From Patescibacteria group bacterium (GTDB lineage Bacteria > Patescibacteriota > Patescibacteriia > Magasanikbacterales > GWA2-37-8): a stretch of DNA of 64,000 bases. The position numbers and the translations under genes are program-made. The notes beneath the pieces were generated by a model, which was not told the DNA's origin, did not search any database, and saw nothing but the letters and a program-made list of their open reading frames with translations. This document shows, piece after piece, positions 1 to 64,000 of this stretch. The DNA is taken from positions 20,363 through 84,362 of the forward strand of contig JAQWDH010000001.1 in NCBI GenBank assembly GCA_028705565.1, written 5' to 3'. Numbering within the stretch: position 1 is the first letter of the stretch; every line of letters starts with the position of its first letter.

Positions 1-10
1 GGATAATTTG

Positions 11-43
11 GACAGAGATCCCTCTCTATGGCTCGGGATGACA
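11..43. repeat. Right half of a MITE-like palindromic element (GGACAGAGATCCCTC...CGGGATGACA) at the window edge; same family as 2709-2802 and 36859-36892
   Basis: Near-identical to the right arm of the 2709-2802 element, read directly. Confidence 0.6.
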
Positions 44-106
44 ATTGTATAATTATCATTTTGACCGAGTGAAATGAGTATGGAAATGACAAAATAAAAC
101 TAGATT

Positions 107-137
107 GCCGCGCTCCCTACGGTCGCTCGCAATGACA
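107..137. repeat. Half-palindrome GCCGCGCTCCCTACGGTCGCTCGCAATGACAA (TTGTCATTGCGAG-type terminus), related to 32135-32176
   Basis: Shares the TGTCATTGCGAG terminus in reverse complement. Confidence 0.45.
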
Positions 138-162
138 ATAGTTTTTTAAATTAAATTTTTTT

Positions 163-1911
163 ATGAAGAAAATCCTCGGTTTAATTTGGAGACATAAAAT
201 TTATTCTTTGATTGTTTTGGTTATTTTGGGAACTGGCGGATATTTCGGATATCAAAAATGGTTCGTATCCGAAGAATCTGTGCGTTATATAACCGCAAAA
301 GCGGAGCGAGGCGTTCTAACAACTTCAATCAGCGGCACAGGTCAAATTTCCGCTTCCAGTCAAGTTGACATAAAAACAAAAACTTCCGGAGATGTAACTT
401 ATGTTGGCGCGAAAACAGGGCAGGAAGTAAAAAGCGGAACGCTTTTAGTGTCGCTCAACACAAAAGAAGCGTTAAAAACAGTACGCGACGCGGAAGAAAG
501 TTTGGAAACGGCAAAATTATCATTGGAAAAATTACTGCAACCGGCGGATGAACTTACGCTTTTGCAAGCTGAACATTCGTTGGAACAGGCAAAAGAATCA
601 AAACAAAAAGCCGTAGAAAGTTTAAAAAAAGCGTATGACGACGGATTTAACGGAGTCGCGAACGCTTTTTTAGATATCCCATCTGTTATGACAGGTATGC
701 AGGATTTGCTTTACAGTAATAATTATACAAATACGCAGATGAACTTTGAATACTACGCCGAGCAGGTAAGAAGTAGATTGTTTGATGAAAAAGCGTTGGA
801 ATATAAAAATGACGCAAATGTAAAATATCAGGCGGCGCGAGAGGCGTATAACAAAAATTTTCAAGATTATAAATCAGCGAGCAGATTTTCGGATAATGAA
901 ACGATAGAAGCGCTTATTGTTGAAACTTATGATAGTGTAAAAACAATCGCCGAAGCGGTAAAAAGCGCGAACAACTTAGTTCAATATTATATTGATAAAT
1001 TCACAGAAGCAAATTTAAAAACACAAACTCTCGCTACTACCCACCTTTCAAGTTTAAGCAGTTACACAGGCAAGACAAATTCGCATTTACTTAGTTTGCT
1101 TTCAACAAAACAAACATTTCAAACGAACAAAGAAACCATAATAAACGCCGATAGAACCATCGCTGAAAAAACAGGGTCGCTCGCGGATTTGAAAGCCGGC
1201 GCCGACCCGTTGGATGTTCGTTCTCAAAACTTATCCATTAAACAGAAAGAATACGCGCTCGCTGACGCGAAAGAAAAATTGGCTGATTATTATGTTTACG
1301 CGCCTTTTGATGGAACAATCGTGGCGTTTGATGTAAAAAAAGGCGATTCGGTTTCCGCCTCGGCGGTTTTAGGCACAATTATTACAAAACAGCGCATAGC
1401 CACAATTTCGCTTAATGAAATTGATGTCGCGAAAGTGAAAGTCGGACAGAATGTTATTCTTACTTTTGACGCTGTTGATGATTTATCAATTACAGGCCAG
1501 GTTGCGGAAGTGGACGCGTTGGGCACAACCAGCCAGGGAGTCGTGAGCTATAATGTTGAAATAGTTTTTGATATACAAGACGAAAGAATCAAACCCGGTA
1601 TGAGCGTAAGCGCGAGTATAATTTTAGAAAGCAAGCAGGATGTTTTAATGGTATCAAGTTCTGCCGTAAAAACGCAGGGGACGAATAGTTATGTTGAACA
1701 ACTTGATTCAGCCGGGGCGCTTGTCCGTAAAACAGTGCAAATTGGCGCAAGTAATGACACAATGACTGAAATTACGGAAGGATTGACAGATGGCGAGGAA
1801 ATTATTGCTCAAAAAATTTCAACAGGCGCCGCCTCCACGAGTAAAACCACCACGAATAACAGCTCTTCCGGTCCGGGCGTGGGCGGAGATATGATGAGAA
1901 TGATGAGATAA
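163..1911 (+). CDS. Efflux transporter periplasmic adaptor subunit (HlyD/membrane-fusion family, MacA-like)
   Basis: N-terminal TM anchor, long coiled-coil region, C-terminal beta-barrel/lipoyl-like motif (YVYAPFDGTIVAFDVKKGDSV); immediately upstream of a MacB-like ATPase and an FtsX-type permease. Confidence 0.7.
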   Translation: MKKILGLIWRHKIYSLIVLVILGTGGYFGYQKWFVSEESVRYITAKAERGVLTTSISGTGQISASSQVDIKTKTSGDVTYVGAKTGQEVKSGTLLVSLNTKEALKTVRDAEESLETAKLSLEKLLQPADELTLLQAEHSLEQAKESKQKAVESLKKAYDDGFNGVANAFLDIPSVMTGMQDLLYSNNYTNTQMNFEYYAEQVRSRLFDEKALEYKNDANVKYQAAREAYNKNFQDYKSASRFSDNETIEALIVETYDSVKTIAEAVKSANNLVQYYIDKFTEANLKTQTLATTHLSSLSSYTGKTNSHLLSLLSTKQTFQTNKETIINADRTIAEKTGSLADLKAGADPLDVRSQNLSIKQKEYALADAKEKLADYYVYAPFDGTIVAFDVKKGDSVSASAVLGTIITKQRIATISLNEIDVAKVKVGQNVILTFDAVDDLSITGQVAEVDALGTTSQGVVSYNVEIVFDIQDERIKPGMSVSASIILESKQDVLMVSSSAVKTQGTNSYVEQLDSAGALVRKTVQIGASNDTMTEITEGLTDGEEIIAQKISTGAASTSKTTTNNSSSGPGVGGDMMRMMR

Positions 1912-1925
1912 TTTTAATTCGTTGC

Positions 1926-2633
1926 TTGGAAAAATTAGCAAAAGTTATGATTAAATGCGAAAATATTACAAAAATTTATCAACTCGGAATAAACAATTCA
2001 GTGGAAGTGTTGAAAGATATAAATTTTGAAATTGAAAAAGGCGAGTTCGTGGCGATAATGGGACCGTCCGGTTCGGGAAAATCAACTTTAATGAATATGC
2101 TCGGAGCTTTAGATAGACCGACAAGCGGAAAATATTTTTTGGATGAAAAAGATGTTTTTGATATGTCGGATGAAGATTTGGCCGCGATCCGTTCGGAGAA
2201 AATCGGTTTCGTGTTTCAGTCATTTAACTTATTGCCTCGCTCAACTGTTTTAAGAAATGTGACTCTGCCTTTTATTTATAACAAGCAAACTCCGAAATCG
2301 GAGAGAAAAGAAAAAGCCGTGAAATGTTTGCGCGATGTTGGTTTGGATGAAGACAGGTGGGAACATTTGTCAAATCAATTATCAGGAGGACAGATGCAGA
2401 GGGTGGCGATAGCTCGCGCTTTGGTGAATGACCCTGGTATTATTTTAGCAGATGAGCCAACTGGAAATCTTGATACAAAAACAGGGCAGATTGTATTGGA
2501 AACCTTTAAAAAACTTAATCGGGAAAACGGACATACGATTATTTTAATCACGCACGACAAATATGTGGCTGACCACGCGGATAGAATTATTGAAATAAGA
2601 GATGGCGCCATTATTTCCGATAAAAAGAAATAA
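1926..2633 (+). CDS. ABC transporter ATP-binding protein (MacB/LolD-like)
   Basis: Walker A GPSGSGKST, signature LSGGQMQRVAIARAL, Walker B ILADEPTGNLD, H-loop ITHD. Confidence 0.85.
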   Translation: MEKLAKVMIKCENITKIYQLGINNSVEVLKDINFEIEKGEFVAIMGPSGSGKSTLMNMLGALDRPTSGKYFLDEKDVFDMSDEDLAAIRSEKIGFVFQSFNLLPRSTVLRNVTLPFIYNKQTPKSERKEKAVKCLRDVGLDEDRWEHLSNQLSGGQMQRVAIARALVNDPGIILADEPTGNLDTKTGQIVLETFKKLNRENGHTIILITHDKYVADHADRIIEIRDGAIISDKKK

Positions 2634-2708
2634 TAATAGTTGGTGTTAATTAAATTGTTTATTTTGTTAAAATATTATTATAAAATTACACAGTGTTTCC
2701 CATTAATT

Positions 2709-2802
2709 TGTCATCCCGAATGAAATGAGGGATCTCTGTCCGGTTAGTAATATCCCATAATTGCAAATGGGACAGAGATCCCTCATTTCATTCGGGATGA
2801 CA
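2709..2802. repeat. MITE-like nested palindromic element (TGTCATCCCGAATGAAATGAGGGATCTCTGTCC ... GGACAGAGATCCCTCATTTCATTCGGGATGACA)
   Basis: Near-perfect ~33-bp inverted arms with TGTCAT/ATGACA termini separated by a ~27-bp loop; related copies elsewhere in the window. Confidence 0.7.
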
Positions 2803-2887
2803 GTAAATGTATGATTCGCCAAATAGTTAGAATCGTTTGGGCTGTCATTCATATAAAAAATAATTTCATATTATTCCAAATCAATTT

Positions 2888-4111
2888 ATGTTATTTTCGG
2901 ATTTATTTGAAGAAACAATGTTTTCTCTTTCTGCCAACAAGTCGCGTTCCGCGTTGACTATTTTAGGCATTGTTATCGGAATCGGTTCTGTAATTGCAAT
3001 GATTTCTATTGGCCAGGGAGCAACAAAAAATATTACGGATCAAGTGCAGTCGCTTGGCACAAATTTATTGTCAGTAATGCCCGGGAACCAAAAACAATCA
3101 GGAAATATAGTTAAAGGCGGAATGGGTTCGGCGACAAGTTTGACAATGGAAGACTCTGAAGCGATAAAAACATCAATTGCGGAGGCGGTCGCGGTCGCTC
3201 CGACTGTAAGCTCAAGAAAACAGGTGACAGCGAAAGGGACGAATACAAATACAAGTATTTATGGAATTGACGAAAGTTATTTCGGCGTGAAAAACGTTGA
3301 AATTGAAAACGGTTCCAGCATAACTGAACAGCATACAAAATCGCGTTCAAAAGTGGCTGTTCTAGGTCCGACAACGGTAACTGATTTGTTTGGAGAAGGA
3401 TCAAATCCGCTCGGACAAAAAGTTCGCATTGGCAGTCAAGAATTTTCGGTTATTGGCACAACCGTCGCCAAAGGAGGAAGCGGAATGGGGAGTTCTGACG
3501 ATTTGATTTATATTCCGATTACCACGGCTCAACAATATCTTACCGGAAGCGAATCAGTGAGTACTATAAATGTGCAAATATCAGAAGAAAATTTAATGAC
3601 TTTGGCGCAAGAAGAAATCACCGCTTTACTTTTAGAACGGCATAATATCGCCGATTCAACAGCGGCCGATTTCAGCATTATGAATCAAGCTGATATGGTT
3701 GAAACAATGTCTTCGGTGACTGAAACAATGACTTTGCTTTTAGGCGCGATAGCAGGAATTTCTTTACTGGTCGGCGGTATCGGCATTATGAATATGATGC
3801 TTACAACAGTGACCGAGAGAACAAGAGAAATCGGTTTGCGCAAATCATTGGGCGCGAACAGCAAAAATATAACCTTGCAATTTTTAGCTGAATCGGTTTC
3901 CCTTACATTTTTGGGCGGTGTGATAGGTATTGTCTTGGGAAAAGTCGCGGCATGGCTAATAAGCATATTCAGCAGTTTAACAACTGTCGTGAGCTATTCT
4001 TCAATTTTATTGGCTTTTGGAATTTCGGCTTTGATAGGTATAGTGTTCGGATATTATCCGGCAAAACGCGCAGCGAAACTTAACCCGATTGACGCTTTGC
4101 GTTATCAGTAA
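2888..4111 (+). CDS. ABC transporter permease (FtsX/MacB-type, large periplasmic loop)
   Basis: N-terminal TM, ~250-aa periplasmic domain, three C-terminal TMs with the motif TEREIGLRKSLGA typical of the FtsX/MacB permease family. Confidence 0.8.
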   Translation: MLFSDLFEETMFSLSANKSRSALTILGIVIGIGSVIAMISIGQGATKNITDQVQSLGTNLLSVMPGNQKQSGNIVKGGMGSATSLTMEDSEAIKTSIAEAVAVAPTVSSRKQVTAKGTNTNTSIYGIDESYFGVKNVEIENGSSITEQHTKSRSKVAVLGPTTVTDLFGEGSNPLGQKVRIGSQEFSVIGTTVAKGGSGMGSSDDLIYIPITTAQQYLTGSESVSTINVQISEENLMTLAQEEITALLLERHNIADSTAADFSIMNQADMVETMSSVTETMTLLLGAIAGISLLVGGIGIMNMMLTTVTERTREIGLRKSLGANSKNITLQFLAESVSLTFLGGVIGIVLGKVAAWLISIFSSLTTVVSYSSILLAFGISALIGIVFGYYPAKRAAKLNPIDALRYQ

Positions 4112-4133
4112 CGTGATTGTCGCCGAATGTGTT

Positions 4134-4243
4134 TGTCATTCCCGCCCCGTCATCCGACGGGGTAAACTCCAATTATTGTCATTCCCGCGAAAGCGGGAAT
4201 CCATATAATCGAACGATGGATTCCCGCTTTCGCGGGAATGACA
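4134..4243. repeat. Compound MITE-like element: two left arms (TGTCATTCCCGCC..., TGTCATTCCCGCGAAAGCGGGAATCC) and one right arm (GGATTCCCGCTTTCGCGGGAATGACA)
   Basis: Inverted repeats read directly; the 61-aa ORF 4117-4302 is translated from this repeat and is probably not a gene. Confidence 0.7.
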
Positions 4244-4324
4244 GAATGAACGATTTTCGTTATTCGGCGACAGTCCCTTGGTCGGGGTATCGGATTTATT
4301 AATTTATTATTTTATTTTTTCAAT

Positions 4325-4996
4325 ATGCGTAAACAACACCTGTTGACAATTTTACTCGTCGGCATTATGGTCGTTTCCGGTTGTGAAATAAAAAATTCGG
4401 AAACGCAAAAAAATAAAGAGCAAAATAAAAGCGGTGAGACGAATTTGGAAAATCAAATCAACGCGCCTACGAGCACTAATAAAAACGGAAACGGCGTAAA
4501 GGGAACTGATAATGATTTGACTCTCGGGAAAAATGTTATGGTTTTTGGAACATTAAATCAGGATGGAAGCGTGAGCGCGACAAGAATTATGATTGGAAAA
4601 ATTGAGGATTTTAATTTCAGCACGAGCACGCGCAGGGCGCCGGTTGGAGATGGGGCGCAAAACAACGGTTCGCAAACTACTACGCAAGGCATTGAAAACA
4701 GGGGCGAAACACGGACATCCAACAGGCCGAGCGGACAATTTAATCGCAACGGCGGCGGACAAATCGGTCAAAACGGAAAAACAATGGCAGGCGGGCAGGA
4801 AGTTGGCGGAAGTTTTAAAAGCATGACTAATTTTATTGGAGAGATTATTAAAAAAGAAAATAACAGCTTGATTTTGAAATTAAAAGATGGAGGTTCTAAA
4901 ATCGTGTTTTACACCGAGAAGACGGAAATTTTTTTAGTCCAGCCGATGAAGCAATCGGAAACTCCGAATGAACCTCCACCGAGCGAAAACAATTAA
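4325..4996 (+). CDS. Hypothetical lipoprotein, G/N/Q/T-rich low-complexity
   Basis: Signal peptide with lipobox (VVSGC); low-complexity mature region. Confidence 0.45.
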   Translation: MRKQHLLTILLVGIMVVSGCEIKNSETQKNKEQNKSGETNLENQINAPTSTNKNGNGVKGTDNDLTLGKNVMVFGTLNQDGSVSATRIMIGKIEDFNFSTSTRRAPVGDGAQNNGSQTTTQGIENRGETRTSNRPSGQFNRNGGGQIGQNGKTMAGGQEVGGSFKSMTNFIGEIIKKENNSLILKLKDGGSKIVFYTEKTEIFLVQPMKQSETPNEPPPSENN

Positions 4997-5012
4997 AAAG
5001 TTTTAATTAAAA

Positions 5013-5042
5013 TACACCACTTGTTCAGTGGTGTGTTTTTTA
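5013..5042. terminator. Bidirectional rho-independent terminator (ACACCACT-TGTTC-AGTGGTGT + T-tract) between convergent genes
   Basis: Perfect 8-bp stem followed by TTTTTT; A-run on the other side. Confidence 0.6.
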
Positions 5043-5474
5043 ATTTATTGTATTGTCGTTTTTTTGGAGGAACCTGATACAAGTATTTTCTGTTTCCTCC
5101 AATCTTGTTTTTTCTTCTATATTAAATTTTTCTATTTTCATTTTTTGTTGTTCCAATACTAATTTTTTTTGTTCTACATATTCTATTTTTTCCTCAATTT
5201 CTTTTTTTTCTTTTTCACTTTTTAGATGTTCTTTTATTTTTTTATAAATTTTTATTTCATTTTTCCAATCTATTATTTCTTGACTGATTTTTTTAATCAA
5301 TGCATTTCTTTTTTTTAATTCTTTTTCGGCTTTTTTTTCCGCCTCTTCAAGCTTCATATTTATTGTTAGGTTGTCAATGAAAGTTGAAATTTCTATCTCA
5401 ACCTCCTTCATCATTTCTTCCCAGCTCTTTTTTTTATATTTATTATCTTTATTTTTACTACTTTTTTTTGTCAT
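5040..5474 (-). CDS. Hypothetical K/E-rich coiled-coil protein
   Basis: Highly charged heptad-like sequence; no recognisable catalytic motif. Confidence 0.4.
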   Translation of the reverse strand: MTKKSSKNKDNKYKKKSWEEMMKEVEIEISTFIDNLTINMKLEEAEKKAEKELKKRNALIKKISQEIIDWKNEIKIYKKIKEHLKSEKEKKEIEEKIEYVEQKKLVLEQQKMKIEKFNIEEKTRLEETENTCIRFLQKNDNTIN

Positions 5475-5617
5475 TTTTTACTCCTTTCGCCAATGGCGAA
5501 TTTTAATTTTTAAAGAACTATTATAAGTTGACCTTACACCGAAAAACAATTTTTGTCAATGCTTTATATTGACAAAAAATTTTTATTTTAGTATGATATG
5601 GGTGCGTTTCATAATGC

Positions 5618-5689
5618 GCAGGTGTAGTATAATGGTTATTATGCGTCCTTGCCAAGGACGAGACGGCGGTTCGATTCCGCTCACCTGCT
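5618..5689 (+). tRNA. tRNA-Gly (anticodon GCC); CCA not encoded
   Basis: Perfect 7-bp acceptor stem GCAGGTG/CACCTGC, anticodon stem CGTCC/GGACG with loop TTGCCAA, T-loop TTCGATT. Confidence 0.75.
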
Positions 5690-5695
5690 CTCAGT

Positions 5696-5830
5696 GTCTG
5701 TTTGTCTGTCAGATGGTCTAGGGTCTACAGTCTATGGTCTGCGGTCAATGGTCTGCGGTCAATGGTCTATGGTCAATAGTCCACTGTCTATAGTCTATAG
5801 TCCATCGTCCAAAATAGTCCATCGTCCAAA
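5696..5830. repeat. Degenerate tandem GTCYAYRG-type repeats (GGTCTATGGTCTGCGGTCAATGG...) between the two tRNAs
   Basis: Read directly; related tracts at 18361-18470 and 36340-36375. Confidence 0.6.
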
Positions 5831-5836
5831 ATACAT

Positions 5837-5909
5837 CGCGGGGTAGAGCAGTTGGCAGCTCGTCAGGCCCATAACCTGAAGGTCGCCGGTTCAAGTCCGG
5901 CCCCCGCAT
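5837..5909 (+). tRNA. Initiator tRNA-fMet (anticodon CAT); C1:A72 mismatch, C33 in the anticodon loop
   Basis: Near-identical to E. coli tRNA-fMet over most of its length (CGCGGGG...GCTCGTCAGGCCCATAACCTGAAGGTCGCCGGTTCAAGTCCGGCCCCCGCA); characteristic 1:72 mismatch. Confidence 0.85.
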
Positions 5910-5918
5910 CAAACATAA

Positions 5919-5946
5919 AAACCCTCTCCAAGAGGGTTTTGTGTTT
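5919..5946. terminator. Bidirectional terminator hairpin (ACCCTCT-CCAA-GAGGGT + T-run)
   Basis: Perfect stem followed by TTTTGTGTTT; serves the tRNA cluster and the convergent minus-strand gene. Confidence 0.55.
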
Positions 5947-5951
5947 ATTGC

Positions 5952-6194
5952 TCACTTTTTTTCTTCATCTTTATACCCGAGTTTATAAACAATCGTCAGC
6001 AACAGGACGAGTATGGTACCACAATAAATGAACATCTCCCAAAAGAAACCGTTTCCAAATGGTTCTTTTCCATTTGACGCTCGCATCATATCATAGACGC
6101 GGCATCCGAAAAAAAGAAAAGTTAAAAGAACAAGTTCCAACCAAAATACCGCGCGAAAAAATTCAACTAGGTATTTTTTTATTTTTTTTGTCAT
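5952..6194 (-). CDS. Small hypothetical membrane protein (2 TM)
   Basis: Two hydrophobic helices; lies directly downstream of the giant surface-protein gene. Confidence 0.35.
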   Translation of the reverse strand: MTKKIKKYLVEFFRAVFWLELVLLTFLFFGCRVYDMMRASNGKEPFGNGFFWEMFIYCGTILVLLLTIVYKLGYKDEEKK

Positions 6195-6197
6195 TTT

Positions 6198-9100
6198 TTA
6201 TCCTCCTTGCGCGGAATTGATTTTTTTCTCAGTCCACGCTTTTGTTTTTATATGAAAAATACCTGTTCCTTTTTTGAGTTTTAGCGGTTTTAAAATTTCT
6301 TCCGCGTATATTTCTTGCAGACGGATAATTGCTTTTTTTGTAAGAGTTCCAAAATATCCGGATATTATTCCTTCGGGATAAATATCTTTGCCCATTGATT
6401 TAAGAAATATTTGCAGATATTTTACATCTTGTCCAACCGCGCCTCTCCACAAAAATCTTTCAAAAGAAAAATTATCCGGAATGCCGAGTGTTGTTTTTAA
6501 AGATGAGGAAACGGTTTGAATCGTTGAAGACGTCAAAATTGTTGAAGAAGCGAGATTGATATCTTTTTCAAGAGTTGACGTGGACAAAGTTGATGTCGTT
6601 GATGTGGCTGAACTTTCCCCGAAAACACCGTAAAGACCGAAATTTTTTGTTTTGGATGTTATTTCATTCGCAAGAGTATTGTCGCTTTTAAGAGGAACCC
6701 ATATTTTTTTTGTTTCGTCCCAACGATAAATTTCCATAGCGTTTTTTTTGATTTTACCGTTCTTTACCAATTCCTCATTGTAAGTAAATGAAAGTTTCAT
6801 TTCGTTGTTAATTTTTTCAATTTCTTTTCCTCCGACAATAGCTTTAATTTCCGAAACAATATCCCCAAGGATATTAAGATTGGTCGGGAGGGGGTGATTT
6901 TTTATAATTTCCATCGGGTCCAAAGTTATAATTTCCAGAACAGCGGTGCCGACAATACTTTGCGGCAGGAATTTTATAACGCCGGTCGCTCCGGATTGAA
7001 ATATTTTTTTCACTTCTCCACCGAGGTTTTCCGTAATGTTGCCAGAACCGGAAGATGATGATGGCGGTATAATGCCTCCACCTCCGCTGATAATCGCGAT
7101 TGTCCATGTTGATGTTGATTGCGTCTTGTTTCCTGCCTTATCCACGGCTTTTACATACCAAGTATGATTGCCGTTTCCGATTTTTGAAGATACGGTTTTT
7201 GAAACGCCGGTAAGATTATCGTCTTTCAAAACATTATCCACATAAAGTTCATAATGGTCAAAATCCGCATCAGACACGGCATTCCATATAAAAGTTGGCT
7301 GTTCATTTCCCAATGTTGAATAATCGCTTGGAGAAGATAATACAAAAGCGGACGGACCTTCGGTGTCTTCGGCCACGGTAAAAGTTTTTGCTGAAAATCC
7401 TCCGTTGTAAGTGAAAGTGATTTTACCGGCGGAGTCGGATTGGTAGGAATTAAAATGAGAACCGTCAACTTTTATTGAATACCATGTATTATTTTTTGAA
7501 ACAGCCACAACATAATCAATCGTGGTCGTGGAAATTGTGCTGGATGCCGTCCATTGGTCGGTATATCCGTTGGAAATGTCGCTGTCATTAAAAGCCAAAG
7601 TGATTTCTCCAATGGAAGGAATAATTTTTATTGTGTTTGTCGCGGCAGTGCCGAGTGTTAAACTTTTTGTGCTGGAAACATTTACAGTAAGAAGATTCGC
7701 CGCTACATTCATCCAATCCCACTCCGAAGTTGGCAAAACATTAAAAGAAGTTGAAAAGCCGCGCGTGGTCAAATCAAAATTTGCGTTGGTGGATGTTGGC
7801 GCGACATTTACAGCGCGAGTGGTGGAAGCGTTGGTTCCGGAAGTGTCACGGAGGTAAACAGTGTATTCATTGCTGCCTTCAGTTAATCCGGAAAATAAAA
7901 TAGACGGATTGCTGTAAACGCTTGCGTTGTAGGAAGCGCGAATCTCATCTTGTGAAAGCGCACGTTTCCAAACTCTTACTTCATCAAGCAAACCCTTGTA
8001 ATAAGCATACGCGTTGGAGCTTGGAACCGCGCCGTTTGTCCATCTGCCTAACTGGCTGTATCCATCATAATAATCGCATATATTTCCGGTTTGACTTACC
8101 GAGTCCTCTAAAATTCCGTTAAAATAAAATTTTATTGTCGTTCCATCGTATGTGACCGCCAAATGATTCCAAGTTGTGGTTGAAATATATGATGTGCTGC
8201 TTACAATCGGCCAGTCGGTGTTGTTCATGCATAATTGCGCCGCGGCTTCGGCGCGTATATCATTTTCGCCCAAGTCGGTGTAATCGGATTTCAAATACAT
8301 TTGGTATTGAGGAAAGTTGGCGATAAATGTGATGTTGTAATCAGAATCCACGGAAGTCGGTTTTATCCACGCTTCCACTGTCAAATCATCTCCTGTCATA
8401 TCAGTGGATGAAGGGCCGGTTAAAGAAACAAAGTCATCAATACCGTCAAAAAGCAAAGCGTTTCCGAATTTTCCTGCCGCCCATTGCGGTAAAGTTGTAT
8501 TCTTATAAATATGAAAACTGTCTCCGGTGGCAAAGCCGGTGAGCGCGGATGCCAAAGTAATGGTTTTATCCGTTTCGCTGGTCGCCGTATAATCGCTGAT
8601 AGTCGTGGTTGAACCATCCGCAGCCCCGGAAGTCGCTTCAAAAATCCAATTGTTATAAAAATCGTTATTTGTGCTGAGAACTATATAAGATGTTTCTTTT
8701 ATAACAGATTCCGTGGTGCCGGCATCGGCAGTGCCGTAATCGCCATAGTCAAATGTTCCTGTATGTCCGGCAATACTATCAGACACGGAAGTTCCGGAAG
8801 TTTCGTCAAATTTCCAATATCCTATCGGTTTGTTATCCCCCCAAGTAATGAACATACTTGAATCACCGGTGGAAGAGATCGTCATATTCAAAAGAGTCCA
8901 ACTTCTGTTGATATATGAACTATTATATTCAGTAGAAGAAGCGAAAGCGATTGACAGGCGAGCCGGCGTGCATAAAGAAGTGTCAACCGATAAACAATCA
9001 TCACGGCATCCGAGCGTTCCGCCCGTGTAGCTATAATCAACGCAAACAGCGTTTCCTGTGTCGTTGTCATCGCACACCTCGCCGGTTTCTTTGACTCCGT

Positions 9101-10862
9101 TTCCGCAATACGCGTCATATTCTGGAGCCGAACCCTCGTCTAAAAAATAGAGAATATAATTTTTCATTTCCGCGCGAATGGTATCCAAATTTTCATTTTT
9201 TAAATCCTTTTCTCTTAATTTACGCACATAATTTTCAGCAGAAACGGTTGATTTTACGCCATCAATTTTTGCTTGGGCGATTAAATTATTTAAAGTGGTT
9301 AAATATTTTACATCATCCACGCCTTCGCGAAATCCTTCCCATTGAACCGTGTCTATAACACCATCCGTTGTCGGGTAAGTAAACGCTCCATCTTTGCGAT
9401 CGACATAATCAAAATCATCCCAAATGTTTCCGTGATATGCTTGATAAGCCCAGTCGGCGGCGCCGTCATAACCGGCCTGCCAAAGCATCAATCCGTAATT
9501 TCTGCGGTATTTTTCAGGTCTTTCCTCGCCGCCTTGAGGGTCTGCGTAAGAATATATTTTATTGCCATAGCTGTGGTATGTTGCCGCAAGATCTGGACGC
9601 AACACGCCATAAACTATCGCTATATCTAAAATATCAGCGGCTCTTTCAGCCATTGAATAATTTGCTTGCGCGTCAATAACTTTTCCGCCGACATCGTGCA
9701 CGGCTTCAATTTGCGCGCGAGTGGTAGTGCTAATTTCCTGCTCATCATACCCGTAACAATAAACATCAACATCTCCGTTAAGAGTCGTAGTCGCGATATT
9801 TATTGTGCTTGTAACCGCGGCTTGCGTTAGCGCGTTGGTGGCATATCCGGCCAAACTGCATCCAACATAAAAAAGCGTAGTAGTGTCCATACCGACTGAA
9901 TTGGCGATTGTAAGCGCGTCGTCAAGACTTCCGTCATTAGGCGCGGCTTGATATTGCGCATAATATAAAGGAGCTGTAATACCATGATTGTATAAATTTT
10001 GCAGCTCAGCGGTGAATTGAGCAGTATTTTTCCAATCTCCTGAAATCTCGCTGTATCCGCTGACATGGAGTCTGCTTGCGTAATAAAAAGAATAAGTTAG
10101 CGACGGCGAGTCCAAAGTAATCGGCAACACCGTAAGATTAAAAGTAAGATTTTTTGTGAAGACATCGGATGTAAGCTGAATTTGTCCGTTGTAAGTCCCG
10201 GCGGTTGTGGTGGTCGGCACTTCCACCGTAATCCAAATTTGTTTATTCGTGTTTGCTGTAATATCAATCGGTTGAAGTTCGGATGTATCTTCAATATGAA
10301 ATTCCGATGGAAGCATGTGCCACTGGTCCGCGACGCCTGAAATGCCGCTTGCGTTGCTTATTAAAACATAGGAGCCGTCCACCAAAGCGTAGTTTTGCGA
10401 ATCTTCAGTTTTAATCAAGTCGTCATTTTTGACAAGCAGTTCCGGCGTCAAATGTTTGTTGGAAACATCATAAAGAGTATATCCTGTTTGATACCAAATT
10501 TTTACAACTCTGATGTCCAAACTGCTTGAGGCAATCGTGCCGTTGTCTCCAATCAAATCAGTTGAAGTGACATTTAAACCTGTAATGGTTTCATTCGCGT
10601 GAATAACAAAAGTTGCGGGTTCAAATTCGCCAGGAGCCGCGCTCATGGTAATCGTGTCGGAAATATATTCGCTTGAAATACTTGAATCAGCGAGTATTTT
10701 TGTGTCCGTTATGGTTGAAGGAACGTAAATTGTCGCTGAACTGGAAGAGGCGAAAATAATATTGTAAAAAAAAGCGGACAAAGGCAAACAGACGATTGAT
10801 ACAAAAAAAATCGATAAAAATCTAAAAATTTTAGAGCGTCTTTTACGTTCTATAAAAATCAT
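6198..10862 (-). CDS. Giant (1554 aa) secreted/cell-surface protein with a glycoside-hydrolase-like region, LamG/concanavalin-like domain, Ig/FN3-like repeats and a C-terminal peptidoglycan-binding (PG_binding_1-like) domain
   Basis: N-terminal TM/signal. LamG-like motif ...GKFGNALLFDGIDDFVSLTG...DDLTVEAWIKP. C-terminal LWRGAVGQDVKYLQIFLKSMG...GYFGTLTKKAIIRLQ matches the PG-binding pattern. Confidence 0.55.
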   Translation of the reverse strand: MIFIERKRRSKIFRFLSIFFVSIVCLPLSAFFYNIIFASSSSATIYVPSTITDTKILADSSISSEYISDTITMSAAPGEFEPATFVIHANETITGLNVTSTDLIGDNGTIASSSLDIRVVKIWYQTGYTLYDVSNKHLTPELLVKNDDLIKTEDSQNYALVDGSYVLISNASGISGVADQWHMLPSEFHIEDTSELQPIDITANTNKQIWITVEVPTTTTAGTYNGQIQLTSDVFTKNLTFNLTVLPITLDSPSLTYSFYYASRLHVSGYSEISGDWKNTAQFTAELQNLYNHGITAPLYYAQYQAAPNDGSLDDALTIANSVGMDTTTLFYVGCSLAGYATNALTQAAVTSTINIATTTLNGDVDVYCYGYDEQEISTTTRAQIEAVHDVGGKVIDAQANYSMAERAADILDIAIVYGVLRPDLAATYHSYGNKIYSYADPQGGEERPEKYRRNYGLMLWQAGYDGAADWAYQAYHGNIWDDFDYVDRKDGAFTYPTTDGVIDTVQWEGFREGVDDVKYLTTLNNLIAQAKIDGVKSTVSAENYVRKLREKDLKNENLDTIRAEMKNYILYFLDEGSAPEYDAYCGNGVKETGEVCDDNDTGNAVCVDYSYTGGTLGCRDDCLSVDTSLCTPARLSIAFASSTEYNSSYINRSWTLLNMTISSTGDSSMFITWGDNKPIGYWKFDETSGTSVSDSIAGHTGTFDYGDYGTADAGTTESVIKETSYIVLSTNNDFYNNWIFEATSGAADGSTTTISDYTATSETDKTITLASALTGFATGDSFHIYKNTTLPQWAAGKFGNALLFDGIDDFVSLTGPSSTDMTGDDLTVEAWIKPTSVDSDYNITFIANFPQYQMYLKSDYTDLGENDIRAEAAAQLCMNNTDWPIVSSTSYISTTTWNHLAVTYDGTTIKFYFNGILEDSVSQTGNICDYYDGYSQLGRWTNGAVPSSNAYAYYKGLLDEVRVWKRALSQDEIRASYNASVYSNPSILFSGLTEGSNEYTVYLRDTSGTNASTTRAVNVAPTSTNANFDLTTRGFSTSFNVLPTSEWDWMNVAANLLTVNVSSTKSLTLGTAATNTIKIIPSIGEITLAFNDSDISNGYTDQWTASSTISTTTIDYVVAVSKNNTWYSIKVDGSHFNSYQSDSAGKITFTYNGGFSAKTFTVAEDTEGPSAFVLSSPSDYSTLGNEQPTFIWNAVSDADFDHYELYVDNVLKDDNLTGVSKTVSSKIGNGNHTWYVKAVDKAGNKTQSTSTWTIAIISGGGGIIPPSSSSGSGNITENLGGEVKKIFQSGATGVIKFLPQSIVGTAVLEIITLDPMEIIKNHPLPTNLNILGDIVSEIKAIVGGKEIEKINNEMKLSFTYNEELVKNGKIKKNAMEIYRWDETKKIWVPLKSDNTLANEITSKTKNFGLYGVFGESSATSTTSTLSTSTLEKDINLASSTILTSSTIQTVSSSLKTTLGIPDNFSFERFLWRGAVGQDVKYLQIFLKSMGKDIYPEGIISGYFGTLTKKAIIRLQEIYAEEILKPLKLKKGTGIFHIKTKAWTEKKINSAQGG

Positions 10863-10877
10863 ACCGATAAATTTTTT

Positions 10878-11933
10878 TCAGTTTCCGTTATGCGAAAGTT
10901 CTTTTTGGAAATAATTGTCATACATTTCCCAAAAAGACAAAAGCAGAGCCGTGATAATCGGCCCTATCACAAATCCGGAAACGCCAAAGAAAATCACTCC
11001 TCCCAAAGTTGAAAATAAAATTAGAAGCGGATGCATTTGCGTGTCTTTGCCTATTAAAATCGGACGCAATAAATTATCAATCGTGCTGATAAACAAAAAT
11101 CCGAAAACCAAAACCGCCAATCCTTGCCAGAGTTGCCCTGTAAGGAGAAGTATGATACCGGCAGGAAGCCAAATAATTGCGCAACCCACACCCGGAATAA
11201 TCGCGAAGACCATCATAATTACGCTCCAAATCAGCGCTCCTTGAATTCCGGTCGCCCAAAACAACAATCCGCCTAACGCGCCTTGAATTCCGCCGACAAT
11301 CAACGTGCTTTTTAACGCGGAACGCGCGGTAGAGGTAAATTTTTGGTAAAGCAGTTTTTCATATTTATCCCCAAGCGGGCATAAGTGCATCGCTTTTTTC
11401 AAAAATTTTTCCCCATCGCGCAGGAAGAAAAAAAGCGTGTAAAGCATTATGATAAACATCAATGCGAAAATTAGAGAATTTTGCGTAAGATTTTTCAACG
11501 CGGTGAATAAGTAATTGGTGATGCTCTGCGCGGTTTCCGCGAATTTTTCAGTCCAAAATTGTTCGTCAATATTTAGCTGTTGCGTGTAGGGGTTGTGTTT
11601 AATTGAGTTTAATGTGTTTTGCACGCTTTCTTTGATATGGCCGTTTGTATTCATTGAGGTGTAAATATCAACCGACTCATTGAAAAGCAAGCTGCCGAGC
11701 AATCCCAATGGAAGAATAATAATTATGATTACGGCGGCCATTGTGATAATTGAGCTGATGCCGGCGTGTCCTATCCATTTATTCATCCGAGCGTAAAAAG
11801 TATGAAACAGAGTCGCGATGACCGCGGCCCAGAAAACCGGATAAAAAAACGGTTTGATTATAAAAAGAAATAAAATTGTAACTAATCCGAGCGAACTAAA
11901 AAAAAGTATATTGCGGATCTTGGCAAAATCCAT
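10878..11933 (-). CDS. AI-2E family transporter (UPF0118/PerM-like) membrane protein
   Basis: Eight or more TM helices with the family-typical architecture. Confidence 0.55.
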   Translation of the reverse strand: MDFAKIRNILFFSSLGLVTILFLFIIKPFFYPVFWAAVIATLFHTFYARMNKWIGHAGISSIITMAAVIIIIILPLGLLGSLLFNESVDIYTSMNTNGHIKESVQNTLNSIKHNPYTQQLNIDEQFWTEKFAETAQSITNYLFTALKNLTQNSLIFALMFIIMLYTLFFFLRDGEKFLKKAMHLCPLGDKYEKLLYQKFTSTARSALKSTLIVGGIQGALGGLLFWATGIQGALIWSVIMMVFAIIPGVGCAIIWLPAGIILLLTGQLWQGLAVLVFGFLFISTIDNLLRPILIGKDTQMHPLLILFSTLGGVIFFGVSGFVIGPIITALLLSFWEMYDNYFQKELSHNGN

Positions 11934-11988
11934 AAAAATGTTGGTTAATATTAAAACACAGTTATTTTAATGTATTTTATCAAATTTT

Positions 11989-13431
11989 TTAAGGTTGAGC
12001 AACCGGATTGTTTGATTTAGGAGGGCGAGATATTATTTCTTTTATTGTTTCTTTGGAAATAATGTTGAGAAGCAAGGCTAAAACACCATAAATTATTATC
12101 CCAAACGCGATTGATAAGACGATATTCATCGGTTGAAGGAGATAAACCGATACGCCCATTGTCAAACTCGCGAGAGATATCTTGAAAAAAGTTTTAAAAC
12201 TTGGCCAAAATCGCGCGAAGCGATTAACCGTAATCATTAAAAATAAACCGGCGTAAATTTCAGAAAAAACAGTCACCATCGCCGCGCCATAAGCGCCGTA
12301 TTTCGGGATTAAAAACGCGTAAGCGATCGCGCTTAAAATCGCGTCGGAAAGATAAATCCAAATCACATTTTTTTGTCTGTTTATCGCCAAGGCCAAATAT
12401 CCAAAGACATTTCCAAAAGCAGTGCCAACAATGGCGATGCCGAGCAGTGCGAGTATTTTACCGGAGTTTACGAATTCGTTGCCGGCAATAAGTTTCATAA
12501 TTGGAGTCGCGAGCGTAATAATACCGACAGCCATTGGTATAAGCAACATCAAGATTAAATCAAAACTTCTTTGGTAATGGAGCTTGAATTCATCGCGAAG
12601 ATTTTGCGACCAAGCGCGCGCGGTAAGAGGCAGCATTATTCCCATTACCATGGCGGCAACCTGTATTACTATTTCAGTGACGCGATACGCGGCGCCTGCT
12701 AATCCAACTTCGCTTTGCGAAACAAATAGAGGCAGTAAAATTCTTCCGCCTTGCAGATAAACGGCGTTGAAGATAATTTCAATCGCCATCGGCCAAGTTT
12801 TATAATAAAGCGCGCGTGATATTCCCCAATCAATTTGAAAACGAATTTTTTGACTTTTGAGCCAAAGAAAAACAGTATAAATTAAAGATGACGTTGAAAC
12901 AATCGCCATCATCGGCAAAAATCCATCGTAATTTTTATAAGCAATGGCGAAGATGCCGACAAGCATTGTCGCTCGGGATAAAAATTCTCCGATAACCTGA
13001 ATGTGCATTTTTAATTTTGTTTGATAATATCCGACAAGCACTTGATTCAAAGCAGTGCTGAAAAAAGAAACAGAAAGAATGGCCGCGGCGATTTTGACCG
13101 GAGCTGGATATGGAAAAAACAGGATTAAAATCGGAGACAAGCCGTTGAAAAAAAACGCGGTTAAAAATCTCCATGTAAAAAGAGTGTTGTAAATTTTTTG
13201 TTTATCAAATTTTTCTTCAGAAAGCATGCTCGCGGTATTGGCTGTAAATCCGAAATCGTTCGCCACCGCGATAAATTGCAAAAAACTGCTGGCGGTCACA
13301 AACCAGCCGAATTTTTCCACGCCCAAAGAGCGGGTCATCAAAGCCACAATTAAAAGCCCGATTCCCGTGTTTAGCGATTTTCCGGCAAGTTGAATTGCCG
13401 TGTTGAAAGCGATTTGCCGTTTTAGAGACAT
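11989..13431 (-). CDS. Polysaccharide biosynthesis protein / oligosaccharide flippase (Wzx-like, MOP superfamily)
   Basis: About 12-14 TM helices, typical length and hydrophobicity. Start placed at MSLKRQIAFN; the ORF-track N-terminus (VIGHWSL)n is a translation of the upstream heptanucleotide repeat. Confidence 0.6.
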   Translation of the reverse strand: MSLKRQIAFNTAIQLAGKSLNTGIGLLIVALMTRSLGVEKFGWFVTASSFLQFIAVANDFGFTANTASMLSEEKFDKQKIYNTLFTWRFLTAFFFNGLSPILILFFPYPAPVKIAAAILSVSFFSTALNQVLVGYYQTKLKMHIQVIGEFLSRATMLVGIFAIAYKNYDGFLPMMAIVSTSSLIYTVFLWLKSQKIRFQIDWGISRALYYKTWPMAIEIIFNAVYLQGGRILLPLFVSQSEVGLAGAAYRVTEIVIQVAAMVMGIMLPLTARAWSQNLRDEFKLHYQRSFDLILMLLIPMAVGIITLATPIMKLIAGNEFVNSGKILALLGIAIVGTAFGNVFGYLALAINRQKNVIWIYLSDAILSAIAYAFLIPKYGAYGAAMVTVFSEIYAGLFLMITVNRFARFWPSFKTFFKISLASLTMGVSVYLLQPMNIVLSIAFGIIIYGVLALLLNIISKETIKEIISRPPKSNNPVAQP

Positions 13432-13488
13432 AAAATAAATCCCAAATCCCCTGCCTACCGGTTTACATACCGTAGGTATGCAGGCAGG

Positions 13489-13580
13489 CAATGACCAATG
13501 ACCAATGACCAATGACCAATGACCAATGACCAATGACCAATGACCAATGACCAATGACCAATGACCAATGACCAATGACC
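13489..13580. repeat. Tandem heptanucleotide repeat (CAATGAC/GTCATTG) x ~13 at the 5' end of the flippase gene
   Basis: Read directly; in frame with the flippase ORF as (VIGHWSL)n. Confidence 0.9.
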
Positions 13581-13620
13581 GTTTAATTTCATATTCATTT
13601 TACCGCTTTTTTGGAATAAA

Positions 13621-13650
13621 AAAAAGCCCTGAATTAAGGGCTGTTGTCGT
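13621..13650 (-). terminator. Rho-independent terminator for the 13651-13908 gene (minus-strand AGCCCT-TAATTC-AGGGCT + TTTTTTTT)
   Basis: Hairpin plus T-run on the minus strand. Confidence 0.5.
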
Positions 13651-13908
13651 TTATTCCTTTTTTTCCTCTTTTACCTCGCCAACTCCTTTCATCAGCCATA
13701 TTAACAATAATATCAACAACGAGATATCAATCAAAAGCCCGAGGAAAACGGATACTCCGAATAGTACGGAGATTTTATTTACAGTAGCATAAAGGTGCAG
13801 TGTCGGAATTGCGCCGATAGTGAGGGAATATCCGACAAAAAAAACAAACCATCCGAAAATTTTTAATACAATTTTTCCGATTTTTTTCATTTTTTCTCCT
13901 TTGTTCAA
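13651..13908 (-). CDS. Small hypothetical membrane protein (2-3 TM)
   Basis: Hydrophobic helices; short. Confidence 0.35.
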   Translation of the reverse strand: MNKGEKMKKIGKIVLKIFGWFVFFVGYSLTIGAIPTLHLYATVNKISVLFGVSVFLGLLIDISLLILLLIWLMKGVGEVKEEKKE

Positions 13909-13999
13909 GGTGCTGAATGTATAATAACAAAAACCGAAGTATTGTCAACAACACACAGACGGGAAGGAATTATTATGTTATAATGGCTATAGACGTTTT

Positions 14000-15934
14000 T
14001 TGTCATTGCAATTTCCAATGTCAAATCAAATTCAAATATCAAATATCAAATCTCAAGTTGTCGTTGCGTATACAATAAAGCGATACTGTTTTTTTATTTC
14101 TTTTTTGTTTTTAATGTTTTTTTGCGCGCCGGTTTTCGCGGCGGATTTTACGCCCCCGCCTTTTAAAGATAAAAATTATGCCGGTAAATATGTAAGCCAA
14201 TCAATTCCAGACCCGATAACAATCAAAGCCGGAGAAACGAAAGAAATCGTTGTAAGAATTAAAAATACTGGCAAAACGACTTGGTCCGCGACCGGTAAAA
14301 ATTTTGTTTCAGTTTATACTGTCGCGCCGAATTATCGCGAAAGCGTTTTTGCGGGCAAAAATTGGATGAATAAATCGCAAGCCGTAAAAATCAGTAGTTC
14401 CATAAGCCCCGGAAAAATCGGGGAAGTTAGAATTAAACTTAGCGCGCCGCAAAAAACCGGAGATTATTTGGAGAGATTTTATTTGGCGGCGGAAAACAAA
14501 ACTTGGATACAAGGAACATATTTTTATTTTAAAATTAAAGTCGTAAAAAATAACGTCGTCGCCGCGTCAATTGATACGGAAGAAAACGGCCGAGGAGACG
14601 GCGAAATAAAAGATGAGGCCGTGGAAATAAACAAAGAATACAAATCCGATATGCTGGCTTTTTCCGCCCGCAAGATATTTGCTTCCGGAGGAGAAAAAAT
14701 AAATTTTATCGTTCAATATCGCAATTCAGGAACTAAAAAATGGAATAACTATCTTTGGCAAGAAGCCGGAAGCCGCGCGGAAGAAGACGGAACGAATTCA
14801 ACCGCGATTAAAGCGAATTTGTCGGATGAGTCGTGGGTTTCGCAGGTTAAAATAAAAACTGAAAATAAAATAACGGCTCCGACCGAATCGTTGCGCGTGG
14901 AGTTTGTTTTTCGCGCGCCGGCAAAAAAAGGAAATTATGTCGCGCGTTTTCAACTTACGGCTGACGGGCATACTTTGGACGGCGGAATTTTGGAATTGCC
15001 GGTAATTGTAACGGCTGACGCGCCATCAGGATATACTGAACCGGTTTTCACGAGCGCGCGAACGCTCGTGTCCGAACCGAATGTTCGCATCGGCCTTTTC
15101 AAGGCCGAAAAACCGGTTAAATTCAAATCGTCTTTTGATTACCAAGTTTGGAGCGGAGGAATTTTAAAGGGATTTTTATCAGCCGGAATTTCGGCGACTT
15201 TAAATTACGGAGACGGAATTTACAATTTTACAAGCGAGGCGTTGAGTTTTAATTCGCGCGATTTTGTCCGTTTAACGCCGTATAATTTAAACGATTATTT
15301 TACTTTGCCTGACTACGAGCGTCATATAAGTTGGAAGGGAAGTGTAAATTTTAACGCTTATCGCGGAATTTTTGAATACATATATTCTCCAAAAAGCGAC
15401 GCGCCTTTTGTCGTCAATGAATTGCCGATGGATTTGTATATCGCGGGAATCGGCGAAACATCCGGAGGCGCGGCGATGGAATATATTAAAGCGATGCTTG
15501 TCGCGGCGCGTTCATACGCGTATTATCATTTGAACAACGGCGTGCCGGCGGACAAAAGAACCTTTGATTTATACGCGACAACCGCCGACCAGCTTTATTT
15601 GGGATACAATTCAGAAACTATGATGCCGCGCGTGGCGCAGGCGGAGCAGGCGACTTTTGGCGAGATGGTTACTTATGGAAGCAATGTCGTGGTTACGCCT
15701 TATTTTGGACATTCTGACGGGCATACTCGTTCTTGGGCAGAAGTTTGGGGCGGAACGGAAAAGCCGTGGATTAAGAGCGTGGAGTGTTTTTACGACACAG
15801 GCGAAAAAATGTTGGGGCACGGTGTCGGCATAAGCATGCAGGATGCGGCTTCGCGCGCTGACAAAGACGGCTGGACATACGACCAAATTCTGGAGTATTA
15901 TTACACAGGAGTGGAAATTGAAAAAATTTACTAA
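14000..15934 (+). CDS. SpoIID/LytB-domain protein with N-terminal secreted beta-rich domains
   Basis: Signal peptide. C-terminal region (...AMLVAARSYAYYHL...DLYATTADQLYLGYN...TPYFGHSDGHTRS) resembles the SpoIID/LytB amidase-enhancer domain. Confidence 0.5.
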   Translation: MSLQFPMSNQIQISNIKSQVVVAYTIKRYCFFISFLFLMFFCAPVFAADFTPPPFKDKNYAGKYVSQSIPDPITIKAGETKEIVVRIKNTGKTTWSATGKNFVSVYTVAPNYRESVFAGKNWMNKSQAVKISSSISPGKIGEVRIKLSAPQKTGDYLERFYLAAENKTWIQGTYFYFKIKVVKNNVVAASIDTEENGRGDGEIKDEAVEINKEYKSDMLAFSARKIFASGGEKINFIVQYRNSGTKKWNNYLWQEAGSRAEEDGTNSTAIKANLSDESWVSQVKIKTENKITAPTESLRVEFVFRAPAKKGNYVARFQLTADGHTLDGGILELPVIVTADAPSGYTEPVFTSARTLVSEPNVRIGLFKAEKPVKFKSSFDYQVWSGGILKGFLSAGISATLNYGDGIYNFTSEALSFNSRDFVRLTPYNLNDYFTLPDYERHISWKGSVNFNAYRGIFEYIYSPKSDAPFVVNELPMDLYIAGIGETSGGAAMEYIKAMLVAARSYAYYHLNNGVPADKRTFDLYATTADQLYLGYNSETMMPRVAQAEQATFGEMVTYGSNVVVTPYFGHSDGHTRSWAEVWGGTEKPWIKSVECFYDTGEKMLGHGVGISMQDAASRADKDGWTYDQILEYYYTGVEIEKIY

Positions 15935-16012
15935 CTGCTTTCGTCAAAATATCGCTTTTTGACTCAATATTATTAAAAAACTATTTTTTTTACTTTATTA
16001 ATTAAATTTAAT

Positions 16013-16318
16013 ATGAAAGAAACATTGTTATTCGTCAATCCGGAAAACATAAACAAAAAACAGCCGATAGAAAAACAAAAAATGAATATTCAATCGCGTT
16101 CCGAGGCGGTTTTTAAAAGCGATGACAAAAAAAGAGAAGTTTTAAAAAAAATCAATAAGCTGATAAAAGAGCATCAAGAAAAAAATACATTTAATTCGTT
16201 CGCAAAAAAGGGTAATATTGAGAACACGAATGAGTGGAAAAAAGAATGGGCGGAAAAACTTGACGAATTATTGGCGGCGAAAGAAAAAATTGAGAAGCAA
16301 TTGCCGAAGAAAAGTTAA
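16013..16318 (+). CDS. Hypothetical K/E-rich protein
   Basis: ORF followed by a clean terminator; no motif. Confidence 0.35.
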   Translation: MKETLLFVNPENINKKQPIEKQKMNIQSRSEAVFKSDDKKREVLKKINKLIKEHQEKNTFNSFAKKGNIENTNEWKKEWAEKLDELLAAKEKIEKQLPKKS

Positions 16319-16325
16319 AAATAAA

Positions 16326-16362
16326 AACCGCCTTGTTAAATGATAGGGCGGTTTTTTTATTT
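16326..16362. terminator. Rho-independent terminator (AAACCGCC...GGCGGTTT + T-run)
   Basis: 8-bp stem followed by TTTTTTTATTTTT. Confidence 0.6.
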
Positions 16363-16899
16363 TTATCTTCCGTGAAAATTTTTGTCTTCCGAAGCCATAT
16401 CCAATATAAATTTTCTCAAGCCGTTCGGGTCCGGCACGTTTTTTAAAATGAATTTAGGCACAGCGCCGGCTGTTTGCAAGGTTATGGTGCCGTAATCAAA
16501 TATGGAAGGAAAAAAACCCTTCACTTCCGAAGTAATATCCTGTATTTGGTAAAGGTCAACTTCGGAAACGCTGCGTCCGAACAAGCTGATTTGTTCAATA
16601 TCAACCAACCTGTCGTTGGTGATAACCCACATATCCAGATAAAACGAAATAAAATAAGAATAAAGAAAAAGCAATACGGAAAGACAGTAGACGCTTCCGA
16701 AAAGAATGAGAATGATAAACACGGTTGGGCTTTGCATCAGAGTAGGGAATATTCTCTGCAAAAGAAAGTTCACTCCCACGGGCGCTGCCGCGAGCAAAAT
16801 AAAAAGCGCGAGCGGCGGAACGAAAGTGATAAGGTCTCGGCGCACGATTTTGAATGTTTTTTCGTAAGATTTCGGATGTATGATTTTTTCCGCTGTCAT
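16363..16899 (-). CDS. Membrane protein with C-terminal bacterial PH-like (bPH_2/DUF304-like) domain
   Basis: Start set at MTAEKIIHP (ATG one nucleotide downstream of the preceding stop); two TM followed by a soluble domain. Confidence 0.4.
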   Translation of the reverse strand: MTAEKIIHPKSYEKTFKIVRRDLITFVPPLALFILLAAAPVGVNFLLQRIFPTLMQSPTVFIILILFGSVYCLSVLLFLYSYFISFYLDMWVITNDRLVDIEQISLFGRSVSEVDLYQIQDITSEVKGFFPSIFDYGTITLQTAGAVPKFILKNVPDPNGLRKFILDMASEDKNFHGR

Positions 16900-16900
16900 A

Positions 16901-17194
16901 TTAAAACAAATTAGAATTGAATGAAATCCATTCGTTGTTCCAAACTGTAATCGGCTGTTGCCAATCCGCGTTTTGCAGAAATTGCCAAGTGAAAAATAAA
17001 ACAATAACCGAAAGCGCCGAAACGAAAAAAGTGGCGACAAAGCTTACCATTGTAAGCGCGCCGGTACTCACTAAATGATAAATATTAACTAACGAGTAAA
17101 AAACGAATACCGCCAAAAACGCGAAATAAATAAATAGAAAAATATAAATAGGAGCGGAGACCATATAAAAAATTAAAATTTTTAATAAACGCAA
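16901..17194 (-). CDS. Small hypothetical membrane protein (3 TM)
   Basis: Hydrophobic helices; tightly packed between ruvB and the following gene. Confidence 0.35.
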   Translation of the reverse strand: MRLLKILIFYMVSAPIYIFLFIYFAFLAVFVFYSLVNIYHLVSTGALTMVSFVATFFVSALSVIVLFFTWQFLQNADWQQPITVWNNEWISFNSNLF

Positions 17195-17197
17195 AAA

Positions 17198-18241
17198 TTA
17201 CAGCAAGGTATTTTTCGGCTGTTCGCACCCCAAATGTTTATACGCCGCTGGCGTGGCTTTTCGTCCTCGCGCGGTGCGTTCCAAAAATCCAAGCTGAATC
17301 AAAAACGGTTCATAAACGGTTTCAATTGTTTCCATTTCTTCGGAGATGGCGGCGGAAAGAGTGTTTAAGCCGGCCGGTCCGCCGTTGAATTTTTCAATTA
17401 AAGTTTTAAGCAAATGGCGGTCAATTTCATCCAAGCCGTATCCGTCTATTGTAAGCATTTTCAGCGCCTCTGACGCGGTGTCGGTATTTATCAAACCGTT
17501 GTTTTTGATTTGCGCGTAATCGCGAACTCTTTTTAAAAGGCGATTGGCGACGCGCGGAGTTCGGCGCGAGCTTTTAGCTATCATCCGGCGCGCGTCTTCA
17601 GCGGACTCAACTTCCAACAATAGCGCGTTGCGTTCCAAAATTTTTTCTATTTCGTTTTCTTCGTAAAAATTCAAATGAAAATGAAAACCGAAACGGTCGC
17701 GCAAAGGAGCTGACAGCAAGCTTAATTTTGTGGTGGCGCCGATTAAAGTAAAACGCGGAAGCGGAATGCGAATCACGCGCGCGGCAGGTCCGGCTCCGAT
17801 GATAATATCCAAAGCGTAATCTTCCAAAGCCGGATACAAAACTTCCTCAATGGTTTTGTTGAGGCGATGTATTTCATCTATAAAAAGAACCTCGCCTTCC
17901 TGCATGTTGGAAAGTATGGCGGCAAGGTCGCCGACTTTTTCCAAAGCCGGACCGGAAGTCATTTTGATTTTACTTTCCATTTCTTTGGCGATGATGTGGG
18001 CGAGCGTGGTTTTGCCAAGCCCGGGATTGCCGCAAAGCAAAACATGCTCCAACGACTCTTGCCTTTTTTTGGCGGCCTGGATGGCGATGCTCAGATTTTC
18101 TTTGATTTGATTTTGCCCAACGAAATCAGACAGCTGGCGCGGACGCAAAGTATTTTCCAAAAGCGTTTCTTCGGCGTTCTCCCCATCTATTTGCGGCTCC
18201 ACTATTCGGTCGGGGCATTCATTTTGTAATTCTTCTTCCAT
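17198..18241 (-). CDS. ruvB: Holliday junction branch-migration DNA helicase RuvB
   Basis: Walker [12 protein letters not shown], sensor motifs, typical length; strong family match over the full length. Confidence 0.93.
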
Positions 18242-18263
18242 AATAGCAATGTTAAATAATGCT

Positions 18264-18330
18264 TGTCATTCCCGTGAAAACGGGAATCTGTTGTCTGATT
18301 GTATGGATTCCCGTTTTCACGGGAATGACA
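18264..18330. repeat. MITE-like element TGTCATTCCCGTGAAAACGGGAATC ... GGATTCCCGTTTTCACGGGAATGACA
   Basis: Perfect ~25-bp inverted arms, each itself palindromic. Confidence 0.7.
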
Positions 18331-18360
18331 GTTAATATGGTTATTATAATTCCAAAAACG

Positions 18361-18470
18361 AACAAAGTCCACTGCTTGTTACGGTCTATGGACTATGGTC
18401 TGCGGACTATGGTCTATGGTCTATAGTCTATGGTCCAACGTCCAACGTCCACAGTCCACGTCCGATTTCC
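18361..18470. repeat. Degenerate GTCYAYGG / GTCCAACGTCCA tandem repeat tract
   Basis: Read directly; same family as 5696-5830. Confidence 0.6.
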
Positions 18471-18528
18471 CTGTGGATAAAATAAGTTGACAATATTCGT
18501 TAAATTATTTTCTAATTTTTTAAAAATT

Positions 18529-18560
18529 TTGATTTTATTTTGCGCATAGTTTATACTATG
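18529..18560 (+). promoter_or_regulatory. Candidate nrdDG promoter (TTGATT-17-TATACT) overlapped by a 16-bp palindrome CATAGTTTATACTATG (possible repressor operator)
   Basis: Sequence-only; the palindrome spans the -10 element. Confidence 0.3.
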
Positions 18561-18641
18561 TTATACTAAGGTTGCGGCGGATGAATTATAAATTACAAAT
18601 TATAAATACGATAAAAACTACAAATTTAAAAATTTAAATTT

Positions 18642-20753
18642 ATGATGGTCAAAAAAGAAAAAAAACACATCAAAACCGTGGAAAAAAGAAACGGTGGTTT
18701 GGATAAATTCAATCCGAAAAAAATTTATGACGCGATTTTTAAAGTGCTCACGGCAACTGACGCCGGCGACAGCAAGCTTTCGCGCAAACTTACGCGCGAA
18801 GTCGTGTCTTTGTTAAACCGTCGTTTTAAAAAGAAAGAATCACCGAAGATTGAAGACATACAAGATACTGTGGAAGAAGTTTTGATGCTGAATGATTTGT
18901 TGGATTCCGCGAAGGCGTATATTATTTATCGCGAACAGCATCGCAATATGCGCGAAGCCAAAGTCGCGACAGACGAAGCCATTGATTTGGTCGGGCAGTA
19001 TATCGGCGAGTTGAGTTGGGATGTGAAAGAGAACAGCAACATGACATATTCTTTGCAGGGTTTGAATCATTACGTTTCTTCTTATGTGGTAAAAAAATAT
19101 TGGCTGAATAAAATTTATCCTCCGGAGATTCGCAAGGCCGGACAGGACGGAGATTTTCATTTGCATAATTTGGATATTCTCGGCACATATTGTTGCGGAT
19201 GGGATTTATATGATTTGCTCGCGCGCGGTTTCGGAGGCGTGTCAGGAAAACTTCAATCCAAACCGGCGAGCCATTTGCGTCCGGCTCTTGGACAAGTTGT
19301 AAATTTTTTCTATACCTTGCAAGGAGAATCGGCAGGGGCGCAGGCGCTTTCAAATTTTGATACTTTGCTCGCTCCTTTTATCCGTTATGACAACTTATCT
19401 TACAAAGAAGTAAAACAGGCGTTGCAGGAATTTCTTTTCAATTGCAATGTGCCGACCAGAGTCGGTTTTCAAACGCCGTTCACCAACATTACTTTGGATT
19501 TGAACGTGCCGGGGCATTTGAAAAATTTGCCGGTGCTTAAAAGCGGAAAACCGCAGAAAGAAACATACGGAGAATTTCAAAAAGAAATGGATATTTTGAA
19601 TAAGGCGTTGGCCGAAGTTTATTTGGAAGGAGACGCGGCCGGTCGCGTATTCACTTTTCCGATTCCGACAATAAATATCGGCAAGGATTTTGAATGGGAT
19701 AATCCTAATTATAACGGTATTTGGGAAATGACTGCTAAATACGGCATTCCATATTTCGCCAATTTTATCCATTCTGAAATGAAGCCGGAAGACGCGCGCA
19801 GTATGTGCTGTCGTTTGCGTCTGGATAATCGCGAACTTTATAAACGCGGCGGAGGACTTTTTGGCGCGGCTCCGCTTACGGGCAGTATCGGAGTTGTTAC
19901 GGTTAACTTGCCTCGCATAGGTTATTTGTCAAAAACAAAAAGGGATTTTTTCAACCGTTTGACAAAAATTATGGATTTGGCGAAAGAGTCGCTGGAAATT
20001 AAAAGAAAAATTTTGGAGAATTTTGTTGAAAAAGGACTTTATCCTTATTCCAATTATTATCTCGCCAACGCCAAAAAACAAAGAGGAGTATTTTGGGGCA
20101 ATCATTTTTCCACAATCGGACTTATCGGAATGAATGAGGCGCTTTTGAATTTTTTGGGGAAAGACATCTCCACGAAAGAGGGGGTGATGTTCGCTTCGGA
20201 GGTTTTGGATTTTATGCGCGACCGATTGGTAAAATATCAAAAAGAAACAGGCAGTCTTTATAATTTGGAAGCGACTCCCGCTGAAGGCACTTCGTATCGT
20301 TTGGCTTTGAAAGATAAACAAAAGTATAAAGATATAATCACGTCCGGCGAAGCAGAACCGTTTTACACAAATTCAACGCAATTGCCGGTTGATTTTACAG
20401 AAGATTTGTTCGCGGCTTTAAAATTACAGGATGATTTGCAAGTAAAATATACCGGCGGAACCGTGTTTCACGCTTTCATCGGAGAAAAATTGGTTGACAC
20501 GAATTCCGTAAAAAGTTTAGTGAGGAAAGTTTTTGAAAAATTCCGTTTGCCTTATTTTACTTTAACTCCGACTTTCAGCGTTTGTCCCGTGCACGGATAT
20601 ATCGCAGGCGAACATCATAATTGTCCGTTGTGTCCGAACGCCCAGCCGTGTGAAGTGTATTCACGCATCGTCGGTTATATTCGTCCCGTAAGCCAGTGGC
20701 ATAGGGGCAAGCAGGAAGAATTTAAGATGAGAAAAACATTCGCGCCGTGTTGA
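18642..20753 (+). CDS. nrdD: Anaerobic ribonucleoside-triphosphate reductase (class III RNR)
   Basis: N-terminal ATP-cone, C-terminal Cys4 zinc ribbon and glycyl-radical motif RIVGY; followed by the activase. Confidence 0.9.
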   Translation: MMVKKEKKHIKTVEKRNGGLDKFNPKKIYDAIFKVLTATDAGDSKLSRKLTREVVSLLNRRFKKKESPKIEDIQDTVEEVLMLNDLLDSAKAYIIYREQHRNMREAKVATDEAIDLVGQYIGELSWDVKENSNMTYSLQGLNHYVSSYVVKKYWLNKIYPPEIRKAGQDGDFHLHNLDILGTYCCGWDLYDLLARGFGGVSGKLQSKPASHLRPALGQVVNFFYTLQGESAGAQALSNFDTLLAPFIRYDNLSYKEVKQALQEFLFNCNVPTRVGFQTPFTNITLDLNVPGHLKNLPVLKSGKPQKETYGEFQKEMDILNKALAEVYLEGDAAGRVFTFPIPTINIGKDFEWDNPNYNGIWEMTAKYGIPYFANFIHSEMKPEDARSMCCRLRLDNRELYKRGGGLFGAAPLTGSIGVVTVNLPRIGYLSKTKRDFFNRLTKIMDLAKESLEIKRKILENFVEKGLYPYSNYYLANAKKQRGVFWGNHFSTIGLIGMNEALLNFLGKDISTKEGVMFASEVLDFMRDRLVKYQKETGSLYNLEATPAEGTSYRLALKDKQKYKDIITSGEAEPFYTNSTQLPVDFTEDLFAALKLQDDLQVKYTGGTVFHAFIGEKLVDTNSVKSLVRKVFEKFRLPYFTLTPTFSVCPVHGYIAGEHHNCPLCPNAQPCEVYSRIVGYIRPVSQWHRGKQEEFKMRKTFAPC

Positions 20754-20785
20754 AAGGGGCGGGCAGGATTAGTATGGATCTCTGT

Positions 20786-20851
20786 TGTCATTCCCGCGAA
20801 AGTGGGAATCCATTTGCGATTGTTTGGATCCCCGTTTTCACGGGGATGACA
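20786..20851. repeat. MITE-like element TGTCATTCCCGCGAAAGTGGGAATCC ... GGATCCCCGTTTTCACGGGGATGACA
   Basis: Inverted arms read directly. Confidence 0.65.
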
Positions 20852-20914
20852 ATTGCGATCGTCCGAATCCCGACATGGTCGGAATGGCGACACATTACTT
20901 ATTAATTTCGTTTT

Positions 20915-21616
20915 ATGCTTATCGGCGGGTTGGAAAAATTAACCCTGATTGACTATCCCGGGAAAGTCGCGGCTACGGTTTTTACTTCAGGCTGTAATTT
21001 TCGCTGTCCGTTTTGCCACAATCCGCGTTTAACGACAATTTCGGAATTTGAATCGCCGGCTTTTTCCGAAAAAGAAGTTTTGGATTATTTGAACACGAAC
21101 AAAGATTATTTGGAGGGCGTGTGCGTTACGGGAGGGGAGCCGTCTTTGCAGGCGGATTTAAAAAAATTTTTGGCTGAAATAAAATCGCTCGGGCTTTTGG
21201 TAAAATTGGACACGAATGGAAGCAATCCGGAAGTTTTGGAAAATTTATTGGCGGAAAGATTGGTGGATTATATCGCCATGGATGTGAAGTCGCCTTTGGA
21301 AGAAGAAGCGTATAATTATTTTTTACCCGGTTTGAATTTTGAAAATATCGCGCGTTCGGTGGATATTATTAAAAATTCAGGCGTGGATTATGAATTTCGC
21401 ACCACGGTTTTTCCGTTGTTGGCGGAAGAAGACATCTTGGAAATCGCCGAATCGCTCGCCGGTTCGCGCGCTTATTATCTCCAACGTTTTTCCGATGAAA
21501 ATGAATTGATGGACGAAGGGTTGAGAGGTAAAAAATATTTGCAAAGGGAAGATTTGGAAAATATCTGTGAAAAAATAAAAGACAAGTTTGATTATTGCGG
21601 AGTGAGAAACGGATAA
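20915..21616 (+). CDS. nrdG: Anaerobic ribonucleotide reductase-activating protein (radical SAM)
   Basis: CNFRCPFCHN radical-SAM cluster motif; gene order after nrdD. Confidence 0.85.
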   Translation: MLIGGLEKLTLIDYPGKVAATVFTSGCNFRCPFCHNPRLTTISEFESPAFSEKEVLDYLNTNKDYLEGVCVTGGEPSLQADLKKFLAEIKSLGLLVKLDTNGSNPEVLENLLAERLVDYIAMDVKSPLEEEAYNYFLPGLNFENIARSVDIIKNSGVDYEFRTTVFPLLAEEDILEIAESLAGSRAYYLQRFSDENELMDEGLRGKKYLQREDLENICEKIKDKFDYCGVRNG

Positions 21617-21687
21617 AACAAAAAAAACGAGTAAAAAAAGAACCCACCCTCGGCGATTATGTTTAAATCGTCAAGAGTGGGTGTATT

Positions 21688-21727
21688 GGGTCAAACAATT
21701 CTTTTGGATGGCCTTGTTTGACACGAC
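21688..21727. repeat. Hairpin repeat copy 1 (GGGTCAAACAATTC...GGCCTTGTTTGACAC)
   Basis: 9-bp stem GTCAAACAA/TTGTTTGAC; three copies within 640 bp. Confidence 0.7.
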
Positions 21728-21736
21728 TATTTTTTT

Positions 21737-21880
21737 TTATTTTTTCTCTTCTTCTTCTTCTTCTACATCCTCTTCGTCTTCTTCTACTACTACTACTACT
21801 TTTCTTTCTTCTTCAATTTTCTCCAGCTCTCTTTCGAGAGCTTTTTCCCATTCTTTAAAATCATAATATTCTTCACTCAT
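21737..21880 (-). CDS. Possible small acidic protein (MSEEYYDFKEWEK...EEEEEEKK)
   Basis: ORF with a purine-rich stretch upstream (aaaggaaaaaaaagag); low complexity, may be spurious. Confidence 0.2.
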   Translation of the reverse strand: MSEEYYDFKEWEKALERELEKIEEERKVVVVVEEDEEDVEEEEEEKK

Positions 21881-21894
21881 CTCTTTTTTTTCCT

Positions 21895-21960
21895 TTCCGC
21901 TTTTAAAGCGGATTTGTTGTTGGGTCAAACAATTCCTTGGGATGGCCTTGTTTGACGCGG
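21895..21960. repeat. Hairpin repeat copy 2, preceded by a CCGCTTTTAAAGCGG hairpin
   Basis: About 65-bp unit shared with copy 3. Confidence 0.7.
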
Positions 21961-22249
21961 TTAAGAACAATGGATGGTTATTATATTAAAGAAAGAGATC
22001 TTTTGATTTTATGCATCCTTTGTTCTATAATATGACGTATTATCTTCTCTGTTATTTTTATATTGTCCATATCAGGAAACGGGGGTGTATGCCCCGCTAT
22101 AATAGACATACAATATAGGTCTATTATAGTATATATAAAATTTTTTTCGTCCTCCTTTTCTTGTGAAAAAAAATTTTTATATTCATTACACTTTTGTTTC
22201 CCCTCCTCCCTGTTTTTTTTGTTATGGTTTTTTCTCATCCTTCCTCTCT

Positions 22250-22320
22250 CTTCCGCTTTTAAATAAAGCGGATTGGTTGTGGGTCAAACAATTCCAGTAT
22301 GGCCTTGTTTGACGCGACAA
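22250..22320. repeat. Hairpin repeat copy 3, preceded by a CCGCTTTTAAATAAAGCGG hairpin
   Basis: Same unit as copy 2. Confidence 0.7.
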
Positions 22321-22593
22321 TAAAATCCCGAATAATATCGGGAGTAACATTTTTAAATTTTCAAAGTTCTTCTGTTTTCGTCCTTTCGGACTCATCAGTC
22401 CAGATACACATCTGGAGAACAGGGGGAAGTTTTTTTAGAGAACTTCCGAAACTCTTTTATTTTTTTGAGGCTCTGCTTCCTCGGGGCTCTCCATTTGCTT
22501 AAGGCGCAAACGGGGACAAAAACCTTTTACCCATATTTTGACGCTGGTGGATTTTCCAGCAACTCACTTATGTGAGGATTGTGCGACTACCGG

Positions 22594-22896
22594 CTAGTCG
22601 ATCAGGTCCCCGACAGTGTACTTGTCACCGTGGGCGATCGCCACGACATACTTTGATAGCTTCGGGTCAAAGCATGCCACCGCCTGGTAGCGGTGTGCCA
22701 GCTTGTGTGCCAGCACCATCGCTACCGGCAGTGAAGCCGGACCATTAATCCGGATCACTTCGCCGCCGAGTTCTCCAAGCTTGGCCATTTCGTCTAGACG
22801 CGCTTCGGCGTCCTTGACGATCTGGTCGTTCTGGGCCGGCGAACCGAACCCGATTTTCAGCGTGCCCTCGGTGAGGACGATGTTGTATGTACTCAT
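22594..22896 (-). CDS. Hypothetical 100-aa protein in a GC-rich islet; tentatively Csx3/Crn3-like (unverified)
   Basis: GC ~55% against a ~45% background. Good RBS (AAGGAGAA). Central motif VIRINGPASLPVAMVLAHKLAH; family assignment is from memory only. Confidence 0.55.
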   Translation of the reverse strand: MSTYNIVLTEGTLKIGFGSPAQNDQIVKDAEARLDEMAKLGELGGEVIRINGPASLPVAMVLAHKLAHRYQAVACFDPKLSKYVVAIAHGDKYTVGDLID

Positions 22897-22975
22897 TGCA
22901 ATTCTCCTTTGCCGTTTTTTTCACCATTAAACGGCATTTTTTATTTTTTTTCACCAGTAGTGGTCTGATAAAATA

Positions 22976-23560
22976 TTATGTTTTTTTGGTAAGCTCGACG
23001 AGAAAACTCGCGAGCACTTTTATTAGCGGTCTTTCGGCAATCTTTTCACCTCTTTCGAGGTGATGAACTGATCCCCGAAGGATTCCGTCTTGGGCAACGC
23101 CCTCAACTTTATCCTCCGTCCCGTGATAATCCGAATGAATCTCGGCAATCACGGTCAGACCACCGACTTTCTTGGCGAATTCGCGCCACTCCGGCATCTT
23201 GCTGGTGTCGCCAGCGAGGATAACCATGTGAGTGGCCCCCGAGCAGATTTTTTCATTTTCAACAGAGGTTATACCTCCAATATCAACGAGCGTCAGCTCG
23301 AGCGAGCACTTCTCGACCGAAGTCTTGATGCGCTCTACAAATTCCGGCGTGAATTTAGCTTTATAGACCGCCTTACACGCCGCCGCGAGTTCCGGATTTT
23401 GGTTCACAGTTTCCTGGAACCAGGCCCCTTCGCCGTCCGGACAAGCCGTGATGACATAGGGGTAGGGGGCTCCGGGGATTGCGCGGATGGCCTGTTTCAG
23501 CCCCTCGCGCATGCAACTCTTACCGGACCTTGGCGGACCGGCGAGAACAACTTTTATCAT
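22976..23560 (-). CDS. P-loop NTPase (194 aa) in a GC-rich islet
   Basis: Walker A LAGPPRSGKS at the N-terminus, Walker B-like hhhhD (HMVILAGD); GC ~52%; operonic with the 100-aa gene. Confidence 0.6.
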   Translation of the reverse strand: MIKVVLAGPPRSGKSCMREGLKQAIRAIPGAPYPYVITACPDGEGAWFQETVNQNPELAAACKAVYKAKFTPEFVERIKTSVEKCSLELTLVDIGGITSVENEKICSGATHMVILAGDTSKMPEWREFAKKVGGLTVIAEIHSDYHGTEDKVEGVAQDGILRGSVHHLERGEKIAERPLIKVLASFLVELTKKT

Positions 23561-23847
23561 TTTTTCTCTCCTTTCCGTTTCGCCATTGGCCGGCGATCGC
23601 CAGAAATCGTATTTTGCGACCTCTCACGAATTGGTTTGTTAATAACCCTCTCGTGATAGGTCGCAGACTTAAATATAAATTTTTCAAAGAACACTCAATT
23701 ATAGCATATTTTGGCGATTTTGTCAAGGGTTTGGTTTGGCTAAAATTAGCCAAAAAGAAAAAACCCACCAAATGCGATGAGTTGAACATTTAGACTGTTT
23801 TGGGCTTAAATGGTTTAGTACAAGCCCAACCATCCGATTTATTTTTG

Positions 23848-23929
23848 TGCCCGGAGCCGGAATCGAACCGGCACGGATTGCTCCATTGGATTTTAAGTCC
23901 AACGCGTCTACCAGTTCCGCCATCCGGGC
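23848..23929 (-). tRNA. tRNA-Leu (anticodon TAA), long variable arm; CCA not encoded
   Basis: Minus-strand GCCCGGATGGCGGAACTGGTAGACGCGTTGGACTTAAAATCCAATGGAGCAATCCGTGCCGGTTCGATTCCGGCTCCGGGCA; 7-bp acceptor, anticodon loop CTTAAAA. Confidence 0.8.
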
Positions 23930-24033
23930 ATTTTCTTGATAAATTTATATCATAAATAAAAAATGAAATCAAGTTTTTGTATTAAAAAAGGCGGAGAATG
24001 GCGTCCGCCGGATATTTTTCGTAAATTCAGGTT

Positions 24034-24228
24034 TTAGTTTTTTTTAATTTCCTTCCCGCATTTAGTGCAGTATTTTTCGTGCGGAAATATTAAAGAGCCG
24101 CATATACATTTAGGGTCGGGTGTCTCCCCGAGTTTTTTTCCGCACTGATCACAATAACTGTCAGAAAACAAAAATTTTTCATTTTCTTTATTTCTTTTGC
24201 ATTCTGTATTTTCGCATACTTTTGCCAT
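24034..24228 (-). CDS. Small zinc-ribbon protein (multiple CxxC pairs)
   Basis: CENTEC...CDQCGKK...CICGSL...CTKCGKE. Confidence 0.45.
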   Translation of the reverse strand: MAKVCENTECKRNKENEKFLFSDSYCDQCGKKLGETPDPKCICGSLIFPHEKYCTKCGKEIKKN

Positions 24229-24341
24229 TATACTTCTCCTTTTAAAGAACTAAACTTAAAAAAAGTATATATAATTTTTATTTTTTTGTCAATGCGCGTT
24301 GCGCGCGTGTAAGTAGTTGTTTTTTTTGGTATAATAGAATT

Positions 24342-26138
24342 ATGGCAATGAATGGAAAATTTATCAGAGGATTCGCGTTACTGGAGGTGGTAGTCGCCAC
24401 AGCCGTATTTTTATTGTTCGCGCTCGGTGTCTATGGAGGAACCCAGCTTATATTTAAAATCGTTTATCAATCGCGCATGCGAATTTTGGAAACTTCAATT
24501 TTAAGCGAGGAATTGGAAGTGGTTAGAAACTTAAAATTTGACGAAGTCGGCGTTGTCGGCGGAATACCGGACGGAGTTTTAGAGCATGAAAAAACCGTCA
24601 CGCGCAACAATACGATTTTCAATATTACAACCACGGTTCGCAATATTGACGACCCGTTTGACGGCATCATCGGCGGAACTCCGAATGATACCGCGCCGGC
24701 GGATTATAAATTGGCGGAGATGTCCATAATTTGTTCCAACTGCAATCAGCAAGAGCCGGTGATTTTAAGCACGCTTGTGTCCCCGAAAAATTTTGAAGGT
24801 GAAAGCGACAACGGCGCTCTCTTCGTTCATGTTTTTGATATGAACGGGTTGCCTGTAGTCGGAGCGAACATTCATATAGAAAACACGAACGCTGAGCCGG
24901 ATATTATTATCAATGAAGTGACGGACAATGACGGAATGTTGCGCGTGATAGATACGCCCACCGGCACTTTCAGCTATAATATCACCGTGAGCAAATCCGG
25001 ATATTCAAGCGATTACACAATTTCTCCGACATCGCAAAATCCGTATCCGACCAAATTGCCTTCCACCGTGGCAAGCCAATACATTACTGAAATTAATTTT
25101 TCCATTGATCATACGGGCAATATGCTTGTAAAAACTTTAAGCCCGTCGTGTTCAGCTTTGGCGAGCAAAACTTTCAGCATCTACGGCAATAAAATAATAG
25201 GCGTTGACCCGACAATTTATAAATTTGACGGTTCGCATATTACAGACGGTTCTGGCGAGAAAAATTTTGTCAACATGGAATGGGACCATTATTATTTAAG
25301 CGCGTCCGGCACGGCTTACGACCTCGCCGGTTCAATACCTATGTCGCCGGTACATTTAACTCCCGGTTTAAGCCAAGATGTTTCTTTAATTTTGCGCGCT
25401 CACACAGACAACTCGCTTTTGGTAAAAGTAAAGGATGCCGGAACCGGTCTGCCGCTTTCAGATGTTTTCGCGCGTTTAACAGGAACCGGATATGACGAAA
25501 GTTTATCAACGGATTTGGGTTATACTCGCCAGACAGATTGGTCAGGTGGAGGAGGGCAAAGCGATTTTATAAATGAAAATCAATATTTCATAGACAATGG
25601 AAATTTGGAAACCGATTCTCCGGATGGAGATTTAAAATTAAAAAAAGTAAGCTCGCGGTATTTAACGAGCGGCTGGCTTGAGTCGTCAACTTTTGATTTG
25701 GGAGCCGGCGTTAATTTTCGCAATATAATTTGGGAGCCGCTTGCTCAGCCGGAAGACACGGGAGTCAATTCCATTCTTTTTCAAATCGCGACTGACAACT
25801 CTCCGAATCCGGCATCGTGGGAATTTATCGGTCCGGATGGCGCTTCCACCACTTTCTACACCACGACTTCCACTTTAATTTATAACGGTCATAACGGCAG
25901 AAGGTATATGCGTTACCGAGTTTATTTAAGCACGGAAGACGACAGATACACGCCGATGTTGTCAGAAGCCGCGTTCACTTTTACGAACAATTGCACTCCT
26001 CCGGGTCAAGTTTTTTTCTACGGTTTTTCATCAGGAAATTATAATTTGGAAGTAAGCCGTTCTGGTTACAGTTCAAGCAGCGGACCGTTGGATATTTCCG
26101 GAAATATGGATGTGGTCGTTAATTTATCGCCGAGCTAG
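24342..26138 (+). CDS. Large prepilin-type protein (type IV pilin-like N-terminus)
   Basis: N-terminal class III signal KFIRGFALLEVVVATAVFLL (G/FxLxE cleavage/methylation motif); long beta-rich C-terminal domain. Confidence 0.6.
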   Translation: MAMNGKFIRGFALLEVVVATAVFLLFALGVYGGTQLIFKIVYQSRMRILETSILSEELEVVRNLKFDEVGVVGGIPDGVLEHEKTVTRNNTIFNITTTVRNIDDPFDGIIGGTPNDTAPADYKLAEMSIICSNCNQQEPVILSTLVSPKNFEGESDNGALFVHVFDMNGLPVVGANIHIENTNAEPDIIINEVTDNDGMLRVIDTPTGTFSYNITVSKSGYSSDYTISPTSQNPYPTKLPSTVASQYITEINFSIDHTGNMLVKTLSPSCSALASKTFSIYGNKIIGVDPTIYKFDGSHITDGSGEKNFVNMEWDHYYLSASGTAYDLAGSIPMSPVHLTPGLSQDVSLILRAHTDNSLLVKVKDAGTGLPLSDVFARLTGTGYDESLSTDLGYTRQTDWSGGGGQSDFINENQYFIDNGNLETDSPDGDLKLKKVSSRYLTSGWLESSTFDLGAGVNFRNIIWEPLAQPEDTGVNSILFQIATDNSPNPASWEFIGPDGASTTFYTTTSTLIYNGHNGRRYMRYRVYLSTEDDRYTPMLSEAAFTFTNNCTPPGQVFFYGFSSGNYNLEVSRSGYSSSSGPLDISGNMDVVVNLSPS

Positions 26139-26150
26139 TAGAATAGTATT

Positions 26151-26759
26151 ATGAATTTTGAATTTAATAAAAAAGGTTTTACGATTTTGGAGGCCATCGT
26201 GGCTGTCGCTATTTTCGCTTTGTTGGCGATAGCGATAATATCTCTTTATCTTTTCAGCGATTATTCAAAAAATGTCGTTTGGGAACAATTATCAACTCAA
26301 AATGAAGGCAGAAAAACCGCGCAGGATTTTGGGAACGAATTGCGCACCGCAAAAATTTCCGGCGTTGGAGCGTATCCTTTGGAATCGGCCGCGAGCCAGC
26401 AAATAATTTTTTATTCCGATATTGACGCTGACGGTTTGGCTGAGAGAGTCAGATATTTTAAAGATGCAACAAATTTTAAAAAAGGAGTGATTGAGCCGAG
26501 CGGGTCTCCTATTTCGTACAATCCGGCAAATGAAGCGGTAACAATAATCGCGCATGATGTTGCCAATGGAAGCGACCCTGTTTTTTATTATTATAATGAA
26601 AACTTTAGCGGCTCGGAAGAACCGCTTGCCCAGCCGATCAATGTGACACAAGTGAGAGTGGTAAAAATTTCATTGATTTTGGAAGAAGACCCGAATATGT
26701 CGCCCGTGCCTTTCCGCATTGAAGCGAAAACGATGATTAGAAATTTGAAAGGGAATTAA
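26151..26759 (+). CDS. Prepilin-type N-terminal cleavage/methylation domain protein (minor pilin-like)
   Basis: NKKGFTILEAIVAVAIFALL canonical prepilin motif. Confidence 0.7.
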   Translation: MNFEFNKKGFTILEAIVAVAIFALLAIAIISLYLFSDYSKNVVWEQLSTQNEGRKTAQDFGNELRTAKISGVGAYPLESAASQQIIFYSDIDADGLAERVRYFKDATNFKKGVIEPSGSPISYNPANEAVTIIAHDVANGSDPVFYYYNENFSGSEEPLAQPINVTQVRVVKISLILEEDPNMSPVPFRIEAKTMIRNLKGN

Positions 26760-26765
26760 ATAATT

Positions 26766-28154
26766 ATGTCAATTAGGAAGAAAAATTTTTTTAAATTGTT
26801 TTACGGAGACAAATCCGGCAGCATTTTATTGTTCGCTCTTGTTTTCGGTTCGCTCGCTTTTACTCTTATTGTTGTCGGCGTTTCGGGCTACGCGATTTTT
26901 GAAAATCGCGCTTCAACGCGAAAACATAATCGCGAGATGGCTTTTCAAATCGCCGATGCCGGCATAAATTATTACCGTTGGCATTTGGCGCACGATGACG
27001 ATGACTATCAAGACGGGACAGGGATTTCAGGTCCTTATGTTCATGAATATAAAGATAAAGACGGAAATGTTATCGGACATTTTTCTTTGAATATCACTCC
27101 GCCGGCGAGCGGTTCAACGGTTGTAACCGTGGAATCCACAGGATGGCTGGATACGCAGGTGGAAAGTTTAAGAATAATAAAAGCCAGAATAGGTTTTCCT
27201 TCTTTGACTGATTACGCTTTTTTGACTGACACGGATGTTTGGATAGGAGACACGGAAACAACGCATGGAAAATTTCATTCCAATGGCGGCATTCGTTTTG
27301 ACGGAGTTTGCGACGCGCCAGTCACAAGTATGATGCCGACTTATACTTGCAAAGTATTTCACGGATGCAGTAATCAAACCAGAGACGGGGTTTGGGGCGA
27401 TGGCGAACCGAGCGATTATTGGCAGTTTCCAATGCCAGAGGTTGATTTTGACGCGGTTACCGCCAAACTTGGAGAAATAAAGGAGGCCGCGGATCCTGAC
27501 AACGGCGGAATTTATTTATCTTCATCCGGAAAGCAAGGGTGGCATTTGCAATTTTTGGATAACGGAAAAATAAGCATCAGAAAAGTTAAAACAGCCGATT
27601 GTTATTGGGGCAAGGATATCGGCGACAGCCATCATCATTTATATTGCATAGACGCAAAAACTTTTGATACCGCGACTCTTTATGATATGCCGTCAAACGG
27701 TTATATTTATGTGGAAGACAATGTGTGGGTTGACGGAACAGTGAACGGACGCGCGACCATAGGCACGGCCGAAGGCAAGTCCATAATTATAAATGGCAAT
27801 ATCACTTATCACGCTAAAGATGGTAACCATGTTCTGGGTTTGATAGCCGACCAAAATATTTTAGTTCCATATAATTCCCCGAATGAATTGGAAATTGACG
27901 CGGCGCTTCTCGCTCATAGCGGCGCGGCTAAAAGGTATGATTATCCGGGAAACAAAAAGGATAATTTGTATATTTACGGTTCGGTCATAAGCGCGGGAAT
28001 TTGGACTTGGAGTTGGGCTTCCGCGGCAGGAGTGGTGACATCGGGTTATATAAATACGAACTCCACTTATGATTCCAATCTTTCTTACGGTCCTCCGCCG
28101 GGTTTTCCTGTTGGCAAGCAGTATGTTTTGATAAGTTGGGAAGTGATAAAATGA
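26766..28154 (+). CDS. Pilus-associated protein with PilX-N-like N-terminus
   Basis: N-terminal hydrophobic helix followed by an A..AdAGI motif; third gene of the prepilin operon. Confidence 0.4.
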   Translation: MSIRKKNFFKLFYGDKSGSILLFALVFGSLAFTLIVVGVSGYAIFENRASTRKHNREMAFQIADAGINYYRWHLAHDDDDYQDGTGISGPYVHEYKDKDGNVIGHFSLNITPPASGSTVVTVESTGWLDTQVESLRIIKARIGFPSLTDYAFLTDTDVWIGDTETTHGKFHSNGGIRFDGVCDAPVTSMMPTYTCKVFHGCSNQTRDGVWGDGEPSDYWQFPMPEVDFDAVTAKLGEIKEAADPDNGGIYLSSSGKQGWHLQFLDNGKISIRKVKTADCYWGKDIGDSHHHLYCIDAKTFDTATLYDMPSNGYIYVEDNVWVDGTVNGRATIGTAEGKSIIINGNITYHAKDGNHVLGLIADQNILVPYNSPNELEIDAALLAHSGAAKRYDYPGNKKDNLYIYGSVISAGIWTWSWASAAGVVTSGYINTNSTYDSNLSYGPPPGFPVGKQYVLISWEVIK

Positions 28155-28172
28155 ACAATGGGGTGAAAATTC

Positions 28173-28205
28173 AGAGTTTGCCTTAAATCCGGGTTTTGGT
28201 ATAAT
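28173..28205 (+). promoter_or_regulatory. Candidate sigma70-type promoter with extended -10 (TTGCCT-16-TGGTATAAT)
   Basis: Sequence-only, upstream of galU. Confidence 0.3.
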
Positions 28206-28340
28206 AATATCGTCGTCCAAAAAATTTTTAATTTTTAATTTTTTAAATAAATTTTAATGCTTAAATTTTTAAACCGTTTTTGACATTTTGGTTTTGAGCT
28301 TGATTAAAAATTTGATATTTGAAATTTATTTATATATTGT

Positions 28341-29207
28341 ATGTCTCACATTAAAAAACTCGTTATACCGGTTGCCGGACTTGGCACAAGATTTTTGCCA
28401 GCCACTAAAGCGCAGCCGAAAGAAATGTTGCCGGTCGTGGATAAACCGATTATTCAATATGTCGTTGAAGAAGCGGTACGCGCCGGAATTGAGGATATTA
28501 TTCTTGTCACCGGTCCAAGCAAGCGCGCGGTGGAAGATCATTTCAGTCCGAATTATGAACTTTCAAATTGGCTGAAAAAACAAGGAAAAGACGAAATGGA
28601 AAAAGAAGTCGGCAAAATCGCTGAAATGGCGAATTTTATTTTTATTCGTCAAAAAGGCCCGTATGGCAACGGAACGCCCGTGCTTTGCGCGAAAAATATA
28701 ATCGGAGACGAACCTTTCGCGGTTGTATGGGGAGACGAGTTTTTTTACGCGGAAAAAAAACCGCAACTGAAACAATTGATTGATGTTTTTGAAAAATACG
28801 GCGACCCGGTTTTGACCGCGTATAAGGTGGACAAAGAAGGAACAAAAAAATACGGAATTTTAGACGGCTTGAAAATAGAAAAAGATATTTACCAGGTGAA
28901 AAACATCATAGAAAAACCAGGGCCGGAAAAAGCTCCGTCATTGCTTGCGAGCTTGGGCGGTTATATTTTAACGCCTGATATTTTTGAAGCGTTGGAAAGC
29001 ACAAAGCTTGGAAAAGACAATGAGCTTTGGCTTGTTGACGCGATTTTTAAACTTTTGAAAAAGAGGCCGATTTACGCGCGTTTGATTGATGGAGTTTATT
29101 ACGACACAGGCTCCAAACTCGGCTATCTTAAAGCAAATGTTGATTTCGCGTTGCGCGATAAAAAATTGGCGGAAGATTTTAGAAAATATCTTAAAAGTGT
29201 GATATAA
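28341..29207 (+). CDS. galU: UTP--glucose-1-phosphate uridylyltransferase
   Basis: VIPVAGLGTRFLPATKAQPKEMLPVVDKPIIQYVVEEA matches the GalU N-terminus; typical length. Confidence 0.85.
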   Translation: MSHIKKLVIPVAGLGTRFLPATKAQPKEMLPVVDKPIIQYVVEEAVRAGIEDIILVTGPSKRAVEDHFSPNYELSNWLKKQGKDEMEKEVGKIAEMANFIFIRQKGPYGNGTPVLCAKNIIGDEPFAVVWGDEFFYAEKKPQLKQLIDVFEKYGDPVLTAYKVDKEGTKKYGILDGLKIEKDIYQVKNIIEKPGPEKAPSLLASLGGYILTPDIFEALESTKLGKDNELWLVDAIFKLLKKRPIYARLIDGVYYDTGSKLGYLKANVDFALRDKKLAEDFRKYLKSVI

Positions 29208-29258
29208 TATTAACAGTCAATTTTCAATTCCGCAACGACGATTAAAAAATTTTTAAAT

Positions 29259-30641
29259 ATGTTTAAAAAAGTTTTGTTAATTTTTTTGGCAAGCGTTTTT
29301 ATCACGACTGGATTCGGCTGTAAAACAGCGTCGCCGGAAGAACAGGCGGCGGCAAAGCCGGTTACTTTGGAATACTGGACGGTTTTTGACGATGTGGACG
29401 CGTTAAAAAGTTTGATTGCCAAATTTAAAATTGACCATCCGCAAATAACCGTGAATTTACGCCAGCTTCGTTATGAAGAATTATATCCGCTTTTGGTTGA
29501 AGAATTGGCGGAAGACAAGGGACCGGATATTATTTCAGTCCGCAATCGTTGGATGAAAGAATTTCAAACGAAATTAGCGTCTATGCCGGCGAGCGCGAAG
29601 ATAGCCCGCACGACAGTTGAAAAAGGAATGGTTGGCGAAAAAGCGATTATATCAATGGAAACGCAAAGTTTGCCGACAGTCAGCCAGATAGACAAAGAAT
29701 ATGTTTCCGCTGTAAAAAATGATGTTGTGATTGACGGAAAGGCGTATGGTTTGCCGTTATCTTTTGACACAATGGCGGTTTATTTTAATAAAGATTTATT
29801 GGACAGAGCCGGCGTAGCCGAAACGCCGACAAGTTGGGAAGATTTTCAAGCGGCTGTTAAAAAAATTACCAAATATAACAAGACCACCGGAAAAATAATT
29901 CAGTCAGGCGCGGCTTTGGGAACAGGCAATAATATACCGTCGGCCGAAGACATACTTTACATACTTTTCAAACAAAGCGGATTAAATTTCACCGACAGCT
30001 CCGGTAAAGCGATATTCAACTCCGTTACGCAATTCAGCGCGGGCGGAGAATCTCCCGCAATGGGCGTAATGAATTTTTATTCCGATTTTGCCAATTCAAC
30101 TCGCGATACATATACTTGGAACGAAGAAATGGGCAATGCTTTGGATAGGTTTGTAAACGGTTCGGTTGCTTTTTTCTTCGGTTATCAGCATCAATATTCC
30201 GTAATCAAAGGACTCGCTCCGCAATTGAATTTTGGCATTATCCCAATGCCGCAATTGAATCCGGAAAAACCGGTAAACGCCGCGAATTATTGGGTTCAAA
30301 GCGTGGTGTCAAAATCAAAATATCAAAATGAAGCGTGGGCGTTCATAAATTATATCGCTCATTCCAAAGCCAACAAAGAATATCTGGATCAGTCAGGGCG
30401 ATTAACGGCTATGCGAATTTATATTACAGAACAAAAAGATAATCCGGATTTGGACCCGTTTATTTCTCAATTGCTTGTCGCGGAAAGTTGGTATAAAGGT
30501 AAAAATTATGAATCAGCCGCGCGAGCGATTACCGATATGGCGCACGAATGGTTGCAGACACCGGCTGAACCGTCAAGAATTTTGGAATACAGGCAGGGAA
30601 TTTTGGACCGCGCCGCGGCAAAAGTGAATCAGACATTATAG
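29259..30641 (+). CDS. ABC transporter extracellular solute-binding lipoprotein (family 1, sugar-type)
   Basis: Lipobox (GFGC), SBP family-1 architecture. Confidence 0.55.
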   Translation: MFKKVLLIFLASVFITTGFGCKTASPEEQAAAKPVTLEYWTVFDDVDALKSLIAKFKIDHPQITVNLRQLRYEELYPLLVEELAEDKGPDIISVRNRWMKEFQTKLASMPASAKIARTTVEKGMVGEKAIISMETQSLPTVSQIDKEYVSAVKNDVVIDGKAYGLPLSFDTMAVYFNKDLLDRAGVAETPTSWEDFQAAVKKITKYNKTTGKIIQSGAALGTGNNIPSAEDILYILFKQSGLNFTDSSGKAIFNSVTQFSAGGESPAMGVMNFYSDFANSTRDTYTWNEEMGNALDRFVNGSVAFFFGYQHQYSVIKGLAPQLNFGIIPMPQLNPEKPVNAANYWVQSVVSKSKYQNEAWAFINYIAHSKANKEYLDQSGRLTAMRIYITEQKDNPDLDPFISQLLVAESWYKGKNYESAARAITDMAHEWLQTPAEPSRILEYRQGILDRAAAKVNQTL

Positions 30642-30672
30642 ATTGTAGGCAGTGGACGGTGGACGGTTGGCG

Positions 30673-30714
30673 ATGAATTATGAATTATGAATTATGAATA
30701 ATGAATTACGAATG
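30673..30714. repeat. Tandem heptanucleotide (ATGAATT) x ~6 spanning the start codon of the first pilin-like gene
   Basis: atgaatt atgaatt atgaatt atgaata atgaatt acgaatg, read directly. Confidence 0.85.
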
Positions 30715-31386
30715 ACAAAAATTTTTACATCAATCGCGGTTGTGTTTCTCGCGAGCGTTTTTTTCACATTTTATTCAGTTCCCGTCGCGCAGGCGGCGAA
30801 TAGGTGTTTTTGTTCCAGTAATTTGGAACAGGCAACCGCGGAAAATTTAACAGGGCATCGTTTTGACGCGACATGCACAACCAATAATTCGGAAGACACA
30901 TGCAACGGACAATCCGAAGCGATATGCGCTCGTCTTGATTTTGATTTTTGTTCCTGTTTGTTAAAAAATACGGATGAAAGTTGCGCGAACAATGTGAGCG
31001 CTTGGCGCGCAAGATATGAAACAATTCAAAGACAAAGCGCCGCGGATGAAAGCGAGGCATCGTCCGGAGGAATTGTCGGGGCGTTTTTGCCGAGATGCGC
31101 CACCGAAGATAATTTGAGCGGCGAATGCAGAAGCGTGGATGTTTTTATAATTTTGGCGATTAACATCGGCCGGTGGCTGTTTTCCATTATCGGCGCTTTG
31201 GCTTTAGGCGCGTTTGTTTTCGGCGGTTTTACTTTGGTGATGTCAAGCGGAAATCCTGAAGAAGTAAAAAAAGGAAAAAACATAATGATTGCCGCTGTAA
31301 CTGGGTTGCTCGTGGCTTTCGGCGCTTATCTTTTAATCAATTTTTTAGGCGATGCTGTTGGCGTAAAAGGGGAGTTTAAATTGTAA
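30694..31386 (+). CDS. VirB2/TrbC-like pilin paralogue 1 with Cys-rich ectodomain
   Basis: Signal peptide, Cys-rich middle region, C-terminal hydrophobic hairpin ...ALGALALGAFVFGGFTLVMSSGNPEEVKKGKNIMIAAVTGLLVAFGAYLL. Confidence 0.5.
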   Translation: MNNELRMTKIFTSIAVVFLASVFFTFYSVPVAQAANRCFCSSNLEQATAENLTGHRFDATCTTNNSEDTCNGQSEAICARLDFDFCSCLLKNTDESCANNVSAWRARYETIQRQSAADESEASSGGIVGAFLPRCATEDNLSGECRSVDVFIILAINIGRWLFSIIGALALGAFVFGGFTLVMSSGNPEEVKKGKNIMIAAVTGLLVAFGAYLLINFLGDAVGVKGEFKL

Positions 31387-31389
31387 TTT

Positions 31390-32109
31390 ATGCGTTCATT
31401 GTTTTTCTTTTGTTTCATTTTTATAATATTTTTTGCGTTTTCAACGCCTGTTTTTGCCGGTAATGTTTTGGTTCCATACGGTTGCGTTCAGCGCGAGAGA
31501 ATCGTAAACAACAGCGGAAGTGAATCTTTTCGCGAAACAAGTTGCGATGAAAAATCTTTAACATGCGACCCGACCGCGAGTATGAGTTGTCAGCCGATAT
31601 GCATCGGAGAAAATATATTGATGCGATGGGGAGTTTGTTCCGGTGGGGCAGTTGTTTATAAATGTGAAAGTAAATTAACCGGCGAATGTTCCACAGTCAC
31701 GCTTAGAGAAAATATAGGAGTTTTTAGCGCTTGCGTCGCCGGAACCGTGGAAAGAGGAGATTGTCCATCGGCCAGTCCGGAAGTTATTGAAAACACGCAA
31801 GAGGAATCCGCCGGAGGACAATCGTCGGCTTCGGGTATTGATTTGCGCGCGGAAGCCCGAAGTTTGAACCCGATGAATTTTGGAGATATATCGGAGCTTG
31901 TTGGTCGCGCGATAAACGCGTTGATGGCTTTTATCGGCTCAATAACTTTGGTCCTTTATATTTTCGCCGGATTTTTGTGGATGACCGCGGCAGGAGCCAA
32001 AGAAAAAATTGTAAAAGCAAAAAGCATATTTATTTGGACAAGTATGGGTGTCGTCGTGATGCTTGGCAGTTATATTTTGGTAAAATTCGTTTTTGATATT
32101 TTGGGATAA
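31390..32109 (+). CDS. VirB2/TrbC-like pilin paralogue 2 with Cys-rich ectodomain
   Basis: Signal peptide, 14 or more Cys, C-terminal ...LVLYIFAGFLWMTAAGAKEKIVKAKSIFIWTSMGVVVMLGSYILV. Confidence 0.5.
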   Translation: MRSLFFFCFIFIIFFAFSTPVFAGNVLVPYGCVQRERIVNNSGSESFRETSCDEKSLTCDPTASMSCQPICIGENILMRWGVCSGGAVVYKCESKLTGECSTVTLRENIGVFSACVAGTVERGDCPSASPEVIENTQEESAGGQSSASGIDLRAEARSLNPMNFGDISELVGRAINALMAFIGSITLVLYIFAGFLWMTAAGAKEKIVKAKSIFIWTSMGVVVMLGSYILVKFVFDILG

Positions 32110-32134
32110 ATGAAATATAAGACGACTTATAAAT

Positions 32135-32176
32135 TGTCATTGCGAGGAGCGAGCGAAGTAAGCGACGAAGCAATCC
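32135..32176. repeat. Half-element TGTCATTGCGAGGAGCGAGCGAAGTAAGCGACGAAGCAATCC of the TGTCAT repeat family
   Basis: Shared TGTCATTGCGAG terminus. Confidence 0.45.
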
Positions 32177-32239
32177 CATGGTTCGGTAGTGCCGGCAATG
32201 TATTTCTGAAACATTAATAGTCGGAATAACAAAAATTTT

Positions 32240-32836
32240 ATGTTCAGAAAGAAAACAAAAGTTTTAACATCAATCGCGATTGTATTTTTTCTCGGTGTTT
32301 TTTTTGCTTTTTCGGCTGTTCCGGCGAAAGCGGAAATTTCCGAAAGTTCATCAAGTAACGACGAGGCAAGTTTTATGTGCGTTTGCGCCGACAGTTGTGA
32401 TAATTACACGACCCAAGCCGCGGCAGAAGCGAATTGCCAGATGTCCGGATGCCAGCCGCTTTCAGGAACTTGCGCGATAGAATCAACAACACAACAACAA
32501 TCATTGCCAAATCAATCGGAAGAAAGCGCGAGCGGGCAAACGGAAGAGTCCGGTTCTTCCGGAGAAATTCGTCTTGTAAATCCTTTGAGCAGCGGAGCTA
32601 CGGACTTGCCGGTTATTTTGGGGCAAGTTATTAAAGGCGCTTTGGGCGCGCTCGGTTCGTTGGCTTTGTTGATGCTCGTGTGGGGCGGTTTTCAATGGCT
32701 CACTTCCGCCGGCAATCCGGAAAAAGTAAAAAAAGGAACGCAAACAATGATTTGGGCCGCTGTTGGTGTTGCAATCGCTTTAGCGAGTTATTTCTTGGTG
32801 TCAACTGTAATAAAGGCTTTAAGCGGAAGTATTTAA
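32240..32836 (+). CDS. VirB2/TrbC-like pilin paralogue 3 with Cys-rich ectodomain
   Basis: Signal peptide; C-terminal ...LLMLVWGGFQWLTSAGNPEKVKKGTQTMIWAAVGVAIALASYFLV. Confidence 0.5.
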   Translation: MFRKKTKVLTSIAIVFFLGVFFAFSAVPAKAEISESSSSNDEASFMCVCADSCDNYTTQAAAEANCQMSGCQPLSGTCAIESTTQQQSLPNQSEESASGQTEESGSSGEIRLVNPLSSGATDLPVILGQVIKGALGALGSLALLMLVWGGFQWLTSAGNPEKVKKGTQTMIWAAVGVAIALASYFLVSTVIKALSGSI

Positions 32837-32882
32837 GTGATATAATAAACTTGAATTAGAATTCATTTTGGGTTTCACCAAT

Positions 32883-32915
32883 TGTCATTCTGAGCAAAGC
32901 GAAGAATCTCTGTCC
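32883..32915. repeat. Left arm of a MITE-like element (TGTCATTCTGAGCAAAGCGAAGAATCTCTGTCC)
   Basis: Shares the TGTCAT...ATCTCTGTCC structure. Confidence 0.5.
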
Positions 32916-32976
32916 AATTGGCAAAATAACAGCATGAGTTATTAGTTAATCATTAATTTAGAGAGGGGGTGAGAAT

Positions 32977-33360
32977 ATGATAAAGAAATTTTTAGTGTTC
33001 GCGGTATTGGCGTCTGTTTTGTTATTGGCGACGCCGGTTCTCGCTCAAACGAATCCTTGCGGCGCGAATGACCCGTTATGTTTACAGCCAGCCCAACAAA
33101 TAGGATTAGGCACTTCCGATATACGCGTTACCATAGCTAGAATAATAAAAGTGGCCATGGGACTTTTGGGTATAGTTGCGGTCGTGATAGTTTTGATAGG
33201 CGGTTTCACTTGGATGACTGCCGGCGGTGATGAAACAAAAACCGGAAATGCCAAAAAATGGATTTTCGGCGGCGTAATCGGCTTGGCAATTATATTGTCG
33301 GCTTACGCGTTGACCAGTTTTGTCATTAACAGCTTAATGAGCGCTACAACAGGAGTATAA
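32977..33360 (+). CDS. VirB2/TrbC-like pilin paralogue 4
   Basis: Signal peptide; ...MGLLGIVAVVIVLIGGFTWMTAGGDETKTGNAKKWIFGGVIGLAIILSAYALTSFV. Confidence 0.55.
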   Translation: MIKKFLVFAVLASVLLLATPVLAQTNPCGANDPLCLQPAQQIGLGTSDIRVTIARIIKVAMGLLGIVAVVIVLIGGFTWMTAGGDETKTGNAKKWIFGGVIGLAIILSAYALTSFVINSLMSATTGV

Positions 33361-33512
33361 AATTAAAAAGCGGATAGGCGCGTTTGTTTCGTCGGCATAA
33401 TCATGGGAAACAGGCGCGCCGTTCTCGCTCGTTGATTTTTTAATGGTTTTATTTTTAAAATATTCGGACGAATTTTTAATAATGGAACGATTAAAAAAAG
33501 GAATTATTTTTT

Positions 33513-34091
33513 ATGAAAAAAAGAGCTTTAAAAATATTTTTGTTCGCCGCGGTTTTGGTTTTAGTCGCGCCGATTTTCGTTTTTGCCACAAACGGAAGCG
33601 ATAAATACGGAATTGAAAGAGCGGCTGACACGGCCGGACTGCAAAGAAGCATCGGAGGCGAAACGACAGTGCCCGGAGTAATCGGCTCCGTTATATCAGC
33701 CGGACTCGCTCTGCTCGGCGTATTGTTTTTTCTTTTGATTTTATACTCCGGTTTTATTTGGATGAAAGCGATGGGCAAATCGGATGAAGTGACAAAAGCG
33801 AAAGATACCATGGAAGCGGCGGTTGTCGGTTTGGTGCTTGTGCTCGCGGCTTACGCTTTGGCGAATTTCGTTTTTGGAAGTTTGACAGGTGGTGGCGAAG
33901 AAGTACAAACGACAACCGCGCCTTGCGCGCAAAGGACTGAGAGTAATTGTTTATCGGGGGGAGAGTGTATGTATGACAGTGTAAATGGTTGTTATAGTAC
34001 TGAAATAATACCTTGTGAAGAAAGAACAGAAAGCAATTGCGTCGCCGATGGTGAGTGTTTTTATGCTGATAACGAATGTTCTCCAATTTAA
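33513..34091 (+). CDS. VirB2/TrbC-like pilin paralogue 5 with C-terminal Cys-rich tail
   Basis: Signal peptide; ...LALLGVLFFLLILYSGFIWMKAMGKSDEVTKAKDTMEAAVVGLVLVLAAYALANFV followed by a tail with 8 Cys. Confidence 0.5.
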   Translation: MKKRALKIFLFAAVLVLVAPIFVFATNGSDKYGIERAADTAGLQRSIGGETTVPGVIGSVISAGLALLGVLFFLLILYSGFIWMKAMGKSDEVTKAKDTMEAAVVGLVLVLAAYALANFVFGSLTGGGEEVQTTTAPCAQRTESNCLSGGECMYDSVNGCYSTEIIPCEERTESNCVADGECFYADNECSPI

Positions 34092-34114
34092 AAAATAACT
34101 TTTATTTAAAATTT

Positions 34115-34513
34115 ATGAAAAAATATATAGCAGTTTTAATTGTTTTTTCATTTTTGATTTTATTGCCGATGGCTTGCGCGGAAGCGAAAGGGCTCGGAGA
34201 TGCTATGGGAAATTTACAACAGGCCGCAGGCGATACTGGCCTTGAAAGCAATCTTACATCAAGCGTTGGAACTATAATAAAAATCGCGTTGGGAACGCTC
34301 GGCACCGTGTTTTTGATTTTAATGGTTTATGCCGGTTATCTTTGGATGACAGCTGCCGGAGATGAAAAGAAAACAACAAAAGCGAAAGATATAATCAAAG
34401 CCGCGGTAATAGGTCTTGTCATCACGGTATCAGCCTATGCCATTACTTCTTTTGTAACGACAAAAATTGCGGGCGGAAGCAGCGCGGCATCGGAGGCTGG
34501 CGCGTCAAATTAA
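34115..34513 (+). CDS. VirB2/TrbC-like pilin paralogue 6
   Basis: Start set at MKKYIAVLIV; ...LGTLGTVFLILMVYAGYLWMTAAGDEKKTTKAKDIIKAAVIGLVITVSAYAITSFV. Confidence 0.55.
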   Translation: MKKYIAVLIVFSFLILLPMACAEAKGLGDAMGNLQQAAGDTGLESNLTSSVGTIIKIALGTLGTVFLILMVYAGYLWMTAAGDEKKTTKAKDIIKAAVIGLVITVSAYAITSFVTTKIAGGSSAASEAGASN

Positions 34514-34542
34514 AATTTAAACCAATTTTTAATTTTATATTT

Positions 34543-34938
34543 ATGAATAAAAAAATATTGCATGGTTTGGCGATTTTAAGTTTGGCGTTCGCGATTTTGG
34601 CTCCGACAGCGTCTTTGGCCGTGTTAAACATCAACGAGCTTACCGAGGGTGTAGCGCAGGAAGCGGGATATGAACCTGCCACCGGTGGCGGAAGTTTGGC
34701 GGCGACTGTCGGAAACATAATTAGAATCGCTTTATCAATTCTTGGCACCGTGTTTTTAGTGCTTATTCTTTACGCCGGATTTTTGTGGATGACCGCGGCA
34801 GGGGACGAAAAAAAGACAACCCAGGCGAAAAGCATTATCACTTCTTCGGTGATAGGGTTGCTTATTATTTTGTCGGCTTACGCCATTACTTATTTTGTGA
34901 CGAATTCTCTCCTTGAAGCTACAACAGCGCAGTATTAG
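34543..34938 (+). CDS. VirB2/TrbC-like pilin paralogue 7
   Basis: ...LSILGTVFLVLILYAGFLWMTAAGDEKKTTQAKSIITSSVIGLLIILSAYAITYFV, nearly identical core to paralogue 6. Confidence 0.55.
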   Translation: MNKKILHGLAILSLAFAILAPTASLAVLNINELTEGVAQEAGYEPATGGGSLAATVGNIIRIALSILGTVFLVLILYAGFLWMTAAGDEKKTTQAKSIITSSVIGLLIILSAYAITYFVTNSLLEATTAQY

Positions 34939-36029
34939 CCGCCCAAAAGATTTTTGAAGATAATTTCGTTTGGGTTCGCGCAATTAAAATTATTATTTTC
35001 AGAAGGCGTTTTAAGCAACGCCTTTTTTGTTTCAGCGACAAGTTCTTCAATCGTGTCAACGCGAACGCCAAAATTGTTTTTTACCAAAAATTCGGCGTTA
35101 TGTTCTTCCTGCCCCGGTATTGGATTGATAATAATCATCGGTTTGTTTAAAAAAAGACATTCGGCCGTTGTCATGCCGCCGGGTTTGGTTATAACAACTT
35201 TCGCGATTCTTTTCCATTCGTCAATGTTGTCCGCGTATTCCAAAGGTATGTAGCGCGTTGTCGGTATTTCCTTGATATTTTTTAATCCGCGATATAATTC
35301 TTTGTTATTTTTTCCGGATATGGCAATGAGGTTAAGATTTCCGATTTCCAAAATTTTTTCCGCCGCTTCCGTCATATCAATGGAATTTATCCCTCCCACC
35401 TGTGATGGTTTTAAAAGTATCGTCGGCCATTCTTTTTTTATTCCCAATTTATTTTTCAGTTCCGCGATATTTTTTTGTTTAAAAAATTCCGGATTAACCG
35501 GCAATCCGCTCGCTAACGCTTTCATTCCCTTTTTTTCAAAAGTTTTTTTCATTTCTTCTGTGGCGACAAAAAATTTTCTGGCGGATGAGGAAAACCAAAA
35601 TTTATGCGCGCGATAGTCGGTGATGACGACATCAATCGGAATTTTAAAATCCGAAGGCAAAAAATGAGGCGGTAAAAAATAAGTGGACACTATTAAATCC
35701 GGTCGGCTTTCTTTTATTTTTTTTAAAAATTTGCCTGACACTACGCGAAACATTGATTTCATTTTATGCGGAAGAGAGTCGGGCAAGAGAAAACTGTCGG
35801 TGGCGTAATAGGCGGCTCCGTAAAGATTCGGGAAGTGCCGTATCAAAAAATCATAAAAAGACGAGAAAAAATTTTTCATCAATTTTCCAGTGTAATCGTT
35901 GATGTCAACATGCTCAAATTCAATTAGCGGATAATTTTTTCGTCCATAACAAAAAAGAGCGTTGGCGGCGGCAGTATGCCCGGAACCGGCCGAACACGAA
36001 ACAAAAAGTATTTTTTTTATTGAAGACAT
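34935..36029 (-). CDS. MGDG-synthase/UgtP-like diacylglycerol glycosyltransferase (GT28 family)
   Basis: N-terminal KILFVSCSAGSGHTAAANAL motif of the MGDG_synth N-domain plus a GT-B C-terminal half. Confidence 0.55.
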   Translation of the reverse strand: MSSIKKILFVSCSAGSGHTAAANALFCYGRKNYPLIEFEHVDINDYTGKLMKNFFSSFYDFLIRHFPNLYGAAYYATDSFLLPDSLPHKMKSMFRVVSGKFLKKIKESRPDLIVSTYFLPPHFLPSDFKIPIDVVITDYRAHKFWFSSSARKFFVATEEMKKTFEKKGMKALASGLPVNPEFFKQKNIAELKNKLGIKKEWPTILLKPSQVGGINSIDMTEAAEKILEIGNLNLIAISGKNNKELYRGLKNIKEIPTTRYIPLEYADNIDEWKRIAKVVITKPGGMTTAECLFLNKPMIIINPIPGQEEHNAEFLVKNNFGVRVDTIEELVAETKKALLKTPSENNNFNCANPNEIIFKNLLGG

Positions 36030-36034
36030 AATCG

Positions 36035-36106
36035 GGTGGCTACTGGGAGTTGAACCCAGACCAGCGGGACCACAACCCGCTGTTCTACCGCTAAACTATA
36101 GCCACC
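36035..36106 (-). tRNA. tRNA-His (anticodon GTG) with encoded G-1 and C73
   Basis: G-1/G1TGGCTA acceptor pairing TAGCCAC+C; anticodon stem GCGGG/CCCGC with loop TTGTGGT. Confidence 0.75.
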
Positions 36107-36188
36107 ATGTATTGTTAATTTACGACTTTTTTGAATTTTAATCAACCCTGTCTGTTGCCATTGGCGCATAAATCGGAGGGCAGATCAG

Positions 36189-36260
36189 TGTCCCCAGTAG
36201 GAATCGAACCTACATATCCAACTTAGAAGGCTGGTGTTCTATCCATTGAACTATGGGGAC
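36189..36260 (-). tRNA. tRNA-Arg (anticodon TCT)
   Basis: Acceptor GTCCCCA/TGGGGAC, anticodon stem CCAGC/GTTGG with loop CTTCTAA, T-arm GTAGG-TTCGATT-CCTAC. Confidence 0.8.
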
Positions 36261-36382
36261 GAAATTTGTTTAAAACAAAACATACCAAATATAATAATAC
36301 ATTTTGGCGAAAAAATCAAGGGAGTGGTATAATAAACGGATGATGGACGGGCGGACTATGGACTATGGACTGTAGACGATGC

Positions 36383-36396
36383 TGTCATCCCGAATG
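36383..36396. repeat. Fragment of a TGTCATCCCGAATG element, preceded by a GGACTATGG repeat tract (36340-36375)
   Basis: Read directly. Confidence 0.4.
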
Positions 36397-36484
36397 CAGC
36401 AGTAGTCCTTTTTTCAATTTCAAAATCCTAATTTCAAATTTCCAATAAAGCCAAAAATTCAAATGTCAAAAAATAATTTGAAGT

Positions 36485-36826
36485 ATGTTTAAAAAATTTT
36501 TATTAATTTTATCGGTTGGTATTTTGATTTGCGTTCCGGCGTTCGCGCGCGATTATGGTTTGCAAGAAACCGGCTCTGTCGCGGAATATTCGCAATCTTC
36601 CGTTTATAAATCTGCCAACAGCATTGTGTCGGTGTTTTTGTCGATTTTGGCGATTTTATTTTTAGGTCTGATGCTGTATTCGGGAATTCGCTGGATGACG
36701 GCGCACGGCAATGAGGAAATGTTGACCAAAGCCAAAAATATAATGGAAGCCGCGATAATCGGATTGATTATAGTAGTGGCGTCTTACGCAATTTCAAATT
36801 TTATTCTTGAACGCCTTATACAATAG
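36485..36826 (+). CDS. VirB2/TrbC-like pilin paralogue 8 (separated from the array by the UgtP-like gene and tRNAs)
   Basis: ...FLSILAILFLGLMLYSGIRWMTAHGNEEMLTKAKNIMEAAIIGLIIVVASYAISNFI. Confidence 0.55.
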   Translation: MFKKFLLILSVGILICVPAFARDYGLQETGSVAEYSQSSVYKSANSIVSVFLSILAILFLGLMLYSGIRWMTAHGNEEMLTKAKNIMEAAIIGLIIVVASYAISNFILERLIQ

Positions 36827-36858
36827 ACAATAGTCCGCAGGCCAATTAACCCGCCACC

Positions 36859-36892
36859 GGACAGAGATCCCTCTCTGCCGTTCGGGATGACA
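36859..36892. repeat. Right arm of a MITE-like element (GGACAGAGATCCCTCTCTGCCGTTCGGGATGACA)
   Basis: Matches positions 11-43. Confidence 0.6.
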
Positions 36893-37032
36893 GTATCGTC
36901 CACCGTCCACCGTATTGACATTTTTTGGGAATAGGAGTAATATTGAGGTGTTTAATAATTCCGCGTTATTTATAAGCGGGACCGAACTGTTAGGAAACAT
37001 GCTCTTAACGAGCTCGGTTAACAAAAGCATGT

Positions 37033-37401
37033 ATGCTAAACAAAAACAAGAAACAGGACCTAATTAAAAAGTTTCAAACTCACGCCGGGGACACAGGGTC
37101 CAGCGAAGTGCAAATAGCCATTTTGACCGCGGAGATTGACGAATTAATAGGCCATTTAAAAAATCATCCGAAAGACCATTCTTCGCGCCGAGGTCTTTTG
37201 CGCAAAGTAAGCTCAAGGCGCCATCTTCTTCGCTATTTATTGTCCGAAAACCCGGAAAGCCACGAGAAGTTAACAAAGAAATTAAAAATCAAACAGCCGC
37301 GAGCCGCGGTTAAAGCCGTTGAGCCGGCGGAAGAAGAGTTGGAAGAACTGGAAAAAGACACTGAATTAAACGAAAAAGAAAATGAAACAGCCGTTGAATA
37401 A
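37033..37401 (+). CDS. rpsO: 30S ribosomal protein S15 with a K/E-rich C-terminal extension
   Basis: [49 protein letters not shown] matches the S15 core; rpsO-pnp synteny. Confidence 0.85.
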
Positions 37402-37933
37402 AAAATCGCATCCTTTGAAACACCCTGAGCAAAGAGTAGGGGTGTTTATTGATGTACAAAATATGTATTACAGCGCCAAAAATCTTTTTGGGGCTAAAGT
37501 TAATTTTGGAAATATCGTGAAAGAAGCCACCGCCGGGCGTAAATTGATTCGCGCCATCGCTTATGTGGTTCGCACAGAGACCAAAGAAGAACAGCCGTTT
37601 TTTGACGCGCTCTACAATTTGGGCATTGAAACCAAAGAAAGACCTTTGCAAATTTTTTACGGCGGTGAAAAAAAAGCGGATTGGGATGTTGGTATAACTG
37701 TTGATGCCATTCGCTTATCTCCAAGTATAGACACGGTTGTATTGATAAGTGGAGATGGAGATTATTTGCCGCTCGTTGATTATTTGCGAAATCAAGGCAA
37801 ACAGGTGGAAGTAATGGCTTTTGGCGACACGACATCAAGCAAGTTGAAAGAAGAAGTTGATGATTTTATTGATTTAAGCGAAGACAAACCGAAGTTTTTG
37901 ATATTGAACAATAATAAGAGGTATAAAAAATAA
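37382..37933 (+). CDS. NYN-domain (LabA/PIN-like) protein
   Basis: [17 protein letters not shown]...IRAIAYV...VLISGDGDY pattern of NYN/LabA nucleases. Confidence 0.6.
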
Positions 37934-38025
37934 TTAAATTTAATGAAGCTGGTCGGAAAACAGATAGATTCTCAAATAAATTTTGAGGTCTGTAGTTTTC
38001 AGAGCAGCTTCCGAAAGGAAAATAT

Positions 38026-40230
38026 ATGGGTATAAAATCTTGGTCCATGGAGTGGGGAGGAAGAACTTTATCCGTGGAAATCGGCAAGCTGGCTTTGCAA
38101 GCCAATGCTTCTTGTTTGGTGCGCTATGGCGACACCGTTCTTTTGGCGACAGCGACAATGAGCAAGCAAACTCGCGATGGCATAGATTTTTTTCCGCTCA
38201 TGGTGAATTTTGAGGAAAAACTTTACGCCGCCGGCAAAATCAAAGGCAGTAGATTTATCAAACGCGAAGGCAGACCAAGCGAAGAAGCAATACTTTCCGG
38301 ACGTTTGGTTGACCGCGCCATCAGGCCGCTGTTTAATGAAGCGATGCGCAACGATGTGCAGGTTATTTTAACCGCGCTGTCGTTTGATGGTGAAAACGAT
38401 TCACAAATTCCGGCAATGATAGCCGCTTCTTTGGCTTTGGCAATATCGCCGATTCCTTGGAACGGACCGATAGCCGGCGCGAGAGTGGGGCGGGTGAACG
38501 GTGAATGGAAATTAAATCCGAATATCGCCGAACGCGAAAGCGGCGACACTGATATCGTGGTTGCAGGAACGCCTGACAAAGTTATTATGGTTGAAGCCGG
38601 CTGTAAGGAAGCTTCGGAAAAAGAAGTGATTGAAGGAATGAAATTCGGCGCTGAAAATTTGTCCGCGGCGCTGGATTTTATCAAAAAAATTCAATCCGAA
38701 GTCGGACAACAAAAAATAAATTGGGAAGAAAATTCCGATGAACGGGAAATAAAATTAAAACAAACGGAAAAAGAAGTTGATGAGTTTATAAAAAGTCACG
38801 TGGATGATTGGATTTTTGATTCTCCAAAAAAGAACAGAGCCGAAAGAGTGAATATGGTGGACAAATTCAGCAAAGAAATTGAAAAGATTTTAAAAGAAAA
38901 AGAAACGGATGAAACGATTGTAAAAATAGTTTTGGGGCGAATAAAAGTTTATATTGAAAAATATATTACGGAAAGAATACTTAAGAAAAATCAGCGGTTG
39001 GACGGACGAGGAATTGAAGATGTCCGCGATTTGAATATTGAAGTCGGACTTCTTCCGCGAACGCACGGAACAGGTCTTTTTCAGCGCGGCGACACGCAAG
39101 TTTTATCTGTTGTCACTTTGGGCGCTCCCGGGGATATGCAAACTTTGGACACGATGGAAGAGGACAGGATTAAGCGGTATATGCATCATTATAATGATAC
39201 GCCGGCGACTTACGGCGAAACAGGTCCTTTGCGCGGTCCGGGCAACAGGGCAATCGGGCATGGAGCTTTGGCGGAAAGGGCGTTGTTTCCGGTTTTGCCT
39301 TTGGAAAAAGATTTTCCTTACGCTATTCGCGTGGTTTCCGAAGTTCTCGGTTCAAACGGTTCCAGTTCAATGGCTTCAACCTGTGGTTCCACTTTGGCTT
39401 TGATGGATGCGGGTGTCCCTATAAAAAAACCAGTTGCCGGTATTGCTATGGGTTTGGCGAGCGATGGAAAAGGAGATTGGAAAATAATTACCGATTTACA
39501 GGATGTGGAAGATGGACCGGGTGGTATGGATTTTAAAATTGCAGGCACGCGCGACGGCGTCACTTCAATTCAAATGGATACAAAAACCGATGGCTTGATT
39601 TGGGAAATAGTGGAAAAAACATTTAAACAATCAAAAGAAGCGCGCTTAAAAATTTTGGACGCGATGGCAAAAGTTATTTCAGAACCGAGAAAAGAATTGT
39701 CGCCGTACGCTCCTCGTATAATCACCATAAATATCAATCCGGATAAAATACGCGATGTCATCGGTCCCGGCGGCAAAATGATAAATAAAATCATCGCTGA
39801 AACAGGTGTGGAAATAGATATAGAAGATGATGGACGCGTGATTGTCACTTCCGTGGATAAAGTGGCGATGGAAAAAGCTTTAAATTGGATTAAAGAACTG
39901 ACGCACGAAGTCGCGGCCGGAGAAATTTACGAAGGCGCTGTAAGTCGGTTGGAAGATTTTGGAGCGTTTGTGAATATCTTGCCGGGACAAGACGGACTGG
40001 TTCATGTGAGTGAAATCGCGTGGGCGCGCACGAATAAACCGAGTGATGTTTTGAAGCTCGGCGACAAAGTGAAAGTGCAAGTGAAAGAAATTGACAATCT
40101 CGGCAGAATAAATTTAAGCATGAAAGTTTTACTTCCAAAACCTGAAGGTTATGTTGATGAACCGCGCAGAGATTTCGGCGGCGGACGCGGCGGTAGAGGA
40201 GACAGAAAACCTTTCAGGGGAAGATCGTAA
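38026..40230 (+). CDS. pnp: Polyribonucleotide nucleotidyltransferase (PNPase)
   Basis: Two RNase PH domains, KH and S1 domains (C-terminal ...GEIYEGAVSRLEDFGAFVNILPGQDGLVHVSEI), G/R-rich tail. Confidence 0.92.
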   Translation: MGIKSWSMEWGGRTLSVEIGKLALQANASCLVRYGDTVLLATATMSKQTRDGIDFFPLMVNFEEKLYAAGKIKGSRFIKREGRPSEEAILSGRLVDRAIRPLFNEAMRNDVQVILTALSFDGENDSQIPAMIAASLALAISPIPWNGPIAGARVGRVNGEWKLNPNIAERESGDTDIVVAGTPDKVIMVEAGCKEASEKEVIEGMKFGAENLSAALDFIKKIQSEVGQQKINWEENSDEREIKLKQTEKEVDEFIKSHVDDWIFDSPKKNRAERVNMVDKFSKEIEKILKEKETDETIVKIVLGRIKVYIEKYITERILKKNQRLDGRGIEDVRDLNIEVGLLPRTHGTGLFQRGDTQVLSVVTLGAPGDMQTLDTMEEDRIKRYMHHYNDTPATYGETGPLRGPGNRAIGHGALAERALFPVLPLEKDFPYAIRVVSEVLGSNGSSSMASTCGSTLALMDAGVPIKKPVAGIAMGLASDGKGDWKIITDLQDVEDGPGGMDFKIAGTRDGVTSIQMDTKTDGLIWEIVEKTFKQSKEARLKILDAMAKVISEPRKELSPYAPRIITININPDKIRDVIGPGGKMINKIIAETGVEIDIEDDGRVIVTSVDKVAMEKALNWIKELTHEVAAGEIYEGAVSRLEDFGAFVNILPGQDGLVHVSEIAWARTNKPSDVLKLGDKVKVQVKEIDNLGRINLSMKVLLPKPEGYVDEPRRDFGGGRGGRGDRKPFRGRS

Positions 40231-40264
40231 TTTAATTGAAAATTTTCAAAATTCGCGATAAATT

Positions 40265-40296
40265 TTAAAAATCCTCGGTGTTTGCTGAGGATTTTT
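40265..40296 (+). terminator. Rho-independent terminator after pnp (AAAATCCTC-GGTGTTTGCT-GAGGATTTT + T)
   Basis: 9-bp perfect stem followed by a T-run. Confidence 0.6.
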
Positions 40297-40338
40297 AATT
40301 GATTTTTTTGAAGTTTTGTGGTTGAATAATACGGCGAT

Positions 40339-40425
40339 GCCGGGGTGGCGAAATTGGCAGACGCGGCAGGTTTAGAACCTGTTGGGAGAAATCCCGTGGG
40401 GGTTCAAATCCTCTCCCCGGCACCA
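40339..40425 (+). tRNA. tRNA-Leu (anticodon TAG), long variable arm, CCA encoded
   Basis: GCCGGGG/CCCCGGC acceptor, anticodon loop TTTAGAA, variable-arm hairpin, T-loop TTCAAAT, terminal ACCA. Confidence 0.8.
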
Positions 40426-40783
40426 GAATTAATTTGCCGATTGATTCGGCCGCGCGAAGCGTGGCAGAAAACGGAAACACTGGCTATACAGGACAGCTTT
40501 TTATATAACATAAAAGGGAAGAATAACAAATAAACTGTCTCAGCGTTGCATGGTTACGGCTACAGATATATCAGAACAGATGATAAAGCATGTCCAGGTT
40601 CTTGGGTTTCAAAATGTTTGTGCTAAAAAAGCAGATGTTGAACATTTACCATTTCCCAATGCCGTTTAAGCTAAAAAACAATATAATTATTTCACCAAAA
40701 TTATTTTCTTTAATTAAACCATTAAATAACGCTTTAGAAAAAATTCCACTACTTAACCGTTTGGCAACATATATCTATTTGGT

Positions 40784-41776
40784 ATGTCAAAAATAAAAAG
40801 AATTATTATTGGTGTTCCAGCAAGGAACGAAGAATTAACTATAACAGAAAGCCTTGGCTCTATTTATCGATCAATGCTCTATAGTGGTAGAGCCGAAATG
40901 GTTCTCGTTGTTTGTATAAATGGCTGTAAGGACAGAACACTAATTTTAGCGAAATCTTTTCAAGAAAAGCACCAGGATATTAAATTTGAAATTATTCAAA
41001 GTGGTGAAGGACTCGTTAATGCCCAGCGAGAAATCGTCAAAAAATATCCAGCAGATGTTTATGTATTTCCGGACGCAGATAGTACGATAGATGAAAAATC
41101 AATTGAGCTCCTTTTATTAAATCTAGAGAATCATTCCGAGTGTATTGTCGCTTATGCCAAAACTATCACATTGGAGAATCAGTATAATAAATCTATTTTT
41201 CAAAAAATCGGCTTGTTGTATGATTCTCAAAAAATTTTAACTCCACGATATTATTTTCATGGACGGTTATTTGCGACGAAAGAATGGTTTTTCCCTGAAA
41301 ATAAAGAGATTTTAGGTAGAGCGATGAAGAATAGTTATACGCGAGAGCTGCTTAAATATTCTGAGAAAAATATTTTTCTTTATGTTGACGATATTTTTAT
41401 GTCCAGTTATATTTTAGATAAGTATGGCCAAAGGGCAATAAAACAAATTGAAGATGCGCACTGCTTTTCCTATACCGTAGGTTCATTTCATGATTGGCTT
41501 AATACTTATCGTCGAAGAAATATTGAAATGGAAAAAATGTACCGTTGGTTTCCCGAATATAATTATCTTTGGCCGTTGCTTAATAGAAAAACAGACTGGC
41601 AAAAATGGCCGAAGGCTTCATTGGTTGATAGATTACGATGGATGGTCTTTTTATTTATGAAGATGATTTTTTATGTGTATCTTAATATAGAATTACTGCT
41701 TGTGAAATTTAACTCATTTAAACCAAGAGGACAATGGCAGGTTACTGCCACTACAAAAAATGAAATACATCAATAA
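40784..41776 (+). CDS. Glycosyltransferase (GT-A fold, GT2-like)
   Basis: IIIGVPARNEE...VLVVCINGCKDRT resembles the GT2 N-terminal pattern. Confidence 0.4.
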   Translation: MSKIKRIIIGVPARNEELTITESLGSIYRSMLYSGRAEMVLVVCINGCKDRTLILAKSFQEKHQDIKFEIIQSGEGLVNAQREIVKKYPADVYVFPDADSTIDEKSIELLLLNLENHSECIVAYAKTITLENQYNKSIFQKIGLLYDSQKILTPRYYFHGRLFATKEWFFPENKEILGRAMKNSYTRELLKYSEKNIFLYVDDIFMSSYILDKYGQRAIKQIEDAHCFSYTVGSFHDWLNTYRRRNIEMEKMYRWFPEYNYLWPLLNRKTDWQKWPKASLVDRLRWMVFLFMKMIFYVYLNIELLLVKFNSFKPRGQWQVTATTKNEIHQ

Positions 41777-42566
41777 ACTTATTTTATTTGATATTGATGG
41801 TACGCTTACGGTCAAAGATCGAAACGTATTATTAACCAATCTTAAAAAAGTAATCGGTCTGTATAAGGATAGAGGAACTTTATTTGGTATTAATACCAAC
41901 AGACCAATTAAAGATGCTTTGTCATTGTATCGGGCACTTAAGCTTAATGGTCCGATTATTGTTGAAGATGGCGCTTATTACAAAGTGAATATGTCGATGC
42001 CTTCAAAAGTTACAGTAAGAGGAACTCTGAAACTTAATAGACAAATAACCAATTTCTTGCGAAATTGGTCAAAAACAAAAATTGGTCGCAAGTTTACTTT
42101 TAAGGTGAGTGACAACAAGGATTATCTTTCAAACAAATGTATTTCCGCCCTGATATTGATTACTCCCCAAAGAATTTTTACAGCGAGTATATACATAAGG
42201 ATTCGAGGTAAAAAAAACATCAAAGCTTTACAGGTAATATATAAGTTGCTTCAAAAAAAATTTCAAAATAAGTTTAAACTAGTAATTTTTAAAAAAAATT
42301 TATTGCAGGGTAAAATTCTTATCGGTAATTTGAAGACAAATCGTTTCAATACCCTTCATCAAATCGGATATAAATTTTTTAAATCCCGTGATATGCTATT
42401 AATCAGCGATGATGAGTGTGTACCGCGTGTTATATCTGATCCCAAAATTCATTTTGCTTCTGTTAGTAATGGAACAGCGGAATACAAAAAGCACTGTACA
42501 TATATTGCAAATCAAAATGGAGCAAATGGAATCATTTGGCTTGTAAAAAAATTTTTAGAATCGTGA
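41760..42566 (+). CDS. HAD-superfamily hydrolase-like protein
   Basis: LILFDIDGTLT motif I; remainder divergent. Confidence 0.5.
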   Translation: MKYINKLILFDIDGTLTVKDRNVLLTNLKKVIGLYKDRGTLFGINTNRPIKDALSLYRALKLNGPIIVEDGAYYKVNMSMPSKVTVRGTLKLNRQITNFLRNWSKTKIGRKFTFKVSDNKDYLSNKCISALILITPQRIFTASIYIRIRGKKNIKALQVIYKLLQKKFQNKFKLVIFKKNLLQGKILIGNLKTNRFNTLHQIGYKFFKSRDMLLISDDECVPRVISDPKIHFASVSNGTAEYKKHCTYIANQNGANGIIWLVKKFLES

Positions 42567-42578
42567 TTTTATATAAAT

Positions 42579-43208
42579 ATGGATATAGAAAGGTTAAAAA
42601 ATGCACCGGAGATAAAAGAGGTAATTCCAAAACGCGAGATTGCCTTTGCTTTTATTAAACCGGATTTTCTGGAAGACCTGCCGGTAATTGAAACTATTTT
42701 ATTAGAACATGGCCTAGAGGTTATATACCGCGACAAGGTTCACTTAAATGAAATGGCTGTGGATAGTATATATAAAGAAAGTAAAAACGAGCACTTTTAT
42801 GATACAATGAAAAAATATCTTACTACACATGAAGTGATTGTTTTGATGGTTGGTGGCAAGGGCTTGGAAGCGCAAAAAGTTCTTCTAAACTTGAAAAAAA
42901 CAGGCGACAAGAATGGTATTATTCGAGAACGGTTACAAAAAGAGCCTCCTGTGAAACAAGAGGACGTAGAATTGTGGGAAAGAAAAGAGCACCCTAATCA
43001 AGACGAAGTTTCTATTCTGCTTACTCAAAGTAATGTAATTCATACTGCTGATTCTACTGAAGAAGCTTTGGCTAGCTTAAAGTTAATTTTTGGTGATAAA
43101 TTTGAGGATATGAAGAAAAAAGGCAATCTTCCCGCAGAATTATGGGACATCTTTGAAAAAGATAATACCTTCGCCACTCCATCATATTCATCGGAAATTA
43201 ACAAATAA
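42579..43208 (+). CDS. Nucleoside diphosphate kinase-like protein
   Basis: IAFAFIKPDFLED...VIYRDKVHL...VIVLMVGG...NVIHTADSTEEA parallels the NDK fold motifs, including a His at the catalytic position. Confidence 0.45.
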   Translation: MDIERLKNAPEIKEVIPKREIAFAFIKPDFLEDLPVIETILLEHGLEVIYRDKVHLNEMAVDSIYKESKNEHFYDTMKKYLTTHEVIVLMVGGKGLEAQKVLLNLKKTGDKNGIIRERLQKEPPVKQEDVELWERKEHPNQDEVSILLTQSNVIHTADSTEEALASLKLIFGDKFEDMKKKGNLPAELWDIFEKDNTFATPSYSSEINK

Positions 43209-43248
43209 TTATATTTGATAATTTAAGTCATTAAATATTTTAATATAT

Positions 43249-43743
43249 ATGAATCAAAAAGAAACTTTGGTATTTGATGGTAGAGAGGTTTTTTTAGAAT
43301 GGACTGAATCTAATTCTATCCCGAATAATATTAGAATTTCACAAGTTGTGGGGTATTGTATTGATAATGCTGGTAAGATATTAATTGTTAAAAATAAAAG
43401 AGGATGGGGTTTTCCCGGTGGACATCCAGAAATAGGGGAAAAACCCGAAGATACTTTGCGCAGAGAGGTAGCCGAGGAGGCCTATGTTACTTTAAAAGAA
43501 CCAAGGCTTATAGGATATATGGAAGTGAAAGATCCACAAAATGAATCTATCGAGGGCACTCATTATATTCAATTAAGATACTTGGCAAAAATTGAAACTG
43601 TTAATGAATTTAAAAAAGAATTTGAAACTTCAGAAAGAGATTTTGTTGATGTTAACTCATTGTCTCAATATATATCATGGATTAATTTTCCAACTGGAGA
43701 AGGACAAATTGAGACACTGGTAAGATATATTGCAGAAAAATAA
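43249..43743 (+). CDS. NUDIX hydrolase
   Basis: Nudix box GWGFPGGHPEIGEKPEDTLRREVAEEAYV. Confidence 0.75.
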   Translation: MNQKETLVFDGREVFLEWTESNSIPNNIRISQVVGYCIDNAGKILIVKNKRGWGFPGGHPEIGEKPEDTLRREVAEEAYVTLKEPRLIGYMEVKDPQNESIEGTHYIQLRYLAKIETVNEFKKEFETSERDFVDVNSLSQYISWINFPTGEGQIETLVRYIAEK

Positions 43744-43752
43744 AATATTCAA

Positions 43753-44880
43753 ATGAAAATAGCAATCTTTCAACCGCGAGTAAGTTATTATATCGGCGGA
43801 GGTGAAGTTATTCCACTTGAGCATACTCATTTTTTATCTTTGCGAGGTCATAGTGTGACAATAGTTACAACCCGAGCCCCGTTCATTAAGGAAAGTGAAT
43901 ATTTTAAAAATTTTTGCGTTGAAAATAAAGATGTTCGAATAGCTTATATTGATGTGCCGAAATACTTATCTTGGATATATCATATAACGCCAGGCATTAA
44001 TTGGTGTCGATGGCATTTGGAAAGTTTGCGTGTTGGGCAATTAGCTTTTAAATATTTCCTTAAACATAAATTTGACTTGGTAGTTGTTCATAATGTTTTG
44101 GACATAATTAGTCTGCCAGGAGAACAAAAATCTATTATGCATCTTCATGGTTACCCTTCTTATATAGACCCGATTTATGAGGCATGTCTTTCTCTTCCGG
44201 ATCGTCTTGTTGCGGTCTCGAAATATATTAAAAATCAGTGGCAATCGAAGATGAAATTAAATAAATGTAATTTAGCTACAAATGGTGTTCGTTCTGATTA
44301 TTTCAAGCCTAATCCAAGCTTATTAAAACAGTATGATGTTTTATATATCGGTCGTCTCGTGCCAATCAAGGGCTTGAGCTATCTTATTGAGGCAATATCC
44401 AAAATATATAAACAAATTCCCAATTTACGAGTTGTTATTGCTGGCACTGGCCCAGAGGAGGCGCCATTAAAAGCGCTGAGTAGAAAGTTAGGACTTTCTG
44501 GTCAGATTAAATTTGTTGGCCATGTTAATTCATCAGAACTTTCTGATTTTTATAATTCGGCGCGTATAGCAGTTTTTCCATCTTATGATAGGGAGGGAAT
44601 ACTAACCACAATGCTCGAGGCGGCTTCTTGCGGTTTGCCAATTATTACCACAACCGCTTGCAGCATGAAAGAATTTTTACATCACAATAAAAATGGGTTG
44701 CTTGTGCAACCCAAAAACAGCGCTCATCTTGCGCGTGCAATTCTGAAATTGTATCGCAGCGAAAAATTACAGCGCAGACTTGGAATGGCGGCCAGAAGGA
44801 GTGTTATAAATGGATGGGATTGGAATAAAAAAATTAAAAGTTTAGAAAAAATATATGAACAAGCGTCGCATAATAATTGA
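43753..44880 (+). CDS. Glycosyltransferase family 4 (GT-B)
   Basis: C-terminal EGILTTMLEAASCGLPIITT...(E-x7-E-like) motif, typical length. Confidence 0.7.
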   Translation: MKIAIFQPRVSYYIGGGEVIPLEHTHFLSLRGHSVTIVTTRAPFIKESEYFKNFCVENKDVRIAYIDVPKYLSWIYHITPGINWCRWHLESLRVGQLAFKYFLKHKFDLVVVHNVLDIISLPGEQKSIMHLHGYPSYIDPIYEACLSLPDRLVAVSKYIKNQWQSKMKLNKCNLATNGVRSDYFKPNPSLLKQYDVLYIGRLVPIKGLSYLIEAISKIYKQIPNLRVVIAGTGPEEAPLKALSRKLGLSGQIKFVGHVNSSELSDFYNSARIAVFPSYDREGILTTMLEAASCGLPIITTTACSMKEFLHHNKNGLLVQPKNSAHLARAILKLYRSEKLQRRLGMAARRSVINGWDWNKKIKSLEKIYEQASHNN

Positions 44881-45736
44881 TTCTGCTGGGGCCAAAGTTT
44901 TGATAACGTCAACGGACTTTAATATAAAAAAACTAGAACAATCTGAGTTTTTACAAAGATATGTACCAAATTGTAAAATATTATATGACTCAGTGTCTGC
45001 TGTGGCTAATATCACACTTAAAACTGGAAAACCCGATTTTTTTCTAAAATATCCTAAAGCAAAATACACTAATATTTTTTATGAAGATAAAGATATTGTT
45101 TCTTTGATAGAATTTTTACTTGAAGGCGTTCGACAAGAAACTGGTATCTATTGTTTGCATTCTTCTAGCACTGTCATGAATGGGAAAAGTATTATTTTTT
45201 GGGGCAACGCGAGTGGAATGGGCAAAACACGATTGGCACTTACTCTTAGTGAAAAATTTGGCGCTCAAATGTATTCAGATGAAAAAACCTTATTAAATCT
45301 TCAAGAAAATATTGTCATTGGTGGAATAGCTTCAATTTATTTATCAAAACCCTATCTTCAAGATAAATTTGGTAACGCTGATTTTTATAACTTTACGCAA
45401 CCTGGACAGCCTTTTTCTGTGGGTTTTTTTGTTTACCCTCATATTGATGAAGATAGTAAATCAATCTATGTTGAGCGTTGGGATGCAAATAAATTTAGCT
45501 GGCACTTATATGAGGAATTATCTAGAAAAATACGGGGTACATCTCGAAGAATATTTAATAACACCTTGCCAGTATCTTCTATAGATTCTATACCAATTGC
45601 TACACAAAGATCCTTGGCGGTGGAGGCTTATGTAAAATCAACTCCTTGCTATTATATGAGGGGTAGCGAAGTTTTAATTTGTGAAAATATTTTAAAATTG
45701 TGCGATAAATTTAATGAAACAAAAAAAACTTTTTAG
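44855..45736 (+). CDS. Hypothetical protein with P-loop (HPr-kinase C-domain-like?)
   Basis: GNASGMGKTRLALTL resembles the HprK/P-loop carboxykinase motif; weak. Confidence 0.3.
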   Translation: MNKRRIIIDSAGAKVLITSTDFNIKKLEQSEFLQRYVPNCKILYDSVSAVANITLKTGKPDFFLKYPKAKYTNIFYEDKDIVSLIEFLLEGVRQETGIYCLHSSSTVMNGKSIIFWGNASGMGKTRLALTLSEKFGAQMYSDEKTLLNLQENIVIGGIASIYLSKPYLQDKFGNADFYNFTQPGQPFSVGFFVYPHIDEDSKSIYVERWDANKFSWHLYEELSRKIRGTSRRIFNNTLPVSSIDSIPIATQRSLAVEAYVKSTPCYYMRGSEVLICENILKLCDKFNETKKTF

Positions 45737-45894
45737 TCTTTAACTGGTGGTAAATTTGTTCCAAAAATCAAAAAATGTAAACCGGCGGCGCATTTCGCAA
45801 AGCGAAATACGAAATTCGGCGGCGGTCAGTTCCATTCAAAAAATGTTCGCGCAAAGTGTATGATTACGGCACTTATCCACAGGTTCATTTTAAC

Positions 45895-45925
45895 CCTCTT
45901 GACAAAAATTTTAAAATATGATAAC
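45895..45925 (+). promoter_or_regulatory. Candidate promoter upstream of the 23S rRNA (TTGACA-17-TAACAT)
   Basis: Consensus -35; -10 at 4/6; sequence-only. Confidence 0.3.
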
Positions 45926-46488
45926 ATCTCTCTTGTCATAAAAATCTCTCTTTTTAGGAGAGCCAAGTCCAAAATAAAATCGCGAAAGCAAGTTTGGACC
46001 TCTGGGTAAAGTCCTTAACGGACGCTTTAATATCAAATAAAAAATGTTACAGATATTAAATATTTACTTAGAGTGTTCAAGCGGCTGACGCCATACTTTT
46101 GGCGAATAGTTTTGAAGGCCGCTGTCAAGCGGTTCTTTATTTTTTAAAAATGATTTTGAACGGAGCAAAAAATTTTCGCGAATGAAAATTTTTTGCCTCG
46201 TTCAAAACGATTGAAAAGAATTGAGCGGGTGTAAGAACTTTGACAATCAATTAGTAAGTTTCAACAAAAAGGGTAGAACTCCCGCGCTGATTTTATTCGC
46301 GCGGGAAAAATAAGAAAGCACAATTTAGTGTTTTCGTAGTATGCAATTTTAACAAGAGCGCATGGCGGATGCCTTGACACCAAAAGACGATGAAGGACGC
46401 TGCAGGGTGCGATAAGCCTCGGAGAGGTCCCAAGCAACCTTTGACCCGGGGATTTCCAAATGGGGAAACCCGCCGGTGCGTAGCACCG

Positions 46489-46600
46489 GAATTTACCAAT
46501 TTACAATTTTCAATTTACAATCAACTCCAATTATCAATAATTTATTGAAAATTGCCGCATTGTAAATTTATTGAAAATAATTGAAAATTCCAGTGTTATG
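46489..46600 (+). other. 23S intervening sequence 1 (AT-rich CAATTT-repeat hairpin in the E. coli helix ~130-150 region)
   Basis: Insertion relative to conserved flanks GGGGAAACCC ... CTGAATACATAGG. Confidence 0.55.
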
Positions 46601-47154
46601 CATCGGCACTGTACACTGAATACATAGGTGTATGGAGAAGACCTGGCGAAGTGAAACATCTCAGTAGCCAGAGGAAAATAAATCTATAGAGATTCCCTTA
46701 GTAGTGGCGAGCGAAAAGGGAAAAGCTTAAACCATATAAGTGTTTCTTTGAGAATGATTGGTCTTAGGATTAGTCTAGTATTAAAGATTAAAGGGATAGG
46801 TCGTTGCTTATATGGGGTTGTAAGATATTGGCGCTGACTGCCTACTCAGTCAGATGATTGAATAACCTTCCTAGTAGAATGCTCTGGAAAGAGCAACCAT
46901 AGAGGGTGATAGTCCCGTACGCGAAAGGAGTTACAAAATCATAGCCGTTATTCTTGAGTAGGACGGAACTCGTGAAATTCCGTCCGAAGCCGGGCCGACT
47001 ATGGTCCAAAGCTAAATACTTTTGGTGATCGATAGTGGACAAGTACCACGAGGGAAAGGTGAAAAGCAGCCCGGAGAGGGCGATGAAATAGTATCTGAAA
47101 CCGTGCGTTTACAAAGAGCGGAAGGTCAACCACATCTCGCTTTGTTTGATGTGG

Positions 47155-47215
47155 AATTTCCAATTTCCAATTTATTTAGTTATTGATTTTTGGAGTTTGG
47201 TAATTCTTACACGTC
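47155..47215 (+). other. 23S intervening sequence 2 (GGAATTTCCAATTTCCAATTT... at the helix-25 region)
   Basis: Insertion at a classical IVS site; same motif family. Confidence 0.5.
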
Positions 47216-47757
47216 AAATGAAGTGAGATGTGGCGACCGACCGTGTTCCTATTGAAGAATGAGCCTGCGAGTGTATGTGTGCCGCTTTGCTTAAGGGCCT
47301 ATGGTCCGGAGGCGTAGCGAAAGCGAGTCTTAACGGGCGTATACCTTGTATCTTTATGGTGCGAGGTTTGTGGCACGTATATAACCCGAAACCGGGTGAG
47401 CTATCCATGACCAGGATGAACCCCGCCGAAAGGCGGGGGGAGGTCCGAACCCACGCGCCGTGCAACACGCGGGGATGAGTTGTGGATGGGAGAGAAATTC
47501 TAATCGAACTCGGTGATAGCTGGTTCTCCTCGAAATAGCTGTAGGGCTAGCCTCAAATGTTTCTATCGGTGGTAGAGCACTGGATGAAAATCGGGTCCTT
47601 CGGGATACCATTTTCAATCAAACTCCGAATACCGGTAGCCAAAATTTGGGAGTCAGACAGTGACGGCTAAGCGCCATTGTCAAAAGGGAAACAGCCCAGA
47701 TCGCAAGCTAAGGCCCCTAAATCCATGTTAAGTGTAACAAAGGTGGTTCTAGTTCTC

Positions 47758-47794
<37 letters not shown>

Positions 47795-47924
47795 TAAAGA
47801 AAGCGTAACAGCTCACTGGTCAAGAGTTTTAGCGCCGAAAATGTACGGGACTCAAACATGGTGCCGAAGCTGCGGACTATCCGTGCTTCACTAATGTTCA
47901 GCACAAATTTTCAAGTATCCTGCC

Positions 47925-48045
47925 TACCGGCAGGTAATTATCAATTTTCAATCAATTATCCAATTATCAATTTTTAAATTTCATTTTGGGTCATTAAAAT
48001 TTATTGAAAATTGTAAATTGTAAATTTTGTGGCGAGCGTTAGCGA
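47925..48045 (+). other. 23S intervening sequence 3 (helix-45 region, ~E. coli 1170)
   Basis: AT-rich CAATTATC/CAATTTT repeat hairpin between conserved blocks. Confidence 0.5.
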
Positions 48046-48552
48046 GGCACGGGTATTGGTAGAGGAGCGTTCCTAACTGCGCAGAAGTCCTAGGCGTGAG
48101 CCGGGATGGAGTGTTAGGAAGCGAGAATGCAGGCATAAGTAGCAAAAAGGCAGGTGAGAATCCTGCCCGCCGAAAACCCAAGGTTTCCTGGGCAACGAGA
48201 ATCGACCCAGGGTTAGCCGATCCTAAGGCCAGCCCGTCGCAAGGCGGGGTAACCGATGGAAGAGCTGGTTAATATTCCAGCGCTATATGCAGTTTGGTTT
48301 TTACTGCGCATCTTTAATTTTTAAGCGTGTTTTGGTTATACGCGCGCCGCAAGGCGGAGACAAAGCCCTCGGGTGGAGTCAACTTAAAATAACAAGGTGC
48401 CTAGAAAAGGTAAAAATCGTTAAGCTGCATGTAATCGTACCGTAAACCGACACAGGTGGGTAAGTCGAGTAGACTAAGGCGTATGAGAGAACCCTCGTTA
48501 AGGAACTCTGCAATACAGCGGCCGTAACTTCGGGATAAGGCCTGTCCGACCG

Positions 48553-48692
48553 TGCCTCACTGCGTTTGACGCGGAATGACCAATATAATTTTCAATTACC
48601 AATTTTCAATTTAAGAGTCCGACCGAGTCGGACACAATAGTTGATCATTGGAAATTGGAATTTGGAAATTCCGCCCGAGCATAGCGAGGTGC
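48553..48692 (+). other. 23S intervening sequence 4, a ~140-bp element (copy A)
   Basis: CCTCACTGCGTTTGACGCGGAATGACCAAT...GTCCGACCGAGTCGGAC...GGAAATTCCGCCCGAGCATAGCGAGGTGCGG. Confidence 0.6.
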
Positions 48693-48817
48693 GGTTGGAT
48701 TACAACAAAAGACCTCAAGCGACTGTTTACCAAAAACACAGCTCCCTGCAAAAGCGTAAGCTGAAGTATAGGGGGTGATGCCTGGCCAGTGTCAGAACGT
48801 TAAAGAGAGAGGTGAGC

Positions 48818-48957
48818 CGTACCTCACTGCGTTTGGTACGGAATGACCAATTTTCAATTACCAATTTTCAATTTAAGAGTCCGGTCGAGCCGGACACAAT
48901 AATTGATCATTGGAAATTGGAATTTGGAAATTCCGCCCGAGCATAGCGAGGTGCGGC
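48818..48957 (+). other. 23S intervening sequence 5, a near-identical second copy (copy B) of the 140-bp element in a different helix
   Basis: About 95% identical to copy A; separated by genuine 23S sequence (GACTGTTTACCAAAAACACAG). Confidence 0.6.
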
Positions 48958-49569
48958 GTAGCCTTGAACTGAAGCGCTGATGAACGCCGGCGGTAACTAT
49001 AACCGTCCTAAGGTAGCGCAATTCCTTGTCGGGTGAGTTCCGACGCGCATGAATGGTATAACGATTTGAGGACTGTCTCAACGAGGGACTCAGTGAAATT
49101 GCAAGGAAGGTGAAGATGCCTTCTACCCGCAACTAGACGAAAAGACCCCGTGAAGCTTTACTACAACTTGGCATTGGTATAAGGTTAAATATGTTCAGAG
49201 TAGGTGGAATCCCGACTTAGTCGGGAGACAATGAGACACCACCCTTACTTAATTTTATGCCTAATCTTCCGACTTGAATCAGCCGGAGGAGACAGTGTCT
49301 GGTGGGTAGTTTAACTGGGGCGGTTGCCTCCTAAAATGTAACGGAGGCGTTTACAAAGGTCAGCTTAGCTCGGATGGAAATCGAGCTGGACGTGCAAACG
49401 CAAAAGCTGGCTTTACTGCAAGGGCTACAACCCGAGCAGTCGCGAAAGCGGAAGTTAGTGAACCGACCATCCTATATAGGAAGGTGGAAGATCAACGGAT
49501 AAAAGCTACTCCGGGGATAACAGGCTGATCTAGCCCGATAGTCCACATAGACGGCTAGGTTTGGCACCT

Positions 49570-50420
49570 TAATACATCGGGGTGCTGCAGTAGTGATACT
49601 GCACCAAAAATTCGGCTTATAACGGTGAACCCGTCATTAAATGTATGGTATAATTAAAATAATAATCCATTTAATCGGCAACACCGTGGGAAGTCTTAAT
49701 CAAACACAAAAATCAATACTTATCGGAAGTCTCTTGGGAGATGGAAATTTGAGATTGGCAGAAGGAAAAACAAATGCTTTGTTTGAAGTAAATCATTCAA
49801 TCAAACAAAAATTGTATGTTGATTGGAAATATAATCAATTACGCCCATTCATTTTAACGGCTCCGAAAGCGAGAAGTTGTAATGGAAAACGAATTGCTTA
49901 TCGGTTTACGACACGCAGTTTGCCTGTATTTACTTCGCTCTACAGGGAATTCTACAGGGATAGTATAAAAGTAATTCCTTGTAATCTCACATTGACACCA
50001 TTAGCGCTCGCGGTATGGTTTATGGACGATGGCAGTAAAAGCCGTTCATCTATTTATCTAAACACGCAGCAATTCAACATTGAAGAACAAATTCGTTTGC
50101 TTCAATTATTGAAAAAGCAATTTAACTTGTCAGGCGCGCTAAATAAGGACAAGAAGTATTTTCGTATAAGAATAACATCGTCAAGCACAGCGCTATTTAA
50201 AGAAATAGTGCGGCCGTATGTTATAAAAATTTTTAATTATAAACTTGATTAATGACCCCGTAACGACTGACCCGAAAGGGGAGGTTCCGACCTTTTATGT
50301 CGGAACAACACGCCGACGCTTGTTTTACAAAAACCGAGATTATGCCGTTTAAGTCGGCTACGATCCGGAACAAGCAGAAGATATAGTCTACCCCATGAGA
50401 AATCATGGAATAATCGACAG
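49570..50420 (+). mobile_element. Group-I-type intron in the 23S rRNA (inserted after GGCACCT, near E. coli position ~2449) encoding a LAGLIDADG homing endonuclease
   Basis: Exon sequence GGCACCT | ... | CGATGTCGGCTCATC is interrupted by 851 bp containing the ORF; intron ends in G. Confidence 0.75.
49641..50252 (+). CDS. LAGLIDADG-family homing endonuclease (intron-encoded)
   Basis: Two LAGLIDADG-like motifs ([11 protein letters not shown] and [10 protein letters not shown]). Confidence 0.75.
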
Positions 50421-50467
<47 letters not shown>

Positions 50468-50480
50468 TGGCTGTTCGCCA

Positions 50481-50532
<52 letters not shown>

Positions 50533-50906
50533 CTATCTGTTGCGGGCGTTGAACATTGAGAAGACTCACTCCTAGTACGAGAGGACCGGAGCGGACGAAC
50601 CTCTAGTGTACCAGTTGTCCTACCAAGGGCATTGCTGGGTAGCTACGTTCGGCACGGATAAACGCTGAAAGCATCTAAGCGTGAAGCCGTCTTCAAGATT
50701 AATGTTCGTCATAGACTCCTTGTAGACTACAAGGTTGATAGGCGCTATGTGTAAGTTTAGTAATAAACTGAGCAGAGGCGTACTAATAAGTCAAGCATAC
50801 TACGAAAGCGCTAAGCGGTGCTTTTTGCACCCTTTTAAGTCCGCCCTGTCTGCCGACAGGCAGGCTTTGGCGGAAAGCCATTATAAAACAAAATTGAGTA
50901 TGAAGT

Positions 50907-50961
<55 letters not shown>

Positions 50962-51022
50962 CCCGCCAGAGGCGGGTCCGCCTTTGGCGGAAAGCCATTA
51001 TAAAACAAAATTGAGTATGAAG

Positions 51023-51132
<110 letters not shown>

Positions 51133-51228
51133 CCTTGTACTCAATTTTTTTGTTGCCAAAATTTTTGTTTGACTTAAACGATAAAAATGTGATAATCTAA
51201 GGGCAGATTTTAGTGATTTTTTAAATTT

Positions 51229-51882
51229 ATGCGCGATAATCTTATTCAAAAAACCGCGGAGTTTGTAAAGAAAAAATTATATAATGAAGCGACTGGCCAC
51301 GATTGGTATCATGTGGAGAGGGTTTGGAAAATGGCAAAAAGATTGCAGATTGAAGAGGGCGGCGATTTGGAATTGATAGAATTAACCGCGTTGTTGCATG
51401 ATCTTGGCGATTACAAACAATATGAATTCAACGAATTCAAAGGTTCTTTGGTTTTGCACGGCATGATGGATGTGATGGGTATAGAACCGAAAAAACAGGA
51501 AAAAATTTTACAAATCGTTTCCGAAGCGCAATACAACGGGGACGAAACAAAAACGCCTAAAACAATTGAAAGCAGAATCATACAAGACGCGGATTGGTTG
51601 GACGCGTTGGGCGCTATCGGTATCGCGCGCACTTTTGCCACTGGCGGACGCATCAAAAGAATGATACACGACCCGAAAAGGAAGCCGCGAAAAAAATTAA
51701 GCAAAGCTGATTATCAAAAACGTAAACAAGAAGGCACGAGTTTTAATTATTTTTTTGAAAAAGTTTTAAAACTTCCAAAAATGTTGAACACCAAAACGGC
51801 GCGCAACATCGCCGGTCAGCGTTCACAATTTTTAAAAAAATTTATAAAAGAATTTTTGGAAGAGTGGGAAGGAAAAAAATAA
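51229..51882 (+). CDS. HD-domain phosphohydrolase
   Basis: HDWYHVERV ... LHDLGD metal-binding motifs. Confidence 0.7.
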   Translation: MRDNLIQKTAEFVKKKLYNEATGHDWYHVERVWKMAKRLQIEEGGDLELIELTALLHDLGDYKQYEFNEFKGSLVLHGMMDVMGIEPKKQEKILQIVSEAQYNGDETKTPKTIESRIIQDADWLDALGAIGIARTFATGGRIKRMIHDPKRKPRKKLSKADYQKRKQEGTSFNYFFEKVLKLPKMLNTKTARNIAGQRSQFLKKFIKEFLEEWEGKK

Positions 51883-51941
51883 TTCATTTTTTTGTATTTT
51901 TATACCTTTCGCAGTTTGTAAGTAGTTAATAATTTTATAAT

Positions 51942-52766
51942 ATGGATTTACGCGAATTTCAAATACAAAATAAATTTCTTATGCTCGCGCTGGACCACCG
52001 CGGCAGTTTTAAAAAATACGTAAATAAAAATAATCCGGAATCCGCGAAATACGAAGATGTTGTTTCAACCAAAGCGGCAATCATCGGCGCGGCGAACGAA
52101 ACTGTGAGCGGAATGTTGCTAGACCCGGATTTCGGAGTTCCAGCCTACAAAAAATCCGGAGCCGACAAACCCTATCTGATTTGTTTGGAAAAAACAGGTT
52201 ATCAGGAAACATCCGGCGAGCGTTTTACGGAATTACAATACACGGCCGAGGAATTAAAAAAACAAGGCGCGTCCGGAGCAAAAATTTTGGTGTATTTCAA
52301 CCCGGCGGCGAAAAATTGCGCGGCGCAAATTGAAACCTCGCGAAAAGCGTTGGAGGATGCCAACAAGAGAAACCTACCTCTTTTTTTGGAAATTGTCACA
52401 TACGGAAATGAAGAATTGAACAAAAGCCGAGGCGAATGGATTTTAAAATCTTTGAAAATGTTTTTGAAGGCCGATGTTTTGCCGAATGTTTGGAAACTTG
52501 AATACCCGGGAGACGCGGAAGGATGTAAAAAAATTACCGAACTTGTCGGCAAAACTCCGTGGATACTTCTCACGCGCGGAGAGCGATATGATGTTTTTAA
52601 AAATCAACTGAAAGACGCTATTTCAAACGGAGCAGGAGGTTTTCTCGCCGGCAGAGCTGTGTGGCAAGAAATCGGGGATTACGATGAGATGGAACAAAAA
52701 CGAAAATTCGCCGATGAAACAGTTAAAAAAAGATTTAAAGAATTGGCCGACATAGCGTTAAAATAA
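51942..52766 (+). CDS. Class I aldolase, tagatose-1,6-bisphosphate aldolase (LacD)-like
   Basis: LMLALDHRGSF and VSGMLLDPDFGVPA parallel the LacD motifs (AFDQRG..., ILLDPEYGLPA). Confidence 0.45.
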   Translation: MDLREFQIQNKFLMLALDHRGSFKKYVNKNNPESAKYEDVVSTKAAIIGAANETVSGMLLDPDFGVPAYKKSGADKPYLICLEKTGYQETSGERFTELQYTAEELKKQGASGAKILVYFNPAAKNCAAQIETSRKALEDANKRNLPLFLEIVTYGNEELNKSRGEWILKSLKMFLKADVLPNVWKLEYPGDAEGCKKITELVGKTPWILLTRGERYDVFKNQLKDAISNGAGGFLAGRAVWQEIGDYDEMEQKRKFADETVKKRFKELADIALK

Positions 52767-53548
52767 TGAAATTAAAATTTAGTATGAATGTTTTTTCCAA
52801 TTCTCTCAAAGATGCCGGCATAGTAATTTTGGCCGCCGGAAAAGGCACCCGCCTTAACTGCGTGGATATGCCGAAAGTGATGATAAAAGTGGGCGGCAAG
52901 CCGATAATAAGTTATTTTATTGAAACTTGCAAAAAAATCGGATTTAAGAAAGACAGAATATGTTTGGTTATCGGTTTTCAAAAAGAAAAATTGATGGATT
53001 ATTTTGGAGATGAAGTTTCTTACGCGGTTCAAGAAGAACAGCTTGGCACCGCGCATGCCGCTTACACGGGGATCAAAGTTTTACCGAGTTTTGTAAAGCG
53101 TGTCTTGGTTGTAAACGGAGATGACAGCGCTTTTTATCGTCCGGAAACGATTAAAAATTTTTTCGCGAATCACAAAAAAGACGGCAATGTTCTTAGTTTA
53201 TTGACGACAGAGATTGAATCGCCGGTTCAATATGGAAGAATAATCAGGTACCAGGACGGACGAGCGGAAATAATTGAAAAAGAATATCTGACGGAAGAAC
53301 AGAAAAAAATAAAAGAAATCAGCACGGGAACGTTTTGTTTTGACAGAAACTGGTTTGAAGAAATTTTTCCGCGTATGCCGAAAATGAGAAAATTGGGAGA
53401 ATTCGGATTGCCGGCCGCGGTGTCAATGGCGAGAGAGATGAACGCGCCGATAAAATTCGTAAAACTTGAAGACCCGAATGAGTGGTGGGGAGTAAACACG
53501 AAAGAAGAACTAGAAGAAGCGGAAAGAAGAAAAAATAACATAAAATAA
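52766..53548 (+). CDS. Sugar-phosphate nucleotidyltransferase
   Basis: GIVILAAGKGTRL nucleotide-binding motif of GlmU-N/MobA-like transferases. Confidence 0.6.
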   Translation: MKLKFSMNVFSNSLKDAGIVILAAGKGTRLNCVDMPKVMIKVGGKPIISYFIETCKKIGFKKDRICLVIGFQKEKLMDYFGDEVSYAVQEEQLGTAHAAYTGIKVLPSFVKRVLVVNGDDSAFYRPETIKNFFANHKKDGNVLSLLTTEIESPVQYGRIIRYQDGRAEIIEKEYLTEEQKKIKEISTGTFCFDRNWFEEIFPRMPKMRKLGEFGLPAAVSMAREMNAPIKFVKLEDPNEWWGVNTKEELEEAERRKNNIK

Positions 53549-53591
53549 TATCCGCGCAGCAATCGTAAGGCAATATTTTTTTAAAAAATTT

Positions 53592-54647
53592 ATGGTAAAT
53601 TCAAGACAATTTTTAACCGGCTCAGAGGTGTTTGTCCGAGCCGCGATTGATTCGGGCGCAGGTTTTATGTTTGGTTATCCGATTACTCCGGCTTCGGAAA
53701 TTTTGAGCGGTTGGATAAATAGCGGAAAAAAATATCTGCAAACCGAAGATGAAATAGCGGCCGGTTTTGCCCTTTGCGGAGCTGTTTTGGGCGGTGAAAA
53801 AGCGTTCACCGCGACTTCTGGTCCTGGAAATATTTTAATGCAAGACGGTCTTTCTATGGCAGAAGGAATGCGTTTGCCGTTTGTAATGGTGGCGGCTCAG
53901 CGAGGCGGTCCATCTTCGGGAACGGTTATTTATTCCCAACAAGAAGTTATTTTGTCGTGTTTCGGAGGAAACGGCGAAGGTATGCGCTTTGTTTATTCCC
54001 CTTCTAATTTATCCGAACTTTATAAATTTACGCGGAAGGCGTTTAACGACGCTTGGCATTATCGTTTTCCGGCGATAATTTTAACTGACGGTTATTTGCT
54101 TAAAACCAAAGGCGTGATTGATTTCGCAAAAATTGGAGAAATTAAAAATATTTCGCCGCGCGCTTTGGTGCCGAAAGACAGCGTTGTTCATTGGCCGAAT
54201 ATCTATACTTTTGAAGAAGAACTTTATCAGGAAATAAAATTAGCAAAAGATGATTTTGAAAAAGTCGCGGAAGACATAGCCGATTGCGAATCATATCAAA
54301 CAGACAAAGCGGATATTTTATTGGTCGCGCACGGAATTGTCGGCGCCGCGGCAAAAGAAGCGGTTGATGAATTGAGAAAAAAAGGAATCAATGCCGGACT
54401 TTTTCGTCCGATTACTTTAAGGCCTTTGGCGCGAAAAAAATTGGATAAAATCGCCGGACAGGAAAGCGTGAAAAAAATAGTCGTGGTAGAATCAAGTTTG
54501 GGACAGCTCGCGAGAATAATTCGCGACCAAATTGCTCCGGAAATTTGCGCCGAGTTCGCGTATATGCAATATCCCGGTTTGGGTATTGAAACCGAAGCGA
54601 TTGTTGATTTTGTCGCGGGATTGCGAGTCGTGAGCGGGGAAATATAA
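53592..54647 (+). CDS. korA: 2-oxoacid:ferredoxin oxidoreductase subunit alpha
   Basis: FMFGYPITPASEI and domain order typical of KorA/PorA; operon with TPP-binding beta and gamma subunits. Confidence 0.75.
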   Translation: MVNSRQFLTGSEVFVRAAIDSGAGFMFGYPITPASEILSGWINSGKKYLQTEDEIAAGFALCGAVLGGEKAFTATSGPGNILMQDGLSMAEGMRLPFVMVAAQRGGPSSGTVIYSQQEVILSCFGGNGEGMRFVYSPSNLSELYKFTRKAFNDAWHYRFPAIILTDGYLLKTKGVIDFAKIGEIKNISPRALVPKDSVVHWPNIYTFEEELYQEIKLAKDDFEKVAEDIADCESYQTDKADILLVAHGIVGAAAKEAVDELRKKGINAGLFRPITLRPLARKKLDKIAGQESVKKIVVVESSLGQLARIIRDQIAPEICAEFAYMQYPGLGIETEAIVDFVAGLRVVSGEI

Positions 54648-54673
54648 ATTATGAACAATGAATTAAATGAGAT

Positions 54674-55357
54674 ATGAATGATAATAATCAAAATTCTCCA
54701 TCAAAATTTTGCGCAGGTTGCGGACATCCGATTGTTCTTTTGGCGTTGGGAAAAACTTTGGAAGAAATGGGTTTATCAAAGCAAGCTGTTTTAGGTTTGG
54801 ATATAGGATGTTCTCTTTTGGCAATAAATTTTTTGCCAATTAACACTTTCCACACTCATCACGGGCGCGTGAGTCCGACAATGGTAGGATTTAAAAAAGC
54901 GAGGCAAGATTCAATTTGTTTGGGATACACAGGCGATGGAGGAGCGTATGCAATCGGTCTGCAAAGTTTATTACATTCCGCGAAAAGAGATGAGCCGATT
55001 ACCGTTTTAGTCGTAAACAATACGGTTTACGCAATGACCGGAGGGCAAACCGCGCCGACAACTTTAAAAGGACAAAAAACAATTACAGACCCGGATGGCT
55101 GTAAGAACGCTCCGATTTTAGGGCCCGAGCTTATGCGGCAAGTGGCAGACCCGAAAGCGTTTTTGGCGCGTACGGCCGTGAATGATATTAAACAAGCGCG
55201 CGAATTTATTAAAAAAGCGATTGAAACGCAACAGGCGGGACATTTTTCTTTGATTGAATTTTTGTCTTTTTGTCCGACGAATTGGCGCACCAAAGGGCAA
55301 GAAACTTTGGAATATTTGGAAAATTTAAAAAAAGTTTTTAAAATCGGTGTCATTTGA
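54674..55357 (+). CDS. korB: 2-oxoacid:ferredoxin oxidoreductase subunit beta (TPP-binding)
   Basis: CAGCGHP motif and TPP-binding region GDGGAYAIG. Confidence 0.7.
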   Translation: MNDNNQNSPSKFCAGCGHPIVLLALGKTLEEMGLSKQAVLGLDIGCSLLAINFLPINTFHTHHGRVSPTMVGFKKARQDSICLGYTGDGGAYAIGLQSLLHSAKRDEPITVLVVNNTVYAMTGGQTAPTTLKGQKTITDPDGCKNAPILGPELMRQVADPKAFLARTAVNDIKQAREFIKKAIETQQAGHFSLIEFLSFCPTNWRTKGQETLEYLENLKKVFKIGVI

Positions 55358-55847
55358 TATGTTAATCAAAATACTTATTGCCGGAGACGGCGGACAGGGA
55401 GTGCAAACAATTTCAGACATAATTTGCCAGGCCGCGTTTGAGAACGGTTTTTTTGTAAATCATATTCCAAATTACGGATTGGAACAACGCGGTGGAGTTT
55501 CTTTGTCTTACATTACAATCGGTGATAAAGAAATCACATACCCAAAATTTTCAATGCCGGATATTTTGGTTGTATTGTCAAAGCAAGCTGATAACAGAAC
55601 AAAACAATATCAAAAAGAAAGCGTGAAGATGCTGAATATCGAAGATTATAAAAAAGATTTGGAAAAACAATCGGTAAAGCCGCAAAATTATAACATTTTC
55701 TTTTTGGGTTTATTGGCAAAAATTTTGGTTGAGAAAAAAATTTGCGGAGAAGATTGTGTTTTAAAATTATTGGAAAAAAAATTCGGTAAAAAAGAAAATT
55801 GGGAAGAAAAGAAAAATGTATTTGAATTAAGTTTAAATTATGTCTGA
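55347..55847 (+). CDS. 2-oxoacid:ferredoxin oxidoreductase gamma subunit
   Basis: ILIAGDGGQGVQTISDII N-terminus typical of gamma subunits. Confidence 0.6.
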   Translation: MSFDMLIKILIAGDGGQGVQTISDIICQAAFENGFFVNHIPNYGLEQRGGVSLSYITIGDKEITYPKFSMPDILVVLSKQADNRTKQYQKESVKMLNIEDYKKDLEKQSVKPQNYNIFFLGLLAKILVEKKICGEDCVLKLLEKKFGKKENWEEKKNVFELSLNYV

Positions 55848-56727
55848 TTTAACAATTTTGACAACGCGCGCGGAAAACGATTACGAGCTTTTGGACAGCG
55901 GAGAAAACGAAAAATTGGAACGATATGGAAAATATGTTTTATCCCGTCCGGACCCGCAGGCGTTATGGCCGAAAATGTTAAAAAAAGAAGCGTGGCAAAA
56001 AGCAGACGCTGTTTTTTCGCATGAAAGCAAAGGCGGTTTTTGGAAATTAAAACTCGGTGTGCCGGAGAAATGGAAAATTGAGTTTGGCGGTTTGAAATTT
56101 TGGATTCGGCCGACTGTTTTTAAACATACGGGTTTATTTCCGGAGCAGGCGAGTAATTGGGACTGGATTTATAAACTAATCCATAGTCAAAAGTCCATAG
56201 TCAGCAGACATATCAACATACTTAATTTATTCGGCTACACAGGCGGAGCCACGCTCGCGGCGGCGAGAGCCGGCGCCGATGTATGTCATGTTGACGGTTC
56301 TAAAACAGCTATCGGTTGGGCGAGAGAAAATGCCGAATTATCAGGGTTGGCAGACAAACCGATTCGTTGGATTTTGGATGACGCCGCGACTTTTGTTCGC
56401 CGAGAAATAAAGCGCGAAAAAAAATATGACGGAATTATTATGGACCCGCCCGCCTTTGGGCACGGACCAAACAAAGAGATGTGGAAAATAGAAGAGAATT
56501 TTTTGAATTTGTTGGAGTTGTGCGAACAAATTTTATCCGATGAGCCGTTGTTTTTTCTTATCAACGGTTATGCTTCCGGATATTCGTCCATCGCGTATGA
56601 AAATAATTTATTGGCGTTGAAAAAGAAATACGGCGGAGAGATTGAAAAAGGGGAATTAACTATCGCGGAATCAAAAGGCGAGCGGCTGTTGCCTTGTGGT
56701 ATTTTCGCTCGGTGGAGTAAATCGTGA
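55840..56727 (+). CDS. Class I SAM-dependent (r)RNA methyltransferase, RlmI/YccW-like
   Basis: LNLFGYTGGATLAAARAGADVCHVDGS SAM-binding motif; ...IMDPPAFG catalytic motif. Confidence 0.55.
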   Translation: MSDLTILTTRAENDYELLDSGENEKLERYGKYVLSRPDPQALWPKMLKKEAWQKADAVFSHESKGGFWKLKLGVPEKWKIEFGGLKFWIRPTVFKHTGLFPEQASNWDWIYKLIHSQKSIVSRHINILNLFGYTGGATLAAARAGADVCHVDGSKTAIGWARENAELSGLADKPIRWILDDAATFVRREIKREKKYDGIIMDPPAFGHGPNKEMWKIEENFLNLLELCEQILSDEPLFFLINGYASGYSSIAYENNLLALKKKYGGEIEKGELTIAESKGERLLPCGIFARWSKS

Positions 56728-56791
56728 TTTAGTTTTTGGTTGGCGCGTTACTTTTTAATCTTGGCTTCAAAATAAATGTTTACGCAGCTTA

Positions 56792-57112
56792 TCAGGTGTC
56801 ATGTAATGTATTTTTTGAAATCTTATATTTTACTTTTAGATTTTTTATTCGTTCAATAATTTTATTATAGTGTTCTTTTAGCAAAAGCCCTTGCTTAAAA
56901 GTTGATTCAGCCGTCATTTCCAGTTTTTGCATTAATTTTTCATCAATTGCCACATCTTTTTCTTTTCTGGTTGCAAAAAGCAGAGCCCCAGGAAATGTTT
57001 CAGCAAAAACCGGATCGTTGGTGTTTTCTAACGCTGAAATTATTTCAAATAATCCGTCCACGGAATAAAATTGAGGCGGAATGTATTCGTTTTTGTTTTC
57101 TGAATTTTTCAT
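56792..57112 (-). CDS. Hypothetical protein
   Basis: ORF only. Confidence 0.3.
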   Translation of the reverse strand: MKNSENKNEYIPPQFYSVDGLFEIISALENTNDPVFAETFPGALLFATRKEKDVAIDEKLMQKLEMTAESTFKQGLLLKEHYNKIIERIKNLKVKYKISKNTLHDT

Positions 57113-57299
57113 ATTTAGTGAAATAGGGCTGTTTTTTGAGTTGCTCGAGTAAAATTTTTCTATACTTCATATTTATGACGATGCCGTATCATAAATGAAA
57201 TATGGTATCAATAGACTTAACAAGTCATACTAATTTTAGTGAAAATAAGTTCTCCATAATTGAAAAGTAAATTTTGAAAAATAAAGAATATTTTTTGTT

Positions 57300-57545
57300 A
57301 TTTCAGCCAACGTTCGCCATATTCGATGTTTTTGCGACCAACGGGAGCAAAAACATGGGAGAGGAAAATGGCGATTCCATTGAAAAAATTATTTATCGCC
57401 ATTTTCTGAACCGCATATATTGTGTTAGGCGTTGTAAAATTTTTACACTTTTTGTTTTTTTTTCGCTTACAGTTCAATCACGGGGGGCAAGGGGGGCCGA
57501 ATCCGTTCACTCAATATGGCGAAGGGGCAGAGACCTGCCCGCATA
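57300..57545. repeat. ~215-bp element copy A with terminal inverted repeats (TTCGCCATATTCGA ... TCAATATGGCGAAGG), 3' of fic
   Basis: About 90% identical to 58855-59080; internal 12-bp perfect hairpin GAAAATGGCGAT/ATCGCCATTTTC. Confidence 0.7.
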
Positions 57546-57618
57546 CCTACGGTATGTAAACCGGTAGGCAGGCAGGGGTAAGTGGGGTATGCTCTATAGC
57601 CATATCAATTATAATATT

Positions 57619-58530
57619 TTAGATGTGCTTTTCTGGTTTGTTTTTATCACTTTTTTGCGTGACACCAATTTTCCACACGCCTTTTTCCAGAAAGGCTTCT
57701 ATTGTCTGGCGCGTAGCTTTATTGATCAAATTAGAGTGTGAAATTTTATTCATTTTTCCATATTCAGCGAGTGTCATAATCTGCGCGCCCTCTAAATACG
57801 CCAGCCGTTTGTGGTAACTATTGGTAAGCGCCTTGCCGACTATTTCTTCCATAATATCCGTCGCGCCTTTGGCATCAAATTCTCTAAACGCTTCATAATA
57901 TTTATTTCTGTCAATAAATTTGATGTTTATCGGCACGAATCCTTCACGTATCAATAAATAATTATTTATTACACGTCCAATTCGGCCGTTACCGTCGCAA
58001 AATGGGTGGGTATATTCAAAAGCCAGATGCAATTTTGCAATCCTCTTGATTATATTTTCATGGCTCGTGGCATTGTATTCGGAAAGCATTTTTTCCAGCC
58101 GACCGACTACTTCTTTGGGGTTAGGAGCGATATGGCTGCCAACGCGCACAAATTCATTATCTTTTCTAAATCTTCCGGCAATATCATCACGGATATTTAA
58201 AATCAACATTTTATGAAGTGACAAAATTATTTCCAGGGTAAGCTCCTGTTCTTTGGCTCTTTGGTCAATATATGTTACTACTCGCGCTAAATTTTTTGCC
58301 TCAAACATTTCTCGTTCAGAGATGTATCGATCCAAATCTATCTGTAAAAGTATTTTTTCGGTTTCTTCCAATGTGAGTGTGCTGTTTTCGATAGCATTAG
58401 AGTTGTATACTTGCTCGGCTACTTCGGCTTCGCTGATTAACTTTAAAAGCGCCTGTTTACCAACAGCCACGGTATAGAAGCGTTCTCTTAATTTGGAGAT
58501 TGTGTTAAAAATATGTAGTATTTTAGGCAT
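57619..58530 (-). CDS. fic: Fic-family protein (putative AMPylator) with an intramolecular inhibitory motif
   Basis: Canonical HPFCDGNGRIGR Fic motif; upstream SNAIEN matches the (S/T)xxxE(G/N) inhibitory helix. Confidence 0.85.
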   Translation of the reverse strand: MPKILHIFNTISKLRERFYTVAVGKQALLKLISEAEVAEQVYNSNAIENSTLTLEETEKILLQIDLDRYISEREMFEAKNLARVVTYIDQRAKEQELTLEIILSLHKMLILNIRDDIAGRFRKDNEFVRVGSHIAPNPKEVVGRLEKMLSEYNATSHENIIKRIAKLHLAFEYTHPFCDGNGRIGRVINNYLLIREGFVPINIKFIDRNKYYEAFREFDAKGATDIMEEIVGKALTNSYHKRLAYLEGAQIMTLAEYGKMNKISHSNLINKATRQTIEAFLEKGVWKIGVTQKSDKNKPEKHI

Positions 58531-58854
58531 ATCTATTGTTAATAGTGAATAGTAATTCTACTATACACTATTTTCACTCTTTTGTCAAGATAACCGTGAA
58601 AAACTGTAAGAAATAAGTAATTTTTACGGTTATGGTGTGCTGTATGGCTCTATATCACTCAACCGATATAGTAATGTCAAGTGGTTAAGGCAACAGGTGT
58701 GCATTAGATAGATTTAATTTAGGATAACTCGTCTCGTCCGAGAATACGATGGGGTATTATACTTCCTCCCAATTTACTCAATCACATTCGCCCCCCCCTT
58801 CGTCAATCACCAATCACAAAAAAATAAAAAGTATAAAAATTTTATTTTGCATAA

Positions 58855-59080
58855 CGTTCCAGCGTATGCGATGTTTTTGCGACCAACGGGAGCAAAAATA
58901 TGGGAGAAGAAAATGGCGATGCCATTGAAAATAATATTTATCGCTATTTTCTGAACCGCATATACCGTGTTAGGCGTTGTAAAATTTTTACACTTTTTGT
59001 TTTTTTCGTTCGTCGTTCAATTGTGGGGGGGGGCGAATCCGTTCACTCAATATGGCGAAGGGGCAGAGGGGGTAGGGGTG
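58855..59080. repeat. ~215-bp element copy B, between fic and the AAA-ATPase gene
   Basis: Direct repeat of copy A. Confidence 0.7.
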
Positions 59081-59106
59081 AATGCCACGTAGCCATATCG
59101 CTCACA

Positions 59107-60540
59107 CTATATCAACAAGAAATAATCCAACGGGACTTTTACAATATTAGCATCTTCTAACAATGTCAGTTCATTATTACATATCACGATACCATACTTG
59201 GCTGAATGTACTTTTTTCATTGTATTTCTCACTTGTGTACCGAGTTTATCACCCATACCAACTTCAATTGGAATTATACTTTTTTCCGCGATGGTTAGAA
59301 TAAAGTCAGCGCCGCCTTTTGAACCGTCATGATTGAGAGCGCCGCGACTGCTGGCGACAAATTCCCGGTGTAATGTCATAGCCACGATATCTTCCATCAG
59401 GCGGCCTTTTTGACCGATGAAAATTTGTTCATTACCGGCGACAGAAAGAAACGCCGACCGCATCGCCGATGACATAAATTGATAACGGGATGGTTTTCTA
59501 ACTTTTTTGGAATTTGAGCCGTACGGCATAATGCGGATAAGCAACTCCGCCTGCTCCAGTACTTCAAGAATATTAGCGATAGTGTGCACGGTTGTCTCAA
59601 GTGTCACGGAAAGTTTTTGTACGCTTACCACATCGGATTCGGCTAATAAAAATAACACTCTTTTGATATAACCGAGTGTTTTATTATCAAAACGGCCCAA
59701 ATTCTGAACATCTTGGTTAATTACTTTGTCTAAGAGCAAGGAAATTGTTTGGTAAACCCGCACTTCATCTTTCATGCGAATTGCGAATGGTAATGTGCCA
59801 ATTTTTAAATATTCATCAACATAATGACGATCAATAGATGACCACGCGCTCATTACGCTTTGTTCATATTTTTTTAATTTTTCGTAGGCGTCTTTAGCAG
59901 AATCGGCACTAAATAAAGCTTCTTTTAAATTTCTCTTAAGATCTTTAACGGGAAATTTACCATCGCGAATCATTAAAAATTCAGTGAAACTGGTTGGAAA
60001 AAGTTTTTGGAAAATTGAACGACGAATTACATCGGGATTTGTTTGTAAAGAGACAGCCGACGAACCACTACAGACAACAAAAACTTTGTTTGATCGGTCG
60101 TAAACAGTTTTTAATACTGACGCCCACTTTGGATCGTACTGCGCTTCATCAATAAATATAAATATCGGTTTGGTAAGTTTTTCAAAACTTTCACCTATTA
60201 TTTTTTCGTAAGCTGTTAAAACATCTTTGAGAGATGAACCTAAAACATTTACCACTTCATCAAGTGAAATGTAAAGCATTCTTTGTTGGTCAACTTCTTG
60301 ATAATGATTTAGAAAAAGTTGAGCCAATATAGTGGTTTTGCCAACGCCACGAAGACCTGGAATAATAATCCACCGATCGTGGGCTTCTGGGTTATGCAAA
60401 AAATCTCTCAAGTATTTATCTATTTTAATATAGATATTTCTTTGGGGATATTTTTTGCCCTGTTCATCTTGTACATATGTTCGCAAGCGAAAGGGGATTT
60501 GGACTAACTGATTTTGTAGATATTTAAGGATTTCCTCCAT
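59107..60540 (-). CDS. AAA-family ATPase of the DUF4143-containing type
   Basis: Walker A IIPGLRGVGKTT (GxRxVGKTT type), Walker B IFIDEAQ; length and C-terminal region typical of the family. Confidence 0.65.
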   Translation of the reverse strand: MEEILKYLQNQLVQIPFRLRTYVQDEQGKKYPQRNIYIKIDKYLRDFLHNPEAHDRWIIIPGLRGVGKTTILAQLFLNHYQEVDQQRMLYISLDEVVNVLGSSLKDVLTAYEKIIGESFEKLTKPIFIFIDEAQYDPKWASVLKTVYDRSNKVFVVCSGSSAVSLQTNPDVIRRSIFQKLFPTSFTEFLMIRDGKFPVKDLKRNLKEALFSADSAKDAYEKLKKYEQSVMSAWSSIDRHYVDEYLKIGTLPFAIRMKDEVRVYQTISLLLDKVINQDVQNLGRFDNKTLGYIKRVLFLLAESDVVSVQKLSVTLETTVHTIANILEVLEQAELLIRIMPYGSNSKKVRKPSRYQFMSSAMRSAFLSVAGNEQIFIGQKGRLMEDIVAMTLHREFVASSRGALNHDGSKGGADFILTIAEKSIIPIEVGMGDKLGTQVRNTMKKVHSAKYGIVICNNELTLLEDANIVKVPLDYFLLI

Positions 60541-60811
60541 ATATTTGTATGTTAGTTAAGTGATATAGTAATAGCACTTACTATACTACTATACTGATAT
60601 AGTAATGTCAAGGGGTAGTTTTTTTGGTTAAAATATGGGGTTTTGTGACTATTTACTAAATTGAGTAAAGAATAAGTGTCGCTTGATTAGTGATAAATTT
60701 GTTTCGGTGGTAAACAGCTGAGAATTTTTTTGGACAGATTTTTTGTGTTTTCAACATAATGTCTTTCTATCCCCGACTGGATGTCATCATTATTCTCTTA
60801 TTAATAAAAAA

Positions 60812-61591
60812 TCAGAAATCGATATCGGAAAAAACTATTTTTCCGTCTCTATATGAAAACTCCAAAGAAATTGTCATGTCGTTAACTGATTTATTTTTGC
60901 TTTTTGTTATTATATTTATAATGGTTTCTATTTTTTCTCGATATAGATTTAAAAAATTATAAATTTCTCTAATCTCTTCTTCTTTTATTAAAGAATCTTT
61001 GTCTAACTTCTTGGTTGGTTTTAAAAATTCACCAGTTTTTTTAATGAATGTCTGAAAATTTGGATCATTAACATTAACATTGTTCAATATACCGGTACTT
61101 CTTGCGCCTTTATATATATCGAGTACTTCTTGTGTGGGCAACATCTCACCTTTTTCAAATGAAATTCTTCCTGATATTTTATCTTTTGTTTTTTCGGCAG
61201 GAGTTGCTTCTTGTAATATTAAGTACTTAACACTTGAATCGCTTTCAAATAAGGTATGAATTTTTTCAACTATTTTATTTATTTCTTCATCGTTCATCTC
61301 TTTTTCTAAATAGAAAAAAGGCATAGAAAGTTTATCTGGCATACAGGCAAACCTAACAACTAGCGGGGAATCGTGTGCTTGTAATTCTTCAAATATCTTA
61401 CCTTCTAACAGTTTAATTTCTGTTTTTTCAAAATAATCTGTTTTGGGGATTGGTAGTCCAACAGTTTCCAACAATTTAGTTTTTTTTATTTTATATGGAA
61501 TTTCAGGATCATTAAATCTTTCAATCATTTTATCAACCACTAATTCTTTTGGATCACCCTGTTCATTCATTGTATATTTTTCTTGTCTCAT
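60812..61591 (-). CDS. Hypothetical protein (259 aa)
   Basis: ORF only; AT-rich block. Confidence 0.35.
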   Translation of the reverse strand: MRQEKYTMNEQGDPKELVVDKMIERFNDPEIPYKIKKTKLLETVGLPIPKTDYFEKTEIKLLEGKIFEELQAHDSPLVVRFACMPDKLSMPFFYLEKEMNDEEINKIVEKIHTLFESDSSVKYLILQEATPAEKTKDKISGRISFEKGEMLPTQEVLDIYKGARSTGILNNVNVNDPNFQTFIKKTGEFLKPTKKLDKDSLIKEEEIREIYNFLNLYREKIETIINIITKSKNKSVNDMTISLEFSYRDGKIVFSDIDF

Positions 61592-61610
61592 AACATTATT
61601 TACAAAAAAT

Positions 61611-62030
61611 TTATTTTAACTTTTTGTATAGCTTATATTTATTAATAGAATTTTTATATCCCTCTCGCATGTTTAAATTTTCAACATCATCTAAAGATAC
61701 CCATGCATATTCTGTTTGTTCATCATTTAAATTATTTAATTTTATTATTGTGTCACCCATAAAGCATTCAAAGACAAGAATAATAAAATGATAATCTGTA
61801 TTATTAGCCGTTACTTCAAAAGACCAAGAGTCGATTATATCACCAATCTCAATATTTTTTAAACCTAATTCCTCCTCACATTCACGCTTTAACGCATTTT
61901 TTGGCGTCTCACTAAACTCAATACGACCGCCTGGTAGTTCCCACTTTCCCTTATGATCTTTAACAAAAAGTATTTTTTTATCACGATAGAATATCCCCTT
62001 GGTTGTCACTCTCTGAATTTGATTGTTCAT
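61611..62030 (-). CDS. NUDIX hydrolase
   Basis: Nudix box ELPGGRIEFSETPKNALKRECEEELGL. Confidence 0.8.
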   Translation of the reverse strand: MNNQIQRVTTKGIFYRDKKILFVKDHKGKWELPGGRIEFSETPKNALKRECEEELGLKNIEIGDIIDSWSFEVTANNTDYHFIILVFECFMGDTIIKLNNLNDEQTEYAWVSLDDVENLNMREGYKNSINKYKLYKKLK

Positions 62031-62034
62031 ATTT

Positions 62035-62919
62035 TTATATATTATTTAGTAAAATTTTATACATTGCCCAATTGTAGATATATAGACTGTAATCTTCCTT
62101 TTTTAATTTATCTGTTTTGGTTAAAATCTCTGATAACAATGTTCTCCTTTGTGTAAGATGATCCACAATTACAGAGGAGCCTTTCTCGGAGACTTTTTTT
62201 AAATCATGAAATAGACGCTTAATATCTTTATGTTGTACTGAATTATGCCAACATATCCAATCTAAAACATTTGATAAATAAATAAAATTGAAGGATTCTT
62301 TTTTAAAAATATCAGAAAGAGATTCTTTACAAAATGGATTTAAGTTAAAAATAAAAAATTTTATTAGTTGAATATTTTTTTTAACTTTTTTGTAATTTTC
62401 TTTATCGGAAAAAAAAGAACATTCTGAATTATTTTTTAATATTAAGTCTCTTTTTGTTAATTCGTGATTACGAGGAACGAATGGACGTAAAATATTTGGA
62501 ATTTTTGTGATTATTTTTCTTCTCATTAATTTTACCCACTCTGTTCTTATGCCATTTTTATTATAACCAAAGAAAATCAAAAATTCTTCATATTCTAAAT
62601 TAATTATAGAATTTTTAACAAGATAATTGTAAGCTACTTGTTTTGGTGAATAATCAAAGCCGAGTATAAACTTGGGAATGCCGTTGCTTTCGTTCAACAA
62701 ACTAAATAGTGGTATCCCGCTGCCAGAGGTGGCGAGTATTCTTTTATTATGCATATCGCCAATAAAGTCTTTTAATCTCCTAATATTTCTATTTGTCATT
62801 CTGTATTTAAAGCGTCTTTTTAGACCTTTATTAGAAAATCCAAAACATTGGTGTGTAAGGTTTATAAAATCTTCGTCGCTGTATTCTAAATAATCATTGG
62901 TACAAACTTTATTTTCCAT
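62035..62919 (-). CDS. Hypothetical protein (294 aa)
   Basis: ORF only. Confidence 0.35.
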   Translation of the reverse strand: MENKVCTNDYLEYSDEDFINLTHQCFGFSNKGLKRRFKYRMTNRNIRRLKDFIGDMHNKRILATSGSGIPLFSLLNESNGIPKFILGFDYSPKQVAYNYLVKNSIINLEYEEFLIFFGYNKNGIRTEWVKLMRRKIITKIPNILRPFVPRNHELTKRDLILKNNSECSFFSDKENYKKVKKNIQLIKFFIFNLNPFCKESLSDIFKKESFNFIYLSNVLDWICWHNSVQHKDIKRLFHDLKKVSEKGSSVIVDHLTQRRTLLSEILTKTDKLKKEDYSLYIYNWAMYKILLNNI

Positions 62920-63820
62920 ATGTTTTTATTTTAATCATTGGTGGTAATTTTTTATCCGCAATTTTTTGTTTTTTTGAAATAAAATCAGTTCCATTTTCCG
63001 ATATAAAATTTATTAATGTATCTGGTAATTTATTTGTATCTATTTTTAACCTCTTATTATCGTTAGCTATTCTTAAAAGTGTATGCAAAATATTAGAACT
63101 CATTTTGCCTAGCGAGATAACGCTTTGTAGCGCGTGGATTCTTTTTCCTAAATAAACCTGGGCAATCTCTGAACTTTTTAACTTAAAAACAGATTGGAGC
63201 AATACCGCCATTTCAACGCTATATCCTGAATAAAAATCAATCTTTTCTAAATATTTTTTTCTTCCACCATATTCACCAGACAACGGCTGGATAAAATCAA
63301 TTAATTCAGGGAATATTAAATTAATAAATGGCCTAACCATTATTTCCGTAACTCTGGCATCATTTTTGGGGCGATGATAATATCCTTTAACAAAATTAAT
63401 CTTGTTGTCCATAATCATCGGACCAACAACACCAGTTATAAATTGCTCGCCGACGTTCTGTATGTCTGTATCTATCCAAAAAATAATATCAGTATTTAAG
63501 TAGTATAAACTTGCCCACAAATTCCATCCTTTACCGCTTTGTAAAGAAACATTTATTTCTTTTGCTGATTGCTTGTCGGTAATTGTGTTAATGTTGAATT
63601 TTTTGCAAATTTCTATACTACCGTCAGACGACCCACTATCAATGGCAATAATCTCGTCTATTAAATTGTCGCATCTTTTAACGACCTGAATTGTTTTTGC
63701 TATTGTTGCTGCTTCGTTATAAATAGGCAAACACAAACCAACTGACAATTTGTTCTTTTCTTTATACGTAATTAAATCTTTTAAATTGTATTGTTTATAA
63801 CTAAAATATTTCATAATCAT
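62909..63820 (-). CDS. Glycosyltransferase family 2
   Basis: LSVGLCLPIYNEAATIAKTI...AIDSGSSDGS (GT2 DxD-type motifs). Confidence 0.7.
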   Translation of the reverse strand: MIMKYFSYKQYNLKDLITYKEKNKLSVGLCLPIYNEAATIAKTIQVVKRCDNLIDEIIAIDSGSSDGSIEICKKFNINTITDKQSAKEINVSLQSGKGWNLWASLYYLNTDIIFWIDTDIQNVGEQFITGVVGPMIMDNKINFVKGYYHRPKNDARVTEIMVRPFINLIFPELIDFIQPLSGEYGGRKKYLEKIDFYSGYSVEMAVLLQSVFKLKSSEIAQVYLGKRIHALQSVISLGKMSSNILHTLLRIANDNKRLKIDTNKLPDTLINFISENGTDFISKKQKIADKKLPPMIKIKTYGK

Positions 63821-64000
63821 TCGTTTAATAATGAAATTCCATTTTTTAATTTAGGTAAATTGAAATTGGAACAAATAGTTTGTCCTACGTCCGCAAAGGT
63901 ATTTCTGATTCCTAAATCCTTGCCCGTATTCAACGATTTAGAATATAAGAGTATAGGAACAAATTCTCTAGTATGTCCTCTTAAATTTATTGTAGGATCA

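Follow-up and report, generated by a model that had tools for sequence, protein, structure and literature searches.

Patescibacteria are obligate epibionts with ultra-small cells. The stretch of DNA analysed here (the window, 64 kb in length) comes from one of them, a MAG filed at NCBI as "Patescibacteria group bacterium", and its ORF listing contains a plus-strand cluster of eight related small membrane-protein ORFs of 113–239 aa each. The locus raises the question of what such an array produces and why it holds so many divergent copies. The results narrow this question: the copies are not interchangeable and represent distinct, old subunit types. VirB2-like arrays of 2–11 divergent pilins in Patescibacteria were published in 2023 and 2025 (PMC10633639; PMC12102498). 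The published total is 441 arrays, each with 2–11 pilin genes, spread over 383 assemblies of Patescibacteria; the array of Southlakia epibionticum is essential (PMC12102498; PMC10633639; PMC12857230). The locus is a further example of this described kind of array, an expected feature of CPR genomes and partly annotated as "pilin" already (P4, NCBI MDD4476584.1). What is added here is the ancient, ordered types, the purifying selection, the parity of the outside Cys, the turnover of modules, the linkage to a solute-binding lipoprotein (SBP) gene and the giant hairpin fusions of relatives.

Seven of the genes stand in tandem, and between them and the eighth lie two tRNA genes and, on the minus strand, one glycosyltransferase gene, an arrangement that falls within the definition of a Patescibacteria VirB2 array used in PMC12102498. 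The features are:

29259 to 30641, plus strand: family-1 solute-binding lipoprotein (SBP) gene, SBP_bac_1/SBP_bac_8
30694 to 31386, plus strand: P1, pilin-like paralogue type 1, 230 aa (PF18895 36.0 bits; core HMM 87.9 bits)
31390 to 32109, plus strand: P2, paralogue type 2, 239 aa (PF18895 17.5 bits; core HMM 101.7 bits)
32240 to 32836, plus strand: P3, paralogue type 3, 198 aa (PF18895 42.3 bits)
32977 to 33360, plus strand: P4, short canonical paralogue, 127 aa (PF18895 39.0 bits; PF04956 25.6 bits)
33513 to 34091, plus strand: P5, paralogue type 5, 192 aa (PF18895 27.6 bits)
34076 to 34513, plus strand: P6, short paralogue type 6, 145 aa (PF18895 39.1 bits; NF045849 39.7 bits)
34543 to 34938, plus strand: P7, short paralogue type 7, 131 aa (PF18895 35.7 bits)
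34935 to 36029, minus strand: GT28 glycosyltransferase, MGDG/diglucosyl-diacylglycerol synthase-like (PF06925 and PF04101), between P7 and P8
36485 to 36826, plus strand: P8, detached short paralogue type 8, 113 aa (PF18895 38.1 bits)

An earlier interpretation of the DNA, made from its letters only (the sequence-only reading), had started the array at 30673. A heptamer repeat, (ATGAATT)x5.9, overlaps the P1 start and has its first ATG at this position, from which translation would meet a stop codon; the ORF itself begins at 30694 or, alternatively, at 30712. The likely true start of P6 is 34115, where the protein opens with the signal-peptide-like MKKY. P2 starts after a gap of 3 nt from the P1 stop, and the gaps between P5 and P6 and between P6 and P7 are 23 and 29 nt; this tight spacing suggests co-transcription. 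A strong Shine-Dalgarno sequence, GAGGGGGTGA, stands in front of P4, the only array gene to have one. The closest genomes are MAGs of Magasanikbacteria, Falkowbacteria and Uhrbacteria. A LAGLIDADG intron is present in the 23S rRNA.

The eight ORFs had been described as small secreted proteins that share a core of two hydrophobic helices around a charged loop, and this description holds. An HMM built on the core scores them at 88–112 bits, compared with 3.5 bits for the next best among the 385 ORFs of the window, and the paralogues align along the core with pairwise identities of 23–64% (64% for P6 and P7), P1 having the most divergent hairpin core of the set. Hydropathy and motif analysis reveals in all eight an N-terminal signal-peptide-like segment with an AxA-type motif at its end and two hydrophobic helices with a charged loop of 7–15 residues between them. 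This is the VirB2-type layout of leader, two hydrophobic helices and short loop with basic residues, the cleavage of the leader being predicted. Seven of the eight score above the gathering cut-off of PF18895 (T4SS_pilin, 26.6 bits), with 27.6–42.3 bits and full-length coverage of the profile. P2 alone falls below it (17.5 bits); its sequence can nevertheless be aligned over the core, and precomputed PF18895 matches exist for its orthologues. The TrbC/VirB2 profile PF04956 (gathering cut-off 27.9 bits), by which the sequence-only reading proposed to check the assignment, is passed by none of the eight: P4 comes closest with 25.6 bits (E = 1.4e-5), P8 and P3 reach 13.8 and 12.7 bits, and the remaining five give no match. 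A precomputed table lists PF04956 for P4 itself and for some close homologues. Aligned by hhalign with genuine Agrobacterium-type VirB2, the helices are in register but the match is weak (probability 38%, E = 3.4e-4). The AF2 model of P4 is a helical hairpin (H49-81/H86-125) with a block-mean pLDDT of 86–97; in that of P2 the hairpin has a pLDDT of about 80, and the N-domain is of low confidence with short beta strands. P4 has 975 homologues, and its orthologues are 60–75% identical. Profile and sequence comparison support the assignment of the eight ORFs as VirB2/TrbC-type pilin homologues.

Like the published arrays, the array here comes from Patescibacteria, encodes small, Sec-type secreted proteins of PF18895 and is a tandem broken by non-pilin genes. 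It has eight genes, as against 2–11 in the published arrays, which have a mean identity of about 25% and come for the most part from Microgenomatia and Saccharimonadia, according to Quinonero-Coronel et al. 2025 (PMC12102498). Unlike these, the array here adjoins SBP and GalU genes, and neither here nor in about 54 related loci was virB4 or another T4SS gene seen beside the array. Mention of Cys-rich terminal modules, of a conserved paralogue order or of hairpin-adhesin fusions was not found in the passages of PMC12102498 covered here.

More distant systems share some of these features. The Agrobacterium T-pilin, RP4 TrbC and F TraA have the same leader, two hydrophobic helices and short basic loop, and the same topology as predicted here, with both termini on the outer side. 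In contrast to these diderm pilins, the leaders here are ordinary signal peptides of 21–35 aa, the envelope is monoderm and virB3 and virB4 are not adjacent. Classical VirB2/TraA pilins are not known to bear large disulfide-rich terminal domains. Bartonella and Anaplasma phagocytophilum also have tandem, divergent VirB2 copies at one T4SS locus, for which diversification of a surface structure has been proposed. However, the copies in those bacteria are treated as variants for immune evasion, whereas the types here are ancient, ordered and under purifying selection, and it is the appended modules that vary. Within NCBIfam, seven of the eight paralogues match best to NF045849, the Mbov_0395 family of pilin-like conjugal transfer proteins (Mbov_0395/MMCAP2_0565) of Mycoplasma ICEs, whose context is monoderm and of MPF-FATA type, like that of the Patescibacteria T4SS. 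Its curated cut-off of 40 bits is reached by none of the eight; P6 is best at 39.7 bits, six others score 17.5–33.5 bits and P2 has no match. The Mbov_0395-type proteins are single ICE genes, whereas the array here is chromosomal.

As the sequence-only reading had it, extensions are N-terminal in P1–P3 and C-terminal in P5, and BLAST finds the four Cys-rich segments mutually unrelated. The N-terminal ectodomains of P1 (120 aa) and P2 (140 aa) contain 10 Cys each, that of P3 combines 6 Cys with an acidic Ser/Glu-rich linker, and the C-terminal tail of P5 consists of two 4-Cys repeats with all 8 Cys at residues 138–189, past helix 2. The range of 8–14 Cys per segment given earlier has to be corrected: the totals for P1 to P8 are 10, 11, 6, 2, 8, 1, 0 and 1, and 10, 10, 6, 2, 8, 0, 0 and 0 without the signal peptides. 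Every mature Cys of the window set precedes helix 1 or follows helix 2, at one of the termini predicted to be outside, and the numbers are always even. Among 353 relatives, 925 of the 947 mature Cys are found outside the core. Relatives with at least two mature Cys have even counts in 106 cases and odd counts in 2 (p = 4e-29). Because confident modelling of the Cys-rich domains failed, their fold and disulfides are inferred.

The modules turn over among relatives. One module family is N-terminal in related loci L025 and L027 and C-terminal in L029. An in-frame segment of 363 bp (121 aa, Cys-rich) lies directly past the signal-peptide cleavage motif of P3 in L082 and is absent here, and the strains that differ by this indel are otherwise 94–99% identical in amino acids. 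The N-domains of P2 are hypervariable among orthologues, 8 of the 9 amino-acid differences between P5 and its sister-strain counterpart fall in the tail, and among 1.84 billion representatives this tail has no genuine relative except its own orthologue. Of 100 ectodomain clusters, 73 are singletons. From these sequence features, half of the array copies appear to bear fast-changing, probably disulfide-bonded surface modules, which look like host-binding decorations. The variable part is confined to these outside modules, and the cores are strictly conserved.

Compared with a near-identical strain, all eight paralogues are under purifying selection, with per-gene dN/dS of 0.02–0.19 (0.04 for P4, 0.02 for P7). 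The value is 0.05 for the core and 0.11 for the ectodomains, compared with 0.06 for the flanking housekeeping genes. The order of types 1 to 8 is kept in other genera: reciprocal typing gives 1,2,3,4,5,6,7,7,8 in L003 and L008 and 1,2,3,4,5,5,6,6,7,...,8 in L006 and L042. P8 likewise stands detached after the GT28 gene in L006, L008, L042, L061 and L081. The eight types look ancient, fixed and subfunctionalised, not like a fast-switching repertoire.

The locus reads GalU, SBP, array, glycolipid-type glycosyltransferase, rpsO and pnp. SBP homologues occur in 28 related loci, and in 25 of the 28 the distance from the SBP stop to the start of a pilin-like gene is -3 to +69 nt. A P1-type gene directly follows the SBP gene in 19 related loci, and in six the SBP gene lies between P2-type and P1-type genes. 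The SBP gene and the array are thus in tight linkage and may form one operon. The GT28 gene (137 bits against NF010135, under its cut-off) is at the same position in the six closest relatives and is regarded as a mere neighbour. A Pfam scan of every ORF of at least 150 aa found no T4SS gene in the 64-kb window, which confirms that VirB4, VirB6 and other T4SS core genes are absent from it, and none was found in the 10-kb flanks as read in the contigs of near-identical strains. A crude screen by size and Walker-A motif position, done without a VirB4 profile, found no Walker-A protein and no conserved gene family with the size and motif position of VirB4 within 10 kb of the about 54 related arrays. 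With no T4SS genes seen near the arrays of this clade, it is homology that links them to a T4SS. VirB4 is found in 2,417 of 3,035 Patescibacteria assemblies (about 80%).

It seems reasonably likely that the eight genes make up an ordered set of VirB2-like (PF18895) pilins, some of them carriers of adhesive modules, for a platform or filament built by a T4SS. Each paralogue would be exported by Sec and its signal peptide then removed. What remains would be a membrane-embedded two-helix hairpin whose short basic loop faces the cytoplasm and whose termini are both outside. The short, conserved P4, P6, P7 and P8 would be structural subunits that form the filament or membrane platform, most likely via an MPF-FATA-like T4SS of the kind encoded in about 80% of Patescibacteria assemblies, and P4, which is the most strongly conserved and has the best ribosome-binding site, is the candidate major subunit. 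In P1, P2, P3 and P5 the hairpin would carry disulfide-rich modules on the outside termini, and it may be through these modules that the cell touches or adheres to its host. The main source of diversity would be whole ectodomain modules that are gained, lost or replaced in the course of evolution, rather than rapid switching or positively selected point changes. The prediction is that the extended paralogues are minor, adhesive subunits beside a major P4, that the outside Cys are paired and that the SBP is a functional partner. Type IV pili offer an analogy: their minor pilins combine a conserved polymerisation module with variable, often disulfide-stabilised surface domains, and one major subunit is encoded together with several minor ones. 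With one N-terminal helix and processing by prepilin peptidase, type IV pilins are unrelated to the array in both fold and machinery. The literature searched reports no filament of any member of the PF18895-type family.

Other readings of the locus have to be weighed. It is extremely improbable that the eight are unrelated two-helix membrane proteins, holin-like or transporter-accessory, that match the pilin profile by hydrophobic composition. Helical hairpins are structurally non-specific, and a fold search is unable to separate a pilin hairpin from others: Foldseek returned solely non-specific helical hairpins (E > 1), a PDB profile search gave no match, and there are weak sub-threshold matches to many membrane-protein families. 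However, seven paralogues exceed a curated Pfam threshold over the full profile, P4 matches PF04956 over positions 10–96 of 98, the family-wide motifs G-x-x-W-M-T-A-x-G, K-A-K and S/A-Y-A go beyond hydrophobicity, and a comparison with PHROGs turned up neither holins nor other phage families. It is also very unlikely that the paralogues are alternative surface variants, one or few of them expressed, that evade recognition by host or phage. Such antigenic or phase variation could account for the high divergence of the cores, for modules that differ among close strains, and for the repeat-laden intergenic spacers and the P1 5' region, both variable from strain to strain, and the Bartonella and Anaplasma VirB2 paralogues provide a published analogy (PMC12102498). 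Yet the dN/dS of 0.02–0.19, near housekeeping levels, counts against substitution-driven antigenic variation, types and order are kept across genera, and the close spacing suggests that several paralogues are transcribed together. Neither diversifying selection nor silent cassettes were found; the inverted repeat flanking P8 is not kept in the sister strain, and only the heptamer repeat that overlaps the P1 start is a candidate for a switching device. The sequence-only reading had suggested antigenic or functional variation of a surface filament or adhesin set; the antigenic part is not supported, and functional diversification of such a set remains plausible.

A doubtful but more serious alternative is a surface-display anchor independent of any T4SS, in which the hairpin, possibly oligomeric, serves to display Cys-rich modules, adhesins with Ig domains and perhaps the SBP on the cell, and no pilus is made. 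The housekeeping surroundings of the array, the T4SS genes not seen in the crude screen and the SBP gene coupled to or embedded in the array all speak for it, as does the pilin gene being near virB4 in just 1,135 of 1,948 assemblies (PMC12102498). So do hairpin fusions in relatives, proteins of 590–700 aa and of 2,255–3,243 aa in which an N-terminal PF18895 domain is followed by Big_5, TIG and Big_7 (Ig-type) domains and Cys-rich repeats. Against it, the family is homologous to conjugative pilins, and a plain anchor needs fewer than eight conserved, ordered paralogues with near-invariant cores. Moreover, the sole experimentally studied array, that of S. epibionticum, the one genetically tractable species of Patescibacteria, lies inside a T4SS cluster (region SEML1_0006-0019) and is essential together with the T4SS (Wang et al. 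2023, PMC10633639).

A further reading is speculative and rather unlikely as a whole: the hairpin of Patescibacteria may be a general carrier, with a fixed set of about eight ordered types co-assembling on a monoderm cell into a heteropolymeric filament with rapidly exchanged cargo, a dedicated SBP in the operon and, in this clade, genetic uncoupling from the T4SS genes. If true, cargo would range from 55-aa knots to 3,000-aa adhesins, disulfide-rich or of Ig-type domains, on either outside terminus, and the product would be a modular organelle for host attachment or uptake, not a conjugation pilus. The hairpin-adhesin fusions of relatives point to a possible way for ultra-small cells to carry adhesins of very large size on their surface.

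The window harbors eight VirB2-like pilin paralogues, designated P1-P8 along the array, at 30.7-36.8 kb. The ORFs range from 113 to 239 aa:

30694-31386, + strand, P1 ORF
31390-32109, + strand, P2 ORF
32240-32836, + strand, P3 ORF
32977-33360, + strand, P4 ORF
33513-34091, + strand, P5 ORF
34076-34513 (probable start 34115), + strand, P6 ORF
34543-34938, + strand, P7 ORF
36485-36826, + strand, P8 ORF

A glycosyltransferase gene (GT28; 34935-36029, - strand) and genes for tRNA-His and tRNA-Arg lie between P7 and P8. A common C-terminal core of approximately 75 residues can be aligned in all eight paralogues, with pairwise identities of 23-64% (P6 and P7 are the closest pair). With an HMM of this core the eight reach 88-112 bits, compared with 3.5 bits for the runner-up among 385 window ORFs, a gap that fixes the number of copies in the window at exactly eight. 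The N-terminus of each paralogue is a hydrophobic segment resembling a signal peptide, with an AxA-type motif at its end; after it come two hydrophobic helices of about 25-33 residues, connected by a Lys/Glu/Asp-rich loop of 7-15 residues. ORFs, core HMM, alignment and hydropathy thus agree with the eight-ORF array and shared hairpin core proposed in a sequence-only reading. Apart from the best-matching family (below), two of its details required correction: the start placed at 30673 is where a heptamer repeat has its first ATG and not where the open frame begins, and the cysteine counts, put at 8-14, are 10, 11, 6, 2, 8, 1, 0 and 1 for P1-P8.

The paralogues are members of PF18895 (Type IV secretion system pilin). 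Its gathering score of 26.6 bits is passed by seven paralogues (27.6-42.3 bits) but not by P2 (17.5 bits). The sequence-only reading had named TrbC/VirB2 (PF04956); the kinship is probable, but PF04956 is not the best match. None of the eight reaches its gathering score of 27.9 bits, which leaves them outside PF04956 by that family's own threshold. P4 comes to 25.6 bits (E = 1.4e-5) over profile positions 10-96 of 98. In NCBIfam, seven paralogues match best to NF045849 (Mycoplasma-ICE "Mbov_0395 pilin-like conjugal transfer protein"), with every score under the cut-off (P6, 39.7 versus 40) and P2 unmatched. Genuine VirB2 proteins, annotated as such on plasmids of Agrobacterium, Sinorhizobium and Acetobacter, were aligned, and hhalign was used to compare this alignment with a profile built from 131 P4-type sequences. 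The two align in register with modest support (probability 38%, E = 3.4e-4), including G-T/S-D before helix 1, G-x-x-W-M ending helix 1, and helix 2. The paralogues are probably distant VirB2/TrbC homologues. NCBI annotates P4 (MDD4476584.1) as "pilin" and P2 (MDD4476582.1, PHY40_00260) as "hypothetical protein".

The AlphaFold2 model of P4, built from the 131-sequence alignment, is a helical hairpin (H49-81/H86-125) with block-mean pLDDT of 86-97. A Foldseek comparison of this confident hairpin with the PDB returned generic helical hairpins only (E > 1), and a PDB sequence-profile search with all eight paralogues returned chance membrane-protein matches only (E > 1). The fold is too simple for such comparison to decide membership; it is compatible with VirB2 without being discriminating. 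These generic PDB matches speak for compositional false positives among the pilin-profile matches, an explanation that is very unlikely when set beside the PF18895 scores and the P4 match to PF04956. A phage origin was rejected because a PHROG search gave no match.

Related loci (n = 80) were gathered from genome representatives with P7, P6 and P4 as queries. Among 185,579 species representatives, from which the species of the window is absent, the nearest are MAGs of Magasanikbacteria, Falkowbacteria and Uhrbacteria type, with 39-66% identity to P7. Pilin-domain ORFs, 415 in total, occur in 79 of the 80 loci, and about 54 loci have arrays of 2-12 genes. A near-identical sister strain (L082; JGI 3300029288, also in NCBI) has the same eight genes at 94-99% amino-acid identity to the window strain. 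Many TPA MAG records with Patescibacteria-type arrays of this kind bear the title "uncultured Gammaproteobacteria bacterium", and these titles look mislabelled.

The Cys-rich ectodomains, N-terminal in P1-P3 and C-terminal in P5, differ between strains and among relatives. Window P3 lacks a 121-aa Cys-rich module that is placed directly after the signal-peptide cleavage motif in the sister strain, a 363-bp in-frame indel. Eight of the nine differences in P5 between the two strains fall in its Cys-rich tail. Ectodomains of relatives (n = 168) form 100 BLAST clusters, 73 of them singletons; the cores, by contrast, align easily. The P2 N-domain is hypervariable across 37 homologues, and its Cys-rich part has a pLDDT of 35-68 in the AlphaFold2 model. 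Among 1.84 billion representative proteins, the P5 tail matched only its own orthologue and two spurious repeat proteins, one of which resembles NBPF/Olduvai repeats. Ectodomains turn over as whole modules, and the surface diversification noticed earlier is upheld.

The distribution of cysteines bears on topology. In the mature window proteins, cysteines are confined to the regions preceding helix 1 and following helix 2, in even counts (10, 10, 6, 2 and 8). Among relatives (n = 353), 925 of 947 mature cysteines are outside the core, and proteins with at least two cysteines have an even number in 106 cases and an odd number in two (binomial p = 4e-29). A module family (motif LCNAPGQG..I.CCK.K) is found at the N-terminus in loci L025 and L027 and at the C-terminus in L029. 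Together, the location, the even counts and the occurrence of a module at either terminus speak for a location of both termini on one side of the membrane, the oxidising one, and for paired cysteines. VirB2-type pilins have an N-out/C-out topology, which the predicted topology of the window paralogues matches.

When pilin genes of relatives are typed by the best-matching window paralogue, the order of the array is largely retained. The order is 1,2,3,4,5,6,7,7,8 in L003 and L008, 1,2,3,4,5,5,6,6,7,...,8 in L006 and L042, and 2,[SBP],1,3,4,4,5,...,7 in another subclade, where SBP is a family-1 solute-binding lipoprotein gene. Type 8 keeps its detached position behind the GT28 gene in relatives. 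Orthologues are at least as similar as paralogues within a genome; P4 and its L008 counterpart, for instance, share 64% identity. Judged by order and similarity, the eight types are an ordered, ancient set of orthologues. Comparison of the window with the sister strain reveals that the array genes are under purifying selection.

dN/dS (Nei-Gojobori), window versus L082
Individual paralogues: 0.02-0.19
Pooled cores: 0.05
Pooled ectodomains: 0.11
Signal peptides: 0.36
Nine flanking genes: 0.06

By this method, diversifying selection was not apparent in paralogues, cores, ectodomains or signal peptides. Module turnover and strain-specific repeats would suit antigenic or phase variation of the array; set against the per-gene ratios and the retained type order, such variation is unlikely, and the antigenic variation suggested by the sequence-only reading is unsupported. 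P4 is the best-conserved type (975 homologues, dN/dS 0.04) and, alone among the array genes, has a strong Shine-Dalgarno sequence; it is a candidate for the major subunit.

Several repeats are specific to one strain. Heptamer repeats, (GTGGACG)x2.3 and (ATGAATT)x5.9, at window 30652-30713 stand in place of the 190-nt SBP-P1 spacer and first P1 codons (MFGKKTK...) of the sister strain, giving window P1 an atypical N-terminus (MNNELRMTK...). This tract could be a slipped-strand site, or merely strain-specific repeat junk. The array spacers contain small palindromic MITE-like elements, e.g. TTGTCATTGCGAGGAGCGAGCGAAG...CTCGCAATGACAA and ...CTGTCATCCCGAA, whose presence and completeness differ between the two near-identical strains.

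MITE-like elements
Window: 32130-32215; 36338-36394; 36823-36913
L082: 10740-10870; 15270-15400

A 29-nt inverted repeat (90% complementary) surrounds P8 in the window strain only, of the two. An invertible switch at this repeat was considered and rejected; the sister strain has a different repeat element for the left arm. Elsewhere, a 1,554-aa secreted protein with Laminin_G_3, GH123-like, Big_13 and PG_binding_1 domains (6198-10862, - strand) is missing in the sister strain, which has ORFs of 144 aa and 82 aa instead, between a 223-aa ORF and an AI-2E transporter gene. It looks like a strain-specific surface-protein indel.

The SBP gene (29259-30641) precedes the array and has homologues in 28 related loci. 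In 25 of these the start of a pilin-like gene, of P1 type in 19, is -3 to +69 nt from the SBP stop. The gene stands between P2-type and P1-type genes in six loci, and the SBP-P1 pair is intact in Falkowbacteria-like loci, about 5 kb from the remaining array. SBP is an orphan without an adjacent ABC permease, tightly coupled to or embedded in the array across several genera. The array is bracketed by GalU (UDP-glucose-forming; 28341-29207), which is upstream in 23 related loci, and GT28, which is diglucosyl-DAG synthase-like (glycolipid-type). Conjugative pili are protein-lipid polymers, and a glycolipid partner is therefore conceivable, which is pure speculation. Close to the array, a type IV pilus gene set at window 24342-28154 encodes two proteins of 598 and 462 aa and a 202-aa pseudopilin that has a prepilin N-methylation motif; in the six closest relatives all three genes are found in synteny with the array. 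In near-identical contigs, PilM, PilC and PilB genes lie in the 10-kb upstream flank, just beyond the window start (L088 1-3907).

In related Patescibacteria, a second type of conserved locus consists of LepB, HisRS, a small ORF, a 590-700-aa protein and then a 2,255-3,243-aa protein (L012 7785-16591; L014 3645-15103; L026 8022-19618; and about 20 more loci). In both large proteins a PF18895 domain above threshold comes first, with Big_5, TIG and Big_7 domains after it along with Cys-rich repeats; the giant proteins contain 76-166 cysteines. In these relatives the same hairpin module would carry giant adhesins. The hypothesis of a carrier module used throughout the phylum, if it holds, is of more interest than the window alone. 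The locus is headed by a signal peptidase I gene (LepB); maturation of RP4 TrbC involves a LepB-like peptidase (TraF).

Following Sec export and leader cleavage, the window paralogues would form N-out/C-out hairpins. P4, with P6-P8, may make up the main part of a filament or membrane platform, whose likeliest assembly machinery would be an MPF-FATA-like T4SS of the kind encoded in most Patescibacteria. P1, P2, P3 and P5 may be minor subunits displaying disulfide-stabilised modules for host-cell contact. A T4SS-type filament or platform of P4 and P6-P8 with host-contact modules displayed by the others is, on balance, the probable reading. The main rival, that hairpins in this clade are T4SS-independent display anchors, perhaps together with SBP, is possible but rather doubtful. 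The SBP linkage accords with it, as does the neighborhood: T4SS genes are absent from the 64-kb window and from the 10-kb flanks seen in near-identical contigs. A crude Walker-A/size screen, run without a VirB4 HMM, found no convincing VirB4-like ATPase and no conserved gene family of VirB4-like size and motif position within 10 kb of related arrays. On the side of the T4SS-type filament or platform are the PF18895 membership and precedents in the phylum. Quinonero-Coronel et al. 2025 (PMC12102498) applied PF18895 and PF04956 to 3,035 Patescibacteria genomes, with VirB4 in 2,417 assemblies and VirB2-like pilins plus VirB4 in 1,948; the pilin gene was near virB4 in only 1,135 of the latter, a figure that suits the rival. 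A pilin series within the T4SS cluster of Southlakia epibionticum is essential (Wang et al. 2023, PMC10633639), and a 2025 review (PMC12857230) regards this as possible conjugative-type pili, a first for a monoderm. As such arrays are already in the literature, the window array is a further example of a known phenomenon. Type order, the even-Cys rule, module exchange at either terminus, SBP linkage and hairpin-adhesin fusions were not found in the (incomplete) literature searched.

Finally, the window contains a 5S rRNA gene at 51025-51131 and lacks a 16S gene upstream, and the rRNA genes therefore appear unlinked. The 23S rRNA gene (46342-50806) is 4,465 nt long versus a 2,925-nt model, with an insertion of about 1.5 kb that encodes a LAGLIDADG_2 homing endonuclease (ORF 49641-50252, 154.7 bits). 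A 23S rRNA insertion with a LAGLIDADG endonuclease fits CPR genomes.

Follow-up and report, generated by a model that had tools for sequence, protein, structure and literature searches.

A 23S rRNA gene in the 64,000-nt stretch of DNA analyzed here (the window) carries two nearly identical extra sequences, which raises the questions of what these sequences are, how both came to lie in one gene and what becomes of them in the RNA. An earlier note had assigned them to two different 23S helices, and this is borne out by alignment to the Rfam LSU model: copy A takes the place of the tip of helix 63 (H63; 132 extra nt at a 3-nt loop of the model) and copy B that of the tip of helix 68 (H68; 138 extra nt at a 4-nt loop of the model). 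The positions first given for the copies (48553–48692 and 48818–48957) were near right, but 1–3 nt off (Table 1). The host gene is 4465 nt long, as compared to the 2925 positions of the model, and an insert map drawn against E. coli 23S rRNA traces this excess of about 1540 nt over the bacterial consensus to multiple inserts.

Table 1. Features of the 23S rRNA gene, with positions in the window
Feature	Positions	Strand	Basis
Host 23S rRNA gene	46342..50806	+	Rfam LSU_rRNA_bacteria, 2209 bits, model positions 1–2925
Distant same-design relative, helix 9	46473..46606	+	Model R1, 46.9 bits
More distant relative, helix 25 tip, CCACATCTCGCT... / ...GAAGTGAGATGTGG	47130..47233	+	R1, 51.5 bits (+), 59.6 (−); fold −53 kcal/mol
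Diverged family member, helix 45 tip, CCGTGCTTCACT... / ...TAGCGAGGCACGG	47881..48052	+	Model R1, 65.7 bits; alignment
Copy A, 145-nt hairpin element in place of helix 63 tip	48550..48694	+	Rfam alignment; R1, 105.5 bits
Copy A, conserved 5′ basal arm, CCGTGCCTCACTGCGTTTGACGCGG	48550..48574	+	Family alignment, stem pair counts
Copy A, apical GC hairpin, GTCCGACCGAGTCGGAC	48617..48633	+	Read from sequence
Copy A, conserved 3′ basal arm, CCGCCCGAGCATAGCGAGGTGCGG	48671..48694	+	Same sequence in A and B
Single-copy 23S between A and B (H63 3′ strand, H64–H67, H68 5′ strand)	48695..48816	+	
Copy B, 140-nt hairpin element in place of helix 68 tip	48817..48956	+	Rfam alignment; R1, 123.8 bits
Copy B, conserved 5′ basal arm, CCGTACCTCACTGCGTTTGGTACGG	48817..48841	+	Family alignment, pair counts
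Copy B, apical GC hairpin, GTCCGGTCGAGCCGGAC	48879..48895	+	Sequence; comparison with A
Copy B, conserved 3′ basal arm, CCGCCCGAGCATAGCGAGGTGCGG	48933..48956	+	A/B comparison, family alignment

The two elements and their host gene

Between A and B there are 8 substitutions and a 5-nt indel (ATATA), corresponding to 94% identity over aligned columns, close to the ~95% originally estimated, and several of the differences keep base pairs intact. In the apical hairpins, an A-U pair of A is replaced by G-C in B and a C-G pair by U·G, so that pairing is preserved. As the earlier note had supposed, the sequence between the copies is genuine 23S rRNA. It aligns to model positions ~1767–1894 with high posterior probability, including GACUGUUUACCAAAAACACAG, and is therefore unique, single-copy 23S rather than a duplicated 23S segment. 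When the elements are subtracted, H63 and H68 are as long as in insert-free relatives from the Candidate Phyla Radiation (CPR, Patescibacteria; e.g., L038 and L089; H63, 47 nt).

Folding yielded a minimum free energy of −64.4 kcal/mol for copy A (z = −8.7; antisense strand only −51.0) and of −71.3 kcal/mol for copy B (z = −11.1; antisense strand only −58.5), i.e., the sense RNAs are ~13 kcal/mol more stable than their antisense counterparts. With flanks included, the stems of both hairpins run on into the pairs of the host helix. A CCTCACTGCG-like sequence, previously taken to precede each copy as a flank, is in fact internal to the element and not a target site: it belongs to the 5′ arm, where it base-pairs with ...AGCGAGG of the 3′ arm. 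As indicated by local-hairpin pair counts, the 5′ arm of A, which contains CCTCACTGCG, can alternatively form a local 7-bp hairpin; the local hairpin of the B arm (CCGUACC/GGUACGG) is perfect.

Neither A nor B (140–145 nt) harbors an ORF, and no Rfam family covers them. An identity as group I or group II introns was rejected, given that no intron model matched at the gathering threshold or at E ≤ 10; moreover, A and B lie in variable helix tips, unlike introns, which lie in conserved core sequence. With the CPR group I introns that encode LAGLIDADG homing endonucleases they share a strain-variable presence in rRNA genes, but they lack a catalytic core and an ORF. One LAGLIDADG group I intron is found in the same 23S gene (49570–50420); it is unrelated to A and B and gives a weak group I match.

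The inserts at helices 45, 25 and 9 of the same gene are diverged relatives of A and B. In that at helix 9, an AT-rich repeat stem comes after a 5′ local hairpin (CCGGUGC-GUA-GCACCGG). Core patterns of 18 and 25 nt were matched within the 64 kb only at the A and B sites, with a chance expectation of zero.

Since the sequence stems from a metagenome-assembled genome, the duplication could conceivably have arisen during assembly; repeats in rRNA genes are hard to assemble, and the contigs available for this organism from Logan are interrupted at the rRNA gene. However, an independent metagenome contig (Ga0265297_10004783; L146), with a 23S core 99.9% identical to that of the window, carries both copies, at helices 63 and 68 as in the window, and keeps their copy-specific differences (the ATATA indel and differences in the basal arms), yet differs elsewhere: it lacks the LAGLIDADG intron, contains one more 5S repeat unit and bears an unrelated insert sequence at H45 in place of the window's family member. 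An assembly artefact is therefore very unlikely, to the point of being negligible. Copy B and the H68 copy of L146 are 100% identical, while copy A of L146 differs from that of the window by pair-preserving changes.

Distribution and anatomy of the hairpin family

A and B are not a private duplication but part of a widespread family. When the whole metagenome collection was scanned for exact matches to CCGTRYCTCACTGCGTTYG, from the 5′ arm motif, 102 were obtained, 63 of which have a AGYGAGGYRCGG-like partner 57–236 nt downstream. With L123, L125 and L137 judged spurious and excluded, about 60 complete elements remained; the ~39 partnerless matches are about the chance number estimated for this 19-mer. 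The family as sampled thus consists of elements with the exact 19-mer, and we define it in this analysis, as CCGUR-CUCACUGCG basal-module hairpins, by the arm motifs, sense orientation and location in rRNA transcripts. Both arm motifs are matched exactly by A and B.

The complete elements with the exact 5′ motif are, without exception, located in rRNA transcripts and in sense orientation, and none was found in intergenic DNA. The 23S sites comprise at least 10 helix tips (~Ec228, 270, H25, ~1110, H45, 1405–1597, H63, H68, ~2135–2183 and ~2593), and there are 16S sites at ~Ec69, 454 and 1058–1148 (3) as well as one site in a pre-23S leader. The element thus does occur at other sites in other genomes, for which the earlier note had proposed a search, namely at many different helix tips in different organisms. 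Up to 5–6 members are found per gene, five of them in the gene of the window. The 23S cores of the hosts are only about 76–80% identical to that of the window, and the hosts are uncultured, most probably CPR bacteria. We are close to certain that A and B belong to a multi-site, rRNA-specific family. This family is apparently undescribed, given that a literature search for the motif strings returned unrelated oligonucleotides only and no published description. A scan of viral contigs gave two matches without a 3′ partner, which we regard as chance.

Family members are sharply bounded units, running from 5′-CCGU to GCGG-3′. Their basal stem comprises roughly 25 bp (CCGURYCUCACUGCGUUYG... / ...GAGCRUAGCGAGGYGCGG). 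Across the 20 pairs of this stem scored in the family alignment, 90% of cells are paired, with covariation at pairs 5/228 (AU 23, GC 7, GU 4) and 6/227 (CG 28, UA 4, UG 2) and with conserved non-canonical positions (A10·C in 29/34, G13·U in 31/34 and U4·G in 30/34). The conservation of the 5′ motif is partly ascertainment, because 19 of its positions were fixed by the search pattern; the last 18 nt of the 3′ basal arm are nearly invariant throughout the family. The interior is a stem of 7–8-nt AT-rich repeats, frequently topped by a small GC-rich apical hairpin. Interior length ranges from 65 to 236 nt and varies even among near relatives (L117 and L144 are a 50-nt internal deletion apart), the 65-nt minimal form being the basal module alone. 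An alternative four-way-junction fold of the base is 22–27 kcal/mol less stable than the extended hairpin and is therefore not the equilibrium structure. An archaeal bulge-helix-bulge motif was also rejected; the base has two 1x1 mismatches 3 bp apart, as opposed to two 3-nt bulges 4 bp apart.

Probable copying between helices and turnover of sites

For 15 of the 32 elements in multi-copy genes, the nearest relative resides in the same gene, at another helix, and among 54 nearest elements from other hosts, only 4 occupy the same site. Intragenic interior identity amounts to 100% in L094, 94% in L103, 91% in the window, 88% in L155 and 87% in L098, and the short pair of L144 is 96% identical; the shuffle baseline maximum was 0.62–0.67. 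Near-identical copies (87–100%) in different helices of one gene thus occur in at least six lineages, lending support to the initial idea that the element duplicated or moved within the gene. The identity shared by copies breaks off precisely at CCGT and GCGG. Based on these results, we suggest that the near-identity of A and B very probably reflects recent intragenic copying. It speaks against this view that no mechanism is known by which a copied DNA segment would be placed with precision in a second rRNA loop.

The near-identity of the pair could also have come about without movement, if ancient, independent inserts at H63 and H68 had been homogenized by gene conversion via the shared basal module. 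The shared 25-bp arms supply recombination homology, and intragenomic copies are closer to each other than to same-site copies in other hosts. In addition, the apical hairpin of copy A in L146 is identical to that of copy B, unlike the one in copy A of the window, which fits a short conversion tract. However, occupancy of H63 and H68 is sporadic among hosts (in L089, H68 is filled and H63 is empty, and the reverse holds in others), and the two sites must therefore have been gained or lost; moreover, presence of the family at at least 13 sites in two genes demands that new loops were colonized at some point. We consider conversion of two ancient inserts doubtful; because conversion is itself copying within the gene, it departs from intragenic copying as favored here only with respect to the origin of this pair.

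Sharp unit boundaries, a strand-specific orientation, several copies per genome and the lack of target-site duplications would also suit a non-autonomous DNA transposon (a MITE or a palindromic element of the IS200/IS605 kind), with a transposase encoded elsewhere and rRNA loops that merely tolerate insertion, and each arm can form a covarying hairpin, like the subterminal hairpins of IS200/IS605. Indeed, REP/BIME and IS200/IS605-derived elements resemble the family in being short, non-coding, hairpin-forming, multi-copy and strand-specific, without target-site duplication. They are, however, intergenic and spread genome-wide, whereas the family is seen in rRNA transcripts only and bears RNA-level signatures (G·U pairs, sense-strand stability). 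All complete exact-motif elements lie in rRNA transcripts and none in intergenic DNA, where neutral insertions should survive, and searches of the other 59.5 kb of the window with the core patterns and with model R1 revealed no further copy. Target-site duplications, which the earlier note had proposed to look for in the copies and their flanks, are absent. Among the flanks of 40 distinct insertions there are no direct repeats and no fixed tetranucleotide, and no conserved 4–5-nt target precedes the elements; instead, the flanks are mutually complementary and extend the stem. Finally, selection on the RNA is indicated by the G·U pairs and by the greater stability of the sense strand, which amounts to 13 kcal/mol. 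A DNA transposon thus appears quite improbable.

Fate of the hairpins in the rRNA and relation to known inserts

We favor the explanation that A and B are rRNA-family hairpins of the intervening sequence (IVS) type, recently copied and excised by RNase III, and we consider this explanation, taken as a whole, moderately probable. As seen from its placement, the unit inserts at terminal loops of 23S and 16S surface helices in sense orientation and lengthens the host helix. Transcribed inside the pre-rRNA, it would fold into one long hairpin, whose conserved basal duplex may give the double-strand-specific RNase III a cleavage site that is carried along with the element. The hairpin would then be cut out without religation, giving rise to a fragmented yet functional 23S rRNA, as in the classical IVSs of helices 9, 25 and 45. 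The near-identity of A and B would reflect recent copying between helix tips, by duplicative insertion or by gene conversion of two resident copies, and the same copying process would be recurrent in many lineages.

Classical 23S IVSs (H25/H45 in Salmonella, Yersinia, Campylobacter and Proteus; H9 in α-proteobacteria; H45 in Coxiella and Leptospira) are, like A and B, inserts at the tips of surface helices, 90–430 nt long, and like the family they have a long stem that lengthens the host helix and a sporadic, strain-variable presence. Their sites at H9, H25 and H45 are also occupied by relatives of A and B in the gene of the window. A and B themselves show several features of an IVS, in that they constitute extra sequence in a helix loop, possess an extended stem continuous with the host helix and are present sporadically among relatives. 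The family differs in that classical IVSs are found at one or two fixed sites, as compared to at least 10 23S helices, 16S rRNA and a pre-23S leader. Unlike in classical IVSs, the basal stem including its mismatches is conserved over hosts with ~76–80% identical 23S cores, and up to 5–6 members, with near-identical copies in different helices, are present per gene. Moreover, the Coxiella/Leptospira IVS contains an S23p-type ORF, while the family has no ORF.

For the family, excision, the enzyme responsible and the resulting fragmentation are inferred. The basal duplex measures at least 20 bp, and the rnc gene is retained in CPR genomes (PMC12641178). Short, ORF-less inserts in CPR rRNA genes have been termed "probably IVS" (PMC11270868), and a passage in the same paper, citing Brown et al. 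2015, describes CPR rRNA inserts as absent or removed from transcripts. We lean, if only slightly, toward excision by RNase III. Excision of all five members would leave the 23S rRNA of the window in six pieces, to our knowledge a higher number than in any bacterium studied in detail, which speaks against this explanation. Simple RNase III stems need neither conserved sequence nor self-complementary arms, and the local hairpin of the 5′ arm, which covaries according to its pair counts, is unexplained by a simple RNase III model. As a tentative extension, to which we give less credence than to excision as such, the family might represent an rRNA-specialized selfish "insert-and-excise" cassette. 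Its conserved, two-fold-symmetric basal module would ensure harmless removal, so that it could settle in any exposed helix loop of 16S and 23S rRNA and spread among CPR lineages by targeting rRNA hairpin loops, possibly at the RNA or single-strand level, and the local hairpins of the arms would serve insertion or folding.

Alternatively, the hairpins might stay uncut as expansion segments, forming surface spikes on the mature 23S and 16S rRNAs with a basal module that binds a lineage-specific protein. The sites are surface helix tips, and H25, H45, H63, H9 and 16S h6 also bear expansion segments in eukaryotes and archaea. Furthermore, the conserved basal sequence with its non-canonical pairs resembles a specific binding site more than generic dsRNA, and a six-piece rRNA would be avoided. 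Eukaryotic and archaeal expansion segments are, however, retained, lineage-stable and without sequence kinship between helices, unlike the family, which is sporadic, interchangeable between helices and variable in length. The interior varies even between L117 and L144, the minimal form is nothing but the basal module, and H45 is swapped between the 99.9%-identical strains. One copy is part of a pre-23S leader, a segment that is not kept in any case, relationships among elements are independent of site, without stable orthologous presence, and the above-mentioned description of CPR rRNA inserts as missing from transcripts likewise argues against retention. We therefore regard retained expansion segments as unlikely and prefer excised hairpins.

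Short inserts (<200 bp, ORF-less, not introns) in CPR rRNA genes were surveyed by Tsurumaki et al. (2024, PMC11270868); many of them occupy sites matching H25/H45, and inserts were noted at either the top or the base of stem-loops. These "uncharacterized short insertion sequences" are the same kind of object in the same organism group; the survey classed them by length, intron model and ORF, and not by sequence family, basal module, inter-helix spread or intragenic near-identical copies. Many of these inserts, very common yet "uncharacterized", are now given a sequence family, a covariance model and sharp boundaries, together with evidence for copying between helices and between 16S and 23S genes. 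Should the basal module prove to be a portable processing site, this would account for the tolerance of five or more inserts per gene in reduced genomes with a single rRNA operon, and heavily fragmented rRNA would be predicted in these bacteria. The conserved basal module offers a concrete test substrate for CPR RNase III, and the covariation of the local hairpin is a lead to the mechanism of insertion or folding. In practice, the inserts break rRNA assembly and inflate rRNA gene length, and the design of probes or primers can suffer from them, as can phylogenetic alignments.

A contig scan with the LAGLIDADG protein of the intron led to 80 23S loci, none of them from a close relative (best protein identity, 62%). 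Within this panel, the Saccharibacteria MAG L064 contains one true family member. Inserts of the same hairpin design, but with a different basal sequence, are present in Levyi-, Shapiro-, Davies- and Berkelbacteria MAGs.

Copies A and B and their host gene

The window's 23S rRNA gene is followed by a 5S rRNA gene, and no 16S rRNA gene was found in the 46 kb upstream of this pair (window 1-46341), so the 16S and 23S-5S genes appear to be unlinked. Three observations make an uncultured CPR/Patescibacteria bacterium the most likely host: the closest labelled relative by 23S, a Patescibacteria MAG, shares about 80% identity; a Logan contig from the window's own organism carries a T4SS-pilin-type gene upstream; and insert-rich rRNA has been reported for this group (PMC11270868). 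We mapped the inserts of the window 23S by aligning it with both the Rfam model and E. coli 23S; these lie in helices 9, 25, 45, 63 (copy A) and 68 (copy B) and in domains I and V. The ORF of the domain V insert specifies a homing endonuclease of the LAGLIDADG_2 family (Pfam E = 2.9e-45), and the insert also gives a weak group I intron match (26.4 bits). Downstream, a 97-nt unit comprising spacer and the first ~54 nt of 5S rRNA occurs twice, 100% identical and spaced 117 nt, so that a truncated 5S pseudo-copy precedes the real 5S.

Coordinates of rRNA genes, inserts and family members (window unless a locus, L, is named; Ec, E. coli position)
Feature	Coordinates	Remarks
23S rRNA gene	46342-50806	4465 nt vs 2925-position bacterial model
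Helix 9 insert	46475-46592	
Domain I insert, ~Ec274-300	46734-46853	hairpin-forming; no match to covariance model R1
Helix 25 insert	47133-47231	
Helix 45 insert	about 47876-48055	family member at 47881-48052
Copy A	48550-48694	145 nt; helix 63; 132 nt vs 3-nt hairpin loop in Rfam model
Local hairpin, A	48550-48574	competes with extended stem
Copy B	48817-48956	140 nt; helix 68; 138 nt vs 4-nt loop in Rfam model
Local hairpin, B	48817-48841	competes with extended stem
Domain V insert	49570-50420	851 nt; ORF 49641-50252; site Ec ~2499/2500, between GGCACCT and CGATGTC
Group I intron match	50169-50409	
97-nt unit	50865-50961, 50982-51078	
5S rRNA gene	51025-51131	downstream of 23S
Helix 45 sequence, L146	650-804	~155 nt, unrelated
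16S member, L106	583-767	sense
16S member, L145	1177-1349	sense
16S member, L126	5599-5746	sense
Leader member, L108	6347-6461	~20 nt upstream of 23S 5' end; in precursor, outside mature rRNA
Minimal element, L085	982-1046	65 nt
Minimal element, L117	1207-1271	65 nt
Minimal elements, L144	66-130, 1115-1179	65 nt
Same-design inserts, L031	1050-1216, 2858-3016	
Same-design inserts, L077	106-278, 808-936	
Same-design inserts, L079	70-246, 828-1006	
Same-design insert, L032	247-391	

Two near-identical copies in two 23S helices, with genuine 23S between them, had been described in the earlier note, and this arrangement was confirmed: with high posterior probability, the 122-nt spacer matches model positions ~1767-1894 and is therefore genuine single-copy 23S (H64-H67). 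A and B differ by eight substitutions and one 5-nt indel. The internal GTCCGAC/GTCGGAC hairpin noted for both is the apical sequence of one copy; the other has GTCCGGT/GCCGGAC, with the pairs kept. A CCTCACTGCG-like sequence, previously taken for a flank preceding each copy, is actually the element's own 5' arm, in which CCTCACTGCG base-pairs with ...AGCGAGG of the 3' arm. Each copy is predicted to fold into one long hairpin prolonging its host helix (A, -64.4 kcal/mol, z -8.7; B, -71.3 kcal/mol, z -11.1), with predicted folds of the antisense strands about 13 kcal/mol weaker. Core 18-mers and 25-mers of A/B had no further site in the 64-kb window, where none is expected by chance.

The independent metagenome contig L146, 99.4-99.6% identical to the window 23S overall and 99.9% in core segments, carries both copies in the same helices, ruling out an assembly artefact behind the duplication. 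Its copy B is identical to window B, while its copy A differs from window A at four positions: C4 replaces U4, converting a U·G to a C-G pair, and the remaining three differences, in the apical hairpin, are all B-type sequence. This comparison shows that the element evolves faster than the surrounding rRNA with pairs kept, via compensatory substitution or short-tract conversion from B. At helix 45, where the window has a diverged family member, L146 carries an unrelated sequence. The LAGLIDADG insert is absent from this near-identical strain and thus represents a presence/absence polymorphism; L146 also has one extra unit of the 117-nt 5S-spacer repeat relative to the window.

A family of hairpin inserts in rRNA genes

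Repeat stems of the AATTTTCAATT type are common to A, B and the other inserts of the window 23S gene, which follow the same theme; the helix 45 insert starts with CCGTGCTTCACT and ends with TAGCGAGGCACGG. In a Saccharibacteria MAG (L064), an insert at another 23S position ends almost as A/B do. A scan of the whole metagenome collection with the 5' arm CCGTRYCTCACTGCGTTYG gave 102 matches, 63 of them with a AGYGAGGYRCGG-like partner 57-236 nt downstream; three of these (L123, L125 and L137) were set aside as spurious, leaving about 60 complete elements. The ~39 unpartnered matches about equal the number estimated from chance for such a pattern. All complete elements lie within rRNA transcripts in sense orientation. 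The 23S sites lie near Ec228, Ec270, helix 25, ~Ec1110, helix 45, Ec1405-1597, helices 63 and 68, ~Ec2135-2183 and ~Ec2593; in 16S, where the Rfam SSU model confirmed the placements, the sites are close to Ec69, Ec454 and Ec1058-1148, and one member sits in a 23S leader. A and B are members of a wider family and not a private duplication.

When 34 distinct members were aligned (alignment A5), the basal module proved conserved and the interior variable. Twenty pairs make up the consensus basal stem (90% of cells paired), with covariation at 5/228 (AU 23, GC 7, GU 4) and 6/227 (CG 28, UA 4, UG 2). Non-canonical positions, whose 3' side was left free by the search pattern, are kept as well (A10·C 29/34, G13·U 31/34, U4·G 30/34, U16·G 30/34). 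They are conserved although the host 23S cores share only about 76-80% identity with that of the window, which points to sequence-specific selection, horizontal spread, or both. AT-rich repeats of 7-8 nt make up the interior, which is nearly absent from 65-nt minimal elements of basal module plus short loop and reaches >200 nt at the other extreme; the Ec270 copy measures 115 nt in L117 versus 65 nt in L144, the latter corresponding to the former minus 50 internal nt. The 5' arm of the interior contains 15.6% C and 4.6% G, the 3' arm 21% G and 3.4% C, and there are 192 U·G pairs against 70 G·U pairs, an asymmetry that again indicates selection acting on the sense RNA.

The covariance model built from A5 (R1) recovered B (123.8 bits), A (105.5), and the inserts in H45 (65.7), H25 (51.5-59.6) and H9 (46.9), with no match in the window outside the 23S gene. 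Many metagenome contigs bore 2-6 members per rRNA gene. Among labelled genomes, R1 detected similarly designed hairpin inserts whose basal sequence differs; these occur in Levyi-, Shapiro-, Davies- and Berkelbacteria and other Patescibacteria. In L031, L077, L079 and L032 (23S genes of Levyi-, Shapiro-, Daviesbacteria and other Patescibacteria MAGs), each end has a GC-rich local hairpin (..GUGC-loop-GCAC..), followed by GGAAAUUC and 7-8-nt AT-rich repeat arms.

[quoted passage not shown] Rfam contained no family matching the element, nor did searching the literature for the motif return anything relevant. A single sequence family sharing a conserved basal module, its occupation of many helices of both rRNAs with several members per gene, and recurrent near-identical intragenic copies are not described in the searchable literature.

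Copying between helices

Elements were compared on their interiors, with the basal 25/24 nt removed. For 15 of 32 elements of multi-copy genes, the nearest relative lay in another helix of the same gene: helix 25 and domain III in L094 (100% interior identity), Ec270 and helix 25 in L103 (94%), H63 and H68 in the window (91%), Ec270 and H45 in L155 (88%), and H45 and ~Ec2593 in L098 (87%). L144 adds a sixth lineage, with a short pair at Ec270 and H45 (96%), and on the contig of L106 and L132 the 16S and 23S copies are 85% identical in the interior. Shuffled or reversed interiors reached at most 0.62-0.67 identity. Only in 4 of 54 cases did the closest element from another host share the site, and occupancy is host-dependent: in L089, helix 68 is filled and helix 63 is short and empty. 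These intragenic pairs, site-independent likeness and variable occupancy indicate that the A/B pair is one case of recurrent copying among rRNA helix tips, supporting the earlier proposal that the element was copied or moved within the gene. Pure gene conversion between ancient inserts may account for this particular pair but not for the colonisation of at least 13 sites in two genes.

In intragenic copies, the shared identity runs precisely from CCGT to GCGG. The target-site duplications sought at the flanks did not materialize: there are neither direct repeats nor a fixed target, and the flanks are mutually complementary, lengthening the stem. Terminal hairpins and a lack of target duplications would match a palindromic MITE-type DNA transposon; this origin is improbable, however, given the RNA-level signatures and a 5'-arm scan that turned up no copy outside rRNA transcripts.

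Fate of the RNA and a local hairpin

The analysis establishes that the element is inserted at helix loops in sense orientation, that it has a long stable predicted hairpin with a conserved basal duplex, and that it is recurrently copied within genes and turns over between strains. IVSs in helices 9, 25 and 45 of other bacteria are removed by RNase III with no religation. The most likely fate of the present element is likewise that of an IVS, which RNase III would cut from the precursor at the basal duplex, again without religation. This reading is supported by the retention of rnc in CPR genomes (PMC12641178), by the reported absence of CPR rRNA inserts from transcripts (PMC11270868), by the freely varying interior length and by the member in a discarded leader. 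Two points weigh against it: removal of all five members would leave the window 23S in six pieces, and a generic RNase III stem would need less sequence conservation than seen. Alternatively, the hairpins could be retained expansion segments, an unlikely though not negligible explanation that poorly fits sporadic, interchangeable, length-variable elements.

Within the 5' arm, positions 5 and 6 covary with the 3' end and, in addition, with positions 21 and 20 of that arm. They belong to a local 7-bp hairpin, CCGURYC-N11-GRYACGG (94% of cells paired in A5 columns 1-28), with AU 18/GC 11 at one pair and CG 27/UA 6 at the other; differences between near-identical copies cluster precisely at its positions. 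As the extended fold is predicted to be 22-27 kcal/mol more stable, the local hairpin would be transient. We speculate that it forms during transcription, ahead of the 3' arm, or that the two-fold symmetry marks where a dimeric protein, for instance RNase III, would act. Unrelated CPR inserts follow the same design, each arm itself being a hairpin.

Follow-up and report, generated by a model that had tools for sequence, protein, structure and literature searches.

By sequence and by predicted fold, the closest characterised enzymes to the protein described here are I-SceI, from the yeast mitochondrial omega intron, and its relative I-WcaI. These systems resemble the locus in the window (the whole 64-kb stretch of DNA that was analysed) in that a group I intron in domain V of the LSU rRNA carries a double-motif LAGLIDADG_2 enzyme of the monomeric kind. 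Their introns lie in mitochondrial hosts at site 2449 (L2449, the omega/I-SceI site), whereas the window intron lies at 2500 in a CPR genome. The omega intron also belongs to subgroup IB and has its ORF in the P8 loop, unlike the window intron, which appears to be of type IA with the ORF in P6. A second organellar comparison is offered by the chloroplast LSU intron of Chlamydomonas reinhardtii that encodes I-CreI, which is at site 2593, is assigned to subgroup IA3 and carries its ORF in the P6 loop. That intron works in the same way as the one in the window and is architecturally like it, with an IA core containing P7.1 and P7.2, an ORF in P6 and a domain V location within a 23S rRNA of bacterial type, but I-CreI is a single-motif LAGLIDADG_1 homodimer with a different site and the window enzyme has two motifs.

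Group I introns have also been found in bacterial 23S rRNA genes, at L1917 and L1951 in Coxiella, L1917 and L1931 in Thermotoga, L1931 in Simkania and L1917, L1931 and L2593 in Synechococcus (PMC1995217 Table 1; references in PMC11270868). Like the window intron they are group I introns of 23S genes, with LAGLIDADG genes and a relationship to organellar introns, but they occupy other sites and encode single-motif endonucleases. Most recently Tsurumaki et al. (2024; PMC11270868) surveyed the insertions in CPR rRNA genes, classing them by Rfam model and Pfam, and reported insertions in 82% of CPR 23S genes, with 45% of insertions matching the Rfam group I model. In that survey the sites with introns, 23IS6-14, cluster around the peptidyl-transferase centre in domain V, 23IS9-11 being located between 1952 and 2593, and 23IS9-11, 13 and 14 were new to bacteria; 62 LAGLIDADG_2 ORFs of ~210 aa were recorded in 23S insertions (PMC11270868). 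The window intron shares with these introns the host group, the gene and a LAGLIDADG_2 ORF. It differs from the enzyme tested in the survey, I-ShaI, which is a LAGLIDADG_1 homodimer with another site, and from the survey's description of LAGLIDADG_2 as 'single-domain', since the window protein has two motifs and a predicted I-SceI monomer fold. PMC11270868 gives no secondary structure for the 2500 site, and its supplement text holds no coordinates for 23IS9-11; the window intron is most likely one of this 23IS9-11 class. Group I introns with LAGLIDADG_2 genes are already documented from CPR 23S rRNA (PMC11270868). The first-pass annotation of this DNA had placed the element at a known LSU insertion hot-spot, and this is accurate for the cluster of sites in domain V around the peptidyl-transferase centre (PMC11270868), whereas for the 2500 site itself a literature search found no paper describing an intron.

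The reading preferred here, to which a probability of about 90% is given, is that the insert is a mobile group I intron of IA-type architecture, with a LAGLIDADG_2 endonuclease in P6, at position 2500/2501 of a CPR 23S rRNA gene. The genes around the rRNA are bacterial, with weak matches to curated families, and two of the encoded proteins are on record as MAG proteins of a 'Patescibacteria group bacterium' from a 150-kb contig; the host is a CPR (Patescibacteria) bacterium and not an organelle. The rRNA features are as follows; an Rfam scan found no 16S rRNA within the 64-kb window.

46342..50806, + strand: host 23S rRNA gene (Rfam RF02541, bacterial LSU, 2209 bits)
49570..50420, + strand: proposed group I intron, 851 nt, between E. 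coli U2500 and C2501 (from the borders, the E. coli alignment and the intron-less contig L084)
51025-51131: 5S rRNA, 3' of the 23S gene (RF00001, 78 bits)

The 5' exon runs with GGCACCT up to 49569 and the 3' exon resumes with CGATGTCGGCTCATC at 50421, the first base of the insert being U and the last G, and only these borders restore the conserved rRNA sequence. The coordinates, the 851-bp length, the content and the final G of this split had all been given correctly in the first-pass annotation. Its placement of the break around E. coli position 2449 has to be revised. In an annotated 23S gene of E. coli, uninterrupted GGCACCTCGATGTCGGCTC occupies 2494-2512, which puts the break between U2500 and C2501, and a global alignment against E. 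coli 23S likewise gives a single 851-nt insertion at 2500/2501. Position 2449 itself falls in GGGATAACAGG, which is intact in the window at about 49505-49520.

Two other contigs bear on the borders. L084, a 21.6-kb contig from JGI metagenome 3300029288, covers the same locus and is 99.6% identical to the window upstream of the insert (805-2319 against 48055-49569) and 100% identical downstream of it (2320-2739 against 50421-50840), but is without exactly the 851 nt, its junction reading GGTTTGGCACCT/CGATGTCGGCTC. A 946-nt contig from another sequencing run matches window positions 49501-50446 at 100%, including both junctions and 69 nt of 5' exon; because both junctions are repeated independently the insert is not an assembly artefact. 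Together the two contigs fix the borders and argue against a chimera. The comparison with L084 also shows a recent gain, or a precise loss, of the intron between near-identical strains.

The window sequence accommodates P1, P10, P2-P9 and the P3/P7 pseudoknot, every listed pair being canonical or G.U. Percentages and compensatory changes refer to the relatives considered below.

49563..49569, + strand: 5' exon end GGCACCU, the 5' strand of P1, with splice-site U49569; pairs with 49580-49586 (P1 proper being 49564-69 with 49580-85)
49574..49586, + strand: internal guide, ACAUCG (P10 strand, 49574-79) followed by GGGUGCU (P1 strand, 49580-86)
49587..49602, + strand: P2 hairpin, 6 bp (49587-92 with 49597-602), GUGA loop; in the minimum-energy fold, 6/6 pairs compensatory
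49612..49616, + strand: P3 5' strand UCGGC; pairs with 50312-16
49622-27 with 49682-87, + strand: P4, enclosing P5 and P5a; 99.5% paired
49630-33 with 49676-78, + strand: P5; 67% paired in the shared register
49637-43 with 49668-74, + strand: P5a
49688..49703, + strand: P6 5' strand, GGG AA GUC UUAAUCAA, which is also the first ORF codons; pairs with 50245-50259, 99.5%
50245..50259, + strand: P6 3' strand, UUGAUUAA U GAC CCC; overlaps the last ORF codons and stop
50260..50268, + strand: J6/7 (GUA) and P7 5' strand (A50263, bulged C50264, G50265, ACU)
50271-73 with 50278-80, + strand: P7.1, GAAA loop
50284-91 with 50299-306, + strand: P7.2
50312..50316, + strand: P3 3' strand GCCGA; 99.5% of P3 cells paired, 3/5 pairs compensatory
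50318..50375, + strand: extended P8; base 50318-24 with 50369-75, inner 50334-40 with 50363-68 and 50344-47 with 50355-58
50376..50389, + strand: J8/7 (AGAAGAUAU) and P7 3' strand (AGUCU), together the conserved AAGAUAUAGUC element
50393..50408, + strand: P9 hairpin, 6 bp (50393-98 with 50403-08), GAAA loop; 5/6 pairs compensatory
50420, + strand: terminal omega G
50421..50426, + strand: P10 strand in the 3' exon, CGAUGU; pairs with 49574-79

Comparison of the sequences shows that the intron RNA can form P1, P10 and a P3-P9 core with a putative G-binding pair behind the P7 bulge. The 5' splice site is marked by the pair U49569.G49580 in P1, which is U.G in 37/37 relatives, and P10, adjoining P1 in the guide, has six Watson-Crick pairs, with the G.C(+1) pair again in 37/37. 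In P7 the pair A50263-U50389 is followed by the bulged C50264, by G50265-C50388 and then by 50266-68 with 50385-87. The closing pair covaries among the 37 relatives (AU in 28, GC in 8, UA in 1), whereas the G-binding pair G50265-C50388 is invariant in all of them, a pattern that matches what would be expected of a guanosine-binding site. P5 is the weakest helix, the clade to which the window copy belongs having a slightly shifted pairing there. The sequence GUUUAAGUCGGCUAC (50348-50362) resembles the group I 'R' consensus and was considered as J6/7-P7, but leaves no room for P8; the family alignment places the true J6/7-P7 element at CCCCGUAACGACU (50256-50268) and the look-alike within the P8 extension.

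The segment from P7 to the 3' strand of P3, when each sequence was folded separately, contained exactly two hairpins in 60 of the 65 relatives in which it could be delimited. Michel and Westhof are said to have described subgroup IA in 1990 as having a pair of additional hairpins, P7.1 and P7.2, in the segment from the P7 5' strand to the P3 3' strand. These hairpins indicate that the intron belongs to subgroup IA, an assignment made by architecture alone.

When the intron was folded with the ORF deleted (336 nt including short exon flanks) a free energy of -109 kcal/mol was obtained, with z = -6.0, and the minimum-energy fold recovered P1, P2, P4, P5, P6, P7.1, P7.2, P8 and P9, which are all of the helices outside the pseudoknot. 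Covariation was assessed on a plain MAFFT alignment of 37 ORF-deleted relatives, in which four elements (P7.1, P7.2, P5a and inner P8) are out of register. Standard pairs filled 94.0% of cells, compared with 37-43% when the partners were slid by 1-3 columns, and P3, P4, P6, P7 and P8 were each 97-100% paired. Compensatory changes were present in 23/53 pairs, P2, P3, P8 (96.6% paired, 3/4 pairs compensatory) and P9 being rich in them. For four of five measures no shuffle among 500 reached the observed value; for the fifth, a single one did. The folding of P1-P9 that the first-pass annotation had proposed as a check succeeded, with a foldable core and covariation in the 37 relatives.

Another of its checks, a search with the Rfam group I model RF00028, did not succeed at the level of the model's own threshold. 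An Rfam scan at the gathering threshold gave no intron match; RF00028 scored 26.4 bits against a gathering value of 50 (E 1.6e-4), aligning only the 3' part (J8/7-P7-P9, that is AAGAUAUAGUC and the next hairpin), and one relative, L006, had no RF00028 match. The structure was therefore established by comparison with the relatives. The sub-threshold score is a limit of the model, faced with an ORF of ~560 nt in P6 and with the IA extras, and does not reflect an absent feature. Rfam screens miss the family at the 2500 site, so that the numbers of group I introns reported for CPR rRNA are probably too low.

The two strands of P4'/P6 are formed by the first codons of the ORF, GUG GGA AGU CUU AAU CAA, and by its last codons and stop. 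Translation and RNA folding would compete here because the ends of the ORF double as P4'/P6 strands, a competition common to many ORF-bearing group I introns. The features of the ORF are as follows.

49686..50252 (GTG, 188 aa) or from ATG 49641 (203 aa), stop TAA 50250-52, + strand: putative homing endonuclease ORF, LAGLIDADG_2, in the P6 loop
49719..49751, + strand: LAGLIDADG motif 1, 11 aa (aa 27-37 of 203); Asp aligns with I-SceI D44
50007..50039, + strand: LAGLIDADG motif 2, 11 aa (aa 123-133 of 203); Asp aligns with I-SceI D145

The 203-aa frame at 49641-50252 with two LAGLIDADG motifs, as reported in the first-pass annotation, is present. The start is probably GTG 49686, with ATG 49641 as the alternative. 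This codon is preferred because it is kept in 63/69 relatives, in 11 of which there is no upstream alternative, because homologue alignments begin only at about residue 13, and because an independent assembly has a gene call with the same 188-aa product. No obvious Shine-Dalgarno sequence was seen for the ORF. Minus-strand ORFs of 57 and 106 aa inside the intron were treated as chance ORFs.

The protein matches Pfam PF03161 (LAGLIDADG_2) with 154.7 bits against a gathering value of 25 (E 2.9e-45) over profile positions 2-168 of 168. It matches I-SceI over ORF residues 19-202 (E ~1e-15) with both catalytic Asp aligned, and its identity to I-SceI and I-WcaI is 27-32%. The residues GD(34)G and MDD(129-130)G (counted in the 203-aa form) line up with LGDAY and MDDGG of I-SceI and are invariant in 33 homologues, across which 42 residues in all are invariant. 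An AlphaFold2 model of the 188-aa form had a pLDDT of 93.5 and a pTM of 0.90, and Foldseek superposed it on DNA-bound structures of I-WcaI (6x1j, E 4e-15) and I-SceI (5a0m, E 4e-14), with a TM of 0.88 for both; bI3 maturase and I-AniI were weak structural matches. Because of the I-SceI alignment and of a confident model that superposes on I-WcaI and I-SceI, the protein is predicted to be an endonuclease of the I-SceI type, a monomer with a pseudo-dimeric fold. A compact 188-aa enzyme of this type directed to a universally conserved rDNA site could interest meganuclease engineers.

The claim that this is a mobile group I intron with a LAGLIDADG endonuclease in the peptidyl-transferase region was made at the outset from the DNA alone, and is now borne out by the covariation of P1-P10, the PF03161 match, the I-SceI fold and the exact absence of the insert from L084. 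The intron is real, intact and probably active, and we infer by analogy with known systems that it would splice, that its endonuclease would cleave and that it would home. In splicing, exogenous guanosine would attack after U2500, the terminal G would then dock in P7 and the freed 5' exon would attack before C2501, so that exon joining would restore the peptidyl-transferase loop and allow a functional ribosome. In homing, the enzyme would cut intron-less 23S rDNA at ...GGCACCU/CGAUGUCGG..., and the element would spread when the break is repaired from a copy that has the intron. CPR genomes usually have one rRNA operon, and spread would therefore need DNA exchange between cells. An exact allele difference together with a single site occupied in many phyla is how a homing intron would be expected to look. 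The intron-plus and intron-minus pair, with its near-identical flanks, would provide the exact natural substrate of the endonuclease (L084 at about 2300-2340). The window copy is a standard example of a selfish element, in a lineage whose abundance of rRNA introns was already known.

Of the other explanations, an unlikely one that departs least from this is that the intron still splices while the ORF is inactive, or is kept only as a maturase, and the element is now inherited vertically. The weak structural matches to bI3 maturase and I-AniI, LAGLIDADG proteins that act in splicing, are compatible with this, as is the uncertain start codon. Against it are the intact frame, both catalytic Asp, a model that is confident over its full length, the 42 invariant residues across 33 homologues, the exact presence and absence between near-identical strains and the occupation of the site across many phyla. 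It is very improbable that the intron came from another organism and entered this contig through a misassembly of the metagenome, the conserved rRNA flanks having allowed a chimeric join. These flanks are highly conserved, an intron-less version of the locus exists and the independent contig with the intron has a length of just 946 nt, which would be expected at an assembly-graph bubble. Yet the 69-nt 5' exon of that contig equals the window, including a stretch unlike E. coli, and the window contig, 150 kb in length, has identical exon sequence to either side of the intron. Even if it were true, a chimera would change the host but not the identity of the element.

More improbable again is an intervening sequence of the RNase III type, excised without religation, or an insert retained unspliced, so that the 23S rRNA would be fragmented or enlarged. 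Alignment with E. coli reveals several other expansions at classical IVS positions in the same 23S gene, and an unspliced group I intron has been reported in chlamydial 23S rRNA (Everett 1999, as cited in PMC11270868). This insert differs from an IVS in having a complete group I core with covariation and a guide that aligns both exons, in lying inside the peptidyl-transferase loop and not in a peripheral helix (the IVS being in helices 9, 25 and 45), and in that no long terminal stem is formed between its ends. The possibility of a group II intron or some other mobile insertion is close to negligible, for Rfam gives no group II match, a reverse transcriptase is absent, the ORF being LAGLIDADG, and the group I pairings and the J8/7 element are present.

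The wider distribution of such introns was examined by a scan with the protein against one genome per bacterial species (GTDB). At least 494 related copies were detected, and their hosts belong to more than ten phyla. Inserts could be delimited in 71 cases among the best 80 loci of these, and all 71 were at one site, GGCACCU/CGAUGUCGG, with lengths of 770-910 nt and one outlier. Hosts at this site included CPR, Omnitrophota, Elusimicrobia, Acidobacteriota, Actinomycetota, Chloroflexi and Gammaproteobacteria, and the non-coding parts of the delimited inserts have strongly conserved blocks in common.

The terminal base was A instead of G in 25 of the 71 delimited relatives, the window copy having the normal G. 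When mapped on the endonuclease tree the terminal base changed 11 times, compared with a shuffled mean of 20.7 and minimum of 16, and has switched repeatedly, at least about 11 times. Two ways of accounting for the A-ending copies were rejected. Compensation by an A-U pair at the G-binding site is not seen, GACU/AGUC being invariant, and moving the borders by 1-2 nt does not supply a terminal G without altering the conserved rRNA positions 2499-2501. A bacterial precedent is Coxiella Cbu.L1917, which according to the title of Raghavan 2007 (cited in PMC11270868) has no terminal G. It is tentatively suggested, as a possibility judged well short of even, that these introns form a very large, structurally undescribed IA-type family at 23S 2500, of which about a third end in A although the G-binding site is unchanged, the ORFs are intact and P10 is retained. 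Should these A-ending copies prove to splice accurately, in what is an essential gene, they would offer a natural system for the choice of a 3' splice site without a terminal G, and they are the only part of the material that may bear on an open mechanistic question. The G-ending copies associated with CPR, the window copy included, often resemble the A-ending form with a short tail added (...AUA followed by AUCGACAG).

The canonical terminal G is replaced by an A in 25 of the 71 introns that could be delimited from the 80 best loci, and in these the 3' junction is invariably ...UA/CGAUG, the slash marking the splice site. Three loci of related introns at the same 23S site provide examples:

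L001, 2914-3764, A-ending intron
L005, 2920-3771, A-ending intron
L020, 2907-3752, A-ending intron

P1, P10, the invariant G-C pair of P7 and the ORF are all the same in the A-ending relatives as in those ending in G. The state of the terminal base is clustered on the endonuclease tree, yet about 11 switches are found on it, and one clade, with hosts in Acidobacteriota, Actinomycetota, Chloroflexi and Omnitrophota, ends in G throughout. A ...GACAG tail is frequent in the terminal-G relatives of the CPR-associated clades, and these copies often look like an A-ending 3' end to which an extension has been added, e.g. ...GUA+AAUCCGACAG in the related intron L003 and ...AUA+AUCGACAG in the window. 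Within window 50409-50428 the intron tail CGACA (50415-50419) is complementary to the exon sequence UGUCG (50424-50428), a pairing that leaves the 3' splice site within a loop of sequence GCGA and that could not coexist with P10, which it overlaps.

A first hand-fold was misled by GUUUAAGUCGGCUAC (window 50348-50362), a look-alike of the J6/7-P7 ('R') consensus of group I introns that is common only to the window and to L003 and its relatives; it was rejected as that element, as it sits within the P8 extension. L006 (100-1000) is clearly a homologous intron and was not matched by the Rfam group I model at E <= 0.01, so surveys based on Rfam must under-count this 23S family.

Besides the intron, the 23S gene carries six more expansions relative to E. 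coli, each of ~60-160 nt and none with a match to the intron models:

window 46481-46614, expansion at E. coli ~136-155
window 46750-46871, expansion at E. coli ~292
window 47143-47230, expansion at E. coli ~546
window 47876-48052, expansion at E. coli ~1163-1181
window 48542-48607, expansion at E. coli ~1704-1711
window 48804-48961, expansion at E. coli ~1854-1879

Several lie where intervening sequences are classically located, in helices 25 and 45. Apart from the intron, the gene is 99-100% identical to that of the intron-less strain L084, the sole non-aligning part being the expansion at the helix 45 site (window 47887-48054, L084 650-804), so that this intervening sequence, too, varies between strains.

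A perfect 117-nt tandem repeat of 1.8 copies (window 50865-51078) takes in the spacer between 23S and 5S as well as the initial ~54 nt of 5S, and accounts for a partial 5S match at 50932-50961; BLAST offsets indicate one extra copy in L084. The 23S-5S pair is isolated in window 1-64000: neither the 46 kb before it nor the 13 kb after it contain a 16S rRNA gene, so the rRNA genes of this genome are unlinked. The two strains part ways 3' of their common genes (window ~56775-59100, L084 8833-16619), where genes for a DNA methyltransferase and an AAA-ATPase, resembling a restriction-modification system, are present in L084 and the window has only patchy matches of 83-87%.
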